From sequence record LR588166.1: a stretch of 64,000 nt of DNA. The stretch is one strand, 5' to 3'. The number at the start of each line of letters is the position of its first letter. Position 1 is the first letter of the stretch. Both the position numbers and the translations under genes were made by a program. The notes under the pieces are model-generated. The model did not search any database and had not been told where the DNA came from. It saw only the letters and a list, made by a program, of their open reading frames with translations. This document shows positions 1 to 64,000 of this stretch, in pieces.

Positions 1-5
1 AAAAC

Positions 6-245
6 ATGAAAGTATTCCATTACAGTAACAAAGAATCGTCTTTGTATTCTATGTTTGCAAAAAATCTACATATCAATGTATTTTTAGTGTCTACCTTGTG
101 TTGTATTATATGTTTCGACTATCCTACTTTATACTTAGAAATGGAATCAAACCGTGCAGTGACATTAGGTATAAATCCATGTTTCTTAAATATAGATGTA
201 CAAGGTTCTCGGTTCCATAATTGGGATCCGATGTGTTTTGTATAA
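6..245 (+). CDS. hypothetical small AT-rich protein
   Basis: 79 aa ORF co-oriented with the downstream array. Confidence 0.5.
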   Translation: MKVFHYSNKESSLYSMFAKNLHINVFLVSTLCCIICFDYPTLYLEMESNRAVTLGINPCFLNIDVQGSRFHNWDPMCFV

Positions 246-295
246 ACATGTGATATAATTTGTGTTTAGTCATTTCTTTTAAATAAGGTTTTGAA

Positions 296-637
296 ATGAA
301 AGAAAACAATATACTAGAAATGCAAGCAGGATGCTCAAACGTGACTGTTATAGGTAACAGTGTTATAAGTATAGAAGGATTATATGACAAACCAACAAAA
401 ACATTAAACTTTTTTGTAAGATATAATTTAAACCATGATTCAGAGTACTTATCATACATTTACACATTTAAAAATGATATATGTGTACTGTCTTTATCTA
501 GTAAATGTTTTATGATTAAAATGGCCTCAGAGATGTATTATAAAACTAGATCTGTATGTATTATTAATAATAAAGGAAACGGATTGTTATATAGTTACAA
601 AAATCACACATGGGCTCGGACATGCATTCTAATATAG
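296..637 (+). CDS. hypothetical small AT-rich protein
   Basis: 113 aa ORF, ATG start, overlaps next ORF. Confidence 0.6.
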   Translation: MKENNILEMQAGCSNVTVIGNSVISIEGLYDKPTKTLNFFVRYNLNHDSEYLSYIYTFKNDICVLSLSSKCFMIKMASEMYYKTRSVCIINNKGNGLLYSYKNHTWARTCILI

Positions 638-969
638 AAAAAATTTATTATATTTCTAAAAATACACGAAGTATAAAGGTAATGGACCATACAATCACTA
701 TATGGTCGTTATATATTTCACCTAATATTACTATAATTTTATGGGCAACTAATTTAACTACAGGATTATGTACCTTAAAATATAAAAATGAATTCAAAAT
801 AGATTTATTTAAATTAGTCAATACAGTGTATTATATAGAAAACAAATATAGAAACAGCACATATGTATTAAATGATGTATTGCACAATACTATATGCTCT
901 GTGGGTATATTAAGACCCCGTATTGCAGATGAAGTATATTGCAGATATAGAATATCGTATGTCAGCTAG
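610..969 (+). CDS. hypothetical small AT-rich protein
   Basis: 119 aa ORF in tightly packed + strand run. Confidence 0.55.
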   Translation: MGSDMHSNIEKIYYISKNTRSIKVMDHTITIWSLYISPNITIILWATNLTTGLCTLKYKNEFKIDLFKLVNTVYYIENKYRNSTYVLNDVLHNTICSVGILRPRIADEVYCRYRISYVS

Positions 970-1144
970 CATTACATATATTGTATCAGTTACTGCTAGA
1001 TGCACATCTATATCTGAAGATGCGTATAGTGATTTCGTTACATTTTGTATAGCAGATGTATTTGGTAATTATATAATTCAATATATAACAGAACGCAACA
1101 ATAGGTTTATAGCTGTATATGAATATACATTTTCTACAATATGA
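959..1144 (+). CDS. hypothetical small protein
   Basis: ATG at 959 overlaps upstream stop. Confidence 0.45.
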   Translation: MSASITYIVSVTARCTSISEDAYSDFVTFCIADVFGNYIIQYITERNNRFIAVYEYTFSTI

Positions 1145-1406
1145 TATGTCTGATTCAAGTATATTATGCAATATAACAAGATATTCGTATACAATAAGAC
1201 TGAGTAATTATACATCGTTTCATTTTGTTATATCCGGAATGGGTAGGCCTATAACAAAAGTTGTATCCAAGATACTGTGTAATCCTATTCATATAATAGA
1301 TGTGTGTGTAATGTTTCGCATCATGCAAAAGATACGATTTTTTCGTACAATGACACTCAATTACACAGTTCTTTGCATTTGTTTACTATATCATTTTGGA
1401 AGTTAA
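1119..1406 (+). CDS. hypothetical small protein
   Basis: 95 aa ORF in packed run. Confidence 0.45.
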   Translation: MNIHFLQYDMSDSSILCNITRYSYTIRLSNYTSFHFVISGMGRPITKVVSKILCNPIHIIDVCVMFRIMQKIRFFRTMTLNYTVLCICLLYHFGS

Positions 1407-1440
1407 AAGCATATACTATGATAAACGTATCCTACATAAT

Positions 1441-1935
1441 ATGATATTTCAAAAACCATTTATAGAATTGAATAGTATCCCAGATTACACTCATCCGGGC
1501 GGATTTGCATACCAACGAAAAAATCATATACACGAAGGCGTAGACCTTTATTGTAAAAATAAAGAACCTGTGTTTACAATGTTAACGGGTAAAGTAGTTA
1601 ATATAATAAAAGATTTTACAGGTCCGGGTTGTGGAACACCTTGGTGGAATAAAACAAGTGCAATAGTAATAGAAGACGTATTTGGTGTATGGGTATACGG
1701 CGAAATATTAGTAGGAAATTGGATTAACATAGGAGATACCGTACCAGCCGGAACATGTATCGGCAGAGTAGAACAAGTGTTAAAAAAGAACAAAGGACGT
1801 CCTATGTCTATGCTTCATGTAGAACGATATACAAAAGGAACTACAAATTCTATTGGTTTATGGCAATTAAACACCAGTAGACCTGAAAATTTATTAGATC
1901 CAACACCTTTGTTACGGCGTATCATAAATGAATAA
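1441..1935 (+). CDS. M23 family zinc metallopeptidase (peptidoglycan hydrolase-like)
   Basis: HEGVD (HxxxD) motif, V..G..V.AG..IG.V segment, MLHVE in place of HLHFE; alternative TTG start at 1396. Confidence 0.85.
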   Translation: MIFQKPFIELNSIPDYTHPGGFAYQRKNHIHEGVDLYCKNKEPVFTMLTGKVVNIIKDFTGPGCGTPWWNKTSAIVIEDVFGVWVYGEILVGNWINIGDTVPAGTCIGRVEQVLKKNKGRPMSMLHVERYTKGTTNSIGLWQLNTSRPENLLDPTPLLRRIINE

Positions 1936-2269
1936 TATATTATATATTCAGAATTTTATAAGAAGTAGAAAATTAGAAGCAGAATACGGATGTATAGTTA
2001 CCATTAATGATATTACAGGAGCTAGAGAATTTACAGCATATCATCTCAATAACTGGCATAATTGTTCATTTATATCCTATAATAATTGCAGTATAGATAT
2101 TATTGCATTATGTAACTATACACACACGATAGTATGTGGATCAGATAATGCAGGTTTTATAATAAACAATAATAACAGAAATATTCTACTGTCAGTAGTT
2201 TCTAACAAGACGTCATATTCGTCTTGTTATTCATCTTCTGTAATTATAAATATTTCTGTTTTATTATAA
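1928..2269 (+). CDS. AT-rich paralog family protein
   Basis: MNNILYIQN start; overlaps M23 stop. Confidence 0.6.
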   Translation: MNNILYIQNFIRSRKLEAEYGCIVTINDITGAREFTAYHLNNWHNCSFISYNNCSIDIIALCNYTHTIVCGSDNAGFIINNNNRNILLSVVSNKTSYSSCYSSSVIINISVLL

Positions 2270-2270
2270 A

Positions 2271-2594
2271 ATGAATTTAATATTTTGTATAGCTAGCATT
2301 GATAATATGCAAATAGGTATAGGCCGGTCAATCGGAGATATAAACAATATAATATATATTCGAACTAGCCCCTCTAATGATATAATCAAATATATAACAG
2401 AAGTAAAATATGGTAAAACAGTATCACTTATGTTAAATCTCGATATATCAGTATTTAAAGAATTATTTATTTTTATTTTGTCATGTAAATGTAAACACAT
2501 CACTGAACTAAGAATATACAATAAAGTAGTATTTTATTTTTATTCTGATACCAGAAGATCTTTAACAGATTTGTTATATTACATAGGTCGGTGA
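2271..2594 (+). CDS. AT-rich paralog family protein
   Basis: 107 aa, starts 1 nt after upstream stop. Confidence 0.6.
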   Translation: MNLIFCIASIDNMQIGIGRSIGDINNIIYIRTSPSNDIIKYITEVKYGKTVSLMLNLDISVFKELFIFILSCKCKHITELRIYNKVVFYFYSDTRRSLTDLLYYIGR

Positions 2595-2706
2595 CAGTAC
2601 ATTTACAGAAAAATATAATATCTTATGTATTATTCATTATAAAAACTCTGTTGTGTTATTAAGTGTTGTATGTTAGTGTGCAAGTTAATTAAATGCGGAA
2701 CATCAA

Positions 2707-3000
2707 ATGGATATTATTCTTTTTATATCAAATAATACATACTATATAACATCAACAAGTAATAGCACATTCTTATTATACAGATTTGATCAAAAATGTA
2801 TCTATGTTGTAACAAAACATCTTAATTCACACCCGGTAGTGATAGACGACGGAAGTAATGGTTGGGGGACAATATATGAGATTCCCGCACTAGTTCAGTT
2901 TTACACAGATATTTTTAAATTTTCTGTACATCACGAGTTAATTCAAATATATGTGCTCACAAAAGTAGGTCAATTTTTCTCTAAGATTGTTACTTACTAA
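2707..3000 (+). CDS. AT-rich paralog family protein
   Basis: MDIILFISNNTYYI motif. Confidence 0.7.
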   Translation: MDIILFISNNTYYITSTSNSTFLLYRFDQKCIYVVTKHLNSHPVVIDDGSNGWGTIYEIPALVQFYTDIFKFSVHHELIQIYVLTKVGQFFSKIVTY

Positions 3001-3322
3001 TATAATTGTACAATACATAGGCAATTTGATGGACAATATATTTTATATTTCGTACGAAATAGCTAGTTGCCGGTATTCTAGTCCAACTACATTTCAATTA
3101 ATTAATAAACACAATAGAGAATTTTATGCAATACGTTTGGCTGCAGGATACCCAAGCGACATTTTCGATTTTGATTGGAAACAAAAAATCTTATTAACGT
3201 CTAAATATTGTAATAAGCTTTTATTTCTTATTAGTAGAGAAAAGATACAGGTAACTACCAAGTTAAGGATATTTTATTGCCTTAGTAACGTATCTGCCAA
3301 ATCGGATCAAGTTACACTATGA
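2987..3322 (+). CDS. AT-rich paralog family protein
   Basis: 111 aa ORF; MDNIFYIS motif suggests a slightly downstream ATG. Confidence 0.55.
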   Translation: MLLTNIIVQYIGNLMDNIFYISYEIASCRYSSPTTFQLINKHNREFYAIRLAAGYPSDIFDFDWKQKILLTSKYCNKLLFLISREKIQVTTKLRIFYCLSNVSAKSDQVTL

Positions 3323-3831
3323 ATATCATACCATTAATTTTAATTAGTGTATACTAGTTATTGTGACACTATTAAATATGTCAATTAGATAAATTATTAA
3401 TGAAAAATCTATTTCCTACTGGATGCATATTTAATATATTGGTATTATCTTATCACACAGATACAATATATACTGTATGTTACTCAGATTGTCGTGTTAT
3501 TGCACTAAACAGTTATTATACATACTATATACCTTTAAATGACTAAATTAATACTTACAATTTCTATTAATACCAAACAGATAGCATTATTAAACGATGT
3601 TGTGCATTTTCGAAATTATAATAAAATAGTATACTTTATAAATTTTTTTATTTAAAACTAAGTCATTAATTATTATGGACAAGTTAATAACAGATAGTTT
3701 TATTATCATTTATATAAGTAAAAATTGCTCCGAAATTTATGTCACCCTCAGACATGCTTTTATATGCAATTACGATGGGGTTGGGTTTTTTAGATCATGA
3801 CTAGTTGTGTTAATTAGGATAACTATACTTA

Positions 3832-4125
3832 ATGAAATATGATTTTATATTACATATAAGTAATAACACAAATTGTATTATATTCGACACAAGTATTACC
3901 TTTGTTGGCAATAAAGGTATATTCTTTTATAAAATAATACCAATACACTTGCATAGTATGTGTAATTTTCCTTATATAGATAACAGTTGGTCAAACTATA
4001 TTTCATTACCTATAATTATACAATATTATACAAATAAACTGGTATATTTACCGTCTATTATACTTTTTCGTCAAAATAAATCTAATATATCAGCAGATAC
4101 TGTATTTCGTACAAATATGTTATGA
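3832..4125 (+). CDS. AT-rich paralog family protein
   Basis: FILHISNNTNCI motif. Confidence 0.7.
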   Translation: MKYDFILHISNNTNCIIFDTSITFVGNKGIFFYKIIPIHLHSMCNFPYIDNSWSNYISLPIIIQYYTNKLVYLPSIILFRQNKSNISADTVFRTNML

Positions 4126-4403
4126 ACGATGAATTAATACTATTGTTAAGTAAAGAGACTTATATAACTTCATTTTCTCATAACTGTGTAGACTTGTTCA
4201 GCGCTGCTGGAATTATATTTTATAGCATATCTATACCATACATGGGTTCCCGTGCTGCTAGCAGAATACATCATTTATATTTGTGTGTGTTTACACTATC
4301 TCCTTTTATAATACAATCATTTTGTCGTGTAATATTCGATAATAAGTATACAATTTGCATATCATATAACGGTACACTTATATGGAAAGGTCTTTACCAA
4401 TAA
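4122..4403 (+). CDS. AT-rich paralog family protein
   Basis: ATGA overlap; LILLLSKETYI. Confidence 0.7.
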   Translation: MNDELILLLSKETYITSFSHNCVDLFSAAGIIFYSISIPYMGSRAASRIHHLYLCVFTLSPFIIQSFCRVIFDNKYTICISYNGTLIWKGLYQ

Positions 4404-4472
4404 CTTTTTCAGTTGCTATAACATGCACAATGTGCAATAATAAAAAACAATGTGCAATTGTGAATAAAATAC

Positions 4473-4778
4473 ATGAATATTATCATTAACATTCAAGCAT
4501 CAACATCCGAAATCTTCTTTGACACAGACTGTATCACGTTAATAACGAGTTTAGGCGGTCATGTTCTTTCGATAAACCGAAGAACAGGAAAAGGCGCAGT
4601 TGTACTTCATAACATAAAGTTAGATTCCATATATCGTATTATACTATTACAGCACGCAACTGTATCACTTGTTGTATGGGGTGCTATAGACATTAAAGTA
4701 TCATTTAAAGACATAGCCGATGAATACATTTTCCTTGCTATAGGAAGAAGATATTATCACGGCGAATGGTTAAAATAA
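4473..4778 (+). CDS. AT-rich paralog family protein
   Basis: MNIIINIQASTSEI; internal ILLQH. Confidence 0.7.
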   Translation: MNIIINIQASTSEIFFDTDCITLITSLGGHVLSINRRTGKGAVVLHNIKLDSIYRIILLQHATVSLVVWGAIDIKVSFKDIADEYIFLAIGRRYYHGEWLK

Positions 4779-5050
4779 TTCTGACTATGCATAAAATTTA
4801 TTATGACGAAATTTTAGAAATATCTAAAAAAGCTAGATTAATTGTAAATTACTCTGGCATCGTTTCTATATACACAAAATCTTCTAATTATTATAATATA
4901 AATTATAATTTTTATAGTAATCCATTTAATCAGTGGAATAGGGCAATATTTATAGCATCTAAACAATGTGGACACATAGCATTTTCTAGTAACCGGATGC
5001 GTATATTAACTGATAAAAATATATTGTGGTATTATAGTACTCTTCTATAA
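4766..5050 (+). CDS. AT-rich paralog family protein
   Basis: 94 aa, overlaps upstream ORF. Confidence 0.6.
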   Translation: MVKIILTMHKIYYDEILEISKKARLIVNYSGIVSIYTKSSNYYNINYNFYSNPFNQWNRAIFIASKQCGHIAFSSNRMRILTDKNILWYYSTLL

Positions 5051-5065
5051 GGTATAGATCGAAAA

Positions 5066-5368
5066 ATGGAAATACCTAATGACAAGTGTATGTTGTTAAT
5101 ATTTCTGAGTAGTGTCTCCGATACTATACACATAGAAATCAGTTTTAGAAAAAGAATTAGAAAATATTTGCACACACTAAAAATATACAAAGAAGATAAC
5201 ATTTGCATATTTATAAATGGCATATTACTATTTAAAAAAGATATATGTAACGATATAATAATTCCTATTTTGATACAATCGAACACAAGATCTATATCAC
5301 TGCATAACGACTTCTTAGAAATATTTTCTAACAGATATTATTTGATGTTATTTAGAAAAATGTCTTAA
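5066..5368 (+). CDS. AT-rich paralog family protein
   Basis: internal ILIQSNTRSI. Confidence 0.65.
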   Translation: MEIPNDKCMLLIFLSSVSDTIHIEISFRKRIRKYLHTLKIYKEDNICIFINGILLFKKDICNDIIIPILIQSNTRSISLHNDFLEIFSNRYYLMLFRKMS

Positions 5369-5382
5369 ATAGGCAAAAATGC

Positions 5383-5634
5383 ATGATTGTTATACTTCTT
5401 TCACACTTTACACGTGAACTAAATGCAGAATTTAATGAATTAAAACTTACTGTACATGGTAAAAGATTAGCGCAAATATATCCGACAGCATACATAGATA
5501 CTAACGTCTTATGCCATTATATGCGTGAACTTGATTTCTTACTATTATACATTTCTAACAATGCAAAAACGATACAATTAGACTATTCACACAGAATAAT
5601 ATTATATCACTCTCCCATACCGCACTATATTTAA
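5383..5634 (+). CDS. AT-rich paralog family protein
   Basis: MIVILLSHFT; internal LLYISNNAKTI. Confidence 0.7.
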   Translation: MIVILLSHFTRELNAEFNELKLTVHGKRLAQIYPTAYIDTNVLCHYMRELDFLLLYISNNAKTIQLDYSHRIILYHSPIPHYI

Positions 5635-5646
5635 AGAGATAAGTAT

Positions 5647-6036
5647 GTGAACTATTATTCAAACAGTTGTTGTACAGAAACTACATTATTGAACTCTTTT
5701 AATGAGCAAGTTAATGTCCATCTAAACCCTATGTGCAACCTACCATTTATTATATCAAGTAATTCCCATAAACTAATCTACGGACAGTATTTTAACAATA
5801 CAAGAGGTCCAGGCATATACATTGCTAATATAAATGGAATTGTGTTTCTATGCTCTGTTGTTACTATTTCTAATTTTCGAATGTGTTTTAGTATGCTTAA
5901 TGAAATAGATCCTTTGTATATACAATACAAATGCGATTCAATAAAAACAATAAACACACTTACATATTATAGACTAAATGTCAATTCATTACTTAATACA
6001 ATGTTATGTAAAGAATATTATGAATTTAATACTTGA
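5647..6036 (+). CDS. AT-rich paralog family protein
   Basis: 129 aa; internal FIISSNSHKL and LYIQY. Confidence 0.6.
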   Translation: MNYYSNSCCTETTLLNSFNEQVNVHLNPMCNLPFIISSNSHKLIYGQYFNNTRGPGIYIANINGIVFLCSVVTISNFRMCFSMLNEIDPLYIQYKCDSIKTINTLTYYRLNVNSLLNTMLCKEYYEFNT

Positions 6037-6304
6037 ATTAGTAAGAAACACAAGTAAAATCATACCGCATGATGGTCTAAATGCTGCTAGATTTATTCTT
6101 GTTAATGCCTATTATATAAAAATAGCATCTTTTTGTTTATCATTTTCTACATGGACCAGCCAGACATTTTTAAGAATAAACCAGTTTCAAATGTCAGAAT
6201 CTACGTTAGTTATCATATCTAATAAAATAAAGAAGATCAAAAGAATGGAAAAATCATACGCTTTAATTTTTGACGAATCATATATCCGGTTGAAAATCGA
6301 ATGA
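6020..6304 (+). CDS. AT-rich paralog family protein
   Basis: MNLILELVRNTSKI at ATG 6020. Confidence 0.65.
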   Translation: MNLILELVRNTSKIIPHDGLNAARFILVNAYYIKIASFCLSFSTWTSQTFLRINQFQMSESTLVIISNKIKKIKRMEKSYALIFDESYIRLKIE

Positions 6305-6555
6305 TAATACATATCTCGCATTTAACAGATAAAATAAATGCATATTCTAAATATATAATCGTTACTAATAAAACCAATAAAATTATATTTTGCCATTGCA
6401 TGTATGGCCAAACTAAAATTTACATTAACAAAGTATTACCAAGTATCGACTTAATCTGTTATATTCAACATAACACAAAAACTATTAGTTATCCCATTGT
6501 AAATAGCCATTTTCTATTATATCCATATCTTTGCAATAATGCCTTGGTTGTATAA
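6301..6555 (+). CDS. AT-rich paralog family protein
   Basis: ATGA overlap; internal LICYIQHNTKTI. Confidence 0.7.
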   Translation: MIIHISHLTDKINAYSKYIIVTNKTNKIIFCHCMYGQTKIYINKVLPSIDLICYIQHNTKTISYPIVNSHFLLYPYLCNNALVV

Positions 6556-6557
6556 TT

Positions 6558-6839
6558 ATGGATTTTATTTTCCTACTACAACATAACACTTCTATTATAT
6601 TATATCGTAATAGTATTATAGAATTATACACAGAAGACGAAATGCCAGTAATAGACATAGATATAACAAATTCTATGTTCATATATCTAGGTATTTTTAA
6701 TGACAAAACTGCAATACTCTATCTACAACAAAATACACACAGTATAGGTATAGAATCATCAAATTCTTATTATATGATAAGAATGAGAAATATGTACCAT
6801 AGAAACGTTTATTATATTATAACACATGGACTATATTAA
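6558..6839 (+). CDS. AT-rich paralog family protein
   Basis: MDFIFLLQHNTSII; ILYLQQNTHSI. Confidence 0.75.
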   Translation: MDFIFLLQHNTSIILYRNSIIELYTEDEMPVIDIDITNSMFIYLGIFNDKTAILYLQQNTHSIGIESSNSYYMIRMRNMYHRNVYYIITHGLY

Positions 6840-7110
6840 ACTTATCTCCGCCGAAGTAAATCAAATTAAAAAATCTACCCATCCTGGTGGCACCCGCAAC
6901 GGCTTAACACTATATAACGTACATGACCAACCCATATTAGAAATAAAGATCCAAAAAATAATATCCCGTGTATATGTGCGTGCAAACTACGATAAGTTGT
7001 GTAATGAAATCTGCATTCTTCATATACAAAGTCAAACAACTTTAATATCTACCACACGGAACTCACTAGTAATCTTTACTTCCCACTATATAGTTTACTC
7101 TATCATATGA
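6826..7110 (+). CDS. AT-rich paralog family protein
   Basis: internal ILHIQSQTTLI. Confidence 0.7.
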   Translation: MDYIKLISAEVNQIKKSTHPGGTRNGLTLYNVHDQPILEIKIQKIISRVYVRANYDKLCNEICILHIQSQTTLISTTRNSLVIFTSHYIVYSII

Positions 7111-7397
7111 ACCTAATCCCCGCACTGCAAAATAAAACTAGATATATAACCCAATTTGATACTAATTTTGATACTACTTATCGTTTAATTAACTCAGATA
7201 GAAAATGCTTTTATCTTATAACACGCAAGAACAAAAAGACCATAGTAGACATAGACTATAATGTCTTCAATGATATTTTCGGTATATTACATTTACAGTC
7301 TAAAACACATATACTACAACGTTCATACTACCTAATAAAAATATATGATGTATGTACGGATTTAATATTTTTTATATACCACCATACCCATAAATGA
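7107..7397 (+). CDS. AT-rich paralog family protein
   Basis: MNLIPALQNKT; GILHLQSKTHI. Confidence 0.75.
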   Translation: MNLIPALQNKTRYITQFDTNFDTTYRLINSDRKCFYLITRKNKKTIVDIDYNVFNDIFGILHLQSKTHILQRSYYLIKIYDVCTDLIFFIYHHTHK

Positions 7398-7675
7398 AAT
7401 TTATTATAACATTACAATCATACACAACTACAATACAGTTTCTAACTAATGATTTTATATTATATTCTGATAGAAATAAATTATTAGAATTAGGTATATA
7501 CGATAACAAATTCAACTGTTACATACATATCAATAATTTTAATAATAACAATATAATCTTGTGTTATCTTCAGCATATAATTTATACAATACACATTCAT
7601 CCCTTTGTTTTATCGATGTGTAATAGTAATTGGTTATCAGTTAATACAAAATGTTATTCAAGAAGACTTTACTAA
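7394..7675 (+). CDS. AT-rich paralog family protein
   Basis: MKFIITLQSYT; LCYLQHIIYTI. Confidence 0.75.
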   Translation: MKFIITLQSYTTTIQFLTNDFILYSDRNKLLELGIYDNKFNCYIHINNFNNNNIILCYLQHIIYTIHIHPFVLSMCNSNWLSVNTKCYSRRLY

Positions 7676-7714
7676 AGCAATGAAGATGAATGATAGAAAT
7701 CACTACACTATAAC

Positions 7715-8236
7715 TAATGAGTGATAATACTCTAATAGATAGAAACTATAGTGTAACAACCAATGAGTGATAATACTAATACTGATAGATATAGCTATAG
7801 TGTACAAATAATGAGTGATAATACTTATAGATACTAATACTAAAATACTAATACTGAGATAGCTATAGTGTACAAATAATAAGTGAATTATATAGTACAT
7901 TCTTCGGTGAATAGTATTAATACCAATAGATAGTGATATAGATAGCTATAGTGTACAAATAATGAGTGAATTATATAGTACATATTTCGGTGAATACTGA
8001 TATAATATCAATAGATAGCTATAGTGTAACAAATAATGAATAATGTTGATTGATAATACCAATAGATAGTGAATAATGAGTGATACTTATAGAAGTGATA
8101 CTAATACCAATACTGATAGATAGCTATAGTGTACAAATAATGAGTGATACTGAGTGATACTAATAAGATAGTGATAGTGTACAAATAATAAGTGAATTAT
8201 ATAGTACATATTTCGGTGAACCCTAACATCACCGAA
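7715..8236. repeat. noncoding irregular direct-repeat array, core GATAGCTATAGTGTACAAATAAT(G/A)AGTGA
   Basis: Copies at ~7791, 7858, 7941, 8014, 8119, 8170; submotif AGTGAATTATATAGTACAT..TTCGGTGAA three times; ends in hairpin TTCGGTGA/TCACCGAA (8212-8236). Confidence 0.85.
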
Positions 8237-8606
8237 GAAAGAAGGACCAAAATTTTGGAAATCTTGCTCTATAGGTCCCATTCATTTTCTTCCCAGTTAC
8301 ATTTATATTCTTTCCATTTCTAACCATTTTTATAGATTTTTTTTGGAAAAATCCGTTTTCTGCTATATAGGGACCTTCTTATAAAATATAAGTTCTTTTT
8401 CAATAAAAAATATTTTTTTTTGAAAATTTCCAATTCTTGCTATATAGGCCGGTTTCATTATATATCCCCGTTTGCATAACATATACGGAATATAGTATGC
8501 TATACGTATATAAACCGTGACTCTAGTCAACTCACTTACTGTACGCTTGTTAGCTATTAGATATAATTCCATTTCGTAGTATAACGTATATACAGGAAAA
8601 CTGGTT

Positions 8607-8879
8607 ATGGATCTGATACTATTTCTTCAACATAATACTGTAGAGATAGACGAGTGTACATGGTTCATTCGTTTTAACAACAAAAATGAAAATAGTATAG
8701 CTATGATTTCTGATAACGGTTTTAAAATGTATTATGAAAATGTTAATAGCTTACTTGGCATTCTTCATTTACAATATTGTAATTATGATTTTTTATTCAA
8801 GTATATGGGCAATTATATTTCTTTTACATTTGTTAAAAATAATAGGTTTGTACATAAAATATATGCTGATTTGAAATAA
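8607..8879 (+). CDS. AT-rich paralog family protein
   Basis: MDLILFLQHNT; LGILHLQY. Confidence 0.8.
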   Translation: MDLILFLQHNTVEIDECTWFIRFNNKNENSIAMISDNGFKMYYENVNSLLGILHLQYCNYDFLFKYMGNYISFTFVKNNRFVHKIYADLK

Positions 8880-8882
8880 TAT

Positions 8883-9188
8883 ATGGATTTCATACTATTA
8901 CTTCAATCTCATTGCAATGAGATTGTATATACCAATCAAATCATTGATATGCTCAATGCGCATAATAGGCAGTTCGTATATGGAATTACGTTGCCTATGG
9001 GAAGAAAACATGTGTCATATAATGCATATTGTTTGTATAATAATTTATGTGATGTGATAGGATTATTGCATATGCAATCTATTCTATCATTAATAGAAGT
9101 TAAACATTTAAAAACATTTTCTGGTAAAACAGATATTATTGTTAATATGGTGTTTGTTAACGGTTATCTTCAACATGCTATATACTAA
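8883..9188 (+). CDS. AT-rich paralog family protein
   Basis: MDFILLLQSH; IGLLHMQS. Confidence 0.8.
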   Translation: MDFILLLQSHCNEIVYTNQIIDMLNAHNRQFVYGITLPMGRKHVSYNAYCLYNNLCDVIGLLHMQSILSLIEVKHLKTFSGKTDIIVNMVFVNGYLQHAIY

Positions 9189-9204
9189 TAGTTGTGTCTA
9201 ATAT

Positions 9205-9489
9205 ATGGACTTAATATTATTATTTCAGTCTCGTTGTTTTAAGATTTGGTATTCAGATTATATTATAGATATGATCGACTATAGTGATTATACTATAGTA
9301 TCATTACTACGCCCGCCGAATGGGCGTATGTATGCCTATTGTTCGTGTAATAGTATAAACAACGAAACTAGTATAATGCATTTGCAGAATAACATACATT
9401 CATTACAAATAAGTTATAGTACCCGTTCTATAATGTGTCGTATGACTAATTTGTATGAAGATCTAATTCAATATATTTGTATACTTTAG
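9205..9489 (+). CDS. AT-rich paralog family protein
   Basis: MDLILLFQSR; IMHLQNNIHSL. Confidence 0.8.
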   Translation: MDLILLFQSRCFKIWYSDYIIDMIDYSDYTIVSLLRPPNGRMYAYCSCNSINNETSIMHLQNNIHSLQISYSTRSIMCRMTNLYEDLIQYICIL

Positions 9490-9491
9490 TA

Positions 9492-9767
9492 ATGTATTTT
9501 ATCTTGTTTATACAGAAATTGTGTTGTTCAATTAGAAGGGCTTCGCACGGATTTGATATTTTTGATACAAATGAAGTAGCATATTCATTAATAGATCATC
9601 ATGGTTTCAGTATGAAACATTTCGTTTCATACTCTGTTATAAATGATGTAATAGGAATTATACATTTACAAGTGCATACAAATAAGTTATATTTTCTTCA
9701 TGAAAAACATCAAATGGATATGATTTGTTTTCTAGATAGTAAAGGCGGTCATTTTTTTAGTTTGTAG
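9492..9767 (+). CDS. AT-rich paralog family protein
   Basis: MYFILFIQK; IGIIHLQV. Confidence 0.8.
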   Translation: MYFILFIQKLCCSIRRASHGFDIFDTNEVAYSLIDHHGFSMKHFVSYSVINDVIGIIHLQVHTNKLYFLHEKHQMDMICFLDSKGGHFFSL

Positions 9768-9779
9768 AGGGCGGAATTT

Positions 9780-10043
9780 GTGCTATTAATATTAATGCTT
9801 CAGCGTAATGTCGAATGGATTCTTGATGTTGATTGCGAAATTCGACTTGTTCTGCCCGATTATAATACGTTATATCGTTTTCTAATTCAGATACAGAAAA
9901 TTAATGGGTATCTAAATTGCCATGCTAGTAATGACATTGTAGGTATGTTTTATTTACAGTACAATTGTGATACTATATCATTTGATAGATTTTATGAATT
10001 TATGATACTAAACCACAATGGCGTAACAATTTATGGCTGGTGA
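9780..10043 (+). CDS. AT-rich paralog family protein
   Basis: LILMLQRN; VGMFYLQY; GTG start. Confidence 0.75.
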   Translation: MLLILMLQRNVEWILDVDCEIRLVLPDYNTLYRFLIQIQKINGYLNCHASNDIVGMFYLQYNCDTISFDRFYEFMILNHNGVTIYGW

Positions 10044-10048
10044 CTAGT

Positions 10049-10339
10049 ATGGATATTATATTAATCCTTAGCAGTGAAGTTATAAGAATACAAGGTTGTT
10101 TTTATGATATAGAAACTTTACAAATAAGGTTCTTCAATAAATACGACTCAATATATTTTTGTAATAAAATGGGAGGATTTGTTAACTATAAAACATTTCC
10201 CAATGAACTACTAAGTATAATTCATTTGCAGCAGAATACACACAGGTTAATAACACACAGTAAATGTATATTTTTTGATAGTGTGGATTTTATTTCTATT
10301 CACTGGGAGACTTTGTTTGACACAAACGAATATGTATAA
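10049..10339 (+). CDS. AT-rich paralog family protein
   Basis: MDIILILSS; SIIHLQQNTHRL. Confidence 0.8.
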   Translation: MDIILILSSEVIRIQGCFYDIETLQIRFFNKYDSIYFCNKMGGFVNYKTFPNELLSIIHLQQNTHRLITHSKCIFFDSVDFISIHWETLFDTNEYV

Positions 10340-10343
10340 TGAT

Positions 10344-10570
10344 ATGAATTATATATTACTAATTAGTAACCAGTCTAAATATATTTCGTTGAAGGCACTT
10401 GGATTAACTGTAAACACACGTGATACAAGGTTATCTCATTATATTATATTTTAAATATGAACGAAGAATATGATATATTATATTTGTCTAACAATACTAT
10501 GCAAATAACATTTCGTTTTTCAGTATATTGTTTTTATGATAAAACTCGTAGTATTATATATTGTCAATAA
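10344..10570 (+). pseudogene. two-unit paralog split by a 1-nt frameshift, or two one-unit ORFs
   Basis: MNYILLISNQ (36 aa, stop at 10454) then MNEEYDILYLSNNT (ATG 10457); one extra T in the TTTT run would fuse them. Confidence 0.45.
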
Positions 10571-10583
10571 GACAGAAATATAA

Positions 10584-10898
10584 ATGGATTTAATATTAAC
10601 ACTTCAGCATAAAACTGTGCTAATATCACAGTTTAGTGCATTATTTGTATTTCAAAATATAAACAGTGATACTATATTTTGTTTGGATATAAGTAGACAT
10701 GTATATTATTTCGAAATAATATTCAGGTTATATAATAATAAGAATGGCATGGTGTATTTGCAACATGCCATTAATTCTATTAAGTTTACCTTTAGTTTAC
10801 AATATCATACAATTCGTGGATATTCTAGTATACCATCTATATATATGTATGATAAAAAATATGATATTGTACACGTACCATATGTTAGGAATACTTAA
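10584..10898 (+). CDS. AT-rich paralog family protein
   Basis: MDLILTLQHKT; GMVYLQH. Confidence 0.8.
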   Translation: MDLILTLQHKTVLISQFSALFVFQNINSDTIFCLDISRHVYYFEIIFRLYNNKNGMVYLQHAINSIKFTFSLQYHTIRGYSSIPSIYMYDKKYDIVHVPYVRNT

Positions 10899-11197
10899 TG
10901 GATCTTATATTATACATTCAGTACAGTGCTCATAAAATAGAAACTGTTTATAAATCATATCTATTTTATAGTAATAACTATTCACTTTATTACAGACTGT
11001 CTGTATATAAGAGATTATTGGTACCATCGGGTAGTGAATCATATGCAAGGGCTTCGGCTGAATATTCTGCTATTACAGACAAAATAGGAATTATACACTT
11101 ACAATCGAAAACACACGCAATATTATTTGTTATAGACAGTATGTGCATTCACGACAAATCGTATCAAACACTCCATTATATTATACTAAGGTCATAA
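10898..11197 (+). CDS. AT-rich paralog family protein
   Basis: MDLILYIQY; IGIIHLQSKTHAI. Confidence 0.8.
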   Translation: MDLILYIQYSAHKIETVYKSYLFYSNNYSLYYRLSVYKRLLVPSGSESYARASAEYSAITDKIGIIHLQSKTHAILFVIDSMCIHDKSYQTLHYIILRS

Positions 11198-14100
11198 TGT
11201 TTATAAGTTTTATTCCGCCTGTTGCAATGTTGATACGACTACAATCAAATCTACACATTATCTGTTTTGATTCTGTTTATAATAGTATAGTGTTTTGCGA
11301 TAAGGATTACGACGAAATACATTGCTGCTTATGGTAGCGTGTTTGCATTTAACGCAAAAACATGTTATACAGTATTGTTTGTTGAGTATTTTGACATTGT
11401 TGTTTCTAAAAATCTTTTATATAAAGGATTAATATGCATAATATATTTAAATTATCATATTGTACAAATATGTTTAAATTTAAAATATTATGGGATCAAA
11501 AAGTATACCTATGCTCGTTTATGTCATTGCGGTATACTACCCTATATATTTCTGCAGGTCGTATCAGATAAATGGTAACAAATATATTAGAATTAATGTA
11601 TGTATGTCACCATACATATAATATAACAACTAACGGCTACTATAACATTATCTTCTTAAATAAAGATAATAATATTATCTTTGTTTTGTATTAAAACAAA
11701 TGGGAATATTTCTCTTATCACGCAATACTTGCTACATTTGTGTTATACATGTCAGACGTATTGTATACAAGATTAAAATGTATGACAGACATGGCAATTA
11801 TGTGCGTACAATTAATGTTATCTAAGAACATATCAAATTATATAGAATTTTGTTGTATGTAATACTGTTTAATAATGGCATTAGATATTGATAAAATAAC
11901 ATACATTTCATTTAACTCATGCTATATATCAGTTAATTGTTTTAGTGTTATTATATATTATGAGTACGGTAGATTAATTTTATATGATGATACCCCCGGG
12001 CTTATATAAGAACGTATTCTACATACAGTATAATGTGCGTCATATCAGCATATATTATTTTGATGCATGCGAATGTAATATATTACAGGTAGAATGCAAT
12101 AATTTTCTTACTCTAACATATAAATTAAATGAAAAAACCAATAAGTAATATAGTTGAATTATCGCTTAATACGCACCAGTTTAATACCAATTATATAACT
12201 AGTGCTCATTGTTTAGTATTTTATAATGCGTCGTCATATCCTATACATTATGTTCGTTTACACACAAACAAGCGTTAACACTTATGTCGCCGGTATCAAT
12301 TCATAATATAGTTTGTATTCAACACTATCTTAATAGATGGTATACTAGAATATCCCCAACAGGGATTAATGTGTATTCAGATTCATATGTTAGAATTAGA
12401 ATAAATGTTCATAAATAAAAATATTATAAATCACGATATACATTATGATATGTTGCAGGTATCTTCGTGCGCACATAGAATAGATTCATCGCTATGTAGC
12501 ACATATCTATTGGCATGCATTTATAATAGTAATGAAAAAATTATTATAATTAGTGTTGCATATCTAAGATGAATGGCATGAAAGATATAATAGAATTTTC
12601 ATCGAATACATACGAAATATGTGCCAATACAGCAAGACTTAGAGATATAGTATACTACTCGATACTCATAAAGTCAAAAGACGGTCTTGCATTTTATATG
12701 GTAGACTCGTTTGCATATATAACATGACCAGTATCCTTGAATGTTCTTACAATACTTCTAATATTATGTTTCGTTTTTGTAAAAACAGTGACATTTTAGT
12801 TGTGAACTTTCTAAACAAAAATGCTAACATACATTTCATTGTAATAATTAGATACAAATAAACATATCGTTAATTACTAATACATAGGAGAGTAATAAAT
12901 GAATAGAGAAGCAAAGAAAAATGTTTCTGTATTTGTTATTCAGAATCATACTTTTAGAGTTCATGTTGTACGATATGATCCTGCGAGAATTTCAATATAT
13001 CTCTCACTTGTACATAATTGTGTTGCATCTTAAGAACTATATCTGTATAATGTAGGTTACATTTGCATGTATAGGATTATCTTTCATATAATATATGCTT
13101 ATTAACTATACGACATGTATTGAATTACTTTATAGTATTGTATGATTCGTAAAAATATAGTTCTAATATCACATAACACGTCAAAAATAATATTAGAAAG
13201 AAAAACAAGTAAAGTATTACGTGTTTCTATGTTTAAATCAATTGGAAAATACTACTACCATTATTATACGGCGTGTGGAAATATATAATGCAAGATCATC
13301 ATTTCACTACACTGTTGTATATGTCTAATCGTGCAGATAGAATAAAGATTTTTCGACAGCCTTCCTGTCTTATTGTATATATTAAGTCAGGTATGTTATA
13401 TATTAATAAACAATTTTTAAAATGTTAGAATATATAGATACTCTCAAATATAATTACATTTTAACTGTATGCAGCGGTGTAGAGTCTATATCATTTGAAT
13501 CATTTACTAGATCAGTAATATCAGTTTCCATAATATACAATAATATTACTATCTTTCCGTGTCAAACCACACGAACTATACTGTATGGTGTATAATCTTA
13601 TTTTTATTTCTTGTAATGTTTCTTTAATTAGTTTTTCTATTTTTAATAAAACATTTGAAGTTTATATTTATGGAAAAATGTTATTGGTAATTTATTATAC
13701 AGGACTGCGTATATGTTAGATGTATTGCTACGGTTCCAACGCAGAGTGGATACAATTAAGGTGGAGTTAATATGGCGTCACTTGCATTTTTATGAAAAAG
13801 CCGGCGAGGAGTTAGAGTTATTTCATATTATATTTCTGCCGCCCGATCACCGAAATATTAATTAACAAAAACAAGTTGTATTTTTCGGCATAAGAATTTA
13901 TGATTAAAGATACAAACAAAGAATCACCTATTATTAAAGAATTATATTTTATATTAAGATTGTAAGTAAAATAAAATACTTTTAGAATCTAAAACTAAAA
14001 TGATCGATTGGGTATTTAAATTGTCTGCTAGTTGCTACGAAATAGACGGACAACACAGTGAGTCAATAAGAATATATAATTCATATTGTCTTTTAGGAAC

Positions 14101-14472
14101 TATACAATGTTATTGTGCTCAGTTAAAAATAAATTTATATAAATTTTAATATTGTGGGAAGAATTCTTTTAAATAGGCATACTATATGAATGATCTATTA
14201 CAATACCAACTCACATTATGTTCCATATCTTTGCAGAAAGCTCGTTTTAAGTCAGGCAATGTGTATTACATTCTAATTGAACGTAACGACAGCGGTAGGT
14301 ATTCCCGAGATGTAAAAATACTTAAATGATATGCGTATATTTGTAATATCACAAAATTGCATGACTATCAGACTTTTTATCATACATATTTCATTAAAGA
14401 TGTAAATTATGATTCAATTTGTGTATTATATAAAACGAATAGCAGAATTGTAATACATCCGAGTTTTACAGT
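11197..14472 (+). other. run of roughly 20 coupled mini-ORFs (40-56 aa), mostly below the ORF-track cutoff
   Basis: Hand-translated examples: 11197 MFISFIPPVAMLIRLQSN, 12129-12278 MKKPISNIVELSLNT, 12284-12418 MSPVSIHNIVCIQH, MTSILECSYNTSNI, MIRKNIVLISHNTSKI, MLDVLLRFQRRVDTI. Confidence 0.6.
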
Positions 14473-14474
14473 AG

Positions 14475-14672
14475 ATGAATATATTCGATCTGTCTTATAA
14501 TTCTTCATTTATTTTGATGAAATCGAATAGAATATACATTAGTAATGATACCTATTATAATTATTCTGTAGGCGCTACATATGTATTACCTGCAATAACA
14601 AAATATATACATCAAACATTCTATGTAAACGCTGCAATATATAGATTTTTAGATACAGGTATACTAGTATGA
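14475..14672 (+). CDS. one-unit paralog family protein
   Basis: MNIFDLSYNSSFI. Confidence 0.65.
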   Translation: MNIFDLSYNSSFILMKSNRIYISNDTYYNYSVGATYVLPAITKYIHQTFYVNAAIYRFLDTGILV

Positions 14673-14857
14673 AATTCAATATATTTAAATTGCAAAGAGG
14701 ATGTCACTTTATAGATTGTCATTTTTATGACATTCTTAGATTTTCAAAACCTACATATTTTCGAGATGCTGATAGAATAACTATATTTTCATTAATAGGT
14801 ACTAATAGTATCGGAATTTACGCGGATATGTATAAAGGATATGCACAAACCATATGA
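14669..14857 (+). CDS. one-unit paralog family protein
   Basis: MKFNIFKLQRGCHFI; overlaps upstream stop. Confidence 0.65.
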   Translation: MKFNIFKLQRGCHFIDCHFYDILRFSKPTYFRDADRITIFSLIGTNSIGIYADMYKGYAQTI

Positions 14858-15138
14858 TTGAAATATTAATATTTTCGAGTGTTAGTGATTATATTAATAT
14901 AAGCCATGATATGGCACGGCTATATAATCTTAATGGTGTTAGTGAATTAATATTTGCATCAAAACCATACAAGTATATTGTATTAACTAATTTAAAAAAT
15001 CGTATAGGTATATTTTGTATTTCAAATATAATAAGTGAAAGGGTGATGGGAGATATTACTAGTAATGAATGTTGGGCTTATCCTTGGCCTCCAGATACTG
15101 GCATAGATGTATATATTGATTTCCTGTATAAAAATTGA
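14854..15138 (+). CDS. AT-rich paralog family protein
   Basis: MIEILIFSS; GIFCISN. Confidence 0.65.
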   Translation: MIEILIFSSVSDYINISHDMARLYNLNGVSELIFASKPYKYIVLTNLKNRIGIFCISNIISERVMGDITSNECWAYPWPPDTGIDVYIDFLYKN

Positions 15139-15169
15139 TGAGCTTTCTACTAAATACACAATATAACCA

Positions 15170-15197
15170 TAGACAAATAAGTGCATTATGCTAATAT
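15170..15197 (+). promoter_or_regulatory. sigma70-like promoter
   Basis: TAGACA-16-TGcTAATAT (extended -10). Confidence 0.5.
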
Positions 15198-15203
15198 ATA
15201 CAT

Positions 15204-15605
15204 GCTTACTAAACAGTTACTTGTTAAGTAAGTTAAAAAGTCTGTAACAGTGATGTTACAGGATACACAGGCAAATACGGTTGGAAGATGCTGTGTAAAG
15301 AACAAATATCCAGCTCATTCCTAGGCATAATAGCCTACACAATATATTTGAATGGGCATAAAAACTTCCAAAGAACCTTCGAAATTTTCTTATAGGATAG
15401 TGTATTAGAAGGAATGCACTATCAGGAAGCTGTAGGTGATGGTTGCTATCCCAGACAGTCCTTTCTAAAATACTTTAATATGATATAAAGTTCTATGCAA
15501 CCGTATACATGCTGTAAGATATTAAATTACACCATGTATTAAACGTAAAAGCAAAACCTTCAGTTAGTAATCTCGCAGTGAAGGGGGTAGGTGAGTGCTA
15601 CCCAA
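15204..15605 (+). ncRNA. candidate structured ncRNA or long 5' leader (~400 nt)
   Basis: ORF-free; about 9 hand-identified helices incl. CTGTAACA-GTGA-TGTTACAG; long-range TACGGTTG/CAACCGTA. Confidence 0.55.
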
Positions 15606-15646
15606 ACTCAACAAACAACTAATGGTCTAGAAAAGGTATAGTATAC

Positions 15647-16054
15647 ATGCAACATACTCACATTCGTTTCTACAACGAAGAAACTCAACAGATCGATAAC
15701 CGCCGTGGCGCTACTGTTGCCTGGGAAACCGCCGGCAACAAGATCCGTATTTCCGTAGCAGCATGTTCGGAAATGGATAACTTCAACCGCAAGACCGGAC
15801 GTGAACATGCTGCTAGCCGTCTCGAAAGCGGCGACTACATCGAGTTTAACGGCACCGAACTTCTTAATGCACAGATGTCTTCTGTAAGTCATGTGCAGTC
15901 TGAAGGTCTCGTTCGTGCTATGTGCTTCTTGCTAGCACAAGGCAAAGGCGATCTATATTACCCGGCAAGCGAAGGTCAGCTTCGCAGCGAAGCCGAGTGC
16001 AATAGCTACAACGCCCTCGAGTACCTGAAACACCAAATGGGTATTCATCAGTAA
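15647..16054 (+). CDS. conserved phage hypothetical protein (CS..DNFNRKTGR motif)
   Basis: 135 aa, host-like codons; motif common in phage hypotheticals. Confidence 0.8.
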   Translation: MQHTHIRFYNEETQQIDNRRGATVAWETAGNKIRISVAACSEMDNFNRKTGREHAASRLESGDYIEFNGTELLNAQMSSVSHVQSEGLVRAMCFLLAQGKGDLYYPASEGQLRSEAECNSYNALEYLKHQMGIHQ

Positions 16055-16067
16055 GTATTCGGTTATT

Positions 16068-16110
16068 CGGAATTGCGATTTAGGTTTTGGAATTCTAAAT
16101 CGCAATTCCG
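16068..16110. repeat. perfect 16-bp inverted repeat (terminator or processing hairpin)
   Basis: CGGAATTGCGATTTAG / CTAAATCGCAATTCCG with 11-nt loop, right after the 16054 stop. Confidence 0.8.
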
Positions 16111-16330
16111 GTTTCCAAATTCGATTTTAGGCACAAACTCAGATCCGCATTTGCATTTTGCATTTACATTTTGTGTTCTGAGTGTATATGCAAAATGCAA
16201 TCGCGCATGTTGTCGATGCATTGGCTAATCTTTTATTTTTGATAGTTTAGAAAAGATTAAGAACAGAAACTATCTGTAAATTAATAAAAATAACATTTAC
16301 ATTACATACACATATGCATATACTATATAC

Positions 16331-16610
16331 AAGTTATGCGCTGTTGCATACGTAAATACCTCCTATGTTGTTTAGATATGTCGATTCTGGTATAACCAGA
16401 TAGACCTAAGGATGATGCTAGTGATTCCTTAGTATTGTATATTCTAGCTGAGTATAAAGAGTAAGGGGCTTTATACAAATAACAATTCCCTAGGCAAGAT
16501 ATACCGCTCCGTTGTGCTGACGAGCATAATTTGCCCAGATACAGAGCACGTGACTGGTCTGAGGAGCATTTATATCAGAAAGGCAGACTTATGTTTGCCT
16601 TTCTTTTTGA
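16331..16610 (+). ncRNA. candidate structured sRNA (~280 nt) with its own promoter and terminator
   Basis: TTTACA-17-TATACT at 16296-16324; serial hairpins; terminator AGAAAGGCAGA/TTTGCCTTTCT-TTTT at 16577-16608. Confidence 0.5.
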
Positions 16611-16627
16611 GCAGATATTCTCTTATT

Positions 16628-16753
16628 CACTTCCTTATTCATTTCCTTATTCATCTCTATTTCATTTGTCACTTCCTTATTCATTTCCTTATTCATCTCT
16701 ATTTCATTTGTCACTTCCTTATTCATTTCCTTATTCATCTCTATTTCATTTGT
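16628..16753. repeat. 3 x 42-bp pyrimidine-rich tandem repeat
   Basis: Unit CACTTCCTTATTCATTTCCTTATTCATCTCTATTTCATTTGT at 16628, 16670, 16712. Confidence 0.9.
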
Positions 16754-16757
16754 TATT

Positions 16758-16883
16758 GCAAATAAGACTAATTCTTATTTGTGTTTGTAATTTCATTTGT
16801 TATTGCAAATAAGAATTAGTCTTATTTGCATTTGCAACGAAAAAGAATATGCAAATAATAACTATTCTTATTTGCATTTGCAC
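16758..16883. promoter_or_regulatory. cluster of three Fur-box-like palindromes
   Basis: TGCAAATAAGAATTAGTCTTATTTGCA at 16804-16830 plus two variants. Confidence 0.6.
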
Positions 16884-17047
16884 TGCCTAGTATATGGATT
16901 GGTAGCATACTTGGAAATGGATAGTAAATAAGTAGTTGATTTGTTTATAAATTATAATTCTACACCATACTGATTGACCTTGCTATATATAGCTCGCGCG
17001 CGTATGCAAGATGGTAAAAAATAATTTAAAAATATTTTAAAAAATGC

Positions 17048-17171
17048 TTGACTTTCCATTACTACGACCTTAAAGTGCGAACTGTAGACGCAGTGTGTAG
17101 AGCGCTACATAGTAAGCAACGCAGAAAGTAAACAAAAAATGCTTGACGCAATGCAAACTAGGCTCTACACT
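17048..17171 (+). promoter_or_regulatory. tandem sigma70 promoters with A-tract UP elements
   Basis: TTGACT-17-TAAAGT and TTGACG-17-TACACT, each preceded by AAAAAATGC. Confidence 0.75.
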
Positions 17172-17254
17172 GTATACAAGCTTAAGGGGTAAGTGCCCCG
17201 AAAGTGTAGTAAGTAAACAACATAATCCTTCCATCAGCTACAGAGGTATACAAC

Positions 17255-17959
17255 ATGTCCGTACATATCACTCGTCAACGTACCGACAAGCAGCACGTCC
17301 TGGCACTGGCAATCAACGGCGTGGTCATCGGCCAGACGATGGCTACTTACACCACCCCGAGCAAGCGCACCTGGTCGGCGACCGCCGAAGTCGAGCTGGC
17401 AGACGGCACTGTCGTTCAGTTCGAGCAGAAAGAAGTGTTCAGCGCGATCCGCATCACCCGCGAAATCGAGCAGGCGCTCGACGGCAAGGAACTGGCGGCC
17501 AAGTACACCCCGGAACCGAAAGTTCCCGGGCAGAAGGGTCCGAAACCGCTCACCGACGAAAGCCGGCTCAGCAACGCGATCGCGATCGTCAAGGCGGCCA
17601 TCACCCACACCGGCTTCGACGAAGCTACCCTGGTGTTCGACGGGGTCGACAAGGCCAACTTCGAGCAGAACAGCACTTCCGTCGGCAACAAGCTGCGTCG
17701 CCTGGGCTTCGTCTTCGAACTCGGCGCCGGCAAGGCGAACAGCGGCAAGGGCTTCCTGATCAACCGCAAAGCGCAGGCCGAGGCAGAAGCCGACGAACGT
17801 AAGGCCAAGCGCGAAGCCGAGAAGAAGGAACGCGAAGAAAAAGCGGCGGCTGCCAAGCGCGAAGCCGACGAACGTAAGGCCAAGCGCGAAGCCGAGCGCG
17901 CCGAAAAGGTCGCTGAAAAGAACGCAGCGATCACCGGGGCAGCACAGGAAAGCAAGTAA
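17255..17959 (+). CDS. VFSAIRI-family protein 1 with a second domain and Ala/Lys/Glu coiled-coil tail
   Basis: 234 aa, GAGG RBS, GC-rich host-like codons; homologous to 36150 and 42554. Confidence 0.85.
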   Translation: MSVHITRQRTDKQHVLALAINGVVIGQTMATYTTPSKRTWSATAEVELADGTVVQFEQKEVFSAIRITREIEQALDGKELAAKYTPEPKVPGQKGPKPLTDESRLSNAIAIVKAAITHTGFDEATLVFDGVDKANFEQNSTSVGNKLRRLGFVFELGAGKANSGKGFLINRKAQAEAEADERKAKREAEKKEREEKAAAAKREADERKAKREAERAEKVAEKNAAITGAAQESK

Positions 17960-17974
17960 TTGCCCAACTGCGCC

Positions 17975-18002
17975 GAAAGGGGGAGCTATTGCTCCCCCTT
18001 TC
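17975..18002 (+). terminator. intrinsic terminator
   Basis: GAAAGGGGGAGC-TATT-GCTCCCCCTTTC. Confidence 0.8.
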
Positions 18003-18030
18003 TTCATGACCACACAATCTGTATACTACT

Positions 18031-18240
18031 ATGTCTTTAACTATATTTTCTATATCAGCTAATTTGTATACAATAATTTGGTATTCTGCGCAAGTGACAC
18101 AATGCTGTTATATAGACATAATAACACGCGACACTAATATTTTTATAACCTATCCATTTTATAATAACATATTTGTATCTAAAATTAGTTCTAATACAAC
18201 ACTTCAAGGAAAATATGAACACTATATTAGAGATAAGTAG
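18031..18240 (+). CDS. AT-rich paralog-like protein
   Basis: MSLTIFSISANLYTI. Confidence 0.5.
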   Translation: MSLTIFSISANLYTIIWYSAQVTQCCYIDIITRDTNIFITYPFYNNIFVSKISSNTTLQGKYEHYIRDK

Positions 18241-18388
18241 TGGAATAAGAAATAATTATATAACAATCTATCATTTTAAATATGACTACTATCTAGAAGT
18301 AAACACACCTTTGTTTTCTTTAATGATATCTATTCCGATAGTTCCTATATCAGACAATACTTGTATTACTTTAATAAAAAAGTATTAA
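18215..18388 (+). CDS. AT-rich paralog-like protein
   Basis: MNTILEISS start at ATG 18215. Confidence 0.45.
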   Translation: MNTILEISSGIRNNYITIYHFKYDYYLEVNTPLFSLMISIPIVPISDNTCITLIKKY

Positions 18389-18915
18389 TATGAATATACT
18401 CTTTATATCAAACAGTTTATCTAATATACTATATCATAAAGCTTATGATATACATATGATAGATATTAAGATTAATAATTCTACTTCTATTTGGCTTACA
18501 TATTCTTTCAATATTACTAAGGTATCATTTAAATATATTATCTGATTCGTTTTCTTATTGTATGAATTGCAATTGCAAATTACTCTTATTTGTAATTGCA
18601 TATAAACAATCAGTTGCTATTAAAAGTATTTGCTGTTAATATATTATATAACAGTGCAATTGATATTTTAAAATACAGTGTGCAATACATCTTACATGTA
18701 TTAAAATTTGTGTGTTACTTGTTTTGCATTAATGATTAATATACCTCTCTTACAGTACAAAACTAATACTATAAACAATTTGTTCGGGCGATCGTTCTCG
18801 AAAAGTATACAAGTGAGAGATGACAATCTAATTATACTTGTTAGTTTCTATATAGAAGGTTCTAAATATAGAAAATTTGTATATAACAAAGAATACCTCG
18901 AAGGGATTTCAGCAT

Positions 18916-19182
18916 ATGCAAACAACAATCGTTAATGCCCTAAAATCTATTAATGTAAAGTATTCGGATATATTTTACACAAATGGTAATTTGTGTAATA
19001 CCGTTACAATACGAAATATTCGCAAAAATGGTAAATTAGATTCGGCAGAACAAATTAATGTAGAATCAGTTGTGAGCAATTATTTGATTCAAAAAGATTT
19101 AAATTTGCCCTTTTCTATTCAGTGGGCAAATAATGATTGTTGCGAAGAGTATACTACACTTATTCTCTTCTTCAGAAAATAG
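18916..19182 (+). CDS. hypothetical protein
   Basis: ATG at 18916 downstream of AAGGG. Confidence 0.6.
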   Translation: MQTTIVNALKSINVKYSDIFYTNGNLCNTVTIRNIRKNGKLDSAEQINVESVVSNYLIQKDLNLPFSIQWANNDCCEEYTTLILFFRK

Positions 19183-19440
19183 TGTATGATTGTATTAAAA
19201 AGATATATTCGTTTGCATAGCATATACAGATTGTCCTACTATGCGCACAACATACATTTTAGCAAAACAAAGAAGATAATGCTTTACGTAGGAAACGCAG
19301 GTCCCGTACCCGTAACATGACAGTATATAGCGTTAAAATGTGCATTTTTTGCACGATTTTGCGGGGTATGCGTTACAAGCAATACACACATACTGCTTTT
19401 AAAATGCATGCTTGCATGCGCTTTGTAGGGGGTTTAAAAC

Positions 19441-19653
19441 ATGCTTAAATTAGTTACCACTGTGCTATACAACGTCTGTGTAGCTTCGTTAATAATGATT
19501 GTGTTTGTATGTGGTATAAATTTAGTAATGTATATAGATAACAATACTGACAATAATCCAGTTGTTATCTTTATTTCCCTTCTATCGGTTATTTGGGGCG
19601 TTGCGCGGATAAGCTATATGTTTGTTACTATCCAATTTCAGTCCAAGAAATAA
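19441..19653 (+). CDS. small two-TM membrane protein
   Basis: Two hydrophobic stretches; GGGG RBS. Confidence 0.65.
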   Translation: MLKLVTTVLYNVCVASLIMIVFVCGINLVMYIDNNTDNNPVVIFISLLSVIWGVARISYMFVTIQFQSKK

Positions 19654-19668
19654 AAGTATTGGTAACAT

Positions 19669-20010
19669 ATGATAGATAAAAACGGAAATACAGAAGACTT
19701 TGATTTTGATAAGGCATGCACTATAACTGATCTGTCTATTCCTCTTCAGCAAAAAATACAATCATATAAATTAAATAAAATATTGGTTATGGTTGCAATC
19801 CTTAAATATTCGAATATAAAACAAGAAATAGGATGTTTCGCTATTATATGGGATCATATAATAAAAATAACGGTTGAAGTAAAATGCAATCCGTATGCAG
19901 AAACACACATACTCATGCATGCGCATGTATTTTCTAATTCCGATTCATGTACTCATAGTGTATTGCTGAATTACAGAAACAAATATTTACCCACTAATTA
20001 TTATAATTAA
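19669..20010 (+). CDS. hypothetical protein
   Basis: 113 aa ORF. Confidence 0.65.
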   Translation: MIDKNGNTEDFDFDKACTITDLSIPLQQKIQSYKLNKILVMVAILKYSNIKQEIGCFAIIWDHIIKITVEVKCNPYAETHILMHAHVFSNSDSCTHSVLLNYRNKYLPTNYYN

Positions 20011-20011
20011 T

Positions 20012-20416
20012 ATGGAAGATATTCTTAAAATTGCCAAACTAATCGGGTACGTAAACATACATGCAAATAAACATTTTCAGTATGGTTTTAACAAAGATAT
20101 GGAACATGTATGTGTTAGTGCTAAGAGTAGGACAAGTATAAAGGGAATAAAATACCTTTATGTAGTAATGAATATATATTATATATATTGCCAGCAAGAA
20201 AGTGTTGCCGTTATATTAAACGAAGTAAACACTGATGAAATGCCTGTATTAGACAATCTTTATGCTAAGCTCAATGATTTAGTTACACATAAATCTGTTA
20301 TAAAATTTAAATATACAGAAATAACACAAGAACAAATAGATTTGTTGAATAATAGTGAAAGATATATAGTATATTTTGACTCTAATTTAGAATACGGAAT
20401 AGCTTCGTTTTATTAA
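20012..20416 (+). CDS. hypothetical protein
   Basis: 134 aa ORF coupled to upstream. Confidence 0.7.
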   Translation: MEDILKIAKLIGYVNIHANKHFQYGFNKDMEHVCVSAKSRTSIKGIKYLYVVMNIYYIYCQQESVAVILNEVNTDEMPVLDNLYAKLNDLVTHKSVIKFKYTEITQEQIDLLNNSERYIVYFDSNLEYGIASFY

Positions 20417-20428
20417 TTTGAGGAATAT

Positions 20429-20626
20429 ATGAAAAAACAAACAGGATTTACAGATTGGCCATTAATTAGTTTGGGTACAATTATTATCTTGTGTGTATGG
20501 GTACTAATTCTACAATACACAGAAATAAATGTACTAGAAGAAAAATGTAACAAAGTAGGTGGTATTTTTAATAACACCGTTTGCATACGGTCAGATGCAG
20601 TTATTAATTTAGATAAGGTAAAATAA
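20429..20626 (+). CDS. small membrane protein with type IV prepilin-like N-terminus
   Basis: GAGG RBS; MKKQTG-FT, hydrophobic helix, QY at mature positions 23-24, C-terminal Cys pair. Confidence 0.7.
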   Translation: MKKQTGFTDWPLISLGTIIILCVWVLILQYTEINVLEEKCNKVGGIFNNTVCIRSDAVINLDKVK

Positions 20627-20627
20627 A

Positions 20628-20885
20628 ATGCCAAAACTTTACGTTAACAAAAAACATGATACCATTTATCTTCAATTAGATCATTTCTCATCTAATACTG
20701 TATCTCCAATTAATTATAACGAAGATGTAGAATATGTAATTGATAGGATCCGTAGTCTGCACAAATCCGGCTTCGGATTTAGTCATATGAATACTCTACA
20801 AGAATATCTTACGGCAAGAACAGAACAGGATAAGAAGTTTAAGCTTAAAGTAGAAGACTTCGAAGTAGTATCATTTAAGATTTAA
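20628..20885 (+). CDS. hypothetical protein
   Basis: 85 aa ORF. Confidence 0.7.
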   Translation: MPKLYVNKKHDTIYLQLDHFSSNTVSPINYNEDVEYVIDRIRSLHKSGFGFSHMNTLQEYLTARTEQDKKFKLKVEDFEVVSFKI

Positions 20886-20906
20886 AATTATACACAATCA
20901 AAGTAT

Positions 20907-20935
20907 TTGACATTTGATGTGTATACTAGTATAAT
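20907..20935 (+). promoter_or_regulatory. consensus sigma70 promoter
   Basis: TTGACA-17-TATAAT, exact. Confidence 0.85.
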
Positions 20936-20941
20936 TTACTC

Positions 20942-21690
20942 ATGCTGTCGTAACAGCTACTTTGTTCCATTCACAAGCAGCTCTGTTCCATTAGTGGATA
21001 TTGGTAGTAGAAACTATCCCCATCGTGCCCACAGTATTGTTCTGTTAGAGACAGATTAAAGCATACAAAAGTGGGTTATTTAAATTATGATTTTGGGTGC
21101 TGAAGTATAGTCGTTAGACAAGGATATGTCTAATGTTGCAAAGGACTATGCGAAACGTATTATATATCTTATCCGATATTAGATATGTAATAAAAGGATG
21201 AAGCTCTGGTAGAAACAGAGTGTAATTCTTGCTTGTATATCACACGGATATACAAAAGAATATACACACCAACTTCAGCATTGATGTAAATTTTCTAGCA
21301 TAGGTATATAACATCGATGTTCCGGGATTCATTGGAAACAATGAGAGAATGATGTAATCTGAGGAAAAAGGTCCCCGCCTCGTCCATATTACGAAATGGT
21401 TTTGAGTACTTATGCCCTCGTCCTATATTGGCATATGGGTTTTATATTTCTCCCGTAATTACGGGAGAATATAATTTCCTGAACCTACTTGGAAATGGAC
21501 GCTTCTGCTGTGCAAAGCACAGCATCTAAGGGCCTTCACCCTTACCGCTAAGAGCAAGAGCAAAAGCAATATAATTACAAATAAGAATTAATTATTGTTT
21601 AGTTTTATCGTAATGAATATGAAGATAAAAACTAAACAATAATTCACATGTAGCGTTAGCTACTGTGAATATCTACTATAGTATTAACCA
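20942..21690 (+). ncRNA. candidate large multi-domain structured ncRNA (~620-750 nt)
   Basis: ORF-free; more than 12 helices, nested long-range pairings, GAAA loop, perfect promoter. Confidence 0.7.
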
Positions 21691-21801
21691 TATATGTATA
21701 CAAGGGCATAATATGGCTGTTACTTGTTGACAATATGATATGTGTGTTACACTTCGTATATTAAATATACATTACAATGTTTTGATTATTAGGAACATAC
21801 T

Positions 21802-22389
21802 ATGTCATTTTCTTTGACTGCTGCTATTAATCGATACACTAGTCTAATAGAAGAAAATTTCAAAATAAATTATCTGAAGCATTTTGAGTCAGGATATATC
21901 TCATATAAATTACTAAGAAATAAAACATTCCTACATACTGAAATATCACATAGACTTGATTATATAAAGGTATTTACTTCTTATACATATGTAGAAAATA
22001 ATGTCAAATTAGATAAAAAATCACCTGTTGTACATTCGTATATTTCTACTACTGAATGCTCTAAATTTAGAGTAGGAGATATAAGAAGAATGTTTTACGA
22101 TTCAATACCTCGTGGAAATGTTTTTAATATTAAAGAGAATACTCAAGTTAGCTGGGCAACAGCTAATATTGGAATTCACGAGAATTCGTTTAATCTTAAT
22201 TATATTTCGAACAATAAGTATATTCGATTAGAAACAGGAGATATATTTGTTTGTATTAATGATAGTATGGTAAATGAACTACAAGAACATATGCATGTTC
22301 ATTCTATATGTACTAACAAAACAAAGAAGTTTTATGTAAGAGAAATTGATTTAAACATGCTACATTACAAAAAACACATTATGGAATAA
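21802..22389 (+). CDS. hypothetical protein
   Basis: 195 aa, AGGA RBS. Confidence 0.8.
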   Translation: MSFSLTAAINRYTSLIEENFKINYLKHFESGYISYKLLRNKTFLHTEISHRLDYIKVFTSYTYVENNVKLDKKSPVVHSYISTTECSKFRVGDIRRMFYDSIPRGNVFNIKENTQVSWATANIGIHENSFNLNYISNNKYIRLETGDIFVCINDSMVNELQEHMHVHSICTNKTKKFYVREIDLNMLHYKKHIME

Positions 22390-22392
22390 AGA

Positions 22393-22941
22393 ATGAACTA
22401 CAAAGCATTAGAAGTATTTTATTTCTTTCTAAAACATTACAAGGTAAATCCGGTAGCCGATTTGGAATTTAAATTCGAACCCTCAGGTAGTGATGACCAA
22501 TCTAAGCGCAAGTCATCACTGTCGTTTGTTAAACGTATTAGTGTTCTTACTCCTTCATTTAACGAATTATACGAAGTTCAAAATCGATTCATGACAGATC
22601 TTCGAGAAATGAATGTAGTATATAAGATAGGATTTAATTATAATGCATTCAACGTATTAGCACCGTTGTATGCAAGATATGAAAAGAATGTAAAAGAATT
22701 TCGTCGACTTTTAAAGAAATACTCAAGTTTCAACGAAGTAACAGAATATTACAAAAAAGCTGACAACATGTTACCTGACAATGTATACGAAACAATGAAG
22801 GAAGATTTTTTATTGTTTAATGACGTTACTACAAAAAGGTTATCTGAAATAAAACTTTGTTATCCTAATTGGCAAGTATGGGATTCTGAACATCCCAACT
22901 GGGAAACAATAAATCAACTTTATAAGAATGCAAAGAAATAA
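22393..22941 (+). CDS. hypothetical protein
   Basis: 182 aa, followed by terminator. Confidence 0.8.
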   Translation: MNYKALEVFYFFLKHYKVNPVADLEFKFEPSGSDDQSKRKSSLSFVKRISVLTPSFNELYEVQNRFMTDLREMNVVYKIGFNYNAFNVLAPLYARYEKNVKEFRRLLKKYSSFNEVTEYYKKADNMLPDNVYETMKEDFLLFNDVTTKRLSEIKLCYPNWQVWDSEHPNWETINQLYKNAKK

Positions 22942-22950
22942 TGCATATTT

Positions 22951-22980
22951 AGAAAGGGAATTATAATTCCCTTTCTTTTT
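22951..22980 (+). terminator. intrinsic terminator
   Basis: AGAAAGGGAATT-AT-AATTCCCTTTCT-TTTT. Confidence 0.8.
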
Positions 22981-23099
22981 GGATCTATATTAGCAAATGC
23001 TAATTAATCTTATTTGCACAAATTTAATCCTATTGTGTTTTCTATTTTGAAGTGCTACATTACGTGTAGTTGCATAAAACTATACACAGGAGAAATGAT

Positions 23100-23648
23100 A
23101 TGTGGGATATCAAAGAAGGGGATGATATCGAAGTCGAAGCAGTTATGGATGAACGAAGCTATGAGTGGACCGGCAAGTTACGTATCATCCAGTATCGGAC
23201 CCTTCAATCAGCTCAGTGGCGTGTTATTATCAATATAGTAGAATTTTGGAGTCATTCTACTGAAAGTATACTGAACGAACTTGGTATAGAAGCTAAACAC
23301 ATCACTAAAGGATATGCCACACTTAGTATGGTTCGTTTCCCGGATGTTGATTACCTATTTAGTGTAACACCCGATAATGCAGATTATGTAACTGTTAACC
23401 ACAGTGCAGTAGATATTTCTGACAGTTGGTTTGTTGCAAAAAACATAAAAGCAGTTATGTATCATTTGGGATCAGAAATCCAGATCACTCCGTGGTTTGT
23501 GCGTAAAGATAGTAGCGAGTCAAATTTCAATTGTATTGATAGATTAGTAGCTCTAGTAAAAGAGAATACTGATGTTGACACGTATCAGTACATCAAAGTA
23601 GGTTGTCCCGAGGACAAGTCATTTTACTTTGCGTGGATAGACAAATAA
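23100..23648 (+). CDS. hypothetical protein
   Basis: AGGAG RBS before ATG 23100. Confidence 0.8.
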   Translation: MWDIKEGDDIEVEAVMDERSYEWTGKLRIIQYRTLQSAQWRVIINIVEFWSHSTESILNELGIEAKHITKGYATLSMVRFPDVDYLFSVTPDNADYVTVNHSAVDISDSWFVAKNIKAVMYHLGSEIQITPWFVRKDSSESNFNCIDRLVALVKENTDVDTYQYIKVGCPEDKSFYFAWIDK

Positions 23649-23774
23649 TTCGTTTGCTATGCGTACTAATACGTTGTATACTGTTAGTACGTATAGCAAA
23701 AGTAACATATAACGTTTTGATTTAAGGGAACCATAACATAAAAAAGAATTTGAATTGAGGTGCCCTACGAGTAG

Positions 23775-24269
23775 GTGTTCGAGATGGAGCAAATAGTGAA
23801 TATGCGAGAAGTGACATTTCTTTCCGCAGTGGATGCCAGCAAGATCGAGACGCCGAGCAACGTCATCAGCATCGGCAGCAAGGGTGATTGGTATGCCTTT
23901 GCCTGCGATCACAAGCGCGTTCTGCGGCTGGAGTTTGATGACGTAGACGGATACGTGGGAAGCGATGGCTTTCGAGTGTTCAGCCACATTGACGCCAAGC
24001 AGATCCACGACTTCGTGAACGAGTGTGGTGATGAACCGATCATTGTTCACTGCCAAGCAGGCATGAGCCGATCCGCTGCGGTTGCCAAGTTCCTGGCTGA
24101 CAAGCGCGGCTACACGTTGAACCTGTCGAAGCCTTGCCTTGGAACCACGCAATTCTACAACCGCCACGTCTACGGAACGTTGAACCTCAACGACGCCGAA
24201 AGCATGAGCGCCTATTACGCAGAGATGGAGCTAGCCGACCGGCTGCGCGGCCATCCAAAGGAGTCCTAA
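23775..24269 (+). CDS. protein-tyrosine/dual-specificity phosphatase-like protein
   Basis: IIVHCQAGMSRS = HCX5R(S/T) P-loop; GC-rich. Confidence 0.85.
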   Translation: MFEMEQIVNMREVTFLSAVDASKIETPSNVISIGSKGDWYAFACDHKRVLRLEFDDVDGYVGSDGFRVFSHIDAKQIHDFVNECGDEPIIVHCQAGMSRSAAVAKFLADKRGYTLNLSKPCLGTTQFYNRHVYGTLNLNDAESMSAYYAEMELADRLRGHPKES

Positions 24270-24271
24270 TC

Positions 24272-24571
24272 ATGCCTGACATGAGAGAAGAGTTTGAAGC
24301 CGCAATCTTTGCGGAAGTGAATGAACAGCGGGCTGCTGAAGGTGAATTTGTCCTTCAGCATCCAGAAGGGCTATTTGCCCGCGATGACGATGGCTCCTAC
24401 TTGATCCGTTGGGTCAAGAGCGCATGGTGGGCCTGGCAAGCCAGCCGCGCAGCTCTGAGAGTGGAGTTGCCGAAACCTCACCCTGCATTTGAGTACGCAC
24501 CTAGAGCCAAGGTTTTCAATATAACTGACGTTGAGGTAGCCCTCCAGCAAGCCGGAATCGAGGTGAAGTGA
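24272..24571 (+). CDS. Pseudomonas prophage-type hypothetical protein
   Basis: AAGGAG RBS; MREEFEA...AWWAWQASRAALRVELP pattern. Confidence 0.8.
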   Translation: MPDMREEFEAAIFAEVNEQRAAEGEFVLQHPEGLFARDDDGSYLIRWVKSAWWAWQASRAALRVELPKPHPAFEYAPRAKVFNITDVEVALQQAGIEVK

Positions 24572-24718
24572 ATGAGAACGCCCATCTTCATCGGCGGATC
24601 AATTGGCATAGGAATCGCCTATCTGATGAATCCTGAATATCCCGCTATCGCGCTTGCAATGGTGTTTAGCGCGGGTACCTCATTGTTCATTCACTATCTA
24701 TCTGAGGTATGGCCATGA
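24572..24718 (+). CDS. small membrane protein (48 aa)
   Basis: Hand translation MRTPIFIGGSIGIGIAYL...; coupled at both ends. Confidence 0.6.
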   Translation: MRTPIFIGGSIGIGIAYLMNPEYPAIALAMVFSAGTSLFIHYLSEVWP

Positions 24719-24789
24719 CCGACCACGCAGAGCTGCGGAGGCTGGCTAAAGAAGTGATCCGAATTGAACGAAATGAGGATGCAGCATGA
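24715..24789 (+). pseudogene. truncated Ead/Ea22-like N-terminus (24 aa)
   Basis: MTDHAELRRLAKEV... then stop overlapping the next ATG. Confidence 0.4.
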
Positions 24790-25322
24790 GCATTGACTGG
24801 ACCAAGGCACCAGAGGGTGCGACGCACTACCAACCGGAATCACGCGGCTTCCATGCGGCATGGTTCCGACTTCAAGGGGGGAAGGCTCGCGAAATGTGGG
24901 TCGTGAGACCCAGCCGCGCGCTTGAGCACATCATCGATCCGACTGTCTTCGACGAGAGCATGCAGAACCTGATCGCCCGCCCCGTAGAAGCTGCCACCTG
25001 GAACGGCCAGGGTCTACCGCCGGTTGGCCTGATGGTGGAGTGGAAGGCAGGCCTTGATCACGACTGGCAGCGCGTAACTGTGCTTGCCTACGCCAATGGC
25101 GACGCGTGGTTTCAGCCCGAGGATGGCCCGTCTTTCATCGTCGGCAACCCGGCAAACTTCAGGCGTATCCGCACCCCCGAGCAGTTGGCCGCCGAGGAGC
25201 GGGAAAAGGCGATTAATCAGATGATTTCTGATGCTGGATACGTAGATCCGAAGATTGGCACATTTGTGGCTATGCGCAATCTCTACGACGCCGGCTACCG
25301 GCGCCGGGAGGAAGGGAAATGA
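24786..25322 (+). CDS. Pseudomonas phage hypothetical protein (MSIDWTKAPEGATHY family)
   Basis: Characteristic N-terminus and GLPPVG / RTPEQLAAEERE segments. Confidence 0.85.
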   Translation: MSIDWTKAPEGATHYQPESRGFHAAWFRLQGGKAREMWVVRPSRALEHIIDPTVFDESMQNLIARPVEAATWNGQGLPPVGLMVEWKAGLDHDWQRVTVLAYANGDAWFQPEDGPSFIVGNPANFRRIRTPEQLAAEEREKAINQMISDAGYVDPKIGTFVAMRNLYDAGYRRREEGK

Positions 25323-25585
25323 GCAGACTGACCGCTGAGCAAGCCCGTGACATAGCGCGAGCGAAAGACGATGTCGATACTATCCTCAACGACATCGCCA
25401 AAGCAGCCGCAGAAGGAAAGTACGTGTACACTACCCGCGCCTATGGGTTCGGCACAGGCGGCGGGCGGCGCAGCGACGCGATCCTCAAAGTGTTGCGTAG
25501 CCTCGGCTACGACTGTGCGGTGCATGCTGAGGGACGCCAGTCTGTTGACCTGTGGCTTGAAGTGAAATGGGGAGACAAGCCATGA
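25319..25585 (+). CDS. hypothetical protein
   Basis: ATGA overlap, GC-rich codons. Confidence 0.8.
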   Translation: MSRLTAEQARDIARAKDDVDTILNDIAKAAAEGKYVYTTRAYGFGTGGGRRSDAILKVLRSLGYDCAVHAEGRQSVDLWLEVKWGDKP

Positions 25586-25944
25586 CTGACACCAACGAAA
25601 TAAAAAAGCTAGCAAAACTGGCTACGCCGGGTCCGTGGTATGCGTCCTGGGAGGAAGGCGATGATATTGCATGGTCGAATCTGTTTCCTGTAATCCGAGC
25701 AGGCAATGGCGAAGTCGTGATCGGTAACGAAGGCTTTTACAGCGATCTGGACCAGGATAAGGCTAACGCCACTTTCTGTGCTGCTGCCAATCCCCGAGCC
25801 GTCCTAGACTTGCTGGACGAGAACGACAGACTAAAAAAGGAGAACGATGAACTTCGTCACCTTTGCTCCTGCGCTAAGCAATATAACCTCAGCATGACAC
25901 TGCGCAGAATGATTGACGCAGTCCTTAAAAGAGACAAGCCATGA
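25582..25944 (+). CDS. Ead/Ea22-like family protein
   Basis: LAKLATPGPW ... AAANPRAVLDLLDE. Confidence 0.8.
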   Translation: MTDTNEIKKLAKLATPGPWYASWEEGDDIAWSNLFPVIRAGNGEVVIGNEGFYSDLDQDKANATFCAAANPRAVLDLLDENDRLKKENDELRHLCSCAKQYNLSMTLRRMIDAVLKRDKP

Positions 25945-26129
25945 CCGACATTAAAAAGCTGAAGGAGTTAGCGGAACGGGCTACTCCTGGTCCCTGGTCT
26001 GCGTCTTGGAAGGAAGGCGATGACCATTTGGGGCGAATTGCTTACTTCGTGTCAACTGGTCAATACAACATCACAAAAGAAACAGTCTTCGACATAGTGA
26101 ATGTGGTTCCCGAAAATGTGTGCTCCTGA
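25941..26129 (+). pseudogene. second Ead/Ea22-like copy, short or frameshifted
   Basis: LKELAERATPGPW N-terminus, early stop, lacks ANP..VL.LLDE C-terminus. Confidence 0.45.
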
Positions 26130-26271
26130 CGCATCTACAGCATGGGAGGCTGCCTTTGTGTTTTTCACACTCGCAGGAGGACCATTGCTTTGCTGTATTG
26201 CAATTCTTCTAGCGCCGGAGCCATGCCGACAGACCAAACACACCCAGCGATAAGCGGGAAGAGAGGAATCC

Positions 26272-26376
26272 ATGCTAACCCTTTTTGATTTTGTTGCAAT
26301 GTGGGGGATTCTGCTTCTGACGATGTTTTTGCCTATCCGTCAGAAGCGTCGCCTTATTCAACTGCAAGACGCCTAA
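26272..26376 (+). CDS. 34 aa membrane peptide
   Basis: GAGG RBS; MLTLFDFVAMWGILLLTMFLPIRQKRR. Confidence 0.55.
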   Translation: MLTLFDFVAMWGILLLTMFLPIRQKRRLIQLQDA

Positions 26377-26392
26377 CAGGTAGGAGAACAGA

Positions 26393-26680
26393 ATGAGCAT
26401 CGTTAAAGTTGCCACTTTCCGAAACGCTGTCGCCCACCTTTTCCGCGTGGTCAATGTCGACTATCACGCTTGCGTGCGCCCGGCTGAGCTGCGCAACTGG
26501 CAAAGCATCGCTATCCGCGTTCTAGCCGAAGTCAATGCTCTAGAATGCAAGCGAGCCAACCAGGATGACCGTGATTACCAGCGCTGCACTGTTGATGCTG
26601 CCCGCGAACGTATAAGCCAAGCCGACTTGCGGCTCGCCCAGCTCGAAGCTGCCGGTGACCTCAAAGAAGACAAGAAATAA
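26393..26680 (+). CDS. hypothetical protein
   Basis: AGGAG RBS; host-like codons. Confidence 0.8.
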   Translation: MSIVKVATFRNAVAHLFRVVNVDYHACVRPAELRNWQSIAIRVLAEVNALECKRANQDDRDYQRCTVDAARERISQADLRLAQLEAAGDLKEDKK

Positions 26681-26733
26681 TTGAAGTAAAGTGAAAGAAA
26701 TATCATTATGATCTACCGGAAGGAGCAGCATAC

Positions 26734-26964
26734 ATGAGCCTTAAATATAACGGATATGTCTTTAACATCGGTATCCATGGCCAAAACGAAGCTATTAGTG
26801 AATACGCCTATCCCACTGATGATCCCGAAAGTGATAAAAAGAAAGCTTTTTTGGCTGCAATGGCAAAATTCGTCGAATCAGACGATTTCGAGAAATTTAC
26901 TAATCAAATGTATAACAATTTCTCGATTAATGTCCAAGCACTAGTTTCTACGTCTACAGAGTAA
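26734..26964 (+). CDS. hypothetical protein
   Basis: AGGAG RBS. Confidence 0.75.
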   Translation: MSLKYNGYVFNIGIHGQNEAISEYAYPTDDPESDKKKAFLAAMAKFVESDDFEKFTNQMYNNFSINVQALVSTSTE

Positions 26965-26969
26965 ATTTT

Positions 26970-27023
26970 CAGTATTGATGCTGATATAGACTATTTCAGT
27001 TTCTTGTATCAGCATCAATACTG
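26970..27023. repeat. perfect 17-bp inverted repeat
   Basis: CAGTATTGATGCTGATA / TATCAGCATCAATACTG. Confidence 0.8.
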
Positions 27024-27165
27024 CAGAAAATAAAGAATAGTTAATTCCAGTTCTTTGTTCCTGCATTAAATGATAATAAAGAAGGTATGACTACTTTGTC
27101 TTTGATGCTAAGTAGCCATTATCTTATGATAACTACAAGAATATCAACGAGCTATTAAAAAATAA

Positions 27166-27342
27166 ATGAATATCTTAAAACATATATATTGGGCTGTGCG
27201 TTATGGTGATTGGAATATAGGATGGGATCCGACTTGGGGTAGCAAACCTGATGAACCTTTTATTTGGTGTAAGCCGATATATTATGACGGACATCATTGC
27301 TACCTGCGAGTAGGCTACTTTTGGATAGGAGTAACATACTAA
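27166..27342 (+). CDS. Trp-rich 58 aa phage protein
   Basis: Hand translation ...IYYDGHHCYLRVGYFWIG. Confidence 0.6.
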   Translation: MNILKHIYWAVRYGDWNIGWDPTWGSKPDEPFIWCKPIYYDGHHCYLRVGYFWIGVTY

Positions 27343-27583
27343 CATTTACAATATATCTATAAAAGAATATATTAGTAATACAGTTGTTAAATTGCAAACA
27401 CTAATTAATCTTATTTGCATTTGCTATCTTGTATAGTAGAAACGATTTCTAAACATGGATACGAGATAGAAAACTTAGATAGGATCTCTGTTACAAATTT
27501 TTGAGTTACAATACATAGTAGTTTTGCTATTATGTGTTTATAGAAGTTTAATAACAGAATTAAAACATAAAGGATTGTCCGTC

Positions 27584-27925
27584 ATGAAAAGTTACGCAAA
27601 GTTTTATGTAGGAACAAACATTTATGATGCCGAAGTGCCGGATTTAGACATAAACATGCCAGATGCAGAACTTTTCGAAGTAGCATTGCATCAAATGGCA
27701 GTACAGTGGTCTAGCACTGCCGGGCATCCGCATCACAAGGATGCAATGCGTAAAGACGGCAAGGTAGCCCGGAGTAAAGAACGGGTGTATATTCGCGGCA
27801 ACGGCTGGTCCATTTCGTTACATAGTCCTGAATTTGTAGAAAAACATTCGGCATACCTTGCCGCAGCGGAGTGGAAACTACTAACAGATTTGCTTGTATT
27901 TGACACTTGCTGGAACGCTAATTAG
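27584..27925 (+). CDS. hypothetical protein
   Basis: AAGGA RBS before ATG 27584. Confidence 0.75.
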   Translation: MKSYAKFYVGTNIYDAEVPDLDINMPDAELFEVALHQMAVQWSSTAGHPHHKDAMRKDGKVARSKERVYIRGNGWSISLHSPEFVEKHSAYLAAAEWKLLTDLLVFDTCWNAN

Positions 27926-27952
27926 TAATTCTCTTTACACAGGAGAACGGTA

Positions 27953-28285
27953 ATGAATACCATCAGTGTAAGAAATATGCGTTATATTGTACGTGGTTTT
28001 GTTACTCATGCAATTGCCCGGGGCTATTCAGTTTCCGTTTATGAAGGGGGTGATTGGGCGATCAAGAAGAGTACTTCTGTAAAAGATATTATGAATTCTA
28101 TCATGTCTACCGACAGTGATACATTCTGTATTTATAATGCAGAGAAGGTGAAGGTAGGTCATGTGTATTGCATTTATTGCAATAGTGATTACGAAGTTAT
28201 TGCAGATTACACCGATTCCCCTCTTATGCAATCGATTCTCGTCGAAGCTCTACGTAGAGCAAATCGAATAGAAGAACTGAGCTGA
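27953..28285 (+). CDS. conserved phage early hypothetical protein
   Basis: AGGAG RBS; terminator at 28287-28317. Confidence 0.8.
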   Translation: MNTISVRNMRYIVRGFVTHAIARGYSVSVYEGGDWAIKKSTSVKDIMNSIMSTDSDTFCIYNAEKVKVGHVYCIYCNSDYEVIADYTDSPLMQSILVEALRRANRIEELS

Positions 28286-28390
28286 GAAAAAGAAGCAGGA
28301 ATTATTCCTGCTTCTTTTGTATGTTACAAGTTAAACAAGATTAATTTGCATTTGCTATGTAATAATATTTTCTATTGAATTAAATATTAT

Positions 28391-28627
28391 ATGTGTTACT
28401 ATATGCACAATGCTGTTAAACAAAGCGATAAATTAATAGCTATGGCAAATAAATTACATATCATCTGTGCAAAATGTGGTAGCACTCTTATAAACATAAA
28501 AATACCAAAAGTATGTGCAGATGATCCATTAAATGTAGTATATTTTTCGTGCGAAAACTGTAAGGAACTTACAGGCATATACGAATGGGCAGAAACAAAT
28601 AATCGCAAAGTAGTTGACGATAGGTAA
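28391..28627 (+). CDS. small zinc-finger-like protein
   Basis: CAKC ... CENC pairs. Confidence 0.65.
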   Translation: MCYYMHNAVKQSDKLIAMANKLHIICAKCGSTLINIKIPKVCADDPLNVVYFSCENCKELTGIYEWAETNNRKVVDDR

Positions 28628-28634
28628 GAAGTAA

Positions 28635-28940
28635 ATGGAAGCATATACAGATTGCCCTATCCTAATGATCGGTGATGTTCCGAACGAAGAAGCACCTATA
28701 AGAAAAATAATTATAAAAGGTTATGATTTTAAATATATCTGGGCAGTATACCATTATATGGATTTAATTCCTATAAGGGTTCAGATAAAACGCTGTTATG
28801 TGTACGAAACTCCGGGTAGAGTAGGTTATGTAAAATCTATTAGAGAAGAAGTATTAAGAAAACGCAAAAAGAAACAACGTGACATATATGAATACGATAC
28901 ATATCAAGATGAAGACGATTTTTGGAAAGGAATGTATTAA
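28635..28940 (+). CDS. conserved phage hypothetical protein
   Basis: AYTD.P...GD....APIR...GYD pattern. Confidence 0.75.
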   Translation: MEAYTDCPILMIGDVPNEEAPIRKIIIKGYDFKYIWAVYHYMDLIPIRVQIKRCYVYETPGRVGYVKSIREEVLRKRKKKQRDIYEYDTYQDEDDFWKGMY

Positions 28941-28941
28941 A

Positions 28942-29235
28942 ATGCATAATACCCGTATTGTTGTTCGACTCAATGTTATCACTCCTATTTCAACTGCTAA
29001 TGGCGTTGTAGTTGATTCGGTAGTCCGCGGACATCGAGCAGGCATTAAGCAAGGCAAACAAATGTATCATGTTTATTCTATTCAAACAGGCGAGTATCTC
29101 GGTTTGAAATCAGAAGACGACGTAAGCGAAATTAAACCGTCTTCGTATGAAGAATTTCTTACTCCGAGAACACTTACTTCGACCGAAGTAGAACAAATTA
29201 AATCTTCTTTCGAATGGTACGAAGCTAACGTTTGA
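28942..29235 (+). CDS. hypothetical protein
   Basis: ATG at 28942; terminator at 29240-29262. Confidence 0.75.
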   Translation: MHNTRIVVRLNVITPISTANGVVVDSVVRGHRAGIKQGKQMYHVYSIQTGEYLGLKSEDDVSEIKPSSYEEFLTPRTLTSTEVEQIKSSFEWYEANV

Positions 29236-29471
29236 TAATAAAGGGGGAATTATCCCCCTTTTATTTTTCTTTTATAAACATAAATAATTCGCATTTGCAC
29301 CGAAGATGCTTTATAACGCATAAATTTACATAGCTAATACATACATATTGCTAACGTTAAAAAGCGCGTTATATAGCTTATAATTGCATATTGTGCAATG
29401 CATTTGTTGGTGTTATATTAAACATGCGCAACAATCAACTATACAAAAACATTTATTATGGAGATACAACA

Positions 29472-29762
29472 ATGAAAAATACACTGTGTCTCGTTGCATT
29501 TTTGGGTCTTACAGTAATAGCTCACACTTATGCAGCAGATTCTGCAAATAAAGACGTGAGTACCCTCACTATGGAACAGGATCTAGAAACATATCTAAAC
29601 GAAGAGTTTGGATTAACAGGGAAAGTTAATTGCAATAATGCCGTTAACGGAATGTTCGAATGTGTCATGCACGACGGACAAAAGAAATACATGTTTGCAT
29701 GCAATGCAGAAGACAGTGTATGCATAGTAGTATCTGTCCCAATTAAAGGAATTCGGTTATGA
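29472..29762 (+). CDS. secreted/periplasmic Cys-containing protein
   Basis: GGAG RBS; signal peptide MKNTLCLVAFLGLTVIAHTYA; 4 Cys in mature part. Confidence 0.75.
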   Translation: MKNTLCLVAFLGLTVIAHTYAADSANKDVSTLTMEQDLETYLNEEFGLTGKVNCNNAVNGMFECVMHDGQKKYMFACNAEDSVCIVVSVPIKGIRL

Positions 29763-29947
29763 AAAAAGCTCTTTCAAGTGTAATAGGTATTATTGTTCTG
29801 TTACTAGGCGTATTTATGGTAGATAATCCTACAATAGGATTAATGCTAGGAGGGTTAGTAGGTAGTTATATTTTCAGCATAGGCGGAGTAATTCTATGTG
29901 TTATATCGTTTATGATATTTGCACTTGCCTTTGTTGAGATGAAATGA
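29759..29947 (+). CDS. small membrane protein
   Basis: Hydrophobic, ATGA overlap. Confidence 0.65.
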   Translation: MKKALSSVIGIIVLLLGVFMVDNPTIGLMLGGLVGSYIFSIGGVILCVISFMIFALAFVEMK

Positions 29948-30121
29948 ATAAATGCATAAACAGGTACTGTATAAAAATAAAGAAAGATTAGATTTTGTCT
30001 GTAATAGTTATATATTTTTCAATGTAATATTCTTCATTTTCATTGCATGCGTTACAAAATAGATCACAAAAAGTTTTAAAATTCAGTTTACAGCATGCAT
30101 AGTTTTACGTATTATAAACAC

Positions 30122-30620
30122 ACAAAGCAATACAGCATAACGCATTGTAAGCAACACTAAACGGGAGACACCGTCCCGCAAGCAGCCCGCCCGCGATGTT
30201 CGCGGGCTGCGGCAAACAGGTGTACAAGGTCTAGTAACGTGGAAGGCGCAGCATACCTTTCCTTAAATCGGAAATCGGTCAATGACGTACCTGCCCCTGG
30301 ACACTGCTAGACCTTGCTGCTACAAGCGGGACAGCTACAAAGGTACACTGTATGTATCTATGCTTTACCCCGCTTTGTAGCAGGTCTTAAAACGGTCTAC
30401 TGGCATATGCCTTAGTGCTAGTAGGAATCATTAACCTAAAACTATTATATGCTTCCTGGAGGTGAAGAGTATGCCGCCGCAGCATTAAATATACATTATG
30501 ATGATGATAATTATGAATGCCGAAACACCGCTTCGATTCGTTTAAAAGACAGATGTCTGAATCGAATGTTTTTGGGCAAAAAGGTCCCTTAGATGGGATT
30601 TTTTTGCGGCTGCTAACTAG
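30122..30620 (+). ncRNA. candidate structured ncRNA (260-500 nt)
   Basis: TTTACA-17-TATTAT at 30087-30115; GC-rich nested helices; no credible ORF. Confidence 0.65.
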
Positions 30621-30721
30621 CAAACGCGAATTAATCTTATTTGCAATTTAAGAAAAATACCAGTTGACTGTAGCTTGTTAACATAGTACATTTAACTCAT
30701 AAATCCGCAGGAGTAGCAGTT

Positions 30722-30889
30722 ATGTCGCTGAAAAAGAAACTTTTAAATTCTGTGCAGATTAAATATTTCGGCAACATTTATACTTACATTTATGATGCCG
30801 TTCATGACGTTATTTATTTCGATAACCAGCAAATGTCTTATGCCGAATTTGAAGAGGCAGTAGACTGTAAGCTAGGAGAAGTTCTGTGA
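30722..30889 (+). CDS. 55 aa hypothetical protein
   Basis: TTGACT-17-TACATT promoter, AGGAG RBS; hand translation. Confidence 0.7.
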   Translation: MSLKKKLLNSVQIKYFGNIYTYIYDAVHDVIYFDNQQMSYAEFEEAVDCKLGEVL

Positions 30890-31161
30890 ATGAATATGTT
30901 GATACACACAGAGCTAAAAGAATACTAATAATTTCTTCTATATGTTTTTTTGTAACTGGCATTCTGATAGGATACAGCCTAGCGTCGAATTCTGAGTCTG
31001 CTTCGTTATATATGCAGTATAAAGAACTTGTAAAGTCTTGCGAAGCAGAATTGCCAAGAAATGAAAATTGCCAAGTAATCGTATATGCTATACCAACACC
31101 TGAAGTAGAAGAAGAGAAACTAGAAATACAAACAATTCTCAGAGGGGTCGAAATAAAATGA
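30886..31161 (+). CDS. membrane-anchored phage protein (CE..LPR...C motif)
   Basis: N-terminal TM; SCEAELPRNENC. Confidence 0.75.
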   Translation: MNEYVDTHRAKRILIISSICFFVTGILIGYSLASNSESASLYMQYKELVKSCEAELPRNENCQVIVYAIPTPEVEEEKLEIQTILRGVEIK

Positions 31162-31394
31162 GCGTATACTGTAATTGCATAGCATGCGGCGGAGATGATC
31201 CGTATGCTGTATGTGAAAATGTGTTAATGGATATCCAAAAGCACAAATATAATACTGGTCCCAGCTGGGGGCTGGTAGTTGCGGCAGTATTGTGTTTGGT
31301 AGGAATGGGATTAGCAGGTAACGCAGCACTATCCGATAAAAAAGAAACACCGTGCGAAACTACACAACAAAAACAAGAGGTGTATAATGAGTGA
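31158..31394 (+). CDS. small membrane protein
   Basis: Cys-rich N-terminus plus TM. Confidence 0.7.
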   Translation: MSVYCNCIACGGDDPYAVCENVLMDIQKHKYNTGPSWGLVVAAVLCLVGMGLAGNAALSDKKETPCETTQQKQEVYNE

Positions 31395-31593
31395 CAAAAC
31401 AACAGACATGCTGGTAGATGAATTTCTGTGCGAGCGTGCATCTTTTTCTCCGTTTAGCGAAGGTGTTCATGCAGCTAAACTAGGGCAGAAATATACAGAC
31501 TGCCCGTATACCAAAAATGAGCCGTATGAACGCAACGAATGGATTCGAGGACATCAAATGTGGCATGATTATTCTGTTAAACAATACAAATAA
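31387..31593 (+). CDS. Rmf/CrpP-fold protein
   Basis: EG..AAKLGQ...DCPY......NEWIRGH matches the RMF pattern G..AG..G....CPY....W..GW. Confidence 0.6.
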   Translation: MSDKTTDMLVDEFLCERASFSPFSEGVHAAKLGQKYTDCPYTKNEPYERNEWIRGHQMWHDYSVKQYK

Positions 31594-31608
31594 TATTCAG
31601 AGGATATT

Positions 31609-31812
31609 ATGAAGAAACTATCTATGTGCGATTTTGCCAAATGGAAGGCAAACTATTATAGCACTAATAAATCCGGTCAGCCACTCCGGCTAGGACAAGC
31701 ATTTATTAACGAATTTTCCGAACAGGGTGATATGCCTCAGCCAAATCTATATTATGAAGAAGATAATGCAACTGCTGAGCTTATCATTCTAGAAAAATAC
31801 ATTATATACTAA
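31609..31812 (+). CDS. conserved phage hypothetical protein (LRLGQ.F.N motif)
   Basis: GAGG RBS; motif. Confidence 0.75.
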   Translation: MKKLSMCDFAKWKANYYSTNKSGQPLRLGQAFINEFSEQGDMPQPNLYYEEDNATAELIILEKYIIY

Positions 31813-31822
31813 GGAAGTAGTA

Positions 31823-32017
31823 ATGTATCTTGCACACCTATTTGCTTTGGTCCCGTCTATGTTTGCAGTATTAATTAATGCTATCTTTATCAAATACGGC
31901 TTGGGACCTGCTGCCATAATAGTATTTATGGCATTAGTTGTAACTGTAACAGGAATTGGGTCTGTAATAGATATGATGCGTGCATTGTCTGAAGTAGACA
32001 ATATTATTGATAGATAG
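31823..32017 (+). CDS. small two-TM protein
   Basis: AAGGA RBS; hydrophobic. Confidence 0.65.
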   Translation: MYLAHLFALVPSMFAVLINAIFIKYGLGPAAIIVFMALVVTVTGIGSVIDMMRALSEVDNIIDR

Positions 32018-32342
32018 TATTTATGTATGCATAAGAGAACTTATGAAACTCAATGAAGTTACTACAATTGCCGATCTAGACAATATTCCTGTCACTGACA
32101 AATTTATAGTTGTCGGCGAAGATATGGTAGGTCTTGCTTTTATCGATAACAATGGAAAGTTAAATGATGGATTCTTTTTTGAGTGTACTTATACTCAGAA
32201 TAAGGAACAAATATTTAAAGCCGTTCAACAATTGAAAAAACAAGTAGATGAATTAAATAATTGTAATAAAGAGAAAGTTATAGCACATATCATGCGAGCT
32301 CCTGAGTTTGCATATGTTTGGGTATACTTTGAACAAAAATAA
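32007..32342 (+). CDS. hypothetical protein
   Basis: ORF; true start possibly a downstream ATG (MKLNEV). Confidence 0.65.
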   Translation: MIDSIYVCIRELMKLNEVTTIADLDNIPVTDKFIVVGEDMVGLAFIDNNGKLNDGFFFECTYTQNKEQIFKAVQQLKKQVDELNNCNKEKVIAHIMRAPEFAYVWVYFEQK

Positions 32343-32712
32343 TAGTTCTATATTTTTTGATATATGCAAACGCAAATAATTAGAATTTGCAGAATCTGTT
32401 ACAAACTTTCTGTTTGTATCAAATACAATCATGCTATAATAGTTTATAATAAAAATGTAGGCATACTATCACGGTGTGTTTGACAGAACTGCTGTTCCTA
32501 TTAGTAAAGGGTTTGAGTTCGACGACGGACAAAATAAGAAGTAATTCTTAACAGCTAGCACCAAAAGAACAAAGATGAAGTTTATTCTTTGTCTAAAGAT
32601 TAAGTTTGCTGAGAAATTTGATAAGAAACTTCAACTGCTTGATTATATCAATAGTGCATTTATCATGCATTGAACAGAAAAGAAGTACTCTTTTATCTAC
32701 GAGGAAAAGCAA

Positions 32713-32928
32713 ATGAAATACAAAATCATTCTTCAAAACCGTAGCAATGGTGTTGTCGCTGAATTTTCGGTAGATAACGAAATTAATCCCGAGATCATGG
32801 ATACTTCTATTATTGTTCATGAAGGGACATCGTATATGTATACCGGTTCGGGCGGTTCTTACTACGATACCATTTATTTCAGTGAAATATATAAGACCAC
32901 TAACACGACAGACTTGTCGTTGCTATAA
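32713..32928 (+). CDS. hypothetical protein
   Basis: GAGG RBS. Confidence 0.7.
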   Translation: MKYKIILQNRSNGVVAEFSVDNEINPEIMDTSIIVHEGTSYMYTGSGGSYYDTIYFSEIYKTTNTTDLSLL

Positions 32929-33001
32929 CAGAAAACGCTTTACAATAGCTCTAAATGTGCTATTATGTAGTTGTACATAAAATAACGCAGGAGATTATAT
33001 C

Positions 33002-33199
33002 ATGCGTAGCACAATCGGAGTAGAACATGCATCGAGAGAAATTCTTTCTGCATGGGTCGATGTAATGCAGCAACTCAACTGTGAGCATTTCTATAGCGAA
33101 CTGAAAAACAATGCAGTTCGCTTAGATTTACAGGAATATATGTATACTGAACGTCTTGTTCAGTATTATACAGATCTTCCAGTCACCAATGCTGTTTGA
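33002..33199 (+). CDS. hypothetical protein
   Basis: sigma70 promoter, AGGAG RBS, terminator at 33230-33258. Confidence 0.75.
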   Translation: MRSTIGVEHASREILSAWVDVMQQLNCEHFYSELKNNAVRLDLQEYMYTERLVQYYTDLPVTNAV

Positions 33200-33377
33200 T
33201 GCCTTCGCCGGGCGTGAACTACATTTATTAGGAAAGGGGCTTAAACCCCTTTCCTTTTGAATGTTAAGTGTAAGTGCAAATTAATCTTATTTACTTGTTA
33301 CAATTTAGTTCTTGAATTCACACATAACAGTATGTATAGTTTTAATATATAAGATACCAACATGCGAGGTTGTAAAA

Positions 33378-33830
33378 ATGAAACTTCATAAAATGAATGG
33401 TAATGTTTTTATTCGGTTTGAAGTAGATACTTCATCGGATAATTTTGTAGAAAAAGTTTACGAAGAAATTATGCAGCTTCCTGCAAAATTGTATTTCGAA
33501 AAGATAGAACATAGAACTTGGGTCTGTAACTTTTACACAGGCTACGACGAATTGGTAGAATTCGTCAATGAAATAAAAGACAGAGTTAGTTCAGAAGGTG
33601 TTTTCTTTGACAGGCCATTACAGCTAACTCTTATCAATTCAGGCGGGGTAGAAGTAAATATTTCCGATATAGAACCAGATCTTCATTATCTCTTTGATAA
33701 CGATATTACAACTACAAAACTTATCTCTATGGAAGGATCTTGCAATATGGTAGATTTGCTCATGTGCGAATGGGTACCTATTGGCATTCGAACTTCTATT
33801 GCTAAGGCATTTACTGACAAATTTTTGTAA
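33378..33830 (+). CDS. hypothetical protein
   Basis: GAGGT RBS before ATG 33378. Confidence 0.75.
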   Translation: MKLHKMNGNVFIRFEVDTSSDNFVEKVYEEIMQLPAKLYFEKIEHRTWVCNFYTGYDELVEFVNEIKDRVSSEGVFFDRPLQLTLINSGGVEVNISDIEPDLHYLFDNDITTTKLISMEGSCNMVDLLMCEWVPIGIRTSIAKAFTDKFL

Positions 33831-33922
33831 TAAAATACCTGTTGACGCATATAGCAATATGCGCAATAATATGCACGAAAGCAAGAACAGATCCAAATAA
33901 CCTTTTTATAAGAGATTATATT

Positions 33923-34570
33923 ATGTCTAAGTATCTTTCTTTTAGCGTAAACGTAGACATGGACAATACCGGTCTGCTGAAATGGTTGCGTCCTACCACC
34001 GGTCGACTGGATGGATTCGAAGAGAGTGTTAAAAACTTCGTTTCTTCTTTCCGCTCAATCGAGTCGAGCCCTACGGTGTTTCAAGTTTACGATGACGATA
34101 ACCAGCCGTTGCAAGTAAGCAACATGAGCTGCTTCTTCCGATACTTTCCGGTGTATGGTATGTGCCTTGCACCGGGTTCGATGGTCAGGGAACAATATCG
34201 TCGGGAGATCCTCGACTATACTACTGACGAGTTCTGTTCATTCAGTAACTACTTCAGTGACGGCAAGGCCATCCGCGGCGGGGCAGTCTTGTGGTGGGAT
34301 GTAGAGAAAGACTTGGTATGGTCTGTTAGTCCCGAATTGATTCGCCTTGTATATGCCCGCTTGCAAAGTGATATGGACATCGGGTGGTATCATCTCGGGC
34401 AAGAAGTTATGGCTGTAGTTCCCCTTCGTTCGTATCCCAACGATGTTGCCCGATGGAAATATGTACAAGGTAATATCTGCGGCATCGATGATCAAGTGAG
34501 CATTCGCAGCAATGTCGACGGTCGAGTCACCCGGCTTAATTGGGAATACATCGTGAACCAAGGGGGATAA
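33923..34570 (+). CDS. hypothetical protein (215 aa)
   Basis: TTGACG promoter upstream; ATG at 33923. Confidence 0.8.
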   Translation: MSKYLSFSVNVDMDNTGLLKWLRPTTGRLDGFEESVKNFVSSFRSIESSPTVFQVYDDDNQPLQVSNMSCFFRYFPVYGMCLAPGSMVREQYRREILDYTTDEFCSFSNYFSDGKAIRGGAVLWWDVEKDLVWSVSPELIRLVYARLQSDMDIGWYHLGQEVMAVVPLRSYPNDVARWKYVQGNICGIDDQVSIRSNVDGRVTRLNWEYIVNQGG

Positions 34571-34571
34571 T

Positions 34572-34799
34572 ATGGGCGGTCTTGCTAATATAGTTGCATG
34601 CATAGCTTCTATTGTTGCAATTGTTACTGGAAATATCTGGTATTTTATCGCACTGTTGCTATGCACAGCATTTATGTCGCCCGAACGAAAAGGATCATTA
34701 ATTGATGTATTTTCGGTCATTGTCGGGATTGGTGCTATATTTAACGGAGACATTGCATGGGGCATAGTGTTCATAGCATTAGTGATAATAGTTAAATAG
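34572..34799 (+). CDS. small hydrophobic membrane protein
   Basis: GGGGG RBS; terminator at 34799-34829. Confidence 0.7.
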   Translation: MGGLANIVACIASIVAIVTGNIWYFIALLLCTAFMSPERKGSLIDVFSVIVGIGAIFNGDIAWGIVFIALVIIVK

Positions 34800-35234
34800 A
34801 AAGGAAGGGGGTTTAACCCCTTCCTTTTATTGTAGGTGTTAAATGTCATCAATTTTTTATCTTAGCAAATGGACAGAATACATAGTAATTTTAAACAATA
34901 AGAGAATAAGGTTAAGTACAGCGAAATATTCTATAGGATATGTATCACTAGAAACACCTCGTCGCACATTTTACTGGACACTTTTTAAATGAAATACAAT
35001 AATCATATCTAAGTAGATACCTACCTTTATATCAAAAACTATTTTATGAAATATATTTCCTAAATCATATTACAAAAGTTATATTTGAATTTCGGATTCA
35101 TATCTCAACCTTGCATTGCAATATAAAATGCGAATATGAGTGTGCTATATGTATTTGCATATGCATGTACATACGCATAAACGTATTAAGAAATACAATT
35201 TATTTTATCCTATACAATTATCTTTAATACCTAT

Positions 35235-35579
35235 ATGTTGTTTGATAATAAAAGTATAATAAGTAAAAGATATTATCCATTGTATAATGGTTTTAATATA
35301 TTTCGCTGTAGTGTTGGATTTATATATTTTTCATATGATAAAATGTCATTTATTCACGACATATTCATGCAAACCATTTCGTTGTTCCTTATGACGTTAT
35401 TATTGTTTTTACTTATAACTCCGTTATATTATATAGGATTGAAAAATCCAGTCAATATAACTACATTTGTTTCGTGTTTAATAATAACCATTCTTATAAC
35501 AAGTTATTATTTTATGTCAGTTTTGACTTATATATTCTGTATTACTGTTCAGTCAAAAATTTATAAAAGAAAGAAATAA
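35235..35579 (+). CDS. AT-rich membrane protein
   Basis: Two TM stretches. Confidence 0.5.
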   Translation: MLFDNKSIISKRYYPLYNGFNIFRCSVGFIYFSYDKMSFIHDIFMQTISLFLMTLLLFLLITPLYYIGLKNPVNITTFVSCLIITILITSYYFMSVLTYIFCITVQSKIYKRKK

Positions 35580-35584
35580 TTTAG

Positions 35585-35678
35585 TTTCTTTTTCTTTTTC
35601 ATTATCTTTTTCTTTTTCATTATCTTTTTCTTTATCTTTTTCTTTATCTTTTTCTTTATCTTTTTCTTTATCTTTTAT
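35585..35678. repeat. 12-bp pyrimidine-rich tandem repeat (TTATCTTTTTCT)
   Basis: About 6 copies immediately before the 35682-35765 box cluster. Confidence 0.85.
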
Positions 35679-36149
35679 CATTGCAAATACAAATAATAAT
35701 TATTCTTATTTGCATTTAGTGATGTAAATAATTCTTATTTGTAATTGCGATTAATTCTTATTTGCTACAATAGATAGAATAAGAATAATTCACATTTGCA
35801 ATGCCGCTAAAAGCGCTGTAAGCGCTGTATGCTGTGTAGTAATGCTAAGCAATGCATTAGTACAGCTACGCGCACAAACGCTGTTATACGCGCTTGTAGC
35901 GCGTTTTAGGGCCCATGCGCATGCGTACACCTGTAGCTTTACATAGCAAAATGCAGAAAAGACGTCGTCTATTAACGTGCCTGTCTTAATAGAAATATAC
36001 AATTGTACAATACCAGCGAAATCCTACACACTACAGACATGCAAACAAGCAACGTGCTTGCAAGCATAAAAGTTTTTAAAAAGTAGTAGACATTGTGTAG
36101 CATCCCTAGTAAGCTACACACACATAAACAACACAACGGAGTACAAGCT

Positions 36150-36617
36150 ATGTCTAATGTAAGCATCCCTGCAGTAACGGTAGAGAATATCGGCACCCTG
36201 CGCATTGTGCGCACCGCTAACAAGGAGGTCGGAAGTGTGCTCGACCTAAAAGTTAACGGGGTAGTAGTAGGGCAAGCTTTCCCGCTCTACAGCACAAAAA
36301 CCCAGCGTAGCTGGAACGCGAGCATGCACGCTACCGTTAACGGCGTAGAGGTGCAGTTTGCACAGGAAGGCGTGTTCAGTGCAATCCGCATTGCACGGGC
36401 GTTCGAGGATGCAGTAAAGTATGCCGTTAGCAACGGCGAGCAAGGGCAACCCCTCCCCGCGCCGGCGGCGCAGTCCGATGCCCCGGCAACGGCAGAAGCG
36501 CAAGCAGAAGCCCCGGCGGCGCAGACCGAGGATGCGCCGGAGACCCCGGCAGCCGAAGCTAAGCCCGCCCGCAAAGGCGGCAGCAAAGGCGGCAGCAAGG
36601 GCGGCAGCAAAAAGTAA
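36150..36617 (+). CDS. VFSAIRI-family protein 2 with Ala/Pro/Lys/Gly tail
   Basis: TAGACA-17-TAAGCT promoter, GGAG RBS, ATG 36150; tail KGGSKGGSKGGSKK. Confidence 0.85.
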   Translation: MSNVSIPAVTVENIGTLRIVRTANKEVGSVLDLKVNGVVVGQAFPLYSTKTQRSWNASMHATVNGVEVQFAQEGVFSAIRIARAFEDAVKYAVSNGEQGQPLPAPAAQSDAPATAEAQAEAPAAQTEDAPETPAAEAKPARKGGSKGGSKGGSKK

Positions 36618-36630
36618 GCGCTGCTAACAC

Positions 36631-36745
36631 AGGAAAGGGGCAACTGCCCCTTTCCTTTTATGCCCTAGTTGTAAATGCAAATTAATCTTATTTGCATTTG
36701 CACAAGTCAATCTCCTGTTGCATTACTGCGGTAAGATGTTAGTAT
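36631..36745 (+). promoter_or_regulatory. terminator + Fur-like box + sigma70 promoter cassette
   Basis: AGGAAAGGGG-CAACTG-CCCCTTTCCTTTT, then TGCAAATTAATCTTATTTGCATTTGCA, then TTGCAT...TGtTAGTAT. Confidence 0.75.
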
Positions 36746-36785
36746 GTGCTTAGCAGTAACACATAACTAGCAGGAGCAATAGACA

Positions 36786-37034
36786 ATGGCTAAAGTATTG
36801 CATGTTAACAGCATCGGCAACATCGCCGAAGTGTTTACATCTGTAGACCTCGATAGTGCCTTGTTGCACGCAATCAAACGCTGTGCAACGATGGGCAAGG
36901 TTGAGGTTGTTGGTCCCAACGCTCCCGTGTTTGCTAGACACTACGACGCACTGACGGCGTACGACGTGCAGTGGCGCCTCGTTCCTCCGGGCTGCGGCGT
37001 TACCGTGTACGTCATTGCCGAAGACAGCAATTAA
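36786..37034 (+). CDS. hypothetical protein
   Basis: AGGAG RBS. Confidence 0.75.
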   Translation: MAKVLHVNSIGNIAEVFTSVDLDSALLHAIKRCATMGKVEVVGPNAPVFARHYDALTAYDVQWRLVPPGCGVTVYVIAEDSN

Positions 37035-37045
37035 GGAGAGACACC

Positions 37046-37348
37046 ATGAATCTCGTTCATTTGTGGATCAACGGGCGTGCTGTAACTGCCCGCAAGGTTG
37101 TCGGTAAGCACATTGTCCGCAATCCGAATAGTCCGATCGATATCGAGACTATCGACGTTGTTCGACTGCGTCTGCCCCGTGGTGTTCGTGCTAGCAGTTG
37201 GGCACTCCGTAAGGCAGTGTACCAGCTCATGGAGCAAAGCTGTAGCTGCTCGAGAGACTGTTGTGGACACTGGTTCGGCGGCGCACGCAAGATCTACATT
37301 AAAGGCAGAGACGTCAGTGTAGTTGCCGGGTACCAGCGCAATTACTAA
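37046..37348 (+). CDS. phage protein with C.C..DCCG.W motif
   Basis: AAGGAG RBS, ATG 37046; SCSCSRDCCGHWF. Confidence 0.8.
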   Translation: MNLVHLWINGRAVTARKVVGKHIVRNPNSPIDIETIDVVRLRLPRGVRASSWALRKAVYQLMEQSCSCSRDCCGHWFGGARKIYIKGRDVSVVAGYQRNY

Positions 37349-37416
37349 AGGAAAGGGGGCAACTGCCCCTTTCCTTTTATGTCCTAAGTGTAAATGCAAA
37401 TTATTCTTATTTGCAC
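37349..37416 (+). terminator. terminator + Fur-like box cassette (near copy of 36631)
   Basis: AGGAAAGGGGGCAACTGCCCCTTTCCTTTTATGTCCTAAGTGTAAATGCAAATTATTCTTATTTGCAC. Confidence 0.8.
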
Positions 37417-37566
37417 AGGGCAGTGAGATGCGAATGCAAACAAGAGGCATTCTTGATACGGCTGGGTGATAAGAATTGTTCACAAAAAGAAAAAGCTTGC
37501 GTTATGCTACACAGGTGCTAGTATGTGTATTGCAGTACCTATAAACATTAATAGCAGGATAAGAAA

Positions 37567-37887
37567 ATGGTTGACTTCAAAGGTTTTAACTGGGACGCAC
37601 TAGACCCAGAGGACAACGTTTCCACAGTTTCCATTAAAAATCACTACGAGGAACTCCTACAAAGTTTTGTTGACAACGGCATAGACTATGTGTTAGTCCG
37701 GCTGTCCCAGGAACTGCCGCACTACGAGGATTCAGATTATCCCTGCTACAAATTGGTTGACAAGTATGCAGGATGGATAGTAGGCTGGGACTACTACGGA
37801 TTTGTTGTGGAACGCATGGACACACGCCTTTTCTTTGACAACGGTACTGCAAAGGGTGTAATGGACTTTCTGGAAGCTAACAGCTAG
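37567..37887 (+). CDS. hypothetical protein
   Basis: TTGCGT...TAGTAT promoter; AGGA RBS; terminator at ~37893-37922. Confidence 0.8.
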   Translation: MVDFKGFNWDALDPEDNVSTVSIKNHYEELLQSFVDNGIDYVLVRLSQELPHYEDSDYPCYKLVDKYAGWIVGWDYYGFVVERMDTRLFFDNGTAKGVMDFLEANS

Positions 37888-38329
37888 CACAAAAAAGGAA
37901 GGGGCGCAAGCCCTTTTCTTTTGTCTGCAATTTCTGTGCAAATAAGAACTATTACAGTTGTGGTAAAAGCACAATGCAAATAAGACGCATTCTTGATTAG
38001 GCCTGATAATAAGTTCTTATTAACAGAAAAGAAACCGAATAAGAATAATTCTGAAAAAATAACCCTGCAGCGTAACACAAAGAGCTTGCAATTTGTAAGC
38101 CCTTTTTAATATGCATTTGTTAAGATTAGTTCTTATTTGCAATGATAATATCCCCGCCACGCAAATAAGAACTAATCTTAGAACAAATATTCACTTGATT
38201 TTTCTCCCAATATAGTGTATGTCTATATTAGATAAGATTAAGTCTTGTTTGCTTGTTACATTTTATATGTTGCAATGCTAAGGCAATGACAATATTATAT
38301 GTACAGCAACACAAAACAGGAGATATAAC

Positions 38330-38635
38330 ATGTCAGCAGAATTGAAGCGGTTGTTAGAGATTTTTCCAACCTTTAAATCATTCATTTATGCTAAAGGGGC
38401 ATATGGCATTGATGTTTGGAAGGCTACAGGTAGTGTTACTTTGGAACAGGTAACCAATGCTGTTAATGCAGGTAATGCAGAATGGCAATGTAAAGGTGAT
38501 CCAACATGCAGCCTGGAACAAAACAGCATGTATATTTTCATTACTATTCAGGAACCAGACTACACAGGAATGGTTGATATTGATATTTGTGTAAAGATTA
38601 CTAACGGTAATGAAGTAAGTTATCAAATAGCATAA
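38330..38635 (+). CDS. hypothetical protein
   Basis: TTGCAA-17-TATTAT promoter; AGGAG RBS. Confidence 0.8.
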   Translation: MSAELKRLLEIFPTFKSFIYAKGAYGIDVWKATGSVTLEQVTNAVNAGNAEWQCKGDPTCSLEQNSMYIFITIQEPDYTGMVDIDICVKITNGNEVSYQIA

Positions 38636-38637
38636 TA

Positions 38638-38698
38638 AAGGAAAGGGGCAACTGCCCCTTTCCTTATGACCATTGATGCAAACTATTCTTATTTGCAC
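38638..38698 (+). terminator. terminator + Fur-like box cassette
   Basis: AAGGAAAGGGGCAACTGCCCCTTTCCTTATGACCATTGATGCAAACTATTCTTATTTGCAC. Confidence 0.8.
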
Positions 38699-38771
38699 AT
38701 CAAAAAAATATCTATTGAATTCTATTATTATGATGCTATTATATATAGTGTAATTAACTCGGAGTAAAGTT

Positions 38772-39059
38772 ATGCAACCTCTAAAGCAATTGCCACAAAA
38801 CTACGCAATAATCACTCCAACTAGTGTTACTAATTTTAGCTGCACCTTTTCTGAAGCCTATTGCAAAATAAAAGCAGAATGCAAAAACGTTTTCTGTTGG
38901 GTTCGTTGGGGTGACCACGGCGTTGCAATGAAGCGCCGAATTGATCCACCGTATGTAGTGTATCGAAACAACGGACGACAACGAAAAGCAGTTCTTGTAA
39001 ACGTAGACAAAGCCCCTGTTAATTGGCAAGACGAACTTAAACAACTATACAAATGGTAA
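38772..39059 (+). CDS. hypothetical protein
   Basis: GGAG RBS; followed by terminator + box at 39061-39123. Confidence 0.8.
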   Translation: MQPLKQLPQNYAIITPTSVTNFSCTFSEAYCKIKAECKNVFCWVRWGDHGVAMKRRIDPPYVVYRNNGRQRKAVLVNVDKAPVNWQDELKQLYKW

Positions 39060-39240
39060 TTAAGAAAAGGGCTATTATAGCCCTTTTCTTATGACCGTTA
39101 ATGCAAACTATTCTTATTTGCACGATCCCGCGCTTATAACACAAGTATGTTACAAAAGCAAGAATAAAATTAACTTGACACCTATATGTAGAATATAGCA
39201 CAATGTGTTTATAAATTATATTACTACAGGAGTGTTAACC

Positions 39241-39612
39241 ATGTTCAAATGCAAATTGTTTGTAGTAGATCCTGTTTATAACAACCTTTGCTACACTCAA
39301 CAAATATGGCTCGATAGTGACATAAATGTGTGTAGCCAAATAAAGCGTATTATTTCTGACGTAGAATTGGCATGCGCAAACAGGATAGTAAATAATCCTC
39401 ATAGTCCACTATGCGTTAAATCGGCAGCATTAAAAATGGTTATGGACGGGCGCATTGACATCGAACTCAAAGATGTCGATAGTTACGTTGATCAATATAA
39501 AGACATTCTTCCTAGCACAAATATTTTGGGTGTTTTTAAACCGACGTTTTTATCTAACTGGAAAGAAGAGTGTGAACTTTATTTCCTCACTTGTGTTGAA
39601 AAAGACAATTAA
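39241..39612 (+). CDS. hypothetical protein
   Basis: AGGAG RBS before ATG 39241. Confidence 0.8.
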   Translation: MFKCKLFVVDPVYNNLCYTQQIWLDSDINVCSQIKRIISDVELACANRIVNNPHSPLCVKSAALKMVMDGRIDIELKDVDSYVDQYKDILPSTNILGVFKPTFLSNWKEECELYFLTCVEKDN

Positions 39613-39623
39613 TATAATATAAT

Positions 39624-39911
39624 ATGGAATATGATTTAAAAAATATTGTTTCGAAGACTATCTTATCTAATAAAATTAAGATAGTCTCTTTACGTACTGT
39701 AGTAAAAACTCAGTATAAAAGAGTAGACTTCCATTATAAGATAGAATGTGAAAATAGTTCTGCAAAACGTAATTTGGTGCTTGCCCGTATATGCAAACCA
39801 TTAGAACACACATTAGGTTCAAAACTTGTTTATGTAGATATTGTGCCTATCAAGTTTAAGAAAGATGAAATGCCATCTACTATTCTATCAGTAAGTGTAA
39901 TGACCGATTGA
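39624..39911 (+). CDS. hypothetical protein
   Basis: 95 aa ORF. Confidence 0.65.
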   Translation: MEYDLKNIVSKTILSNKIKIVSLRTVVKTQYKRVDFHYKIECENSSAKRNLVLARICKPLEHTLGSKLVYVDIVPIKFKKDEMPSTILSVSVMTD

Positions 39912-40062
39912 TATTTGGATTTGATATCTGGAAATATAATAGTAATTCTTATTTGCAATTATAATAAATTCTTGTTTACTTTTAAAATAAAAGCAAATTC
40001 TAGTTGCATAGCTAGCGGCACTGTGCTAGTATATTAAAAAATAAAGACAGGAGTGTTATTAC

Positions 40063-40245
40063 ATGCAAACCAAAGCAACCGAGTTGGCAGTAGGCGATGT
40101 TGTTTTCTACAACGGCATGAAAATGACTATCCAGAAAATTTCTAAAGGTCGGTGTGCAATAGATATTACACTAGTAAATACTTTGGCTAAACTCACATCT
40201 TATGTGACAGTCGACTACGACGAAGAATTTGAAGAAGTATTATAA
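40063..40245 (+). CDS. small beta-barrel-like hypothetical protein
   Basis: TTGCAT-17-TAGTAT promoter; AGGAG RBS; LAVGDVVFYNG. Confidence 0.75.
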   Translation: MQTKATELAVGDVVFYNGMKMTIQKISKGRCAIDITLVNTLAKLTSYVTVDYDEEFEEVL

Positions 40246-40262
40246 TGCAGAAATTATAGTCA

Positions 40263-40291
40263 TAAGAAAAGGGGCAATGCCCCTTTTCTTA
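40263..40291. terminator. bidirectional terminator between convergent genes
   Basis: TAAGAAAAGGGGC-AAT-GCCCCTTTTCTTA. Confidence 0.75.
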
Positions 40292-40528
40292 TAGTCCCAA
40301 CAAATGTTTGCCACTTTTGACTTGCATCATACGCACTTTCTTTTTGCGCATTTGCGTTCTTACGTTCAGGCTGTTGGGACCTTTGAAGCTATACAGTATT
40401 TCAGTAGTCCCGTCTTCATAGTTGCGTACCACATTTGCAACAATTTGACTGCCTTCCTGGAACGCTTCGATAAACACGCAGTAATTGAAATTTTCCTTGT
40501 TAGCGTTATGTGCGCGTAGTTGCATCAT
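40289..40528 (-). CDS. hypothetical protein (only minus-strand gene in the early region)
   Basis: Minus-strand CAGGAG RBS and TTGCAT...TATACT promoter at ~40568-40595. Confidence 0.7.
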   Translation of the reverse strand: MMQLRAHNANKENFNYCVFIEAFQEGSQIVANVVRNYEDGTTEILYSFKGPNSLNVRTQMRKKKVRMMQVKSGKHLLGL

Positions 40529-40882
40529 TTTCTGTTACTCCTGCGTTGTTTTGCTTTGTTATGTGTAGTATACGCTATGTGTGTACTAATGCAAGAATTT
40601 TCTTCCATTTTCTTTCAAATAAAATGTTATTAGCATCTATTCTGTTATAACATTTTCTACGACTTCATGTTTTGCAAATAAGAATTAATCGCATTTGCAT
40701 TCCTACCTATCTGCCTAAAATTTAGGCAGCCTGGGTGATTGTCTCCCCCCGCCCTATTACTGGTCTCTGTATAAAGATAATAGCACATTTGTATCTGCAT
40801 GCAAGCATTTTTTGTAGAATTTTTCTCTTGACATTCCTTGCTGTAGGCTACATTATGCACACACAGAGCAGGAGATACCATT

Positions 40883-41263
40883 ATGGCACTCATAGCATTA
40901 GTAGCAACCGCATATGACAAAGAAGGCGATAAGTTCGACTATGTTCGATATCTTAAAGCTCATATCAATTTTGTTTCTGCTCAAGATCAACTGAAAGAAT
41001 GGATCAAAAACAAAATTGATGCAAGTATAGCAGAAGTTAAAATCGGATTACGTGCAGAAATCGAAGTATTGGCCTATTTGGGAAACTATATAAGCCATAG
41101 TCAACGGATTATTAGTCCCGCTGGGATCATCATGTACATTGTTCTTGATGAGAAGTATGTTAATGAACTTCACGGTCAAATTTCTAATGCAATTGATTGT
41201 GAAGAAAAGAAACATGTAATAAAGAAAGAAGAAAACGTCACTTATATTGATTTTAAAAAATAA
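40883..41263 (+). CDS. hypothetical protein
   Basis: TTGACA-17-CATTAT promoter; AGGAG RBS. Confidence 0.8.
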   Translation: MALIALVATAYDKEGDKFDYVRYLKAHINFVSAQDQLKEWIKNKIDASIAEVKIGLRAEIEVLAYLGNYISHSQRIISPAGIIMYIVLDEKYVNELHGQISNAIDCEEKKHVIKKEENVTYIDFKK

Positions 41264-41299
41264 CTTGCATTAGCTGTAATGTATATGTATTATGTACTC

Positions 41300-41456
41300 A
41301 AGTTTGCAGCAAGACGTATTAATTTGTTTTGCTGTTAGTTGTAACTCCTGCTACCAAGTATGTGTTGAGCTAATGCTCCTGACTTGGTTCTTGGTACACT
41401 GGTTTGGGTGTACCGTTCTTGAGCTGCAAAGGGCTTGCCCGGCGCAGCTTTTTTTT
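41300..41456 (+). ncRNA. candidate sRNA (~155 nt)
   Basis: TTGCAT-17-TATTAT at 41265-41293; four hairpins; terminator with T8. Confidence 0.55.
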
Positions 41457-41536
41457 GACTAATATTATTCATTTGACAAAAAATAATAATTAAAAATATA
41501 ATAGCTTAGTGTATAACTTCCCATATTAGGCTAATT

Positions 41537-41908
41537 ATGAAATTTGTTATTGCTGCTATTGCATTGTCTTTGTCCACACTAGTTTCTGCAGAATCTATTT
41601 CTGAAGTTAAGATAACTAAAGAAACATGCCTTACACTTCTGGAATTATCTAAGATTCATGTTGATATGGTAGTAAATGAACATATGAATGCAATACAAAT
41701 TGCATCTCATATGGATATTGTATCTAATTTGTATAAGAATAATAATAGTAAATGGCTTGCATTCTTGCAGGCTCAAGCAAATATTTCAAAATTAATTGAT
41801 GACGTATATGAGTTTTCATCTACTGAAGAAAGAAAGATTATTCCTCTAGCCATATTTAACGGTTGTATGGAAAGAGTTGGTAATACTTTTGAAATATATA
41901 AGAAATAA
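41537..41908 (+). CDS. secreted/periplasmic protein
   Basis: Signal peptide MKFVIAAIALSLSTLVSA; Cys pair. Confidence 0.75.
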   Translation: MKFVIAAIALSLSTLVSAESISEVKITKETCLTLLELSKIHVDMVVNEHMNAIQIASHMDIVSNLYKNNNSKWLAFLQAQANISKLIDDVYEFSSTEERKIIPLAIFNGCMERVGNTFEIYKK

Positions 41909-41909
41909 T

Positions 41910-42221
41910 ATGTATGTATATGTAGTCCACGGAATAGTCAATACAGGCGTTGAGACTAATATTTGTGATATAGAACGTTACGTTACAGTTAACGACTTCC
42001 ATGCTGTAGCAAAGTTTCTTAATTTTAAAGAACATATAGCAGCAAACCCAAACTTATATATACGATTAATTACTACTGGATTGAATACTAAAAAGAACAT
42101 ATTAGAATTAAACTTATCGAAAAAAGAATATGTAGTATCGGGTTTTAGAGTTACATCAACTAATATAAATGAATGCATTGAATATTACCTGTGTAGAAGG
42201 ATATTTAAGTTACATGATTGA
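41910..42221 (+). CDS. hypothetical protein
   Basis: ATG 1 nt after upstream stop. Confidence 0.65.
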   Translation: MYVYVVHGIVNTGVETNICDIERYVTVNDFHAVAKFLNFKEHIAANPNLYIRLITTGLNTKKNILELNLSKKEYVVSGFRVTSTNINECIEYYLCRRIFKLHD

Positions 42222-42553
42222 ATTTATATTAAAATCCCTTTTATTAACTTCAGTTGTCAGTGTTGGCATACTACTGATATTCATTATTATTTCACTGTTA
42301 ATGTTTGGCTTAGCACCGATAGTTCCATTCCTTATTTAATTTTAATTATTTGCAAGCAAATGCAAATGCGAACAATTCTTATTATCCAGCAGGCCACTGT
42401 ACCTAATCTTCGTTAGATAAAATCTATTAGAATCTACACAGTCCATTAAAACGTTCAATTGTACATGGTGGCCAGATCTGCATATACTACACACATGAAG
42501 CAAGCAAACAGCGCTTCATAAACAAACCCAAATACAGCTAGGAGTTCCAAATC

Positions 42554-42991
42554 ATGACCAAAGCAACCGTTACCGTCGAGCAATCCGCAATCAAACTGGT
42601 CCGCCGCAACCTGGAAGGGCACCGGCAAGCCCTGCTGCTGAACGGCGTCGAAGTAGGCAGCAGCGAAGCGTTCTACAAGACCAAAACCCAGCGCACCTGG
42701 TCGGCGAAGATCGACGCCAACATCAACGGCAAGGACATCGTCCTCGAACAGAAAGGTGTGTTCAGTGCGATCCGGATCGCCCGGGCGATGGAACAAGCAA
42801 TCCTGTTCATCCTGACCGACGGCAAAGAAGGCTCCGAGATGCCGGCTAGCACGCTGAGCAAGGAAGAACAAGCCCACAACCTGGTCAAGGCAGTAGTCCA
42901 GGTCGCCGCCCACGCTGTCCAGTCCGGCGCCGCTGCCCCGGCGAAGAAAGGCAGCTCGAAGAAGCGCAAAGAAGCCCAGCCGGAAGCATAA
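42554..42991 (+). CDS. VFSAIRI-family protein 3 with Ala/Lys tail
   Basis: AGGAG RBS; KTQRTWSA ... EQKGVFSAIRIAR. Confidence 0.85.
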   Translation: MTKATVTVEQSAIKLVRRNLEGHRQALLLNGVEVGSSEAFYKTKTQRTWSAKIDANINGKDIVLEQKGVFSAIRIARAMEQAILFILTDGKEGSEMPASTLSKEEQAHNLVKAVVQVAAHAVQSGAAAPAKKGSSKKRKEAQPEA

Positions 42992-43004
42992 TCCGGACTA
43001 CACC

Positions 43005-43030
43005 GAGAAAGCACCGAAAGGTGCTTTCTC
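43005..43030 (+). terminator. intrinsic terminator with GAAA loop
   Basis: GAGAAAGCACC-GAAA-GGTGCTTTCTC. Confidence 0.8.
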
Positions 43031-43147
43031 TATGACTGTTAATAGCAAATATTCTTATTTACATCTAATCTGAAATAATAATAACTCTTATTTACAAATC
43101 ATACTGAATAGTGTATTTTACACACTAAACATTGTAGGTAATACAAA

Positions 43148-43636
43148 TTGAATATATTTGTGACTGACACAAATCCTTATGTATGTGCCAAACATCATTG
43201 TGATGTTCATCTAAGAAAGATGATAGTAGAAACAGCACAATTGTTAAGCACTACTCATTATATAATAAACGGATATACTCCTGCATATAAACCTACTCAT
43301 AAAAATCACCCATGTGCCGTTTGGATTAGAGAAAGTTCAAATAACTATAAATGGACTTATGAACTTCTTACAAGTCTTATAAATGAATTTGAATATAGAT
43401 TTGACAAACAACATGCAACTAAAATTCACCTTTCGTCATTAAAAACTATACCAAAACTCCCTAATATAGAAAGAACAGAGTTTGTCTTAGTTATGCCAGA
43501 CGAATTTAAAACAGATAATGTAACACATTCATATCAGATATATTTGAATAACAAATTTAAAGAATGGGCATCGAGATCTAACAGACCCATTTATGCTACA
43601 TATACAAAGACACCTAAACCATATTTTATTAGTTGA
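43148..43636 (+). CDS. denV: pyrimidine-dimer DNA glycosylase / endonuclease V-like protein
   Basis: MNIF...HCDVHLRKMIVETAQLLS ... YKPTHKNHPCAVW; TTG start. Confidence 0.8.
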   Translation: MNIFVTDTNPYVCAKHHCDVHLRKMIVETAQLLSTTHYIINGYTPAYKPTHKNHPCAVWIRESSNNYKWTYELLTSLINEFEYRFDKQHATKIHLSSLKTIPKLPNIERTEFVLVMPDEFKTDNVTHSYQIYLNNKFKEWASRSNRPIYATYTKTPKPYFIS

Positions 43637-43708
43637 AATATAATAAAAATGATTGACATGTACATAAGATCATATTATGCTGTATAAAACAGCAAGGAGT
43701 AGATATAC

Positions 43709-43942
43709 ATGTACCGCAAACTGAATACAAATCCGCGCCCAATGCCAAAAACAAAGGCAATTCCAACTAAATTTGTCATTCAGTACACTGCACGGAATAA
43801 AGCAACAGAAAGTTTGTTCAAAAAAAGAACTATTACATTACATGCGTTTGGGCGTCTCGATGCACAAACACTCCTATCGAAACATATCCGAAAAAATAAT
43901 TTGGAATTAGGTGTAATTATTGATTTCGGTGAAACAGTTTAG
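43709..43942 (+). CDS. basic hypothetical protein
   Basis: TTGACA-17-TATGCT promoter; AAGGAG RBS. Confidence 0.75.
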   Translation: MYRKLNTNPRPMPKTKAIPTKFVIQYTARNKATESLFKKRTITLHAFGRLDAQTLLSKHIRKNNLELGVIIDFGETV

Positions 43943-43950
43943 TTAGTAAC

Positions 43951-44021
43951 AAAGGAAAGGGGAATTAATCCCCTTTCCTTTTATTAAGTCAAATGCAAAT
44001 ACAAATTATTCTTATTTGCAC
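43951..44021 (+). terminator. terminator + Fur-like box cassette
   Basis: AAAGGAAAGGGGA-ATTAA-TCCCCTTTCCTTTT then TGCAAATACAAATTATTCTTATTTGCAC. Confidence 0.8.
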
Positions 44022-44102
44022 AGATCAGACCCTGTTGTATTCTCCATTACGTGGTGCTACACTGTAAACAGTTGCACAAAACCATAAGCAGGAGTGTTAA
44101 AA

Positions 44103-44399
44103 ATGAACCAAGTGAATAACACCGAAGAGATGGCGTACATCCGCAATCTGCTTCAGTCTGAAGATGCAGTAAAATACTTTGCTCGCAAAGTCAACGACCT
44201 CATCGGCAAAGAGGCATTCGAGCGGCTCCTTAACGGCTTGTCCTACGAGGAGAATGTGGCACTGAACCTGATGATCGAAAACAATCTCGTTAGCTTGCAC
44301 AGCGATGGCTTTGTCGGTATCAAGTTCGATCTCAAACTGGAAGACGTGCGGTCAGACGTCGACTTCACCGACGAAGGCTTCGAGCTAGAGGAAGAGTGA
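44103..44399 (+). CDS. acidic hypothetical protein
   Basis: TTGTAT-17-TACACT promoter; AGGAG RBS; host-like codons. Confidence 0.8.
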   Translation: MNQVNNTEEMAYIRNLLQSEDAVKYFARKVNDLIGKEAFERLLNGLSYEENVALNLMIENNLVSLHSDGFVGIKFDLKLEDVRSDVDFTDEGFELEEE

Positions 44400-44536
44400 T
44401 GGCTTACTACAATGAATTCTGAATACTGAAAAGTGCCTAAGAAGTAATTCCAGTTGTATCTAAAACACTATATGTTATTATACATATAGTGTTTTTATTT
44501 CTTATAATTATATTCAATAATAATGGTAAAATATAT

Positions 44537-44860
44537 ATGATTGAAGTAATTAAATGCATTATATGTAATGAATCACCCCGACCCGGTGCATTTGCAGCAT
44601 TTATTACTCAAATGCGTCAAGTAGTAAAACCTCATGCAACTATAACTAGTTGGAATATTCTGCCCGGCATTAATGATGATCCAACTAGTTATATTCATGC
44701 ATTCAGTATAAAATCAAAAACAGCATACGATATTAATCAAGCGATTACCTTATTACTAATGTCATTATATAATGCTAGTGAATATAAGACTAACTACATA
44801 CCTACTTCGTTTAAAGACTATGAATCTACAATAAAGCATTTATCTAAGATCAAACAATAG
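44537..44860 (+). CDS. hypothetical protein
   Basis: ATG at 44537. Confidence 0.6.
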   Translation: MIEVIKCIICNESPRPGAFAAFITQMRQVVKPHATITSWNILPGINDDPTSYIHAFSIKSKTAYDINQAITLLLMSLYNASEYKTNYIPTSFKDYESTIKHLSKIKQ

Positions 44861-44924
44861 CCAGTTGCATATTTACAAATATACATGTATGCTAATATGT
44901 ATACACAATCATGAGTACAATATC

Positions 44925-45080
44925 ATGACAAAAGAAATTGCTTTTACTGAAGGATTAAAAGCAGGCGCTCAAATAAAAGAAGGCAAAGCTATCCTAACTG
45001 ACTTCTTTCGATATTTCAATTCCTTACCAACTAATATGAGAACTTCTTTTATTATCGGTATCAAAACCGGTAGGAACTAA
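44925..45080 (+). CDS. small hypothetical protein
   Basis: MTKEIAFTEGLKAG. Confidence 0.55.
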   Translation: MTKEIAFTEGLKAGAQIKEGKAILTDFFRYFNSLPTNMRTSFIIGIKTGRN

Positions 45081-45167
45081 TAAGCATATTAATTTTCATA
45101 TTTTGGTAGACAAAGGTACTCACTGGATGCATACTGTATACATACAGAACATACGGAGTACAAAGGG

Positions 45168-45437
45168 ATGGACGCGCACTGCCTGCTTAGCCTTATCGAA
45201 GACCTCCCTATAGCTGTCTTCGGTAGCACAATGGATATTGTTCATCGAGTCAATTTTGAAGCTCTGGACAATGCCGCGCACACCGACGGAGTAAAAGTCC
45301 ACGAAGATGGAACCAACCGTTATACGGACGCTTTTGTTGATTGTTGGCTCCGCAGCGTCGAAACAGTTTTGGCCTGTTGCGATTTTGTGACTGAGGATGC
45401 CGCTAAGTGGTATACCGAGCACGGTGTCAAGTTTTGA
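45168..45437 (+). CDS. hypothetical protein
   Basis: GGAG RBS; GC-rich. Confidence 0.7.
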   Translation: MDAHCLLSLIEDLPIAVFGSTMDIVHRVNFEALDNAAHTDGVKVHEDGTNRYTDAFVDCWLRSVETVLACCDFVTEDAAKWYTEHGVKF

Positions 45438-45462
45438 CATCCTCTACCTGCGCCTGCAGATA

Positions 45463-45531
45463 AAAAGGTTGACGTAGACTAGCAATGGACACATAATAAT
45501 TACAACACAACCAGCCCAGGAGGGCAAAACT
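45463..45531 (+). promoter_or_regulatory. sigma70 promoter cassette, duplicated at ~46860-46932
   Basis: GTTGACGT-15-CATAATAATTACAAC.CAAC...AGC...GAGGGC. Confidence 0.75.
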
Positions 45532-45681
45532 ATGTGTAACATTCAATGCATGAACAGCAAAGCCGGCGAGTCCTACGCATGGATTTGGAGCGATAGTGAT
45601 AGCGATATCTGCTACGAAGTCATCTTCCGGCATGGCCAAGTCCTCACCCAGGTTTGGCTCGGCTATGATATCGTAGCCTAA
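45532..45681 (+). CDS. 49 aa hypothetical protein
   Basis: AGGAGG RBS; terminator AAGCCCCG/CGGGGCTT at ~45692-45714. Confidence 0.65.
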   Translation: MCNIQCMNSKAGESYAWIWSDSDSDICYEVIFRHGQVLTQVWLGYDIVA

Positions 45682-45730
45682 CACCAACTAAAGCCCCGTC
45701 CCAGGCGGGGCTTCACTGAAGGAAAGGATC

Positions 45731-45940
45731 ATGATCGAACAACTGAAAGACATGCTCGTAGCGCAACGCATGCGCATGAACCAACTCGAAAAACTGCGCT
45801 ACACCGGACGGGTCGCTAGCGAGTTGCATGCCCACGCCAGAGAATTGTGTGAAGCCTTGGAACTGGCAATTGCAAATGCCCAGTGCCTGGAAATGCGCAA
45901 GTTCGAAGAAGCCGCCCTGCACGCCCTGTTCGCACAATAA
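45731..45940 (+). CDS. hypothetical protein
   Basis: AAGGA RBS; GC-rich. Confidence 0.75.
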   Translation: MIEQLKDMLVAQRMRMNQLEKLRYTGRVASELHAHARELCEALELAIANAQCLEMRKFEEAALHALFAQ

Positions 45941-45973
45941 CCCACCACGCACAACCCGACAAGGAAACCAACC

Positions 45974-46465
45974 ATGAGCACTACCATCCCCGATTCGATT
46001 CATCCGAGTGACCTTCCCGAAATCAGCCAGGGGCTGGCTGATGGAACCTTCTTTGTCCGCCATTGGCTCAATGGCAAGGAATACGCCTACGTCGATCTCG
46101 GCAAAAGCGCCGAGTTCACTGGAGAATGGGGCGAGTATGGGCTGGACGTGGACAGCGCCGTTAGCTATCGAGACGGAGCTTCGAACACGATCGCTATGGC
46201 TGAAGCTGGCAGCCCGATTGCCAAGCAAGCTATGGAGATCGGAGAAGGCGTATTCATTCCTTCTGTTCTGGAACTGGCTCTTCTGTTCTCAGCAAATCAA
46301 GCAGGCGAGCTGTCTGGTTTCGCAGATCGCTGGTACTGGTCGAGTTCGCAGTACTCCGCCTGCGGCGCCTTCCGCATGCATTTCGGTGATGGCGAGGCTA
46401 GTGTCGCCATCAAGAGCAGCGCCTGGTTGGTCCGCCCCGTCCGCAAGATTCTCATTCTTCAGTAA
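45974..46465 (+). CDS. DUF1566 / Lcl C-terminal (C-type lectin fold) protein
   Basis: IPSVLEL ... WYWSSSQYSA..AF.MHF.DG......K.....VRPVR. Confidence 0.8.
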   Translation: MSTTIPDSIHPSDLPEISQGLADGTFFVRHWLNGKEYAYVDLGKSAEFTGEWGEYGLDVDSAVSYRDGASNTIAMAEAGSPIAKQAMEIGEGVFIPSVLELALLFSANQAGELSGFADRWYWSSSQYSACGAFRMHFGDGEASVAIKSSAWLVRPVRKILILQ

Positions 46466-46542
46466 TCTAGCCCCGGAGATAACACGATGAACCTGCACCT
46501 CTCCAAGCATTGTTTGCGCCAGTGCGCTACTAAGGAACAGTC

Positions 46543-46791
46543 ATGAGTATTGCAAGCTACCTCTTGTTGTCCACTATTGTCTTCAACAACAACACCTACG
46601 CTCGTTCGACGACAGTGGACACCATTGTGGTTCGTGACCTCAGCAAGGAAGACTGCGAGGCGCTCAAGCGTGAGCGCGAAGCAGTTGTGAAGAACATCCG
46701 GGCAAGGAACTTCGGTAGCTCTGGTGATACGAGCGGTATCGCCGTGGGCTTTTCCAAACACAGTTGCACAAAGATGGAGGGTACGAAATGA
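46543..46791 (+). CDS. small exported protein with Cys pair
   Basis: AAGGA RBS; hydrophobic N-terminus. Confidence 0.65.
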   Translation: MSIASYLLLSTIVFNNNTYARSTTVDTIVVRDLSKEDCEALKREREAVVKNIRARNFGSSGDTSGIAVGFSKHSCTKMEGTK

Positions 46792-46932
46792 CTCAACTGG
46801 CACCGGCGAGCAAACATTACTCGGAAGGTGCTAGCTGAACGACTGGCGGAACAATAAATAAAAGTTGACGTGTCCGGGCGAAGGGCGCATAATAATTACA
46901 ACGCAACACAGCAAGCCCCGGAGGGCGCAACC

Positions 46933-47133
46933 ATGAGCCAGATCGTAGATGTCAAGCAAATTGCAATTGATGCAAACCGTCGCCCTGCCTACAATGCGGT
47001 CATGGTGCGCTGGTTGATGCAGGAAGCTGAAATGCACCGTAGCTGTGGGCGCACCGCTACCCTGTTCTGCATCGTTCGCAACCGCCCCGACGGCACACAG
47101 CGCCAGCTCGTGCAGCTTGTGGCTAGCGAGTAA
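46933..47133 (+). CDS. hypothetical protein
   Basis: TTGACG-17-CATAAT promoter; GGAGG RBS; ATG 46933. Confidence 0.75.
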   Translation: MSQIVDVKQIAIDANRRPAYNAVMVRWLMQEAEMHRSCGRTATLFCIVRNRPDGTQRQLVQLVASE

Positions 47134-47163
47134 CCTCAATCACCCTATGCCCGGGAGGCCGTC

Positions 47164-47328
47164 ATGAATGCTGCACTGGCCAGACTTCAGAACGAACGTT
47201 GCATGTTACTTCGCCGGATGCTTTGCAGCAAATGGCACGGATTCTGTTTTGCAGGTCACCCCTGGGCAGAACAAACCCGCAATCTGCACAACGAATCCAA
47301 GTGCATCCGAGAACATTACAGTAAGTAA
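47164..47328 (+). CDS. 54 aa hypothetical protein
   Basis: GGAGG RBS; hand translation MNAALARLQNERCM... Confidence 0.6.
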   Translation: MNAALARLQNERCMLLRRMLCSKWHGFCFAGHPWAEQTRNLHNESKCIREHYSK

Positions 47329-47468
47329 TCCAAACCCACTGGATCTTACTGAGGATAAGATAATGACCTACGCAGAACTAATAAAGAAACTACATAACAT
47401 AGAAGCTGGTCATTATCTTTCCAATAATGAAGTTAAGTTTCAAAACACAGGCAAGCAGGAGAACTAAA

Positions 47469-47765
47469 ATGAATTGCGAACATTTTTTCCTCAGTGCAGT
47501 AAAAGAACTTCTGTCCCTGTACCACATTAAGAGTACTATTCAACCGTCTTCTGATAACCTCGAAGAATTGGTAGTAGTTATTACCGATACTGCTTTTGGT
47601 ACTATCAGATATGTTGGCAATAACACTGGATCAGTTATGTGTTATACTATGGGCGGTAATTACCCGTTCTATGACACTGAGTGTTATTCCAACCGAACTA
47701 TGATAGATTGTGTTATGTTGATATCAGTTTGGTATTCAATGTTCCCGACATTCGATAATAAGTAA
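47469..47765 (+). CDS. hypothetical protein
   Basis: AGGAG RBS before ATG 47469. Confidence 0.7.
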   Translation: MNCEHFFLSAVKELLSLYHIKSTIQPSSDNLEELVVVITDTAFGTIRYVGNNTGSVMCYTMGGNYPFYDTECYSNRTMIDCVMLISVWYSMFPTFDNK

Positions 47766-48021
47766 TATAATGGTTGCCCTATATAGTGTATGATGTTAGT
47801 TGTATACTATATAGAATAATTCTATTAACTGGGAGGGATTAATAAAAATATTTTCTTGACAATAGCAGGTATAGGATAATTCTATTATACTGAAAATTGT
47901 TATAGAAAAATATAGTTGACAAATTTTGAAAGTGATGAATTCCAACGCCGGGTGGCTGTAAGCTGAGACGGTTGACATTCGGTGAGTGGTGGATTGTTAC
48001 GCGGGTAGATTTTGAAATTCA

Positions 48022-48222
48022 CCGTCTATAGGTTCACTTACAAGTCACTTTCATTTATAAGTCATTTCCGTCTATAGGTTCACTTACAAGTCACTTTCAT
48101 TTATAAGTCATTTCCGTCTATAGGTTCACTTACAAGTCACTTTCATTTATAAGTCATTTCCGTCTATAGGTTCACTTACAAGTCACTTTCATTTATAAGT
48201 CATTTCCGTCTATAGGTTCACT
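48022..48222. repeat. perfect 46-bp tandem repeat, ~4.4 copies
   Basis: CCGTCTATAGGTTCACTTACAAGTCACTTTCATTTATAAGTCATTT at 48022, 48068, 48114, 48160, partial at 48206. Confidence 0.95.
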
Positions 48223-49984
48223 CATAACACATATAAGTTACTTCTACTCGCTTATAAGTATCTTTTGCTTATATGTTCATTTATAGGTTATGATAAATCA
48301 CCTTCAGTACTGTTACTACACACATTCAAACCTATAAGTCATTTCACTGTACTGTACTGTACTGTACTGTACCGTATCATATATACTTCATACAATTCTC
48401 TTCTTTATCATGCTGCTAGTAAACAATCTATGTTATTATGCGTAGAAATGTTGTATAGTGTATTATAGTAAGTATAGTATGATTGCTATACAATATTCCT
48501 AATCTCATATTGTTGTTTAACTTTCCAAATCTGTCTCGGCTGTTCTACTTTATGTCTCATAGTTACGTATTTTCTTTATCTAGGCGTATACGTAATAAAC
48601 AAAGTAACTTTATAAAAAATTACTATAACTCATTAAAATGGGTATACAGCGAAAGAGACATTAATAGATATATTACACGATACTCATTATGTAGAGCACT
48701 ATATAGAGGCCATTAAATAAAAATGTGTAGTATAATAAAAACATCTGTGTATTATAATAATATTAATATATCTTCATATGTTACAATCATTAAACTAGCT
48801 ACAACATATAGGTTAAAAGAATTTTCATACATTGGAAATTTAAATATATCTTTAATACGCAATAAAACCTATGTTACACTGAGTGTAAGTAAATATGGTA
48901 TAAAAATTAATGTTAATATTAGAAATATCTAGGAGAGTAAGGGTTATACGATATGATACATTCCTTAATGCTAAATATACACTTTTTAATAGTATACCGA
49001 ATTTAAGCATGTATAAAATAGGCATTGATGCTGATGATAACGTTATATCTATAATAGTTTACCAAACATATGAATAAAATATTTTTAATTTCTAATAATA
49101 TTACTTTAACGAAGTATAACATACTTTACTATTATTATTCTGCTATTGCAGTTAATACACATAAATTTTGGAAGGATAGAAGCTACGATATTGAAATAAC
49201 ATTTACAAGGGGCAATGCAATTATTCTGGAGTTGTTATTTCTAAATTGTAGAATAAAGGTTAGGAAACAATATGACTACGAATAAGATTATACACTACTC
49301 GCGTATTGTAGGGATGAACAGAATACGAAAATACATTGTTGTATTTTATAGATGTGAGTTTAAAAGTTTATATATACAGCTTAATAACGAGCTTGGCTAT
49401 TATGGAAGTTTAAGTTTAATGTATAGAGACTTTGATTCAGATATACTTTTTCGTATAATTCGATAATTATGAATATATTTAAAATTAGTGTTTTATCATA
49501 TGAAACAATGCAATTAGATACATTGCTTCGATATATTACAATACCCCAACATGTACCTATAAAGACTGTTTCTATAGTATATTTAAATGATTCAAAATTT
49601 GAAGTATACATTATCTTTGATAATATGAATTATATAATACTCACACATGAATAGTATTTTATTAAGATCTAGAATTCTATCATACGAAAATATAAATTCT
49701 TTTTTTAATATACTCTCGGCTATCAGTAGTAAGCGTAATCATACCTGGTCTGCTGTACGCAGCGTATCGTGCGAGTGTTTCAGAGACAATAATTACACAC
49801 GGGTAAATTTCTCTGTTGAAACCTTTGCAGATAATACATTTATTTTAGCCAAATATAGAAGTAACAAAGCATAACTCTATCTAAACATATATTAATATGC
49901 ACTAGGGTGAAGGGTGAATAGTATAAGATCGAAACTTGTATATAAGAAAGTGGATCATACATGATAACACGAATAAAACATGTA

Positions 49985-50130
49985 GGAATGAGTTATATGA
50001 GTGAAGTGGATGTGTGATTGTGTTGTGGCGAAATGAAGTGGATGAAGTGATGGGGTGAAGTGAAGTGAAGTGATTGTATGGAGTGGGTAAAGTGAAGTGA
50101 AGTGATTGTATGGAGTGGGTAAAGTGGATT
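49985..50130. repeat. purine/T-rich repeat tract with 2 x 32-bp perfect repeat and GTGAA pentamers
   Basis: AGTGAAGTGAAGTGATTGTATGGAGTGGGTAA at 50059 and 50091. Confidence 0.85.
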
Positions 50131-50263
50131 ATCTACTAGCACAATTGATTTAAAAAAATGCGTGCTAGCTCCACCATTCTAAAAAAATAAAATCTTGCTA
50201 TGCGAATGTATGCAGTTTTGCTATAATATTATTATATTTAATCTAATATAACGGAATTTTAAA

Positions 50264-50638
50264 ATGATATTTGTTTTTGGTAGTAATGAAGCGGGTCGAC
50301 ATGGCGCCGGCGCAGCAAAATTTGCACTACAGCGTAAAGGTGCAATCTACGGTATCGGTGTAGGTCATCATGGACAAAGTTATGCAATTCCTACTAAAGA
50401 TCATAACATAATTACACTACCGTATGCTGATATAGAAAAATATGTTAAACAGTTTTTAGAATATGCGAAAAATAATCCACAATTGCAATTTCAGGTAACC
50501 CGAATTGGTTGTGGTCTAGCAGGTTTCACTGATAACGAAATAGCTCCTCTGTTTGTTACTGCATCGGATAATTGCTATTTCGATAGTGCCTGGTCGCCTT
50601 ATCTTCCTGACAATTTTAAATTTTGGGGAAGTATATGA
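50264..50638 (+). CDS. macrodomain-like protein (A1S_2505-type phage protein)
   Basis: IFVFGSN..G.HG.GAA..A ... SYAIPTK ... FQVTRIGCGLAG. Confidence 0.75.
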   Translation: MIFVFGSNEAGRHGAGAAKFALQRKGAIYGIGVGHHGQSYAIPTKDHNIITLPYADIEKYVKQFLEYAKNNPQLQFQVTRIGCGLAGFTDNEIAPLFVTASDNCYFDSAWSPYLPDNFKFWGSI

Positions 50639-52551
50639 ATATAATAGAGAAAATACAAGACTATAATAGTGTTTTTGATAGAATAACAGTCTCACATTTA
50701 TTGCAATTAATAACAGGAAGTGAAAATGATTTTATCAATATAAAGATAGTAACATATAAAACTAGTGTAACTAGTAAACCTAGTGCAACATTAGAATATA
50801 GAACATGCAGTTTTCCTATAAAAATAGGATTAGTATAGTGAATAAACAAGCAGAATATATTCACGCATACATTAAGGTATTAAGCGTCTGTTCTATTAAT
50901 AAAATTATTAATAAGCGTGTGAAACATTTTAGTATATACATAACAGAAGTTATTCATGATTTTGATGGAAAATATTTAATTGTGAGAGCTAAATTTTATA
51001 TTGTAGGTATTTACGGTTGTTATAGCAAGCCGGTTATATACAGATGCATATAGATATATTAGATTATTCAGCACGTTTCGGCAGAAGGTCTAATGCCGTA
51101 TCTATGTTAATTTACCTTGCGTTTTTAACGGTTAATAGTAAACATATAAAAATAAAAATAGATAAATCGTCTAGGGTTTTCTTTTCTATAATAGAAAACA
51201 ACAATTTAAGATATAGTATAGGTATAGTATGTCAGTAAAGGATATACTAATTTTATCTAATTTCTTTAATAAAGAAAAGTCGATTGCATCTATTTGTCCC
51301 ATGCTAACAGTAAATTCAAATCTTGCTCCTTTAGAAATGCCGTTCGAAAACATAAAACTTCTAACTGTAAATATACATTTTTCCAAAGCTACATCAAACC
51401 ACATAAAATATGAGTTTACTTTTGTAACAGACAACACCGTACTTAACTACTTAAATGGATATGCAGTGTATATAAGACATGATTAAATTTTTCGACAGTG
51501 TTACCAATATCCTATTTTTATCCCATTATATTATTGTAAATGATAAACTTATATCTGCATTTGTAAAATTTTACAATACGGATAAAAATAAAGATGTTAA
51601 ACCGCATTTTATTATAGTTACAGACTATTATAATAGAATATCGAAAAATATATTTTTCGTAGTAGACGATGCGTATTATGTAACTAGGTATAACGAATGA
51701 ATTATCATACCAAACTTTTTACATCAGTTAATACATTTTCTATATCACATGCCATGCACTGCAATATATGTAATGCACATTTAGCTAACATAACGTTTTT
51801 ATTTTATATTAAAGATGCATATTGTGTAGATTTGCATCACGTTAAGTTAACAACAAAAAAATTGTTTAATAAAGATGAAATTTATATGTTTACTAATATA
51901 AATTCTTTAAAAATATGTGAAATACGTTGTGTATAACTTTTTATATTATAATAAAAAGATTATAGTTTTATAGCATGATTGAGAATCATCTAAATTTATG
52001 TTTATTGTATATACGAATGCCTAATAATCTTACTTATTAACGTACTATTCGACATTATAGGATTTTATAATTGATATGTATATAATAGACCTGCAATATT
52101 TTTATTCCTACAAATCTATAATAAAATCTATAATATATATTAACGCACATTCCATTAATGTACGTTTTTCATTAATAAAATACCACTACGCATGGCTAGT
52201 ATATACTAGTCACGGTCATACATTATTCAACAAATTAATAACAGATAATATTGCTAAGTAATCGTTTCATATTTGCTTATAAACACAATGTTTACATAAT
52301 TGTATTACATAGTGTATTATTAAGTATTGTTGCAAGGATCGCAACAACGGAGATAACAAGGAATGTTAACAATTTCATCAGTAGAATTGGCATATGTAAA
52401 TACTACATGCCTTTTTAGGGCATCTATGTTGCTAAGGGAAATGCCAGGTAGTAATATAAGAGTTTATCTAGGTAAAAAAGTACAAACGATGGTAATGTTG
52501 TCACGTACATTACCTGTTAAAATTGGATATATTCCGTAGAAGGGTTAAGAA

Positions 52552-53529
52552 ATGACTATAGTATATGCACATGAAATAAAAAATGATGTTTTTGTAGTTA
52601 GAACTAGTGCATATCTGTTTAACAATAATACAGTAATCCCTAGGCAAAATAACGGAAAACCTATTATTTCTGTCGATTTTGCTATACATGACGGAATAAA
52701 AGAATATGCAGTAAAAAGTAATGGTTTGATAGAATTTTATGCATCTAAAGACGACATAGAAACTAAACAGTACACAATAATAACATATATTCATTATGTT
52801 TCTCATTATATTCATTCTGTAGATAATACCATATTGTCTGTTCAAGATTATGACACATTTAAACTATGTAATGAAATAGATAAAGGATATTTAAATCTTT
52901 ATTCCGAGTGCTATGCTAAGACAAAATACAAAGAAGATACAATCCAAATTGTCATACAAAATAAGCTCGAAAGTATTGAAGATGAAATGCTAAGAAAGCA
53001 TGCAATGCCTGTATTTTTGCCAGATCCGCACAACGTAAGTTCTGGAAAATCAGTGTATTCTATAAATTTAGAAAATGTAATTATAGATTACATTGAAACT
53101 AATGTTAATTCTGTAGTTAAAAATAAACTTGAACAAAAAATAAAAAATCCTTCTGAACCGTATTTTTATAAATCGAAAATTCTTAGAAATCAATATTATA
53201 TAGAAAAAACAAACAATTCTATTGCACTAAGTATAGGGCAATCACTACACAATACACTCTATACTAGAGATACATTTGTTGGGTCTATAGAAAGTATTAA
53301 CATATCGTTAAAACATGCTATGAAACAACTAAAACTGATGTGCGATCTTTATATATCGTTAAATGATACATCAAATACCGATATGACCTTTTTAGTTAGC
53401 CATCTTGACTCACTAGCTAGAATAGTACGACAGATAGATTTTAAAATAAAAGATAAAGACAAAAGAACCTTATTAACTGATTCGATTGATAAAATAAAAG
53501 AAAGTATAATAAAAAGAAAAGAAGATTAA
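52552..53529 (+). CDS. hypothetical protein (325 aa)
   Basis: Long ORF, AAGGG RBS. Confidence 0.8.
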   Translation: MTIVYAHEIKNDVFVVRTSAYLFNNNTVIPRQNNGKPIISVDFAIHDGIKEYAVKSNGLIEFYASKDDIETKQYTIITYIHYVSHYIHSVDNTILSVQDYDTFKLCNEIDKGYLNLYSECYAKTKYKEDTIQIVIQNKLESIEDEMLRKHAMPVFLPDPHNVSSGKSVYSINLENVIIDYIETNVNSVVKNKLEQKIKNPSEPYFYKSKILRNQYYIEKTNNSIALSIGQSLHNTLYTRDTFVGSIESINISLKHAMKQLKLMCDLYISLNDTSNTDMTFLVSHLDSLARIVRQIDFKIKDKDKRTLLTDSIDKIKESIIKRKED

Positions 53530-53544
53530 ATCTTCTTTTCTTTT
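53512..53544. terminator. bidirectional terminator overlapping the convergent gene ends
   Basis: AAAAGAAAAGAAGAT-TAA-ATCTTCTTTTCTTTT. Confidence 0.75.
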
Positions 53545-54763
53545 ATATTATTAAAATTGTTTTTGTATAAGTATACGTATTATTGTCGTATGTAGTTACT
53601 CGCCATGTTATGTCTTGCGTCTGTCCCACTGTTCCGGAATTTGACGAAAAAGTCCATGTTCTGTTAACTACAACAGGATCGTTAGGTCTTACATAATTAA
53701 CAGAGCCCTTTGAATTTGTTCTAGTTGTATTAGACCCTACAGGCAGAGGGTATGCAACTCCGTCAAATACTATTTCTTCAGATACGATTGCTTGATAGCC
53801 GAATGTAAATATTGCAGATCCGGTTATACTAGCACCCTGTTGTACTTGGTTAGGACCAGAAATGTTCATAGTAGGAACTATTGCTGCACTATTTGTTAAA
53901 TTATATAACAGTGCATAAGTAGGCGATATAACAGGATATATTGCACTAGAAATATGTTCTATTACTGTAAATTGCAAATTTCCTTGAACTATAGTTTGTG
54001 TGTCAAATTCCGTAAATATTACATAAAATGATATAACAGATGGACTGTTTAACTTTGCTTGAACAGACATCTGGACATTGTCTATTTTAAGTATAAAAAC
54101 TGTTTGATATGTATTATTTAATTCATAGAACGTTTTAGTACATGGTTTGCTGTTAGTTGGTACGCTTGGTGCAGATATTCCGAAAAATACAACAGAATTT
54201 ATATTTTCTAAAAGCTCCTTCATCTTTGTAGAAATAGTAGTGCTCGGCGAGGTCAACTGAGGCGTTATTCTTATTGCGCCACCTGTATTGAAAAATTGTC
54301 TTGCATGATTATTATCATTAAATGTGACAGTAAACTCTGAATATACAGATTGATCCCACGGAGCACTCGTTGGTCTACTAGATGTTAGTTTAGTAGTATA
54401 AGTCGGATTTGCTAATTTACCTCTATTAGTTTCTAATAAAGATAATGCATCGCCTAATGGTAATAATGTACCGGGCGGTTGCATTACATCATAGTTATAT
54501 GCAGCAATTGTGTTATTTGAAGATACAATTGCTGGCCAGGCAGCGCCTAGTAACGATGTGCCTTGATGTAATGCAATAGTTTGCATAGTAGAAAACAGTG
54601 TATTCCAGTTAGATGCACTGATTATATTTCCTATAGCAACTTGTTGTACAGGAACAGTCTGACCGTATCCGTAACTACCCGTTCCTGTACCTAAAATATT
54701 TTGTATTTTAGAAGAAAATAGATTATAATCAGCAGCCTGTATTACCTGATTTCTTGCGTACAT
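53543..54763 (-). CDS. virion structural protein (tail/baseplate-associated, Ig-like C-terminus)
   Basis: 406 aa; GTG..GYGQ N-terminus, F.D...AR.FFN.GG.I motif; in structural operon. Confidence 0.7.
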   Translation of the reverse strand: MYARNQVIQAADYNLFSSKIQNILGTGTGSYGYGQTVPVQQVAIGNIISASNWNTLFSTMQTIALHQGTSLLGAAWPAIVSSNNTIAAYNYDVMQPPGTLLPLGDALSLLETNRGKLANPTYTTKLTSSRPTSAPWDQSVYSEFTVTFNDNNHARQFFNTGGAIRITPQLTSPSTTISTKMKELLENINSVVFFGISAPSVPTNSKPCTKTFYELNNTYQTVFILKIDNVQMSVQAKLNSPSVISFYVIFTEFDTQTIVQGNLQFTVIEHISSAIYPVISPTYALLYNLTNSAAIVPTMNISGPNQVQQGASITGSAIFTFGYQAIVSEEIVFDGVAYPLPVGSNTTRTNSKGSVNYVRPNDPVVVNRTWTFSSNSGTVGQTQDITWRVTTYDNNTYTYTKTILII

Positions 54764-56199
54764 TATTTAGAGCCTATTGCACATAAAACCAATTCTACAT
54801 CCGATGTTGATTTAGAACTAATAGCACGTCCTATAATACTATATACACCCATAGGACCTAACTGTTGCAATTCTGACATTGTTATTCTGCGAGCAACGCC
54901 AGGAACATCACTAGCAACTAATCTATCGCCCTTAGATATGGGTCCTATTACTTTCACGGGTACTCTTCCTGCTAATGCGACAAACGGATGCGTGTCATCT
55001 GTCCCTGCGTCGGCATTCATCATTATGCCTGCACTTGTACTTATTACACCGAATACTTCTGTATCTGCATCGAGTGTTGTCATTGTTATTTCTTTAGAAC
55101 CACCCAATTTAACTACAGTTCCTGTATCTAATTCTCCATCAGCTTCATATCTTTCTGCAAGATCTGCATATTTACTTGATGTAGACGTGCCTATTAAATT
55201 AGTTCCATAAATATTTTGGAAAGGACTGGTTTGACTTCCTATAGAAGAAGTAGTTGTTCTAGCATTTATTTTAGATGTTGTTATTTCGTTTATGTATGAT
55301 AGGCCAAATGCATTATTAACATCACCGATTGTGGTAGTATCAGGTACACCAGGAATTATCTTATCTCTTGCATATAATTCCATACCGTATATTTTAGAAT
55401 ATCTATTTGTATCTGAACCTAAAGTAAACGCATTAGTTGTGCTAGGTATTAAGTTAGTAATAACACCATAACCTGGCTGCCCAGATCCGACCGATAAACT
55501 ATTAGCATACATCCCGCTTGCATATATACCTGCAATTCTACTCGAAGCACTACCTAGAGTATCAGTTGTGTTTTTCATCCCAACTGCTGTATCACTAAGA
55601 GGTATAAAACCTAAAGTAATATTACCGTTTGATCTAGAAAATACAATTTCTTGTGTTGCAAGAAATCTTCTTGCATATATATCTGCAAATGTTAAACTTG
55701 CCGAACCTATAGAATACTGAGAATTTGTACTGGGTAGTACATTACCGCCTATAGTAGTAGAACCTAATTGAGTTGTTCCTGCAACTAAATTAGTTGTATT
55801 AACTGTACTGAAATAACCGACTCTGAATCTATTTGCGGCTGCGCCTAAATCTACTGTATTTGTTGCAGGAATTATTGTAGAATCTACTGTACTTATTAAT
55901 GATTTCCACGATGCATGATTTGGGTTTGCACTAGTGTTGTCTGTAGAATTGACAGGATCGTTTCCTATCCACACTTTCATTACATTAGTTCTAGTATCAA
56001 ACCAAAGTTGCCCTTTTATTGCACCCCGAGGAGATGTATTATTTGCAAAGTTTTCTAATGTTCTTATTGTAGACTGTGCTAAAGATTGTCCATATGCAGG
56101 TGTTATTCTACCAACTAAGCTAGTAGAATATACGTTAGATATAGTACCGTCAGGTATTGCTATTATATTTCCGTTTGACTTTGTAATTGTATATGACAT
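54763..56199 (-). CDS. tail fibre-like protein with C-terminal intramolecular chaperone/autocleavage domain
   Basis: DLG...RF..Y repeats; SSKYADLAERY...GTVV.LGG ... VALAGRVPVKV. Confidence 0.75.
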   Translation of the reverse strand: MSYTITKSNGNIIAIPDGTISNVYSTSLVGRITPAYGQSLAQSTIRTLENFANNTSPRGAIKGQLWFDTRTNVMKVWIGNDPVNSTDNTSANPNHASWKSLISTVDSTIIPATNTVDLGAAANRFRVGYFSTVNTTNLVAGTTQLGSTTIGGNVLPSTNSQYSIGSASLTFADIYARRFLATQEIVFSRSNGNITLGFIPLSDTAVGMKNTTDTLGSASSRIAGIYASGMYANSLSVGSGQPGYGVITNLIPSTTNAFTLGSDTNRYSKIYGMELYARDKIIPGVPDTTTIGDVNNAFGLSYINEITTSKINARTTTSSIGSQTSPFQNIYGTNLIGTSTSSKYADLAERYEADGELDTGTVVKLGGSKEITMTTLDADTEVFGVISTSAGIMMNADAGTDDTHPFVALAGRVPVKVIGPISKGDRLVASDVPGVARRITMSELQQLGPMGVYSIIGRAISSKSTSDVELVLCAIGSK

Positions 56200-56201
56200 T
56201 A

Positions 56202-57947
56202 TTAACCTACCCTAATCCATACGTATGCACATTGCCACGGAGATTGGTTATTATGTTTTCCGTCGCCGCCGACAGAAGAAGTTAGAGGAGCTGTGGTAAC
56301 GCTCTGGAATCCGTAACCGTCTTCGACCCTAGCAGATTGACCGCCGACTGAACCGAATCTACCCGATTGCGAAACGTTATTTCCGAAACCTTGTATATGC
56401 TGATGCGCTGGCATCTCTGCTACAGTAAGTTTATGGAAATAAGTTCCTCCTGTTGATCCGGCAGCATATCCACCCGAATCTCCATTTGCATCAGTAGTAG
56501 ATCCGTTCCCGACTATAGATCTGCCCTGTGCATACGGATTCCAGACCCCGAATCCTAAATAAGTTGCTGGGTTTGCCGAATTAGTTGCGTTAATGTATAC
56601 AGAACCTATAGGATATACTAATTCTCTAGTAGCTGCAATAGCAGTTAAAATTTTCTGATCTACTTGGTCTTGGGTATAAACGGTAGGAAGATTGCCAGTA
56701 TGCCATATTCTTTGACCGTTTATATATAGTGCGCCGTCGTTTACGCCATCTGTATGCAGTCGAACATCGTAATCAGTAGAAGAGTTCGTGGCATGGTGAA
56801 AATCTAAATACCTAGCTATTTCTGTAACACCAGATGTACTAACAACAGGAATCTTGTTAGCCATATTTCCAGGAACACCGGGTGCTATAACATCGTGTGA
56901 CGCTGCTGTGCCTAATCCAACTACAGTTGTGTTCATTGTAACGTTTGCAGTACCGTCTAATACTACTGAACCTAAAACATTTCCAGTTAGTGTTAATGTT
57001 CTACCAAACGTCCATTTATCTGCAGAAGCTGCTCTGGTTGCATTAGTCGCACTTGATGCATTACCTACGAAATTTACAGAATACATGTTTCTATAGCGCC
57101 GAGCAGTAGAACCCAAGTCATACGTATTATCTATTACAGGCATCAAATGAGAATTTAAACCTTGATTTGTGCCAGTTCCTAATGTTAATAACGTCGTATT
57201 TACATCTTGGCCGAAGAATCTTGTTACTCTATATGAAGTACCACCTATAATCCATGTACCCCTACAGAATAAATCGTTATTAGGTCCGTTTTCTAATGCT
57301 ATAACAGAAGAACCATTAGTAAAAGTTATACCACCAGAATTAATCCATGCTTTCTTTGTATATAAATTATCCCATTGTTTTGCAGACGAACCCAAACTAG
57401 ATGATGTTATAAACTGACAAGGATTCGGCATAGTCGATTGGGTTTCGGGTAATATGTCGCCTTGAACTGAAGTATTTCCTACAACTGTAAGAGCAGTTCT
57501 GTTAGAACTAGATGTACATTTTCTTAAAGTTGCTTCTGTTCCGAAAAAGCCTACTGCATAGATATTTTTAAATCTAAGGGTAGGAGACCCTATATTAATT
57601 GTATTATCAACCTTTGGCAATAGATCTTGTATTAATGCTCCGCCAATAGGAGTCCACATTTCGTTAGATCTATCTGCACTAGTGTTATCGTTGGGAGATA
57701 GAGGGTCTGCTCCTTTCCATACTTTAAGTATTTCCTGCTGAGTATCATACCACAGTTGGCCCTTAATAGCCCCCCGAGGCGGAATTGTATTGGCAAAATT
57801 TTCTAAATGCCTAATTGTACTCTGTGCTATTTCTCCGCCATATGGTGATATGTCTTTACCTAGCAATGGCAAAGTATAATTCTCTAATATCGTTTGGTCT
57901 GCAACAGTAATAGGGGTGCCGTTACTTTTAGAAATATTATATGACAT
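56202..57947 (-). CDS. tail fibre / baseplate-attached protein with T4 gp10/gp12-like C-terminus
   Basis: N-terminus paralogous to the 478 aa protein; YPIGSVY...NPA.YLGFG.W...GR..VG; EMPAHQH. Confidence 0.75.
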   Translation of the reverse strand: MSYNISKSNGTPITVADQTILENYTLPLLGKDISPYGGEIAQSTIRHLENFANTIPPRGAIKGQLWYDTQQEILKVWKGADPLSPNDNTSADRSNEMWTPIGGALIQDLLPKVDNTINIGSPTLRFKNIYAVGFFGTEATLRKCTSSSNRTALTVVGNTSVQGDILPETQSTMPNPCQFITSSSLGSSAKQWDNLYTKKAWINSGGITFTNGSSVIALENGPNNDLFCRGTWIIGGTSYRVTRFFGQDVNTTLLTLGTGTNQGLNSHLMPVIDNTYDLGSTARRYRNMYSVNFVGNASSATNATRAASADKWTFGRTLTLTGNVLGSVVLDGTANVTMNTTVVGLGTAASHDVIAPGVPGNMANKIPVVSTSGVTEIARYLDFHHATNSSTDYDVRLHTDGVNDGALYINGQRIWHTGNLPTVYTQDQVDQKILTAIAATRELVYPIGSVYINATNSANPATYLGFGVWNPYAQGRSIVGNGSTTDANGDSGGYAAGSTGGTYFHKLTVAEMPAHQHIQGFGNNVSQSGRFGSVGGQSARVEDGYGFQSVTTAPLTSSVGGDGKHNNQSPWQCAYVWIRVG

Positions 57948-57950
57948 AAA

Positions 57951-58556
57951 TTACCCCATTTGCACTCTAACAGTATATTGTATTTGTAATGCTCTATTAG
58001 ATGATTTTTGTATAGGATGGAATATTACATGAGTAATCATTATTGCTTCACTTTGATCTAAATTTCCAGCTATACTAGGCGGACCTACATATAACGCAAT
58101 TTCATCAAATACAGAACTATCTTTATTATCTTCTGCAAAACTGGGAGCTCTGTCTATAATTTGTTGTTGTAGTCCTGCTTCATCGTATGCAAGAGTAGTG
58201 GTTACTTTTAAATCTGAAAAGTTTGTACTTCCTAAAATAACTTCTATTTTATTTTGAAGTGTATTATCTATTTCTTTTTTAAATGTTTCGTTATATAACG
58301 AATCGTCGGGATTGCGTATAATAGAAACATTGGGTTCCCTATAAATTATTTCACCCTCAGCAGTCACTCGAGTGCCACCGTTGCCGAAAGCCATATATCT
58401 TACGTGCCCGTTATCTTGTCCAGCCAATGCAGATACTATAGCAGCAGCCAAATTACCGAAATGAATTGCATTCTTTTTGCTAAGAAGTATTTCACCCGTG
58501 TCTTTATCTACAATAGTAAGATGCCCAATAGCACGGATAGTTCCACTATCTTGCAT
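57951..58556 (-). CDS. virion structural protein (baseplate-associated)
   Basis: KKNAIH.GN ... FDEIALY ... THVIFHPIQKS.NR..QIQYTVR. Confidence 0.7.
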   Translation of the reverse strand: MQDSGTIRAIGHLTIVDKDTGEILLSKKNAIHFGNLAAAIVSALAGQDNGHVRYMAFGNGGTRVTAEGEIIYREPNVSIIRNPDDSLYNETFKKEIDNTLQNKIEVILGSTNFSDLKVTTTLAYDEAGLQQQIIDRAPSFAEDNKDSSVFDEIALYVGPPSIAGNLDQSEAIMITHVIFHPIQKSSNRALQIQYTVRVQMG

Positions 58557-58707
58557 ATTAACCCCTTTTATTTAATAATTCTTTATTTGTTTTCAGATCT
58601 ACAATTTTAACGTGATCGAGGGCGTGACCGAGCACGTCCTCGTCTGGTTTTTTATTGTTACTGTTATCTTTCTTATCATCCATATCGATATTTATCTGTG
58701 TTTTAAA

Positions 58708-61700
58708 CTACGGAGTTAATCCACTTCCAGGTCTGTTTTGTAAGAATATAGCCCAGGGAGTTGTACTTAGAGCAAGTCCACCGTTATTATTTTCCCATAT
58801 GTACTTACCTGTATCTTCTTGTTCTTGTTTATACGAACCGTCAAATACCCTAGTATATAGCGGCACAGTTGTATCTCCGTTTGTTCCGGTATATACAGAT
58901 GTCCCTAATGATCCCCTAGTCAATCCATGTAATTTATTACCGCGTTTATATAAGAATTCTATACGTTCTGTTCCTATCCAAACTACACCGGGTTTACTAC
59001 TAGACGGATCTACTATTGCAGATGCATCTACTAACTCTATAGATTTATCTGTAAGTTTTAATGGTTTAGCTAATCTAGTGCTATAATAATCAGAAATCCT
59101 AACATAGTGTGTTTCGCCCATTTCATCTAGGTGTACCCTAAAACTTAGTGGTTTGGCAGGATATTTGATTACAACATTATCACCTTGCATTGTAACTGGA
59201 TTTATGAAATTGTGTTGTTCATTGAATACAGCTACCCACGAATTATTAACAATATCGGTTACTTTTTGAATGTTTGTTTCAGTCCAATCGATTCGTATAA
59301 TATCGCCTGCGTTGAGAGTACCCTTATATACTACTAATAACTTAGCATTATCACCTGTTATATTTGTGAATTCTATAGTGTAGTCTTTGTCTTTAGTTTT
59401 ACTAATTCCATTTATATAAACTGTCTCTCCTACAAAATTACGTATACTAGTATCTACAGTGAAAAGTTTTGTATTTGTATACAACATTTCTTTACTCTTA
59501 CGAGTATATAAATTATTAGACACACTGATCATTCTTTTGTTAGCAGCAACAAACATGTCTATTGTCTGCAACTTATATTCAGATGTAGTAACAGAAGTTA
59601 TGTTATATTTGTTCATTACATACGAAACATAATCATCTAACTTCATTATAGAATAAGATTGATATTTAACTGTAATTACAGTTCCTGCACTCGGTGCAAT
59701 TTCAAAATTAATAACAAGTTCAGGAGTAATTCCACTATTATCTACAACTACTGTATAGCCATACATTGCAACTCCACTCGAATAAACACCCTGGACTCTG
59801 TTGGGGAGAATATTCATACCTGTATGTATCATAGTATCTACACCATTTGCAGTAATATCTACGAACTTGTATGTAAGTTGTCCCGATGCCTGTGCAACTA
59901 CTTCGTCAGGATTAGCAATAGTTGGCATATCTATAGGTAGTAGATACACACTATCTGCATTTTCTGGAGAATCTATGCTTGGATCCCAAGCAAATGTATC
60001 CCATGTGTTTATATCTTTATTTTGTTTTGTATTTCTTAAATCTACAGTTATGTATCCTTGAGTATTATCCCTTACTACTGAATTAGTATCAAACCTATAA
60101 TCGTTAGCTACAGTAGTTTGTGAAGTATAATTATCTTTATAGACTACTGATATAATATCACCTGTACTGAAACTAGTAGGATATGCAATGACTACGGTAT
60201 TAATGCCGTTGTTATCTATATTAAACTTCAATTTGTCTTCAGTATTAGGATCTCCGTTTATAACTAACCCTATTATGTCCTGTAACACTATTTTTTCAGT
60301 TAATACTATTTTAACAAACGGATTCGAAGTATCTGTATTAGTAACAACATACTGAACTTCTGTAGTTTTCGCATTAGAATCTACAATAATAACCATATTC
60401 TCTGTAGGAGATACTAATGCTTGTTCTTCCGGGATTCCTTCTCTTACGTTAGTATCTTCAAAATATGCACCATCTATTATAGGCTTACTAGTGTCACTGT
60501 TAAATGTATTAGTAACAGGATTAAAAGTAAACACTATTTCGTCACCTTCTACTGCGCCAGGAACTTCTATAGATGTAAAATTAGAACCTTTTGTAGCAGT
60601 GTATTGTGTAGAAGATCCATTTAGTGTTACGCCAGTTATATCTACTACATATCGTATGACAAATGTTGTTTTTCCTTCCGATATAACTGTTGCACTTGTT
60701 TCAGTATAATTAGGAGTAATAACATACGTAGCAGTAGAGGCATCCCATGCATATTCGTCCCATTTTGTACTATCCCACGGTCTGCTAAATATGTACTCAA
60801 AATCTTTAGCATCTATTACCTTACCTTCATAGTCACACCCATATTCGTCACCGAAACGTTCGTTGAATTGGAATAAAACATCTCTCTCGCCAGCTGAACT
60901 TTCGTATAGACGTTCAGTAAACGAACTGTATGGATATGAACCGTTTATGGGTGCGGCACTTAAAATATCCCGTTGCAGGTCAGTTTGATATAAGATATAT
61001 CTTCCAGCGGCGCCAGAATATTGTAAGTATTCAGTCCATAATTGACGATTACCTTCTTGTATTGTGCCCGGTATACCCCAACGTAATTGACCCCACTTAG
61101 GAATACCCCAACCGCCTGCGATTTTACCAGCTGGATCTATTGCTAAATCAAATATAGGTTTAAGCACTTTACCGGGTTGTCTAGCATTATATTCTAACCT
61201 CATTTCCTCTAACGGAGTTTGGGTGAATTCTGTACCAGAATATAATTTTATTTTAGATCCTATTTTAATAAGAGTATTCGATTTAAATGTTACTTGTAGA
61301 TAGCCATTCTCGTTTATTTCTACATCATATTGCTCTTTAGTAATAGTTTTTCCATCTACCTTAATTTTCCAAACAGATTTTATATCAGTGTAGTTTACTA
61401 TTATTACATCACCTGCATCAGGAGTAGAAGGAAGTATTATAAATGTTGCATTTAATATTGTAGTGAATGTGTAACCTTCTATTTCTTGCCCATTTATTGT
61501 TACAGATGTTATTCTAGAAATATCTTTATTAGCACCTAATTGATATTGAGAAATTCCATCTAATGCTATAAATTCATCATTAGGAGTATTTGCTATAAGA
61601 ACTACTTGACCACCGGTACCGATAAATGTTTGGTCGCCTAAGTCTATATAATTCGGTTTAGTTATGTAACCACATTGTACTCGATCGTATAACGAATTTA

Positions 61701-64000
61701 TATCAAATAATCTAGGTACTTCTATCGGACGGAATGGTGCTTGTTCTCCCTCGTGGTCGTCTGGCCAATCGTATAATGAATCATAGTCATATGCTGTTCC
61801 GTTTGCGATATCCATAGGAACATTATATTTTACCCCTAAGTCTCTTATTTTTGTAGTATACGGTTTAATTTCTTTTATATAAGAAATAAAACTCTGTATA
61901 GGATCAGTTGTAACCGATTCTTGCTGAGTTAAACTTTCTCCTTCTTGATTAACTTTTATATAAGTAGTCTTGAATACCCAATCTAAGTTTTGTTGCTCAG
62001 ATAAAATATAATTTATTAACGCAAAGAACACTAAGTTCCTCATTACTAAGTTTGCGTCTTTAAACACATTGTTATAAAGAGCAAATATTAGTTCTCGCAG
62101 TGCATTATCATTTGTATACGATCTAGATACTGTATAGATTGCAGGCAACAACTGAATAGCACTGTTCTGACGTCCAATTAGCGTAAAATTTTGATTACTG
62201 TATTGATAAAGTGTAAATTCTTCAGGTCTTACTAATTTAACTATATCGCCGTCTTTTAGTTTTCCTACAAGTCCTGTTAATTCACCTACAGTAGACACTT
62301 GTTTTACAGGTGTTGTATTAAATTGATTAAATCCGTCAGCATACCAGTTTACATATCTCCAAAGAACAGAAGACGCTAATCCGTCAGCCCATGCAGGATT
62401 AAAATCTTTTATAGATATAGTAGACAGAAGACTGTTTGCATTTTGAACAAATACTTTTCTTGCTGCCATTCTATTATCTATCATAGATTGTCTAGGTCTT
62501 ACTTTTATACCTAATTTACTAAATTCAGACAACGTAGGATCAGGAACTATATCTCCGTTTATGTTATATCCAACTAAACTATCTACTAATCTATTCCATA
62601 GATATGTAGGGATAACCGAAACTTCGTCGCCTTCCCTTAGTAGTTTCCATTCTGTATGTTTCTCGTTTATATTTTTAGTGTATCTATAATTAACCTGGAA
62701 TACTGGTGTTTTTCCATTAATAGTTTTTGATACATTAGAAAATACAAACGAATTATTTCCTATAAACGAGAACCATTTATAACCCTGCGATTTAGGATTA
62801 GTTATAAGATTTTCTACACTAGTAGAAGTCATATTTCTACTTTTTATATTATTAGGTATTTCTTGTTTACCTTTTACCCAATAATAATATATAGGTGTTG
62901 CTTGGCCAGCAGAATTAGTGTCATACCTGACAACATAATCTGTTAACGATTTCGGTGTGCCAGTGCCGTTGTATAAATCAGGCGTAAACGGACTTGAAAC
63001 CCATTCGTAGACATTTATTACTGAACCTGGGAATAGTTTACCCCAATTATCTCTTCTATATTCTAGAATTTGTTCTTTGGTTTCAGATCCATCTAATTTT
63101 CCAGGTTGTTCATATTGTAAATACCTGCAAGTAGATGTATCCCACCATAATCTTCCCACTTCAGAATCTGTAAATGCTAATTCGTCGTCTATATTTGCAG
63201 AATTAGCCGAAACAGAATATGTAGTAGGATCTATTTCTGATTTATAGTGAATGTTTCTATCAGCAGTTCCCGGTATTAATCCTTTGACTGGATCGTAAAC
63301 TGGTAGAAAATCTATAGTTTGTTTAGTGTCTTTATCATAGAAGTATGCATTTTCAAATAATTTACTATCTACTAAATTTTGTCTAGAACGAATATTTGTT
63401 ATAGTAGATCCGGAAACAACAGCAACAGCCCAGTCATTATCTGAATTTATACTATCAATCCATACTTTACCCGATGTTACGTTAACAGATGCATTATTTT
63501 TAAATCTCACATTTTTAAAGAATAAAGGATTCTGTATAGGTACATTAGTTACTTGTTTACCTTCTTTATCAAATATTGCATCTATAACACCGTCCGAATC
63601 TACAGTATACGAATATACCATATTGTTTATAACACAATACGGATATAGCGCATTAGTAGCAGGTGTTAGACCAGAGTATATAACAAATACACCCCAGTCG
63701 ATACCTACTGACGAGGCATTACCTACCCAAATGTAACTAGTTAGACTCGGTTTAGAAACATCTTTTCTTTCCCACAATGTAAATATATTTTTAGGATATA
63801 GTATTTGATGAGTAACATCTTTAGTGTTTACATACCCAGCTGTAGGTATATTTCCGTCTAGCTGTTTTGTAGTAGGAACTAATCTATCATTATACTTAAT
63901 CTCATTACCTACGATTACTGGCATTCTGCCATTAGGTTTAGATAGCCAACGCTCGTTGTCATCGCTATCTATAGTAATAATCATGTCATATGGACTATCT
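58708..64000 (-). CDS. giant baseplate wedge-like structural protein (5'-partial, >1758 aa)
   Basis: Frame remains open to the window edge (DSPYD before the first Met); IKEIKPYTTKIR and RGSLGT motifs typical of jumbo-phage baseplate proteins. Confidence 0.7.
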   Translation of the reverse strand, partial: DSPYDMIITIDSDDNERWLSKPNGRMPVIVGNEIKYNDRLVPTTKQLDGNIPTAGYVNTKDVTHQILYPKNIFTLWERKDVSKPSLTSYIWVGNASSVGIDWGVFVIYSGLTPATNALYPYCVINNMVYSYTVDSDGVIDAIFDKEGKQVTNVPIQNPLFFKNVRFKNNASVNVTSGKVWIDSINSDNDWAVAVVSGSTITNIRSRQNLVDSKLFENAYFYDKDTKQTIDFLPVYDPVKGLIPGTADRNIHYKSEIDPTTYSVSANSANIDDELAFTDSEVGRLWWDTSTCRYLQYEQPGKLDGSETKEQILEYRRDNWGKLFPGSVINVYEWVSSPFTPDLYNGTGTPKSLTDYVVRYDTNSAGQATPIYYYWVKGKQEIPNNIKSRNMTSTSVENLITNPKSQGYKWFSFIGNNSFVFSNVSKTINGKTPVFQVNYRYTKNINEKHTEWKLLREGDEVSVIPTYLWNRLVDSLVGYNINGDIVPDPTLSEFSKLGIKVRPRQSMIDNRMAARKVFVQNANSLLSTISIKDFNPAWADGLASSVLWRYVNWYADGFNQFNTTPVKQVSTVGELTGLVGKLKDGDIVKLVRPEEFTLYQYSNQNFTLIGRQNSAIQLLPAIYTVSRSYTNDNALRELIFALYNNVFKDANLVMRNLVFFALINYILSEQQNLDWVFKTTYIKVNQEGESLTQQESVTTDPIQSFISYIKEIKPYTTKIRDLGVKYNVPMDIANGTAYDYDSLYDWPDDHEGEQAPFRPIEVPRLFDINSLYDRVQCGYITKPNYIDLGDQTFIGTGGQVVLIANTPNDEFIALDGISQYQLGANKDISRITSVTINGQEIEGYTFTTILNATFIILPSTPDAGDVIIVNYTDIKSVWKIKVDGKTITKEQYDVEINENGYLQVTFKSNTLIKIGSKIKLYSGTEFTQTPLEEMRLEYNARQPGKVLKPIFDLAIDPAGKIAGGWGIPKWGQLRWGIPGTIQEGNRQLWTEYLQYSGAAGRYILYQTDLQRDILSAAPINGSYPYSSFTERLYESSAGERDVLFQFNERFGDEYGCDYEGKVIDAKDFEYIFSRPWDSTKWDEYAWDASTATYVITPNYTETSATVISEGKTTFVIRYVVDITGVTLNGSSTQYTATKGSNFTSIEVPGAVEGDEIVFTFNPVTNTFNSDTSKPIIDGAYFEDTNVREGIPEEQALVSPTENMVIIVDSNAKTTEVQYVVTNTDTSNPFVKIVLTEKIVLQDIIGLVINGDPNTEDKLKFNIDNNGINTVVIAYPTSFSTGDIISVVYKDNYTSQTTVANDYRFDTNSVVRDNTQGYITVDLRNTKQNKDINTWDTFAWDPSIDSPENADSVYLLPIDMPTIANPDEVVAQASGQLTYKFVDITANGVDTMIHTGMNILPNRVQGVYSSGVAMYGYTVVVDNSGITPELVINFEIAPSAGTVITVKYQSYSIMKLDDYVSYVMNKYNITSVTTSEYKLQTIDMFVAANKRMISVSNNLYTRKSKEMLYTNTKLFTVDTSIRNFVGETVYINGISKTKDKDYTIEFTNITGDNAKLLVVYKGTLNAGDIIRIDWTETNIQKVTDIVNNSWVAVFNEQHNFINPVTMQGDNVVIKYPAKPLSFRVHLDEMGETHYVRISDYYSTRLAKPLKLTDKSIELVDASAIVDPSSSKPGVVWIGTERIEFLYKRGNKLHGLTRGSLGTSVYTGTNGDTTVPLYTRVFDGSYKQEQEDTGKYIWENNNGGLALSTTPWAIFLQNRPGSGLTP

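Follow-up and report, generated by a model that had tools for sequence, protein, structure and literature searches.

The locus analysed here raises the question whether a GC-rich island in AT-rich phage DNA is the gene of a stand-alone RNA and, if so, what kind of RNA it encodes. A sequence-only reading of the window, i.e. the whole stretch of 64,000 nucleotides that was analysed, had pointed out this island; the mean GC content of the window is 0.346 against up to 0.62 at 30150-30249. GC islands also occur elsewhere in the window; the one at 36444-36593, with 75% GC, codes for the Ala/Pro/Glu-rich tail of a protein.

Identity and genomic context of the locus

Blastn showed that 29950-30720 of the window is 100% identical to Pseudomonas phage vB_PaeM_MIJ3 (LR588166.1, 215950-216720), and the RNA locus was found with 94-99.6% identity in nine further Wroclawvirus phages. 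Wroclawvirus is the sole genus of the family Arenbergviridae and comprises Pseudomonas jumbo phages. Identity over 771 nt ranged from 94.3 to 100% in 11 records representing 10 phages, with collinear flanking genes; the lowest value, 94.3%, belongs to the homologue in phage PA5oct. In the PA5oct record, the plus-strand region 21951-22401 (EST35_0068) is labelled 'putative lncRNA; ncRNA002; annotation based on RNA-Seq data', and alignment offsets place it at about 30134-30588 of the MIJ3 window. The gene of PA5oct sits within a 39,080-bp terminal repeat, amid about 100 small early genes without assigned function. No feature is annotated at the locus in the MIJ3 record, LR588166.1. Several other Wroclawvirus records carry three to five short 'hypothetical protein' calls there, on both strands.

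The PA5oct transcript was described as one of four transcribed regions 'lacking putative ORFs or known promoters' (Lood et al. 2020, PMC7318152). Directional RNA-Seq placed it on the plus strand, where it made up 4.65%, 5.04% and 1.23% of the phage reads at 5, 15 and 25 min, and it resembled nothing except MIJ3 (PMC7318152). The two phages share locus, strand, neighbours and abundance pattern, and differ at about 13 single positions as well as in two swapped patches (30191-30215 and 30486-30516). ncRNA002 is a real, stand-alone structured non-coding RNA. Both GenBank and the literature have covered its transcript in the sister phage PA5oct since 2019-2020, and with the report of 2020 it does not count as a new discovery. 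The published PA5oct annotation comes without promoter, terminator, structure or function, and no functional study of ncRNA002 was found in the literature after PMC7318152. The present analysis adds, computationally, a predicted promoter and terminator, approximate ends and a domain map with a confidence for each helix. It also adds a pair of alternative 5' folds that exclude each other, two hypervariable patches, a Shine-Dalgarno-like site with a mini-ORF, and evidence from wastewater RNA.

Promoter, terminator and extent of the transcript

The predicted features of the locus are listed below in 5' to 3' order, with pairing probabilities (P) of the helices.

30087-30115 (+): candidate sigma-70-type promoter TTTACA-17-TATTAT, with TTTACA at 30087-30092 and TATTAT at 30110-30115; 10 of 12 positions match
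30122-30161 (+): A/C-rich 5' leader of about 40 nt, predicted as mostly unpaired from the MFE and base-pair probabilities; 30150 A>G in PA5oct
30162-30178 (+): predicted 5' hairpin CGGGA/UCCCG; P = 0.92 in the full-length ensemble; competes with the helix GUCCCGC/GCGGGAC
30182-30210 (+): putative GC-rich hairpin GCAGCCCGC/GCGGGCUGC, or 8 bp at 30189-96/30200-07, from inverted repeats and pairing probabilities
30225-30316 (+): domain predicted to be closed by a 12-bp helix, 30225-36/30305-16; P = 0.95; present in every fold tried
30317-30383 (+): predicted long hairpin CUGCUACAAGCGGG/CCCGCUUUGUAGCAG of 14 bp with one bulge; P = 0.88-0.99; apical stem 30341-47/30353-59
30397-30424 (+): predicted 10-bp hairpin CUACUGGCAU/GUGCUAGUAG with an 8-nt loop; P = 0.97; C/T at 30411 in the loop
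30449-30488 (+): invariant segment with the Shine-Dalgarno-like GGAGG (30458-62); local pairing weakly predicted, P about 0.15
30486-30516 (+): AT-rich low-complexity spacer; variable patch 2 of PA5oct, replaced there with a 1-nt deletion
30532-30566 (+): predicted hairpin UUCGAUUC/GAAUCGAA of 8 bp with a 4-bp apical stem; P = 0.98; changes at 30552 and 30553 in the loop
30576-30607 (+): predicted intrinsic terminator with stem GCAAAAAGGUCCC/GGGAUUUUUUUGC, loop UUAGAU and U-tract 30599-30605; stem P = 0.997

The promoter had been named in the sequence-only reading, and it is present exactly as described there. It is the top sigma-70-like site in 29700-31000 and is invariant in 10 of 10 genomes. 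An A/T-rich stretch (30064-30086) lies directly 5' of it, and the predicted start is at about 30121-30123. PA5oct is transcribed by the host RNA polymerase (PMC7318152).

For the transcript itself, contigs from four public RNA-Seq runs covering two phage variants were aligned to 29600-31099. Contigs give depth only coarsely and are strandless, and for this reason the assignment to the plus strand rests on the published directional data (PMC7318152). The summed contig word depth was mostly 1e5 to 1.2e6 across 30150-30599, compared with 0.4-2.7e3 in most bins up to 30099 and with 1.2-1.7e3 in those from 30600 on. The RNA therefore exceeds its flanks several hundred-fold, and depth is again at baseline before the next gene. 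The drop is reached at about 30600, i.e. at the terminator, and termination was near-complete in all four runs. Depth was lower in the last bins of the RNA; in run X4 it was lower beyond 30500, where the variable patch of PA5oct does not align. Of the low-depth flank contigs, those to the left break at 30149-30169 and those to the right at 30517-30583. In the PA5oct-type run one contig starts at 30121, the start expected from the promoter, and depth in the leader (30122-30161) was far below that of the interior, so that the 5' end may lie anywhere from 30121 to about 30150. These data bear out a discrete RNA that begins at about 30122-30150 and ends at about 30590-30605.

Word counts in wastewater RNA gave a second, independent line of evidence. 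In runs X5 and X7 the shares of sampled words were 0.88 and 0.86 for 30150-30600 versus 0.26 and 0.25 for a 1401-nt stretch, and therefore about 37 of the 38 words present fall inside the RNA. The pattern was repeated in the word counts of runs X6, X9 and X13. Data sets of this type assembled the RNA without its flanks, as is expected of an RNA much more abundant than its neighbours.

Two substitutions of phage phi30-2 in the terminator stem (30582 A>G and 30584 G>A) keep the pairing. A consensus terminator scanner does not list this terminator, presumably because its run of seven U residues is predicted to pair with an upstream run of five A residues. A copy of a recurrent 26-bp element lies directly after it at 30620-45. 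A separate promoter-like site (TTGACT-17-TACATT, 30664-92) precedes the next gene, which starts at 30722. The rise in depth at about 30150-30600, the promoter-like site of the next gene and the plus-strand annotation in PA5oct bear out the earlier proposal of a stand-alone RNA with its own promoter.

Coding potential

The island had been described as free of ORFs. This does not hold literally, since ORFs of up to 47 aa on the plus strand and 78 aa on the minus strand are present; the part that stands is that none of them is conserved. No ORF of at least 20 aa is unchanged across all 10 genomes on either strand, and PA5oct alters each of them. The 1-nt deletion in patch 2 of PA5oct shifts the frame of both the 47-aa and the 78-aa ORF. 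In a 44-aa ORF annotated in several records, direct reading showed that every change in PA5oct alters the amino acid. The case for coding is therefore weak, in line with the authors of the PA5oct study, who saw no plausible ORF (PMC7318152). A spurious 41-aa ORF used as protein query matched phage Ettore only. A discrete, highly abundant transcript without a plausible ORF was thus found by the four RNA-Seq runs and the ORF comparison.

Two short frames differ from this pattern. A mini-ORF of five codons (AUG CCG CCG CAG CAU UAA, MPPQH*) occupies 30471-30488, with its AUG eight nt after GGAGG; the segment holding both is invariant in 10 of 10 genomes, and PA5oct keeps the stop as TAA>TGA. A 32-aa ORF (30282-30380) shows by direct reading two changes, one synonymous (30299) and one Lys>Arg (30325); its AUG lies within a predicted helix (30252-54/30282-84) and lacks a good Shine-Dalgarno site. 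The strong Shine-Dalgarno-like site with its invariant five-codon ORF was counted against a purely non-coding model.

Predicted structure

The plus strand of 30122-30607 (486 nt) folds at -167.3 kcal/mol, versus -130.0 +/- 5.8 for dinucleotide shuffles (z = -6.46), and 0 of 100 shuffles were as good; the minus strand of the same interval gave z = -4.55. In a sliding scan of 150 nt the RNA showed z = -3.2 to -4.7 and was not ranked first, as other loci in the window reached -9 to -10.6; this is partly because the longest helices of the RNA span about 90 nt. According to the energy model, the RNA is folded into a chain of stable hairpin domains, far beyond what shuffled sequence gives. In the 30225-30316 domain, short helices are predicted to lead to an apical hairpin UUUCC/GGAAA (30258-62/30270-74).

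Every complementary pair quoted in the sequence-only reading was found in place, and about half of its helices belong to the best model. Five were retained: CGGGA/UCCCG (P = 0.92), CCGCGA/UCGCGG (0.92), the 10-bp perfect inverted repeat CAAGGUCUAG/CUAGACCUUG inside the 12-bp helix (0.95), UUCGAUUC/GAAUCGAA (0.98) and the terminator stem (0.997). The others are not favoured as final structure. GUCCCGC/GCGGGAC, AGCAG/CUGCU and GGAAGG/CCUUUCC have P near 0 in the full-length ensemble. The 3' strand of GCUACAAAG/CUUUGUAGC (30334-42/30373-81) lies inside the competing high-probability 14-bp helix, and the two are mutually exclusive. The helix GCCGCA/TGCGGC would use 30605-30610, which is at or past the U-tract of the terminator. 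The proposed pseudoknot CAGGU/ACCUG fared no better: its P is near 0, the 5-bp duplex is worth only -5.1 kcal/mol, and ACCUG is held in the helix GCAG/CUGC with P >= 0.97. Enforcing all helices of the sequence-only reading over 30155-30400 gave -80.2 versus -96.1 kcal/mol, a cost of about 16 kcal/mol.

The sequence-only reading had also suggested a switch in which CGGGA competes for the strand GUCCCG of the closing helix GUCCCGC (30173-79)/GCGGGAC (30326-32). Forcing the closing helix costs 9.5 kcal/mol, while its competitor CGGGA/UCCCG dominates the full-length ensemble. In folding at nascent lengths, the closing helix was in the MFE structure only with 3' ends at 30335, 30345 and 30360, and was gone at 30375 and beyond because the strand 30369-83 has then been made. 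This length dependence argues for two mutually exclusive folds, one of them probably transient. The switch thus has a thermodynamic basis, solely as a co-transcriptional intermediate, and the model allows the closing helix at best as a transient co-transcriptional state.

Comparison of the ten copies

The ten copies have a mean identity of 98%. RNAalifold gave 158 pairs with 0 compensatory changes, and the 19 variable sites outside the two patches were distributed over 9 unpaired and 10 paired positions with no significant bias (p = 0.18), so the structure is a thermodynamic prediction. Conservation is little informative here since the relatives are confined to one genus at 94-100% identity. 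In the high-probability helices, 4 of 4 single changes keep pairing: 30325 A>G (A-U to G-U), 30563 C>U of PA5oct (G-C to G-U) and the two changes in the terminator stem. All three substitutions in the domain of the 12-bp helix (30263, 30276 and 30299) fall at unpaired positions. The substitution pattern among these sequences appears compatible with the predicted structure and is no proof of it.

The two patches are specific to PA5oct; the other nine genomes do not have these swaps. Patch 1 (30191-30215), at the tip of the GC-rich hairpin, has about 13 differing positions and a 3-nt deletion. Patch 2, in the AT-rich spacer, forms an AU hairpin in both versions. Both patches are of low complexity, and the replacement still gives a local hairpin. 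Outside them PA5oct diverges at 13 of 421 sites, about equal to the upstream spacer. All 10 isolates, which come from Europe and Asia, retain promoter, terminator and 5' domain.

Known families and relatives

Against Rfam 15, the whole window gave no match at gathering score, and 29900-30800 gave only noise at E <= 10 (snoRNA-like matches, a Fluoride fragment on the minus strand with E = 3.1, and MH_s7). The earlier assignment to an unknown class is in agreement with this result. ARAGORN found no tRNA or tmRNA in the 64-kb window. A blastn search at distant settings of 50,697 phage records returned the 11 Wroclawvirus records and nothing else; the 5' domain used alone at E <= 10 added merely chance GC-rich matches in mycobacteriophage tail genes, and a plasmid search gave a chance match of 33 nt and nothing else. 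Exact 20-24-mers had 0 matches in viral contigs, 0 in genome contigs and one chance match, inside a coding gene (L012), in metagenome contigs. Synteny did not lead to relatives, as the sole neighbour protein with PHROG matches points to unrelated Pakpunaviruses. No paralogy was observed with ncRNA001, 003 and 004 of PA5oct, which are likewise without Rfam match. From these sequence searches, ncRNA002 is an apparent orphan RNA restricted to Wroclawvirus.

Membership in several known groups found no support. No covariance-model match to a ribozyme (hammerhead, twister, pistol, hatchet, HDV-like, glmS and others) was found in 29900-30800 at E <= 10. A riboswitch or cis-regulatory leader was rejected on the lack of an Rfam aptamer match, the near-complete termination in four runs and the promoter-like site downstream.

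GOLLD and ROOL are phage-associated RNAs of hundreds of nt, highly structured, abundant in lytic growth and of no known function. ncRNA002 is also structured, abundant and hundreds of nt long; it differs in being shorter (about 485 nt), in having no Rfam match and no tRNA gene in the 64-kb window, and in coming from one genus without a covariation-supported architecture. CrcZ (about 400 nt), RsmY/RsmZ and 6S RNA of Pseudomonas come from genes that stand alone between their own promoter and intrinsic terminator, and act at high copy by titration. ncRNA002 is likewise stand-alone and abundant, with a promoter-like site and an intrinsic terminator, but has no Rfam match, GGA enrichment or repeated loop motif. 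Membership among these sponges, which would call for a covariance-model match and several copies of the binding motif (A-rich AANAANAA or loop GGA), was rejected. GGA occurred 8 times versus 5.9 expected, one A-R-N run of at least 3 was found, and no k-mer was family-wise significant; GGUC/AGGU showed a nominal excess only. The phi29 pRNA is an abundant early phage RNA whose gene lies near the genome end. The ncRNA002 gene similarly lies within the 39-kb terminal repeat of PA5oct, but it has no Rfam match and belongs to an unrelated phage type and packaging system, the likeness being one of gene and transcript alone. No covariance-model match to GOLLD, ROOL or phi29 pRNA was found.

Possible mode of action

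The flagged stretch is best read as an independent gene for a non-coding RNA of about 485 nt, namely Wroclawvirus ncRNA002 as carried by MIJ3. This RNA would act in trans and in bulk, most likely as a protein decoy or scaffold; we give this reading as a whole somewhat better than an even chance. Host sigma-70 RNA polymerase would initiate at about 30122, and the GC-rich 5' domain of the nascent RNA may close first through GUCCCGC/GCGGGAC. Once the 3' strand has been synthesised, it would re-pair into the 5' hairpin and the 14-bp helix 30317-30/30369-83. The mature RNA could then serve as decoy or scaffold for a host or phage protein during early and middle infection. We infer that ncRNA002 most likely acts as a stoichiometric protein-binding RNA and not as a catalyst or cis-regulator, because it makes up about 5% of the phage reads and has a long multi-domain fold with few long single strands, because termination is near-complete ahead of a gene with its own promoter, and because neither a ribozyme or riboswitch signature nor an antisense target in the window was detected. 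Protein binding had also been offered in the sequence-only reading and is plausible. That no binding motif recurs in the RNA, as it would in a typical protein sponge, was counted against a decoy.

The main rival, ahead of a micro-peptide, attenuation, catalysis and a functionless by-product, is regulation by base pairing, in which the leader or the junctions would anneal to mRNAs or sRNAs of host or phage, altering their translation or decay, possibly with Hfq. We regard it as a real but minor possibility. The unstructured A/C-rich leader of 40 nt, the early and abundant expression (PMC7318152) and the intrinsic terminator with a U7 tail speak for it. Yet the tail, which an Hfq-dependent sRNA would keep free, is predicted to be paired with the A-run, an RNA of 485 nt that is mostly paired is atypical of seed-type sRNAs, and the remaining 64-kb window holds no significant complementarity, the best being 17 nt at 94% (E about 0.3) in a variable patch. 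That the RNA is a stable by-product of a strong promoter and a nuclease-resistant GC-rich relic, without function, is improbable. Its confinement to one genus, a PA5oct divergence like that of the upstream spacer and the lack of covariation in ten copies would suit such a product, but promoter, terminator and 5' domain have been kept in all ten isolates, and a phage would hardly be expected to devote about 5% of its transcripts to something neutral.

Translation of the MPPQH mini-ORF or of the 32-aa ORF, making the transcript an mRNA or a dual-function RNA, is quite improbable. GGAGG stands 8 nt ahead of the AUG of the mini-ORF, whose invariant segment adjoins a hypervariable 3' neighbour and keeps a stop codon in PA5oct, and the changes in the 32-aa ORF are synonymous or Lys>Arg; against this, five codons are very few, the AUG of the 32-aa ORF is buried in a predicted helix behind a poor Shine-Dalgarno site, the longer ORFs are all broken or changed in PA5oct, and the authors of the PA5oct study saw no plausible ORF. 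The mini-ORF, with its two proline codons, together with the alternative pairings is also reminiscent of leader-peptide attenuators, and the RNA has the same orientation as the genes downstream, so that a terminated leader of 485 nt might control early genes by read-through. The several hundred-fold drop in depth at the terminator in four of four runs, the promoter-like site and the recurrent 26-bp element ahead of the next gene, and the lack of any anti-terminator pairing or riboswitch family match make this very improbable. Least probable of all is catalysis, by self-cleavage or otherwise, around a core with a pseudoknot. The 5' domain, with its high GC content, multiple helices and several alternative pairings, would accommodate it, but the ribozyme-like character proposed in the sequence-only reading finds no ribozyme family in Rfam even at E <= 10, its pseudoknot strand ACCUG sits in a conflicting helix with P >= 0.97, and in the coarse contig data depth is broadly continuous in runs X1 and X2 with no internal pile-up of molecule ends.

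A bolder version of the protein-binding reading sees in ncRNA002 the founding member of a new class of large, structured RNAs of phages. Its 5' domain would rearrange during transcription in a programmed way, and the RNA would bind and neutralise a specific host factor, for example one related to defence, RNA decay or dormancy. We consider this unlikely, and the present evidence points to no new mechanism.

Implications for Wroclawvirus biology

In early and middle infection roughly one phage transcript in twenty is ncRNA002, and this RNA is specific to a genus of jumbo phages that are candidates for therapy. The domain map, the ends and the alternative folds ease the design of deletion, probing and pull-down work on this RNA. 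The Wroclawvirus Paride kills dormant P. aeruginosa (PMC10761892). If the RNA does neutralise a host factor, this could contribute to the biology of the genus, for example to the replication of Paride in dormant P. aeruginosa.

Internal complementarity and surroundings of ncRNA002

The 5' GC-rich domain of ncRNA002, the abundant structured RNA of the phage, was found to be complementary to the segment which carries its Shine-Dalgarno-like motif and mini-ORF. Positions 30206-30213 and 30476-30483 pair in 8 of 8 letters (GCUGCGGC/GCCGCAGC), and a second stretch of 14 nt (30248-30261 with 30464-30477) is 79% complementary. A direct repeat, CGCAGCAU, is also present at 30247 and 30478. As judged from the sequence, the complementarity between the 5' domain and the mini-ORF could represent a tertiary or alternative pairing which masks the AUG of the mini-ORF.

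Just 5' of the ncRNA002 promoter region, strain-specific indels were observed at 29949/29950 and 29967-29976. At 29949/29950, the contigs of all but one of the four RNA-Seq runs are longer by 56 letters. Several of the compared genomes show an insertion of 12-15 nt near 29968-29980. In some records, an extra ORF of 65 aa is annotated in this area.

ncRNA002 in other RNA data sets

By word sampling, ncRNA002 was also detected in several public RNA data sets not obviously concerning phage MIJ3. Nearly all sampled words of 30150-30600 were present in X5, X7, X13, X26 (wastewater RNA), X6, X9 and others, and almost no words of its flanks were detected in the same runs. ncRNA002 appears to be abundant or persistent enough to assemble alone from environmental RNA.

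ncRNA001 ortholog and other GC-rich islands

The ortholog of ncRNA001, another of the four ncRNAs reported from RNA-Seq in PA5oct, was located with 98.7% identity across 1201 nt. Its features are as follows.

Just upstream of 16351-16586: promoter-like site, TTTACA-17-TATACT
16351-16586: ncRNA001 ortholog
~16581-16609: terminator hairpin

Its predicted fold is modestly better than that of shuffled sequences (z = -2.4). Comparison with ncRNA002 revealed no similarity, and a search against Rfam gave no match.

Five further GC-rich islands, with a GC content of 0.59-0.75 against 34.6% for the window, were found at the following positions.

17468-17920
24973-25539
36444-36593
42834-42983
46298-47183

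The richest of them, 36444-36593, is coding and represents the Ala/Pro/Glu-rich C-terminal tail, with GGSK repeats, of a 174-aa ORF for which a Pfam search gave no match.

A recurrent 26-bp element and its repeat arrays

An imperfect palindrome of about 26 bp, GCAAAYRCNAATTAWTCTTATTTGCA, was found at 30620-30645 and at about 28 other sites in the window. Its core, TCTTATTTGCA, occurs 29 times in the window at one mismatch or fewer, against 3.15 expected (0 of 100 shuffles). The majority of the copies are on the plus strand and, where checked, intergenic. Example sites are as follows.

16757-16876, 23008, 27409, 35704-35766, 36686, 37405-38170
38687, 39112, 39947, 43053-43096, 44010

Two areas contain inverted repeats of this element. 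The first, 16616-16882, is located at and just 3' of the gene annotated as 'extensin-like protein' in PA5oct. Its direct repeats are arranged in tandem at intervals of 12 and 30 nt in turn (42-nt period), and repeats of 46-47 nt follow. These repeats include long inverted repeats made of the TCTTATTTGCA element, and the area has the most extreme fold z-score of the window (-10.6). The second area, at 38121-38180 and 37932-38030, includes three inverted repeats made of the same element: one is perfect, with arms of 20 bp separated by 20 nt, and two are weaker. Its fold z-score is -9.7. By approximate mapping, these repeats fall in about 1 kb without annotation in PA5oct (29138-30121).

The copy at 30620-30645 is situated directly 3' of the ncRNA002 terminator and about 19 nt 5' of the -35 of the next gene. 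The element looks like a site to which a phage regulator binds, or like a piece of a phage promoter class.

Follow-up and report, generated by a model that had tools for sequence, protein, structure and literature searches.

The early-gene region of the Pseudomonas jumbo phage MIJ3 is interspersed with repeated intergenic cassettes, and the interpretation we favor, to which we assign a probability of roughly 0.7, is that in this PA5oct-like phage they serve both as regulatory punctuation of an early region that depends on host RNA polymerase (RNAP) and as recombination substrates. Each unit would begin with a G/C-cored hairpin at which transcription from upstream stops, continue 9–18 nt on with an A/T-rich 27-bp imperfect dyad (the box), and end, 9–80 nt further, with a promoter of the sigma70 type, from which one to three small ORFans are expressed and which in many cases combines a weak -35 with an extended -10. 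Sequence comparisons show that cassette copies have served in homologous and short-homology recombination among circulating strains, with module insertion or deletion, module replacement and chimeric cassettes as the outcomes.

Genomic setting and strains compared

The window is a 64,000-nt stretch of MIJ3 DNA that matches positions 186001–250000 of record LR588166.1 at 100% identity. MIJ3 belongs to Wroclawvirus (the PA5oct group) within the Arenbergviridae, a family with one genus in all, and is not a T4-type myovirus. The cassettes lie in its early-gene region, which is equivalent to the 39-kb terminal repeat of PA5oct. PA5oct, described as a relative of RaK2/121Q-type giant phages, uses host RNAP for transcription, and its terminal repeat carries early genes that are strongly transcribed and have promoters resembling sigma70 sites as well as stem-loop terminators. 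We compared MIJ3 with seven relatives (8 genomes; PAC2, Callisto, Cassandra, Ettore, Deifobo, Paride, and PA5oct are those named), and the presence or absence of genes g352 and g363 was counted over 10 sequenced strains.

Architecture of the cassettes

An initial annotation of the window had proposed that near-identical hairpins between 33230 and 44021, several soon followed by the same box and a promoter, partition single genes. Nine stable hairpins with GGGG/CCCC cores are indeed present at the positions claimed, within 33–44 kb of the window. Those of the form AGGAAAGGGG...CCCCTTTCCT occur at 33230, 36631, 37349, 38638, and 43953, where shuffled sequences gave an expectation of 0, and variants occur at 34799, 37893, 39061, 40263, and 43005; their folding energies lie throughout between -18.5 and -22.3 kcal/mol (z of -4 to -7.6), and three hairpins with the loop CAACTG share exact words of 21–27 nt. 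The range itself holds only in part, as cassettes are found there but continue outside it (e.g., at 22952–23018). The features are as follows, in window positions.

16757–16876, no strand assigned: box-dyad array in both orientations, perfect at 16804–16830 and near-perfect at 16850–16876, after a 42-bp x 3 tandem repeat
22952–23018, plus strand: hairpin-plus-box cassette outside the flagged range
27393–27419 and 30619–30645: single boxes outside the flagged range
33230–33340, plus strand: cassette; hairpin 33230–33256, box variant 33269–33295 (core with 2 mismatches)
33312–33340, plus strand: promoter-like TTGAAT-17-TATAGT of cassette 33230, ahead of the gene at 33378
34799–34826, plus strand: terminator-like hairpin after the gene 34572–34799, without a box downstream
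35587–35676: 12-bp x 7.5 tandem repeat preceding the box array 35690–35800
35690–35800, plus strand: array of 3–4 boxes upstream of the GC-rich paralog gene 36150–36617
36631–36745, plus strand: complete cassette; hairpin 36631–36657, 27-bp dyad 36670–36696, extended -10 promoter 36718–36745
37349–37524, plus strand: cassette; hairpin 37349–37375, dyad 37389–37415, inverted box 37435–37445, promoter 37497–37524
37893–38298, plus strand: cassette; hairpin 37893–37921, boxes at 37937 (minus), 37975 (minus), 38131 (plus), and 38160 (minus), promoter 38270–38298
38638–38742, plus strand: chimeric cassette; type-A hairpin (loop CAACTG) 38638–38665, promoter 38715–38742
38671–38697, plus strand: type-B spacer and dyad within chimeric cassette 38638
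38772–39059, plus strand: g352 (MIJ3_00352; 95 aa), bounded by cassettes and without a family, found in 4 of 10 sequenced strains
39061–39204, plus strand: cassette; hairpin 39061–39091, dyad 39096–39122, promoter-like 39175–39204
39931–39957, plus strand: box without hairpin, then extended -10 promoter 40004–40032, before the gene at 40063
40263–40291, no strand assigned: bidirectional hairpin between convergent genes 40063–40245 (plus) and 40289–40528 (minus)
40673–40699, no strand assigned: near-perfect 27-bp dyad where 40528 (minus) and 40883 (plus) diverge
42344–42390, plus strand: degenerate box cluster upstream of promoter 42459–42488 and the GC-rich paralog gene 42554–42991
43005–43096, plus strand: type-B cassette; hairpin 43005–43031, boxes 43053–43063 and 43086–43096 with 1 mismatch each
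43951–44063, plus strand: cassette; hairpin 43951–43981, dyad 43994–44020, extended -10 promoter 44035–44063
44103–44399, plus strand: g363 (98 aa), without a family; 3 of 10 strains have it, the others having 33 bp instead

Cassette copies are 70–88% identical to one another over about 70 bp (shared length about 70–115 bp), and two subtypes can be told apart, of which cassette 38638 is a chimera, with a type-A hairpin and a type-B spacer and dyad. Promoter-like sites follow most cassettes. When different cassettes are compared, homology ends at the box, and the promoters differ, hexamers included. One gene per cassette, as first proposed, proved an overstatement: the units hold 1–3 genes, several of them two or three. 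Neighboring modules range from 23% to 60% GC, and all cargo genes but one are without a Pfam family.

Hairpins with an AAGGGG...CCCCTT stem also occur six more times elsewhere in the 288-kb genome, with 8 of the 14 inside 15 kb here; the stem type is therefore the general style of putative terminator in MIJ3, concentrated in this region. Two RNA-seq runs cover the region as contigs only, and among these some stop in a hairpin and others run across cassettes. No Rfam families were found in 15–49 kb, and a search for the CAACTG hairpin in more distant phages found none.

The box and its possible roles

In an alignment of the sites, the 11-nt box core, TCTTATTTGCA, forms one half of the imperfect A/T-rich 27-bp dyad, and the invariant positions comprise this core together with outer TTTGCA hexamers that are spaced by 21 bp. 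An exact 22-nt form is present at 37394, 38676, and 39101, with near copies at 36675 and 43999, and the hairpin-to-box distance of 9–18 nt agrees with the spacing given in the initial annotation. Its description of the box as a cassette part stands insofar as the box recurs after hairpins; it is nevertheless only half of the dyad, and boxes are also found without hairpins, in both orientations, and in arrays (16757–16876, 35690–35800, and 37937–38170).

The distribution of the box is distinctly nonrandom. Allowing at most 1 mismatch, TTCTTATTTGCA has 24 copies in the window compared with 1.2 expected (20-fold enriched), and within 33.0–44.4 kb all 17 boxes at this threshold are intergenic even though intergenic DNA makes up 35% of that stretch. 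All 18 exact core copies in the 288-kb genome lie inside 27 kb, and exact copies are confined to approximately 27 kb in MIJ3 and five relatives, with reversed-pattern controls giving 0. Between strains, the core differs at 2.2% of positions and other intergenic DNA at 3.4%, in comparisons that are not independent and involve genomes 96–98% identical; a claim of selection on the box across strains was set aside because the genomes are too close. A 16-nt box word gave single chance matches only among the IMG/VR matches listed, we found no report of the motif in the literature searched, and the MIJ3 and Paride papers make no mention of hairpin or box elements.

We infer that the box would be the site of a dimeric sequence-specific DNA-binding protein, of phage or host origin, that co-regulates a subset of early promoters. 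Set against this are box-to-promoter distances that differ by over half a helical turn and a core barely better conserved across strains than the rest of the intergenic DNA. A more specific version, which we put forward tentatively as possible but doubtful, is that the 27-bp dyad is the operator of a phage-encoded or virion-delivered regulator and the hairpin-box unit a portable "expression socket" through which host-takeover or anti-defence ORFans are swapped. The early genes under such a regulator would form a sub-regulon of their own within the terminal repeat, and recombination at the sockets would bring in ORFans that are terminated, promoted, and co-regulated at once.

A candidate binder is a genus-restricted family of three GC-rich paralogs (genes at 17255, 36150, and 42554), singled out by position, as each lies behind a box array. 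Searches of Pfam and PHROG placed these proteins in no family, nothing similar was found in the ESM Atlas, and no relatives outside the genus were found in 50,697 phage records or IMG/VR. The N-domain model has six strands and one helix (pLDDT about 85), and fold searches with it returned nothing significant (Foldseek E of at least 0.07; VIA Z of at most 5.7, under the noise level). The array at 16757–16876, outside the flagged range, is upstream of the paralog gene 17255–17959.

The binder might instead be a host regulator such as Fur, in which case the early genes would be iron-responsive or the host factor titrated. The only proteins available as infection begins are those of the host and those injected, and the A/T-rich hexamers in a forward-forward-x-reverse-reverse layout resemble Fur boxes. 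With the mark of a Fur box set at about 13 or more matches out of 19 to the 19-nt consensus, or at an inverted repeat of the 7-1-7 type, we found a mean best match of 11.6/19 compared with 10.4 in A/T-matched control windows; single sites reach 13–14, but most score 11–12, and the invariant positions of the box differ from those of the Fur consensus. The match to that consensus is weak, and we judge a host-regulator site of this kind improbable.

We judge it similarly improbable that the box is a promoter part, whether a UP-like A/T element contacted by the alpha subunit or the site of a phage factor that redirects host RNAP, as the MotA box does at middle promoters. In seven cassettes a gap of 9–21 nt separates the end of the box from the predicted -35 downstream of it, promoters that go with a box tend toward weak -35 hexamers while the one at 41473, with a perfect consensus, lacks a box, and the promoter-early stem-loops (PeSLs) of T4-type phages, discussed below, too have an A/T-rich tract upstream of the -35. 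However, the spacing from box to promoter runs from 9 to about 80 nt, boxes are present in either orientation and as arrays at a distance from promoters, several cassettes have no A/T-rich DNA between box and -35, and no fixed -10 is found 11–13 nt downstream of the box.

Boxes could also be DNA-level signals of the terminal repeat and not transcription signals, for instance origin iterons, signals that pause a stepwise genome injection, or sites for a nucleoid- or partition-like protein. Their restriction to the terminal-repeat-equivalent region in all strains would fit, as would the two arrays that adjoin tandem repeats in A/T-rich DNA; most boxes, however, are single and sit between terminator and promoter in gene-dense DNA across 27 kb, and there is no sequence tie between boxes and repeat ends. 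We regard this explanation as highly improbable.

Cassette-bounded differences between strains

The relatives carry gene indels bounded by the cassettes (events E1, E2, and E3), so the pattern that the initial annotation had named as evidence against shuffling, strict synteny without cassette-bounded indels, is not what is seen. In E1, a 765-bp gene block of PAC2, Callisto, Cassandra, and Ettore is enclosed by two direct copies of the whole 113-bp cassette (36633–36745), promoter included; in Deifobo the copies enclose about 470 bp instead, and the cassette is single in MIJ3, Paride, and PA5oct. In E2, Callisto lacks 37416–38124 (about 710 bp), with a junction inside a shared 12-nt box and crossover points at 37415 on the left (cassette 37349) and 38125–38141 on the right (cassette 37893). 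E3 concerns the one-gene g352 module, whose left junction falls in the hairpin stem 38648–38665 and whose right junction falls in the box at 39110; forms with and without the module occur together in one sludge metagenome. Callisto further carries a divergent allele of g348-349 (E5; 82% identity) between cassettes of about 97% identity, and a replacement of g363 has its left junction at 44031, at cassette 43951, and its right end not at a cassette.

The comparison of gene order for breakpoints at cassettes, which had been suggested as a check, placed 6 of 8 junctions across the seven relatives within 12 nt of an element, compared with 24% expected (P≈0.003), an enrichment that persists even relative to intergenic DNA. 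For E1, g352, and g363, all four presence/absence combinations occur pairwise across the 8 genomes, and such mutually incompatible patterns suggest recombination or recurrent events. The independent events number only four to five, each of which may be a gain or a loss.

This early region also has indels and replacements away from cassettes (23755, 25308, 25591, 26657, 45218, 45509, 46479, and 46800), so cassettes are one route of change and not the sole one. Gain and loss via cassettes, as originally envisaged, are thus represented by the bounded indels, but the reordering envisaged with them is not: no module reordering or relocation was seen, all alignments of MIJ3 with its relatives were collinear, and differential genes sought elsewhere in the relatives were absent rather than moved. 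No back-joint inside a module was seen in the sequencing runs covered, which consisted of contigs. Apparent loose ends at 37418, 40286, and 40693 were considered as joints and rejected as cross-matches between repeated boxes and hairpins.

One may postulate that these elements are ordinary regulatory punctuation only, alike through functional constraint and a few local duplications and with no special role in plasticity; indels would then coincide with them because an indel is viable only where it falls between genes. Of the breakpoints in the wider early region, about half do lie away from cassettes, neither reordering nor relocated modules were seen, and AAGGGG-type hairpins are present elsewhere in the genome too. 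This account nevertheless sits poorly with a whole 113-bp cassette as a direct repeat on either side of the E1 insert, with the E2 crossover in a 12-nt box and the E3 junctions in hairpin stem and box, with junction enrichment even against intergenic DNA (P=0.003), and with the chimeric cassette 38638, and we consider it unlikely. If the box is bound by a co-regulating protein as we propose, a module captured between cassettes would come pre-wired for early expression.

Comparison with known systems

The initial annotation is right about PeSLs: these sigma70-promoter/stem-loop motifs mediate indels in T4-type phages (RB49/phi1, T4/PST, and KVP40/nt-1; Arbiol et al. 2010, PMC2839356; Comeau et al. 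2014, PMC4122927). Like PeSLs, the MIJ3 cassettes are repeated composite intergenic motifs of about 100 bp that combine a stable G-run/C-run stem-loop (a putative terminator) with, in most copies, a predicted sigma70-type early promoter, and they are concentrated in a plastic, indel-rich region directly upstream of its many ORFans. As with PeSLs, genes flanked by two motifs in one phage correspond to a single motif in another (E1, E2, and E3), and cassette 38638 is a chimeric copy of the kind that exchange would produce. The differences are that here the hairpin and the 27-bp dyad upstream of the promoter are best conserved and promoter hexamers vary, whereas the conserved core of a PeSL is its consensus promoter, within or beside which the stem-loop is often found; and that the region lies inside a long terminal repeat of a Wroclawvirus (Arenbergviridae) jumbo phage and not in the Tevenvirinae. 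The MIJ3 cassettes thus represent a PeSL-like system from a new phage family, to which a box resembling an operator has been added; cassette-bounded gene gain and loss is known from T4-type phages and had not been described for this family.

Integron (attC) arrays are likewise made up of small, promoter-proximal mobile gene units bounded by imperfect inverted-repeat sites, gained or lost singly and, as an integron feature, able to circularise. Integrons nevertheless depend on an integrase of their own and on attC sites with a defined structure, and most of their cassettes carry no promoter; in MIJ3 no integrase was seen, each unit has its own predicted promoter, and the junctions resemble plain homology-driven exchange. 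The early "host-takeover" clusters of SPO1 and T5 comprise many small genes that, singly or in small groups, have their own strong host-type promoters and terminators in a long direct terminal repeat, and in SPO1 the phage DNA-binding protein TF1 binds near early promoters. To our knowledge, neither phage has a shared cassette sequence or cassette-bounded indels, and we know of no sequence relation to the MIJ3 system.

Implications

Jumbo phages in the PA5oct group are candidates for phage therapy; Paride, which belongs to the group, kills dormant cells. Nearly all genes in the early regions of these phages are of no known function and vary between isolates. Our results locate the exchange sites of these early genes at short terminator-box-promoter units, which extends PeSL-type modular shuffling beyond the T4-type phages and explains strain-to-strain differences. 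The cassettes point to natural insertion sites for engineering, and the box offers a practical starting point in the search for the regulator that acts on part of the early promoters.

Repeated hairpins and boxes in the early region

The segment 33000–44300 is 100% identical to positions 219000–230300 of vB_PaeM_MIJ3 (LR588166.1), and the window therefore corresponds to positions 186001–250000 of that record. MIJ3 is classified in Wroclawvirus, the one genus of the family Arenbergviridae. The sister phage PA5oct is without an RNA polymerase of its own and depends on the host enzyme; its direct terminal repeats of ~39 kb hold 105 genes, a large share of which show high early transcription, and sigma70-like promoters and stem-loop terminators have been predicted around its transcript ends (PMC7318152; preprint). 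The PA5oct equivalent of the stretch studied here (33230–44021) lies at 24.8–35.5 kb, inside the terminal repeat. A perfect tandem repeat (46 bp × 4.4) at 48022–48222 is found near the equivalent of the PA5oct terminal-repeat end (record 39080); alignments to relatives break and overlap at this position, which suggests copy-number variation, and the repeat may represent a repeat-boundary or packaging signal.

The initial annotation had reported repeated hairpins and boxes in this stretch, and both occur far above chance: five hairpins with a GGGG/CCCC core were found where none are expected, and the box core TCTTATTTGCA has 18 exact copies in the 288-kb genome, all at record positions 202757–230020 (window 16757–44020). 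Five relatives, each with 15–19 copies, likewise have the box confined in this way, and a reversed control returned none. When the 27 sites differing from the core at no more than one position were aligned, an imperfect dyad of 27 bp (11 + 5 + 11) emerged, with the core as its strong half and the outer hexamers spaced 21 bp apart; inverted boxes are also present.

Hairpins, boxes and dyads (window coordinates)
33230, 36631, 37349, 38638, 43953: hairpins with GGGG/CCCC core
34799, 37893, 39061, 40263, 43005: variant hairpins
16804–16830: perfect dyad
16850–16876: near-perfect dyad
40673–40699: near-perfect dyad
39947, 40673: boxes without a hairpin
16757–16876: box array
35690–35800: box array
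37937–38170: box array

Folding energies across all of these hairpins range from −18.5 to −22.3 kcal/mol, and three share an identical CAACTG loop. Hairpins of the form AAGGGG...CCCCTT number 14 genome-wide, eight of them inside 15 kb of this region; the stem thus appears to be the general terminator style of the phage, here strongly concentrated and partly duplicated. Contigs of RNA-seq runs in part end in a hairpin and in part run across cassettes, which speaks neither for nor against termination there. Each of the two largest box arrays is directly preceded by a tandem repeat, 42 bp × 3 (16627–16753) in one case and 12 bp × 7.5 (35587–35676) in the other, both in very A/T-rich DNA. Just 5′ of the box at 44010, a CAAATR hexamer (43985–44005) varies in copy number among strains: Paride, PA5oct, and PAC2 each have one more copy, apparently through slippage within the weak dyad half.

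Organization and cargo of the cassettes

In a typical unit the dyad starts 9–18 nt after the hairpin, and a sigma70-type promoter follows 9–80 nt beyond. The predicted promoters often combine TTGYRT with an extended −10 (TGnTAGTAT), as at 36718, 37497, 38715, 40004, and 44035, and some strong predicted promoters have no box, such as the perfect consensus at 41473. Homology between units spans hairpin, spacer, and box (~70 bp, 70–88% identity) and ends after the box. Two spacer subtypes can be distinguished, and the cassette at 38638 is mixed, its hairpin belonging to one subtype and its spacer to the other. Single genes had been proposed as the content of the units; the range is one to three.

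The cargo consists of ORFans. We tested 23 products (21 window genes within 33–44.4 kb, the 17255 paralog, and an ORF from the PAC2 insert), and 22 had no Pfam family above threshold; adjacent modules differ in GC content by jumps from 23% to 60%. The exception is the 162-aa product of 43148–43636, which matches phrog_624 "DNA binding protein" (E 3e-51) and has a weak Pfam match to Pyr_excise (20.6 bits, under the cut-off of 23). The same product is annotated as endonuclease V in PAC2.

Gene gain and loss at the cassettes

We compared MIJ3 with seven relatives that are all ~96–98% identical to it: Paride, PA5oct, PAC2, Callisto, Cassandra, Deifobo, and Ettore. Five events were identified. In the first (E1), five relatives carry additional DNA at 36.7 kb, amounting to 765 bp with three small ORFs (~470 bp in Deifobo), and the block sits between directly repeated copies of the whole cassette at 36633–36745, including hairpin, box, −35, and −10; the alternative form in MIJ3, Paride, and PA5oct has a single cassette and no block. 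Within this block Deifobo has a 293-bp deletion (~12780 in its genome) that removed most of two small ORFs, and its junction is not at a repeat and is unrelated to the cassettes. In E2, the segment 37416–38124, with the gene at 37567, is missing from Callisto; both flanks in MIJ3 contain a 12-nt box word, one copy of which is found at the Callisto junction. E3 (38648–39110) is a module with the gene MIJ3_00352 (38772–39059), present in MIJ3, Paride, PAC2, and Cassandra and not in PA5oct, Callisto, Deifobo, or Ettore. Its left junction lies inside the hairpin stem, with a differing loop, and its right junction at the box at 39110. Contigs with and without this gene coexist in one sludge metagenome, and two RNA-seq runs of a single study each have a different form. 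In E4, a promoter and gene (44032–44399) occur only in MIJ3, Cassandra, and Deifobo, with 33 bp in their place in the other genomes; the left junction is 11 nt past a box and the right junction is away from any cassette. In E5, the Callisto module between the cassettes at 36631 and 37349 has 82% identity, whereas the cassettes and flanks have ~97%.

Across E1–E4, six of eight junctions are no more than 12 nt away from the nearest hairpin or box, compared to 24% of intergenic positions (P≈0.003 by binomial and permutation tests, on the small number of four events). Every pair among the E1 block, MIJ3_00352, and the E4 gene shows all four presence/absence combinations, which requires recombination between loci or recurrent events. 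The gene-order comparison that had been proposed as a check thus recovered breakpoints at cassettes, and these genome alignments support the interpretation that genes are gained or lost there. The reordering that was also postulated was not seen: all alignments to the seven relatives are collinear, and a search for relocated modules found differential genes missing outright from other genomes rather than moved.

Other early-region breakpoints (23755, 25308, 25591, 26657, 45218, 45509, 46479, and 46800) have neither hairpin nor box. A GC-rich block of ~3 kb at 23755–26657 is replaced or patchily shared among strains, with breakpoints within genes or at gene ends rather than at cassettes, and is a second, distinct mode of early-region variation.

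A putative operator and candidate binding proteins

The box has several features expected of an operator that a dimeric DNA-binding protein would occupy. We infer this from the many exact 11-mer copies whose surroundings cannot otherwise be aligned, a dyad symmetry that places contacts on one helix face, the usual position upstream of promoters with a weak −35, and the intergenic location of every copy (17 of 17 sites in 33.0–44.4 kb, where intergenic DNA makes up 35%). The variable distance between box and promoter speaks against an UP element or a strictly phased activator site: the dyad centre lies at about −64 to −71 in the nearest cases and far more distant in others, and boxes are found in both orientations. 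For a Fur-like site, the match to the Fur consensus (11.6/19) is only slightly higher than in A/T-matched background (10.4/19), and the invariant box positions differ from those of the Fur consensus.

If the box is an operator, three GC-rich (~60%) paralogs, each downstream of a multi-box array, are only a lead as its phage-encoded binder.

GC-rich paralog genes (window coordinates)
17255–17959
36150–36617
42554–42991, plus strand

The paralogs have a common N-domain of ~85 aa, 29–39% overall identity to one member of the trio, and disordered, basic or low-complexity tails. They are genus-restricted, with three copies per genome; searches returned neither a Pfam or PHROG family nor any relative beyond the genus, and no fold match reached significance. 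Over the gene at 42554–42991, a minus-strand ORF is annotated in Paride (Paride_0391, 21457–21879), PAC2, Cassandra, Deifobo, and Ettore. The plus-strand product (145 aa) has 97–99% protein conservation and two paralogs, and the minus-strand ORF is probably a strand mis-annotation.

Relation to PeSLs

No description of the elements was found in the PA5oct, MIJ3, and Paride papers, nor was the motif found in the literature searched. The closest comparison is with the promoter-early stem-loops (PeSLs) of T4-type phages (PMC2839356; PMC4122927). As in that family, the composite motif is repeated, includes a stem-loop with a G/C core, and is concentrated in a plastic, ORFan-rich region, and differential genes lie between two motif copies in one phage where the other has a single copy; the topology of E1 is exactly that drawn for ORF192 of RB49 versus phi1. 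In PeSLs the promoter is the conserved core; here it is the hairpin and box that recur from unit to unit, although the predicted promoter lies inside the repeat of E1, and the promoter may or may not count as part of the core. The phage is not T4-type. We therefore consider that these units work like PeSLs and are not members of that family by descent or motif. On the genomic evidence, they would constitute a PeSL-like system, with an operator-like dyad in addition, in a phage family where such units are new.
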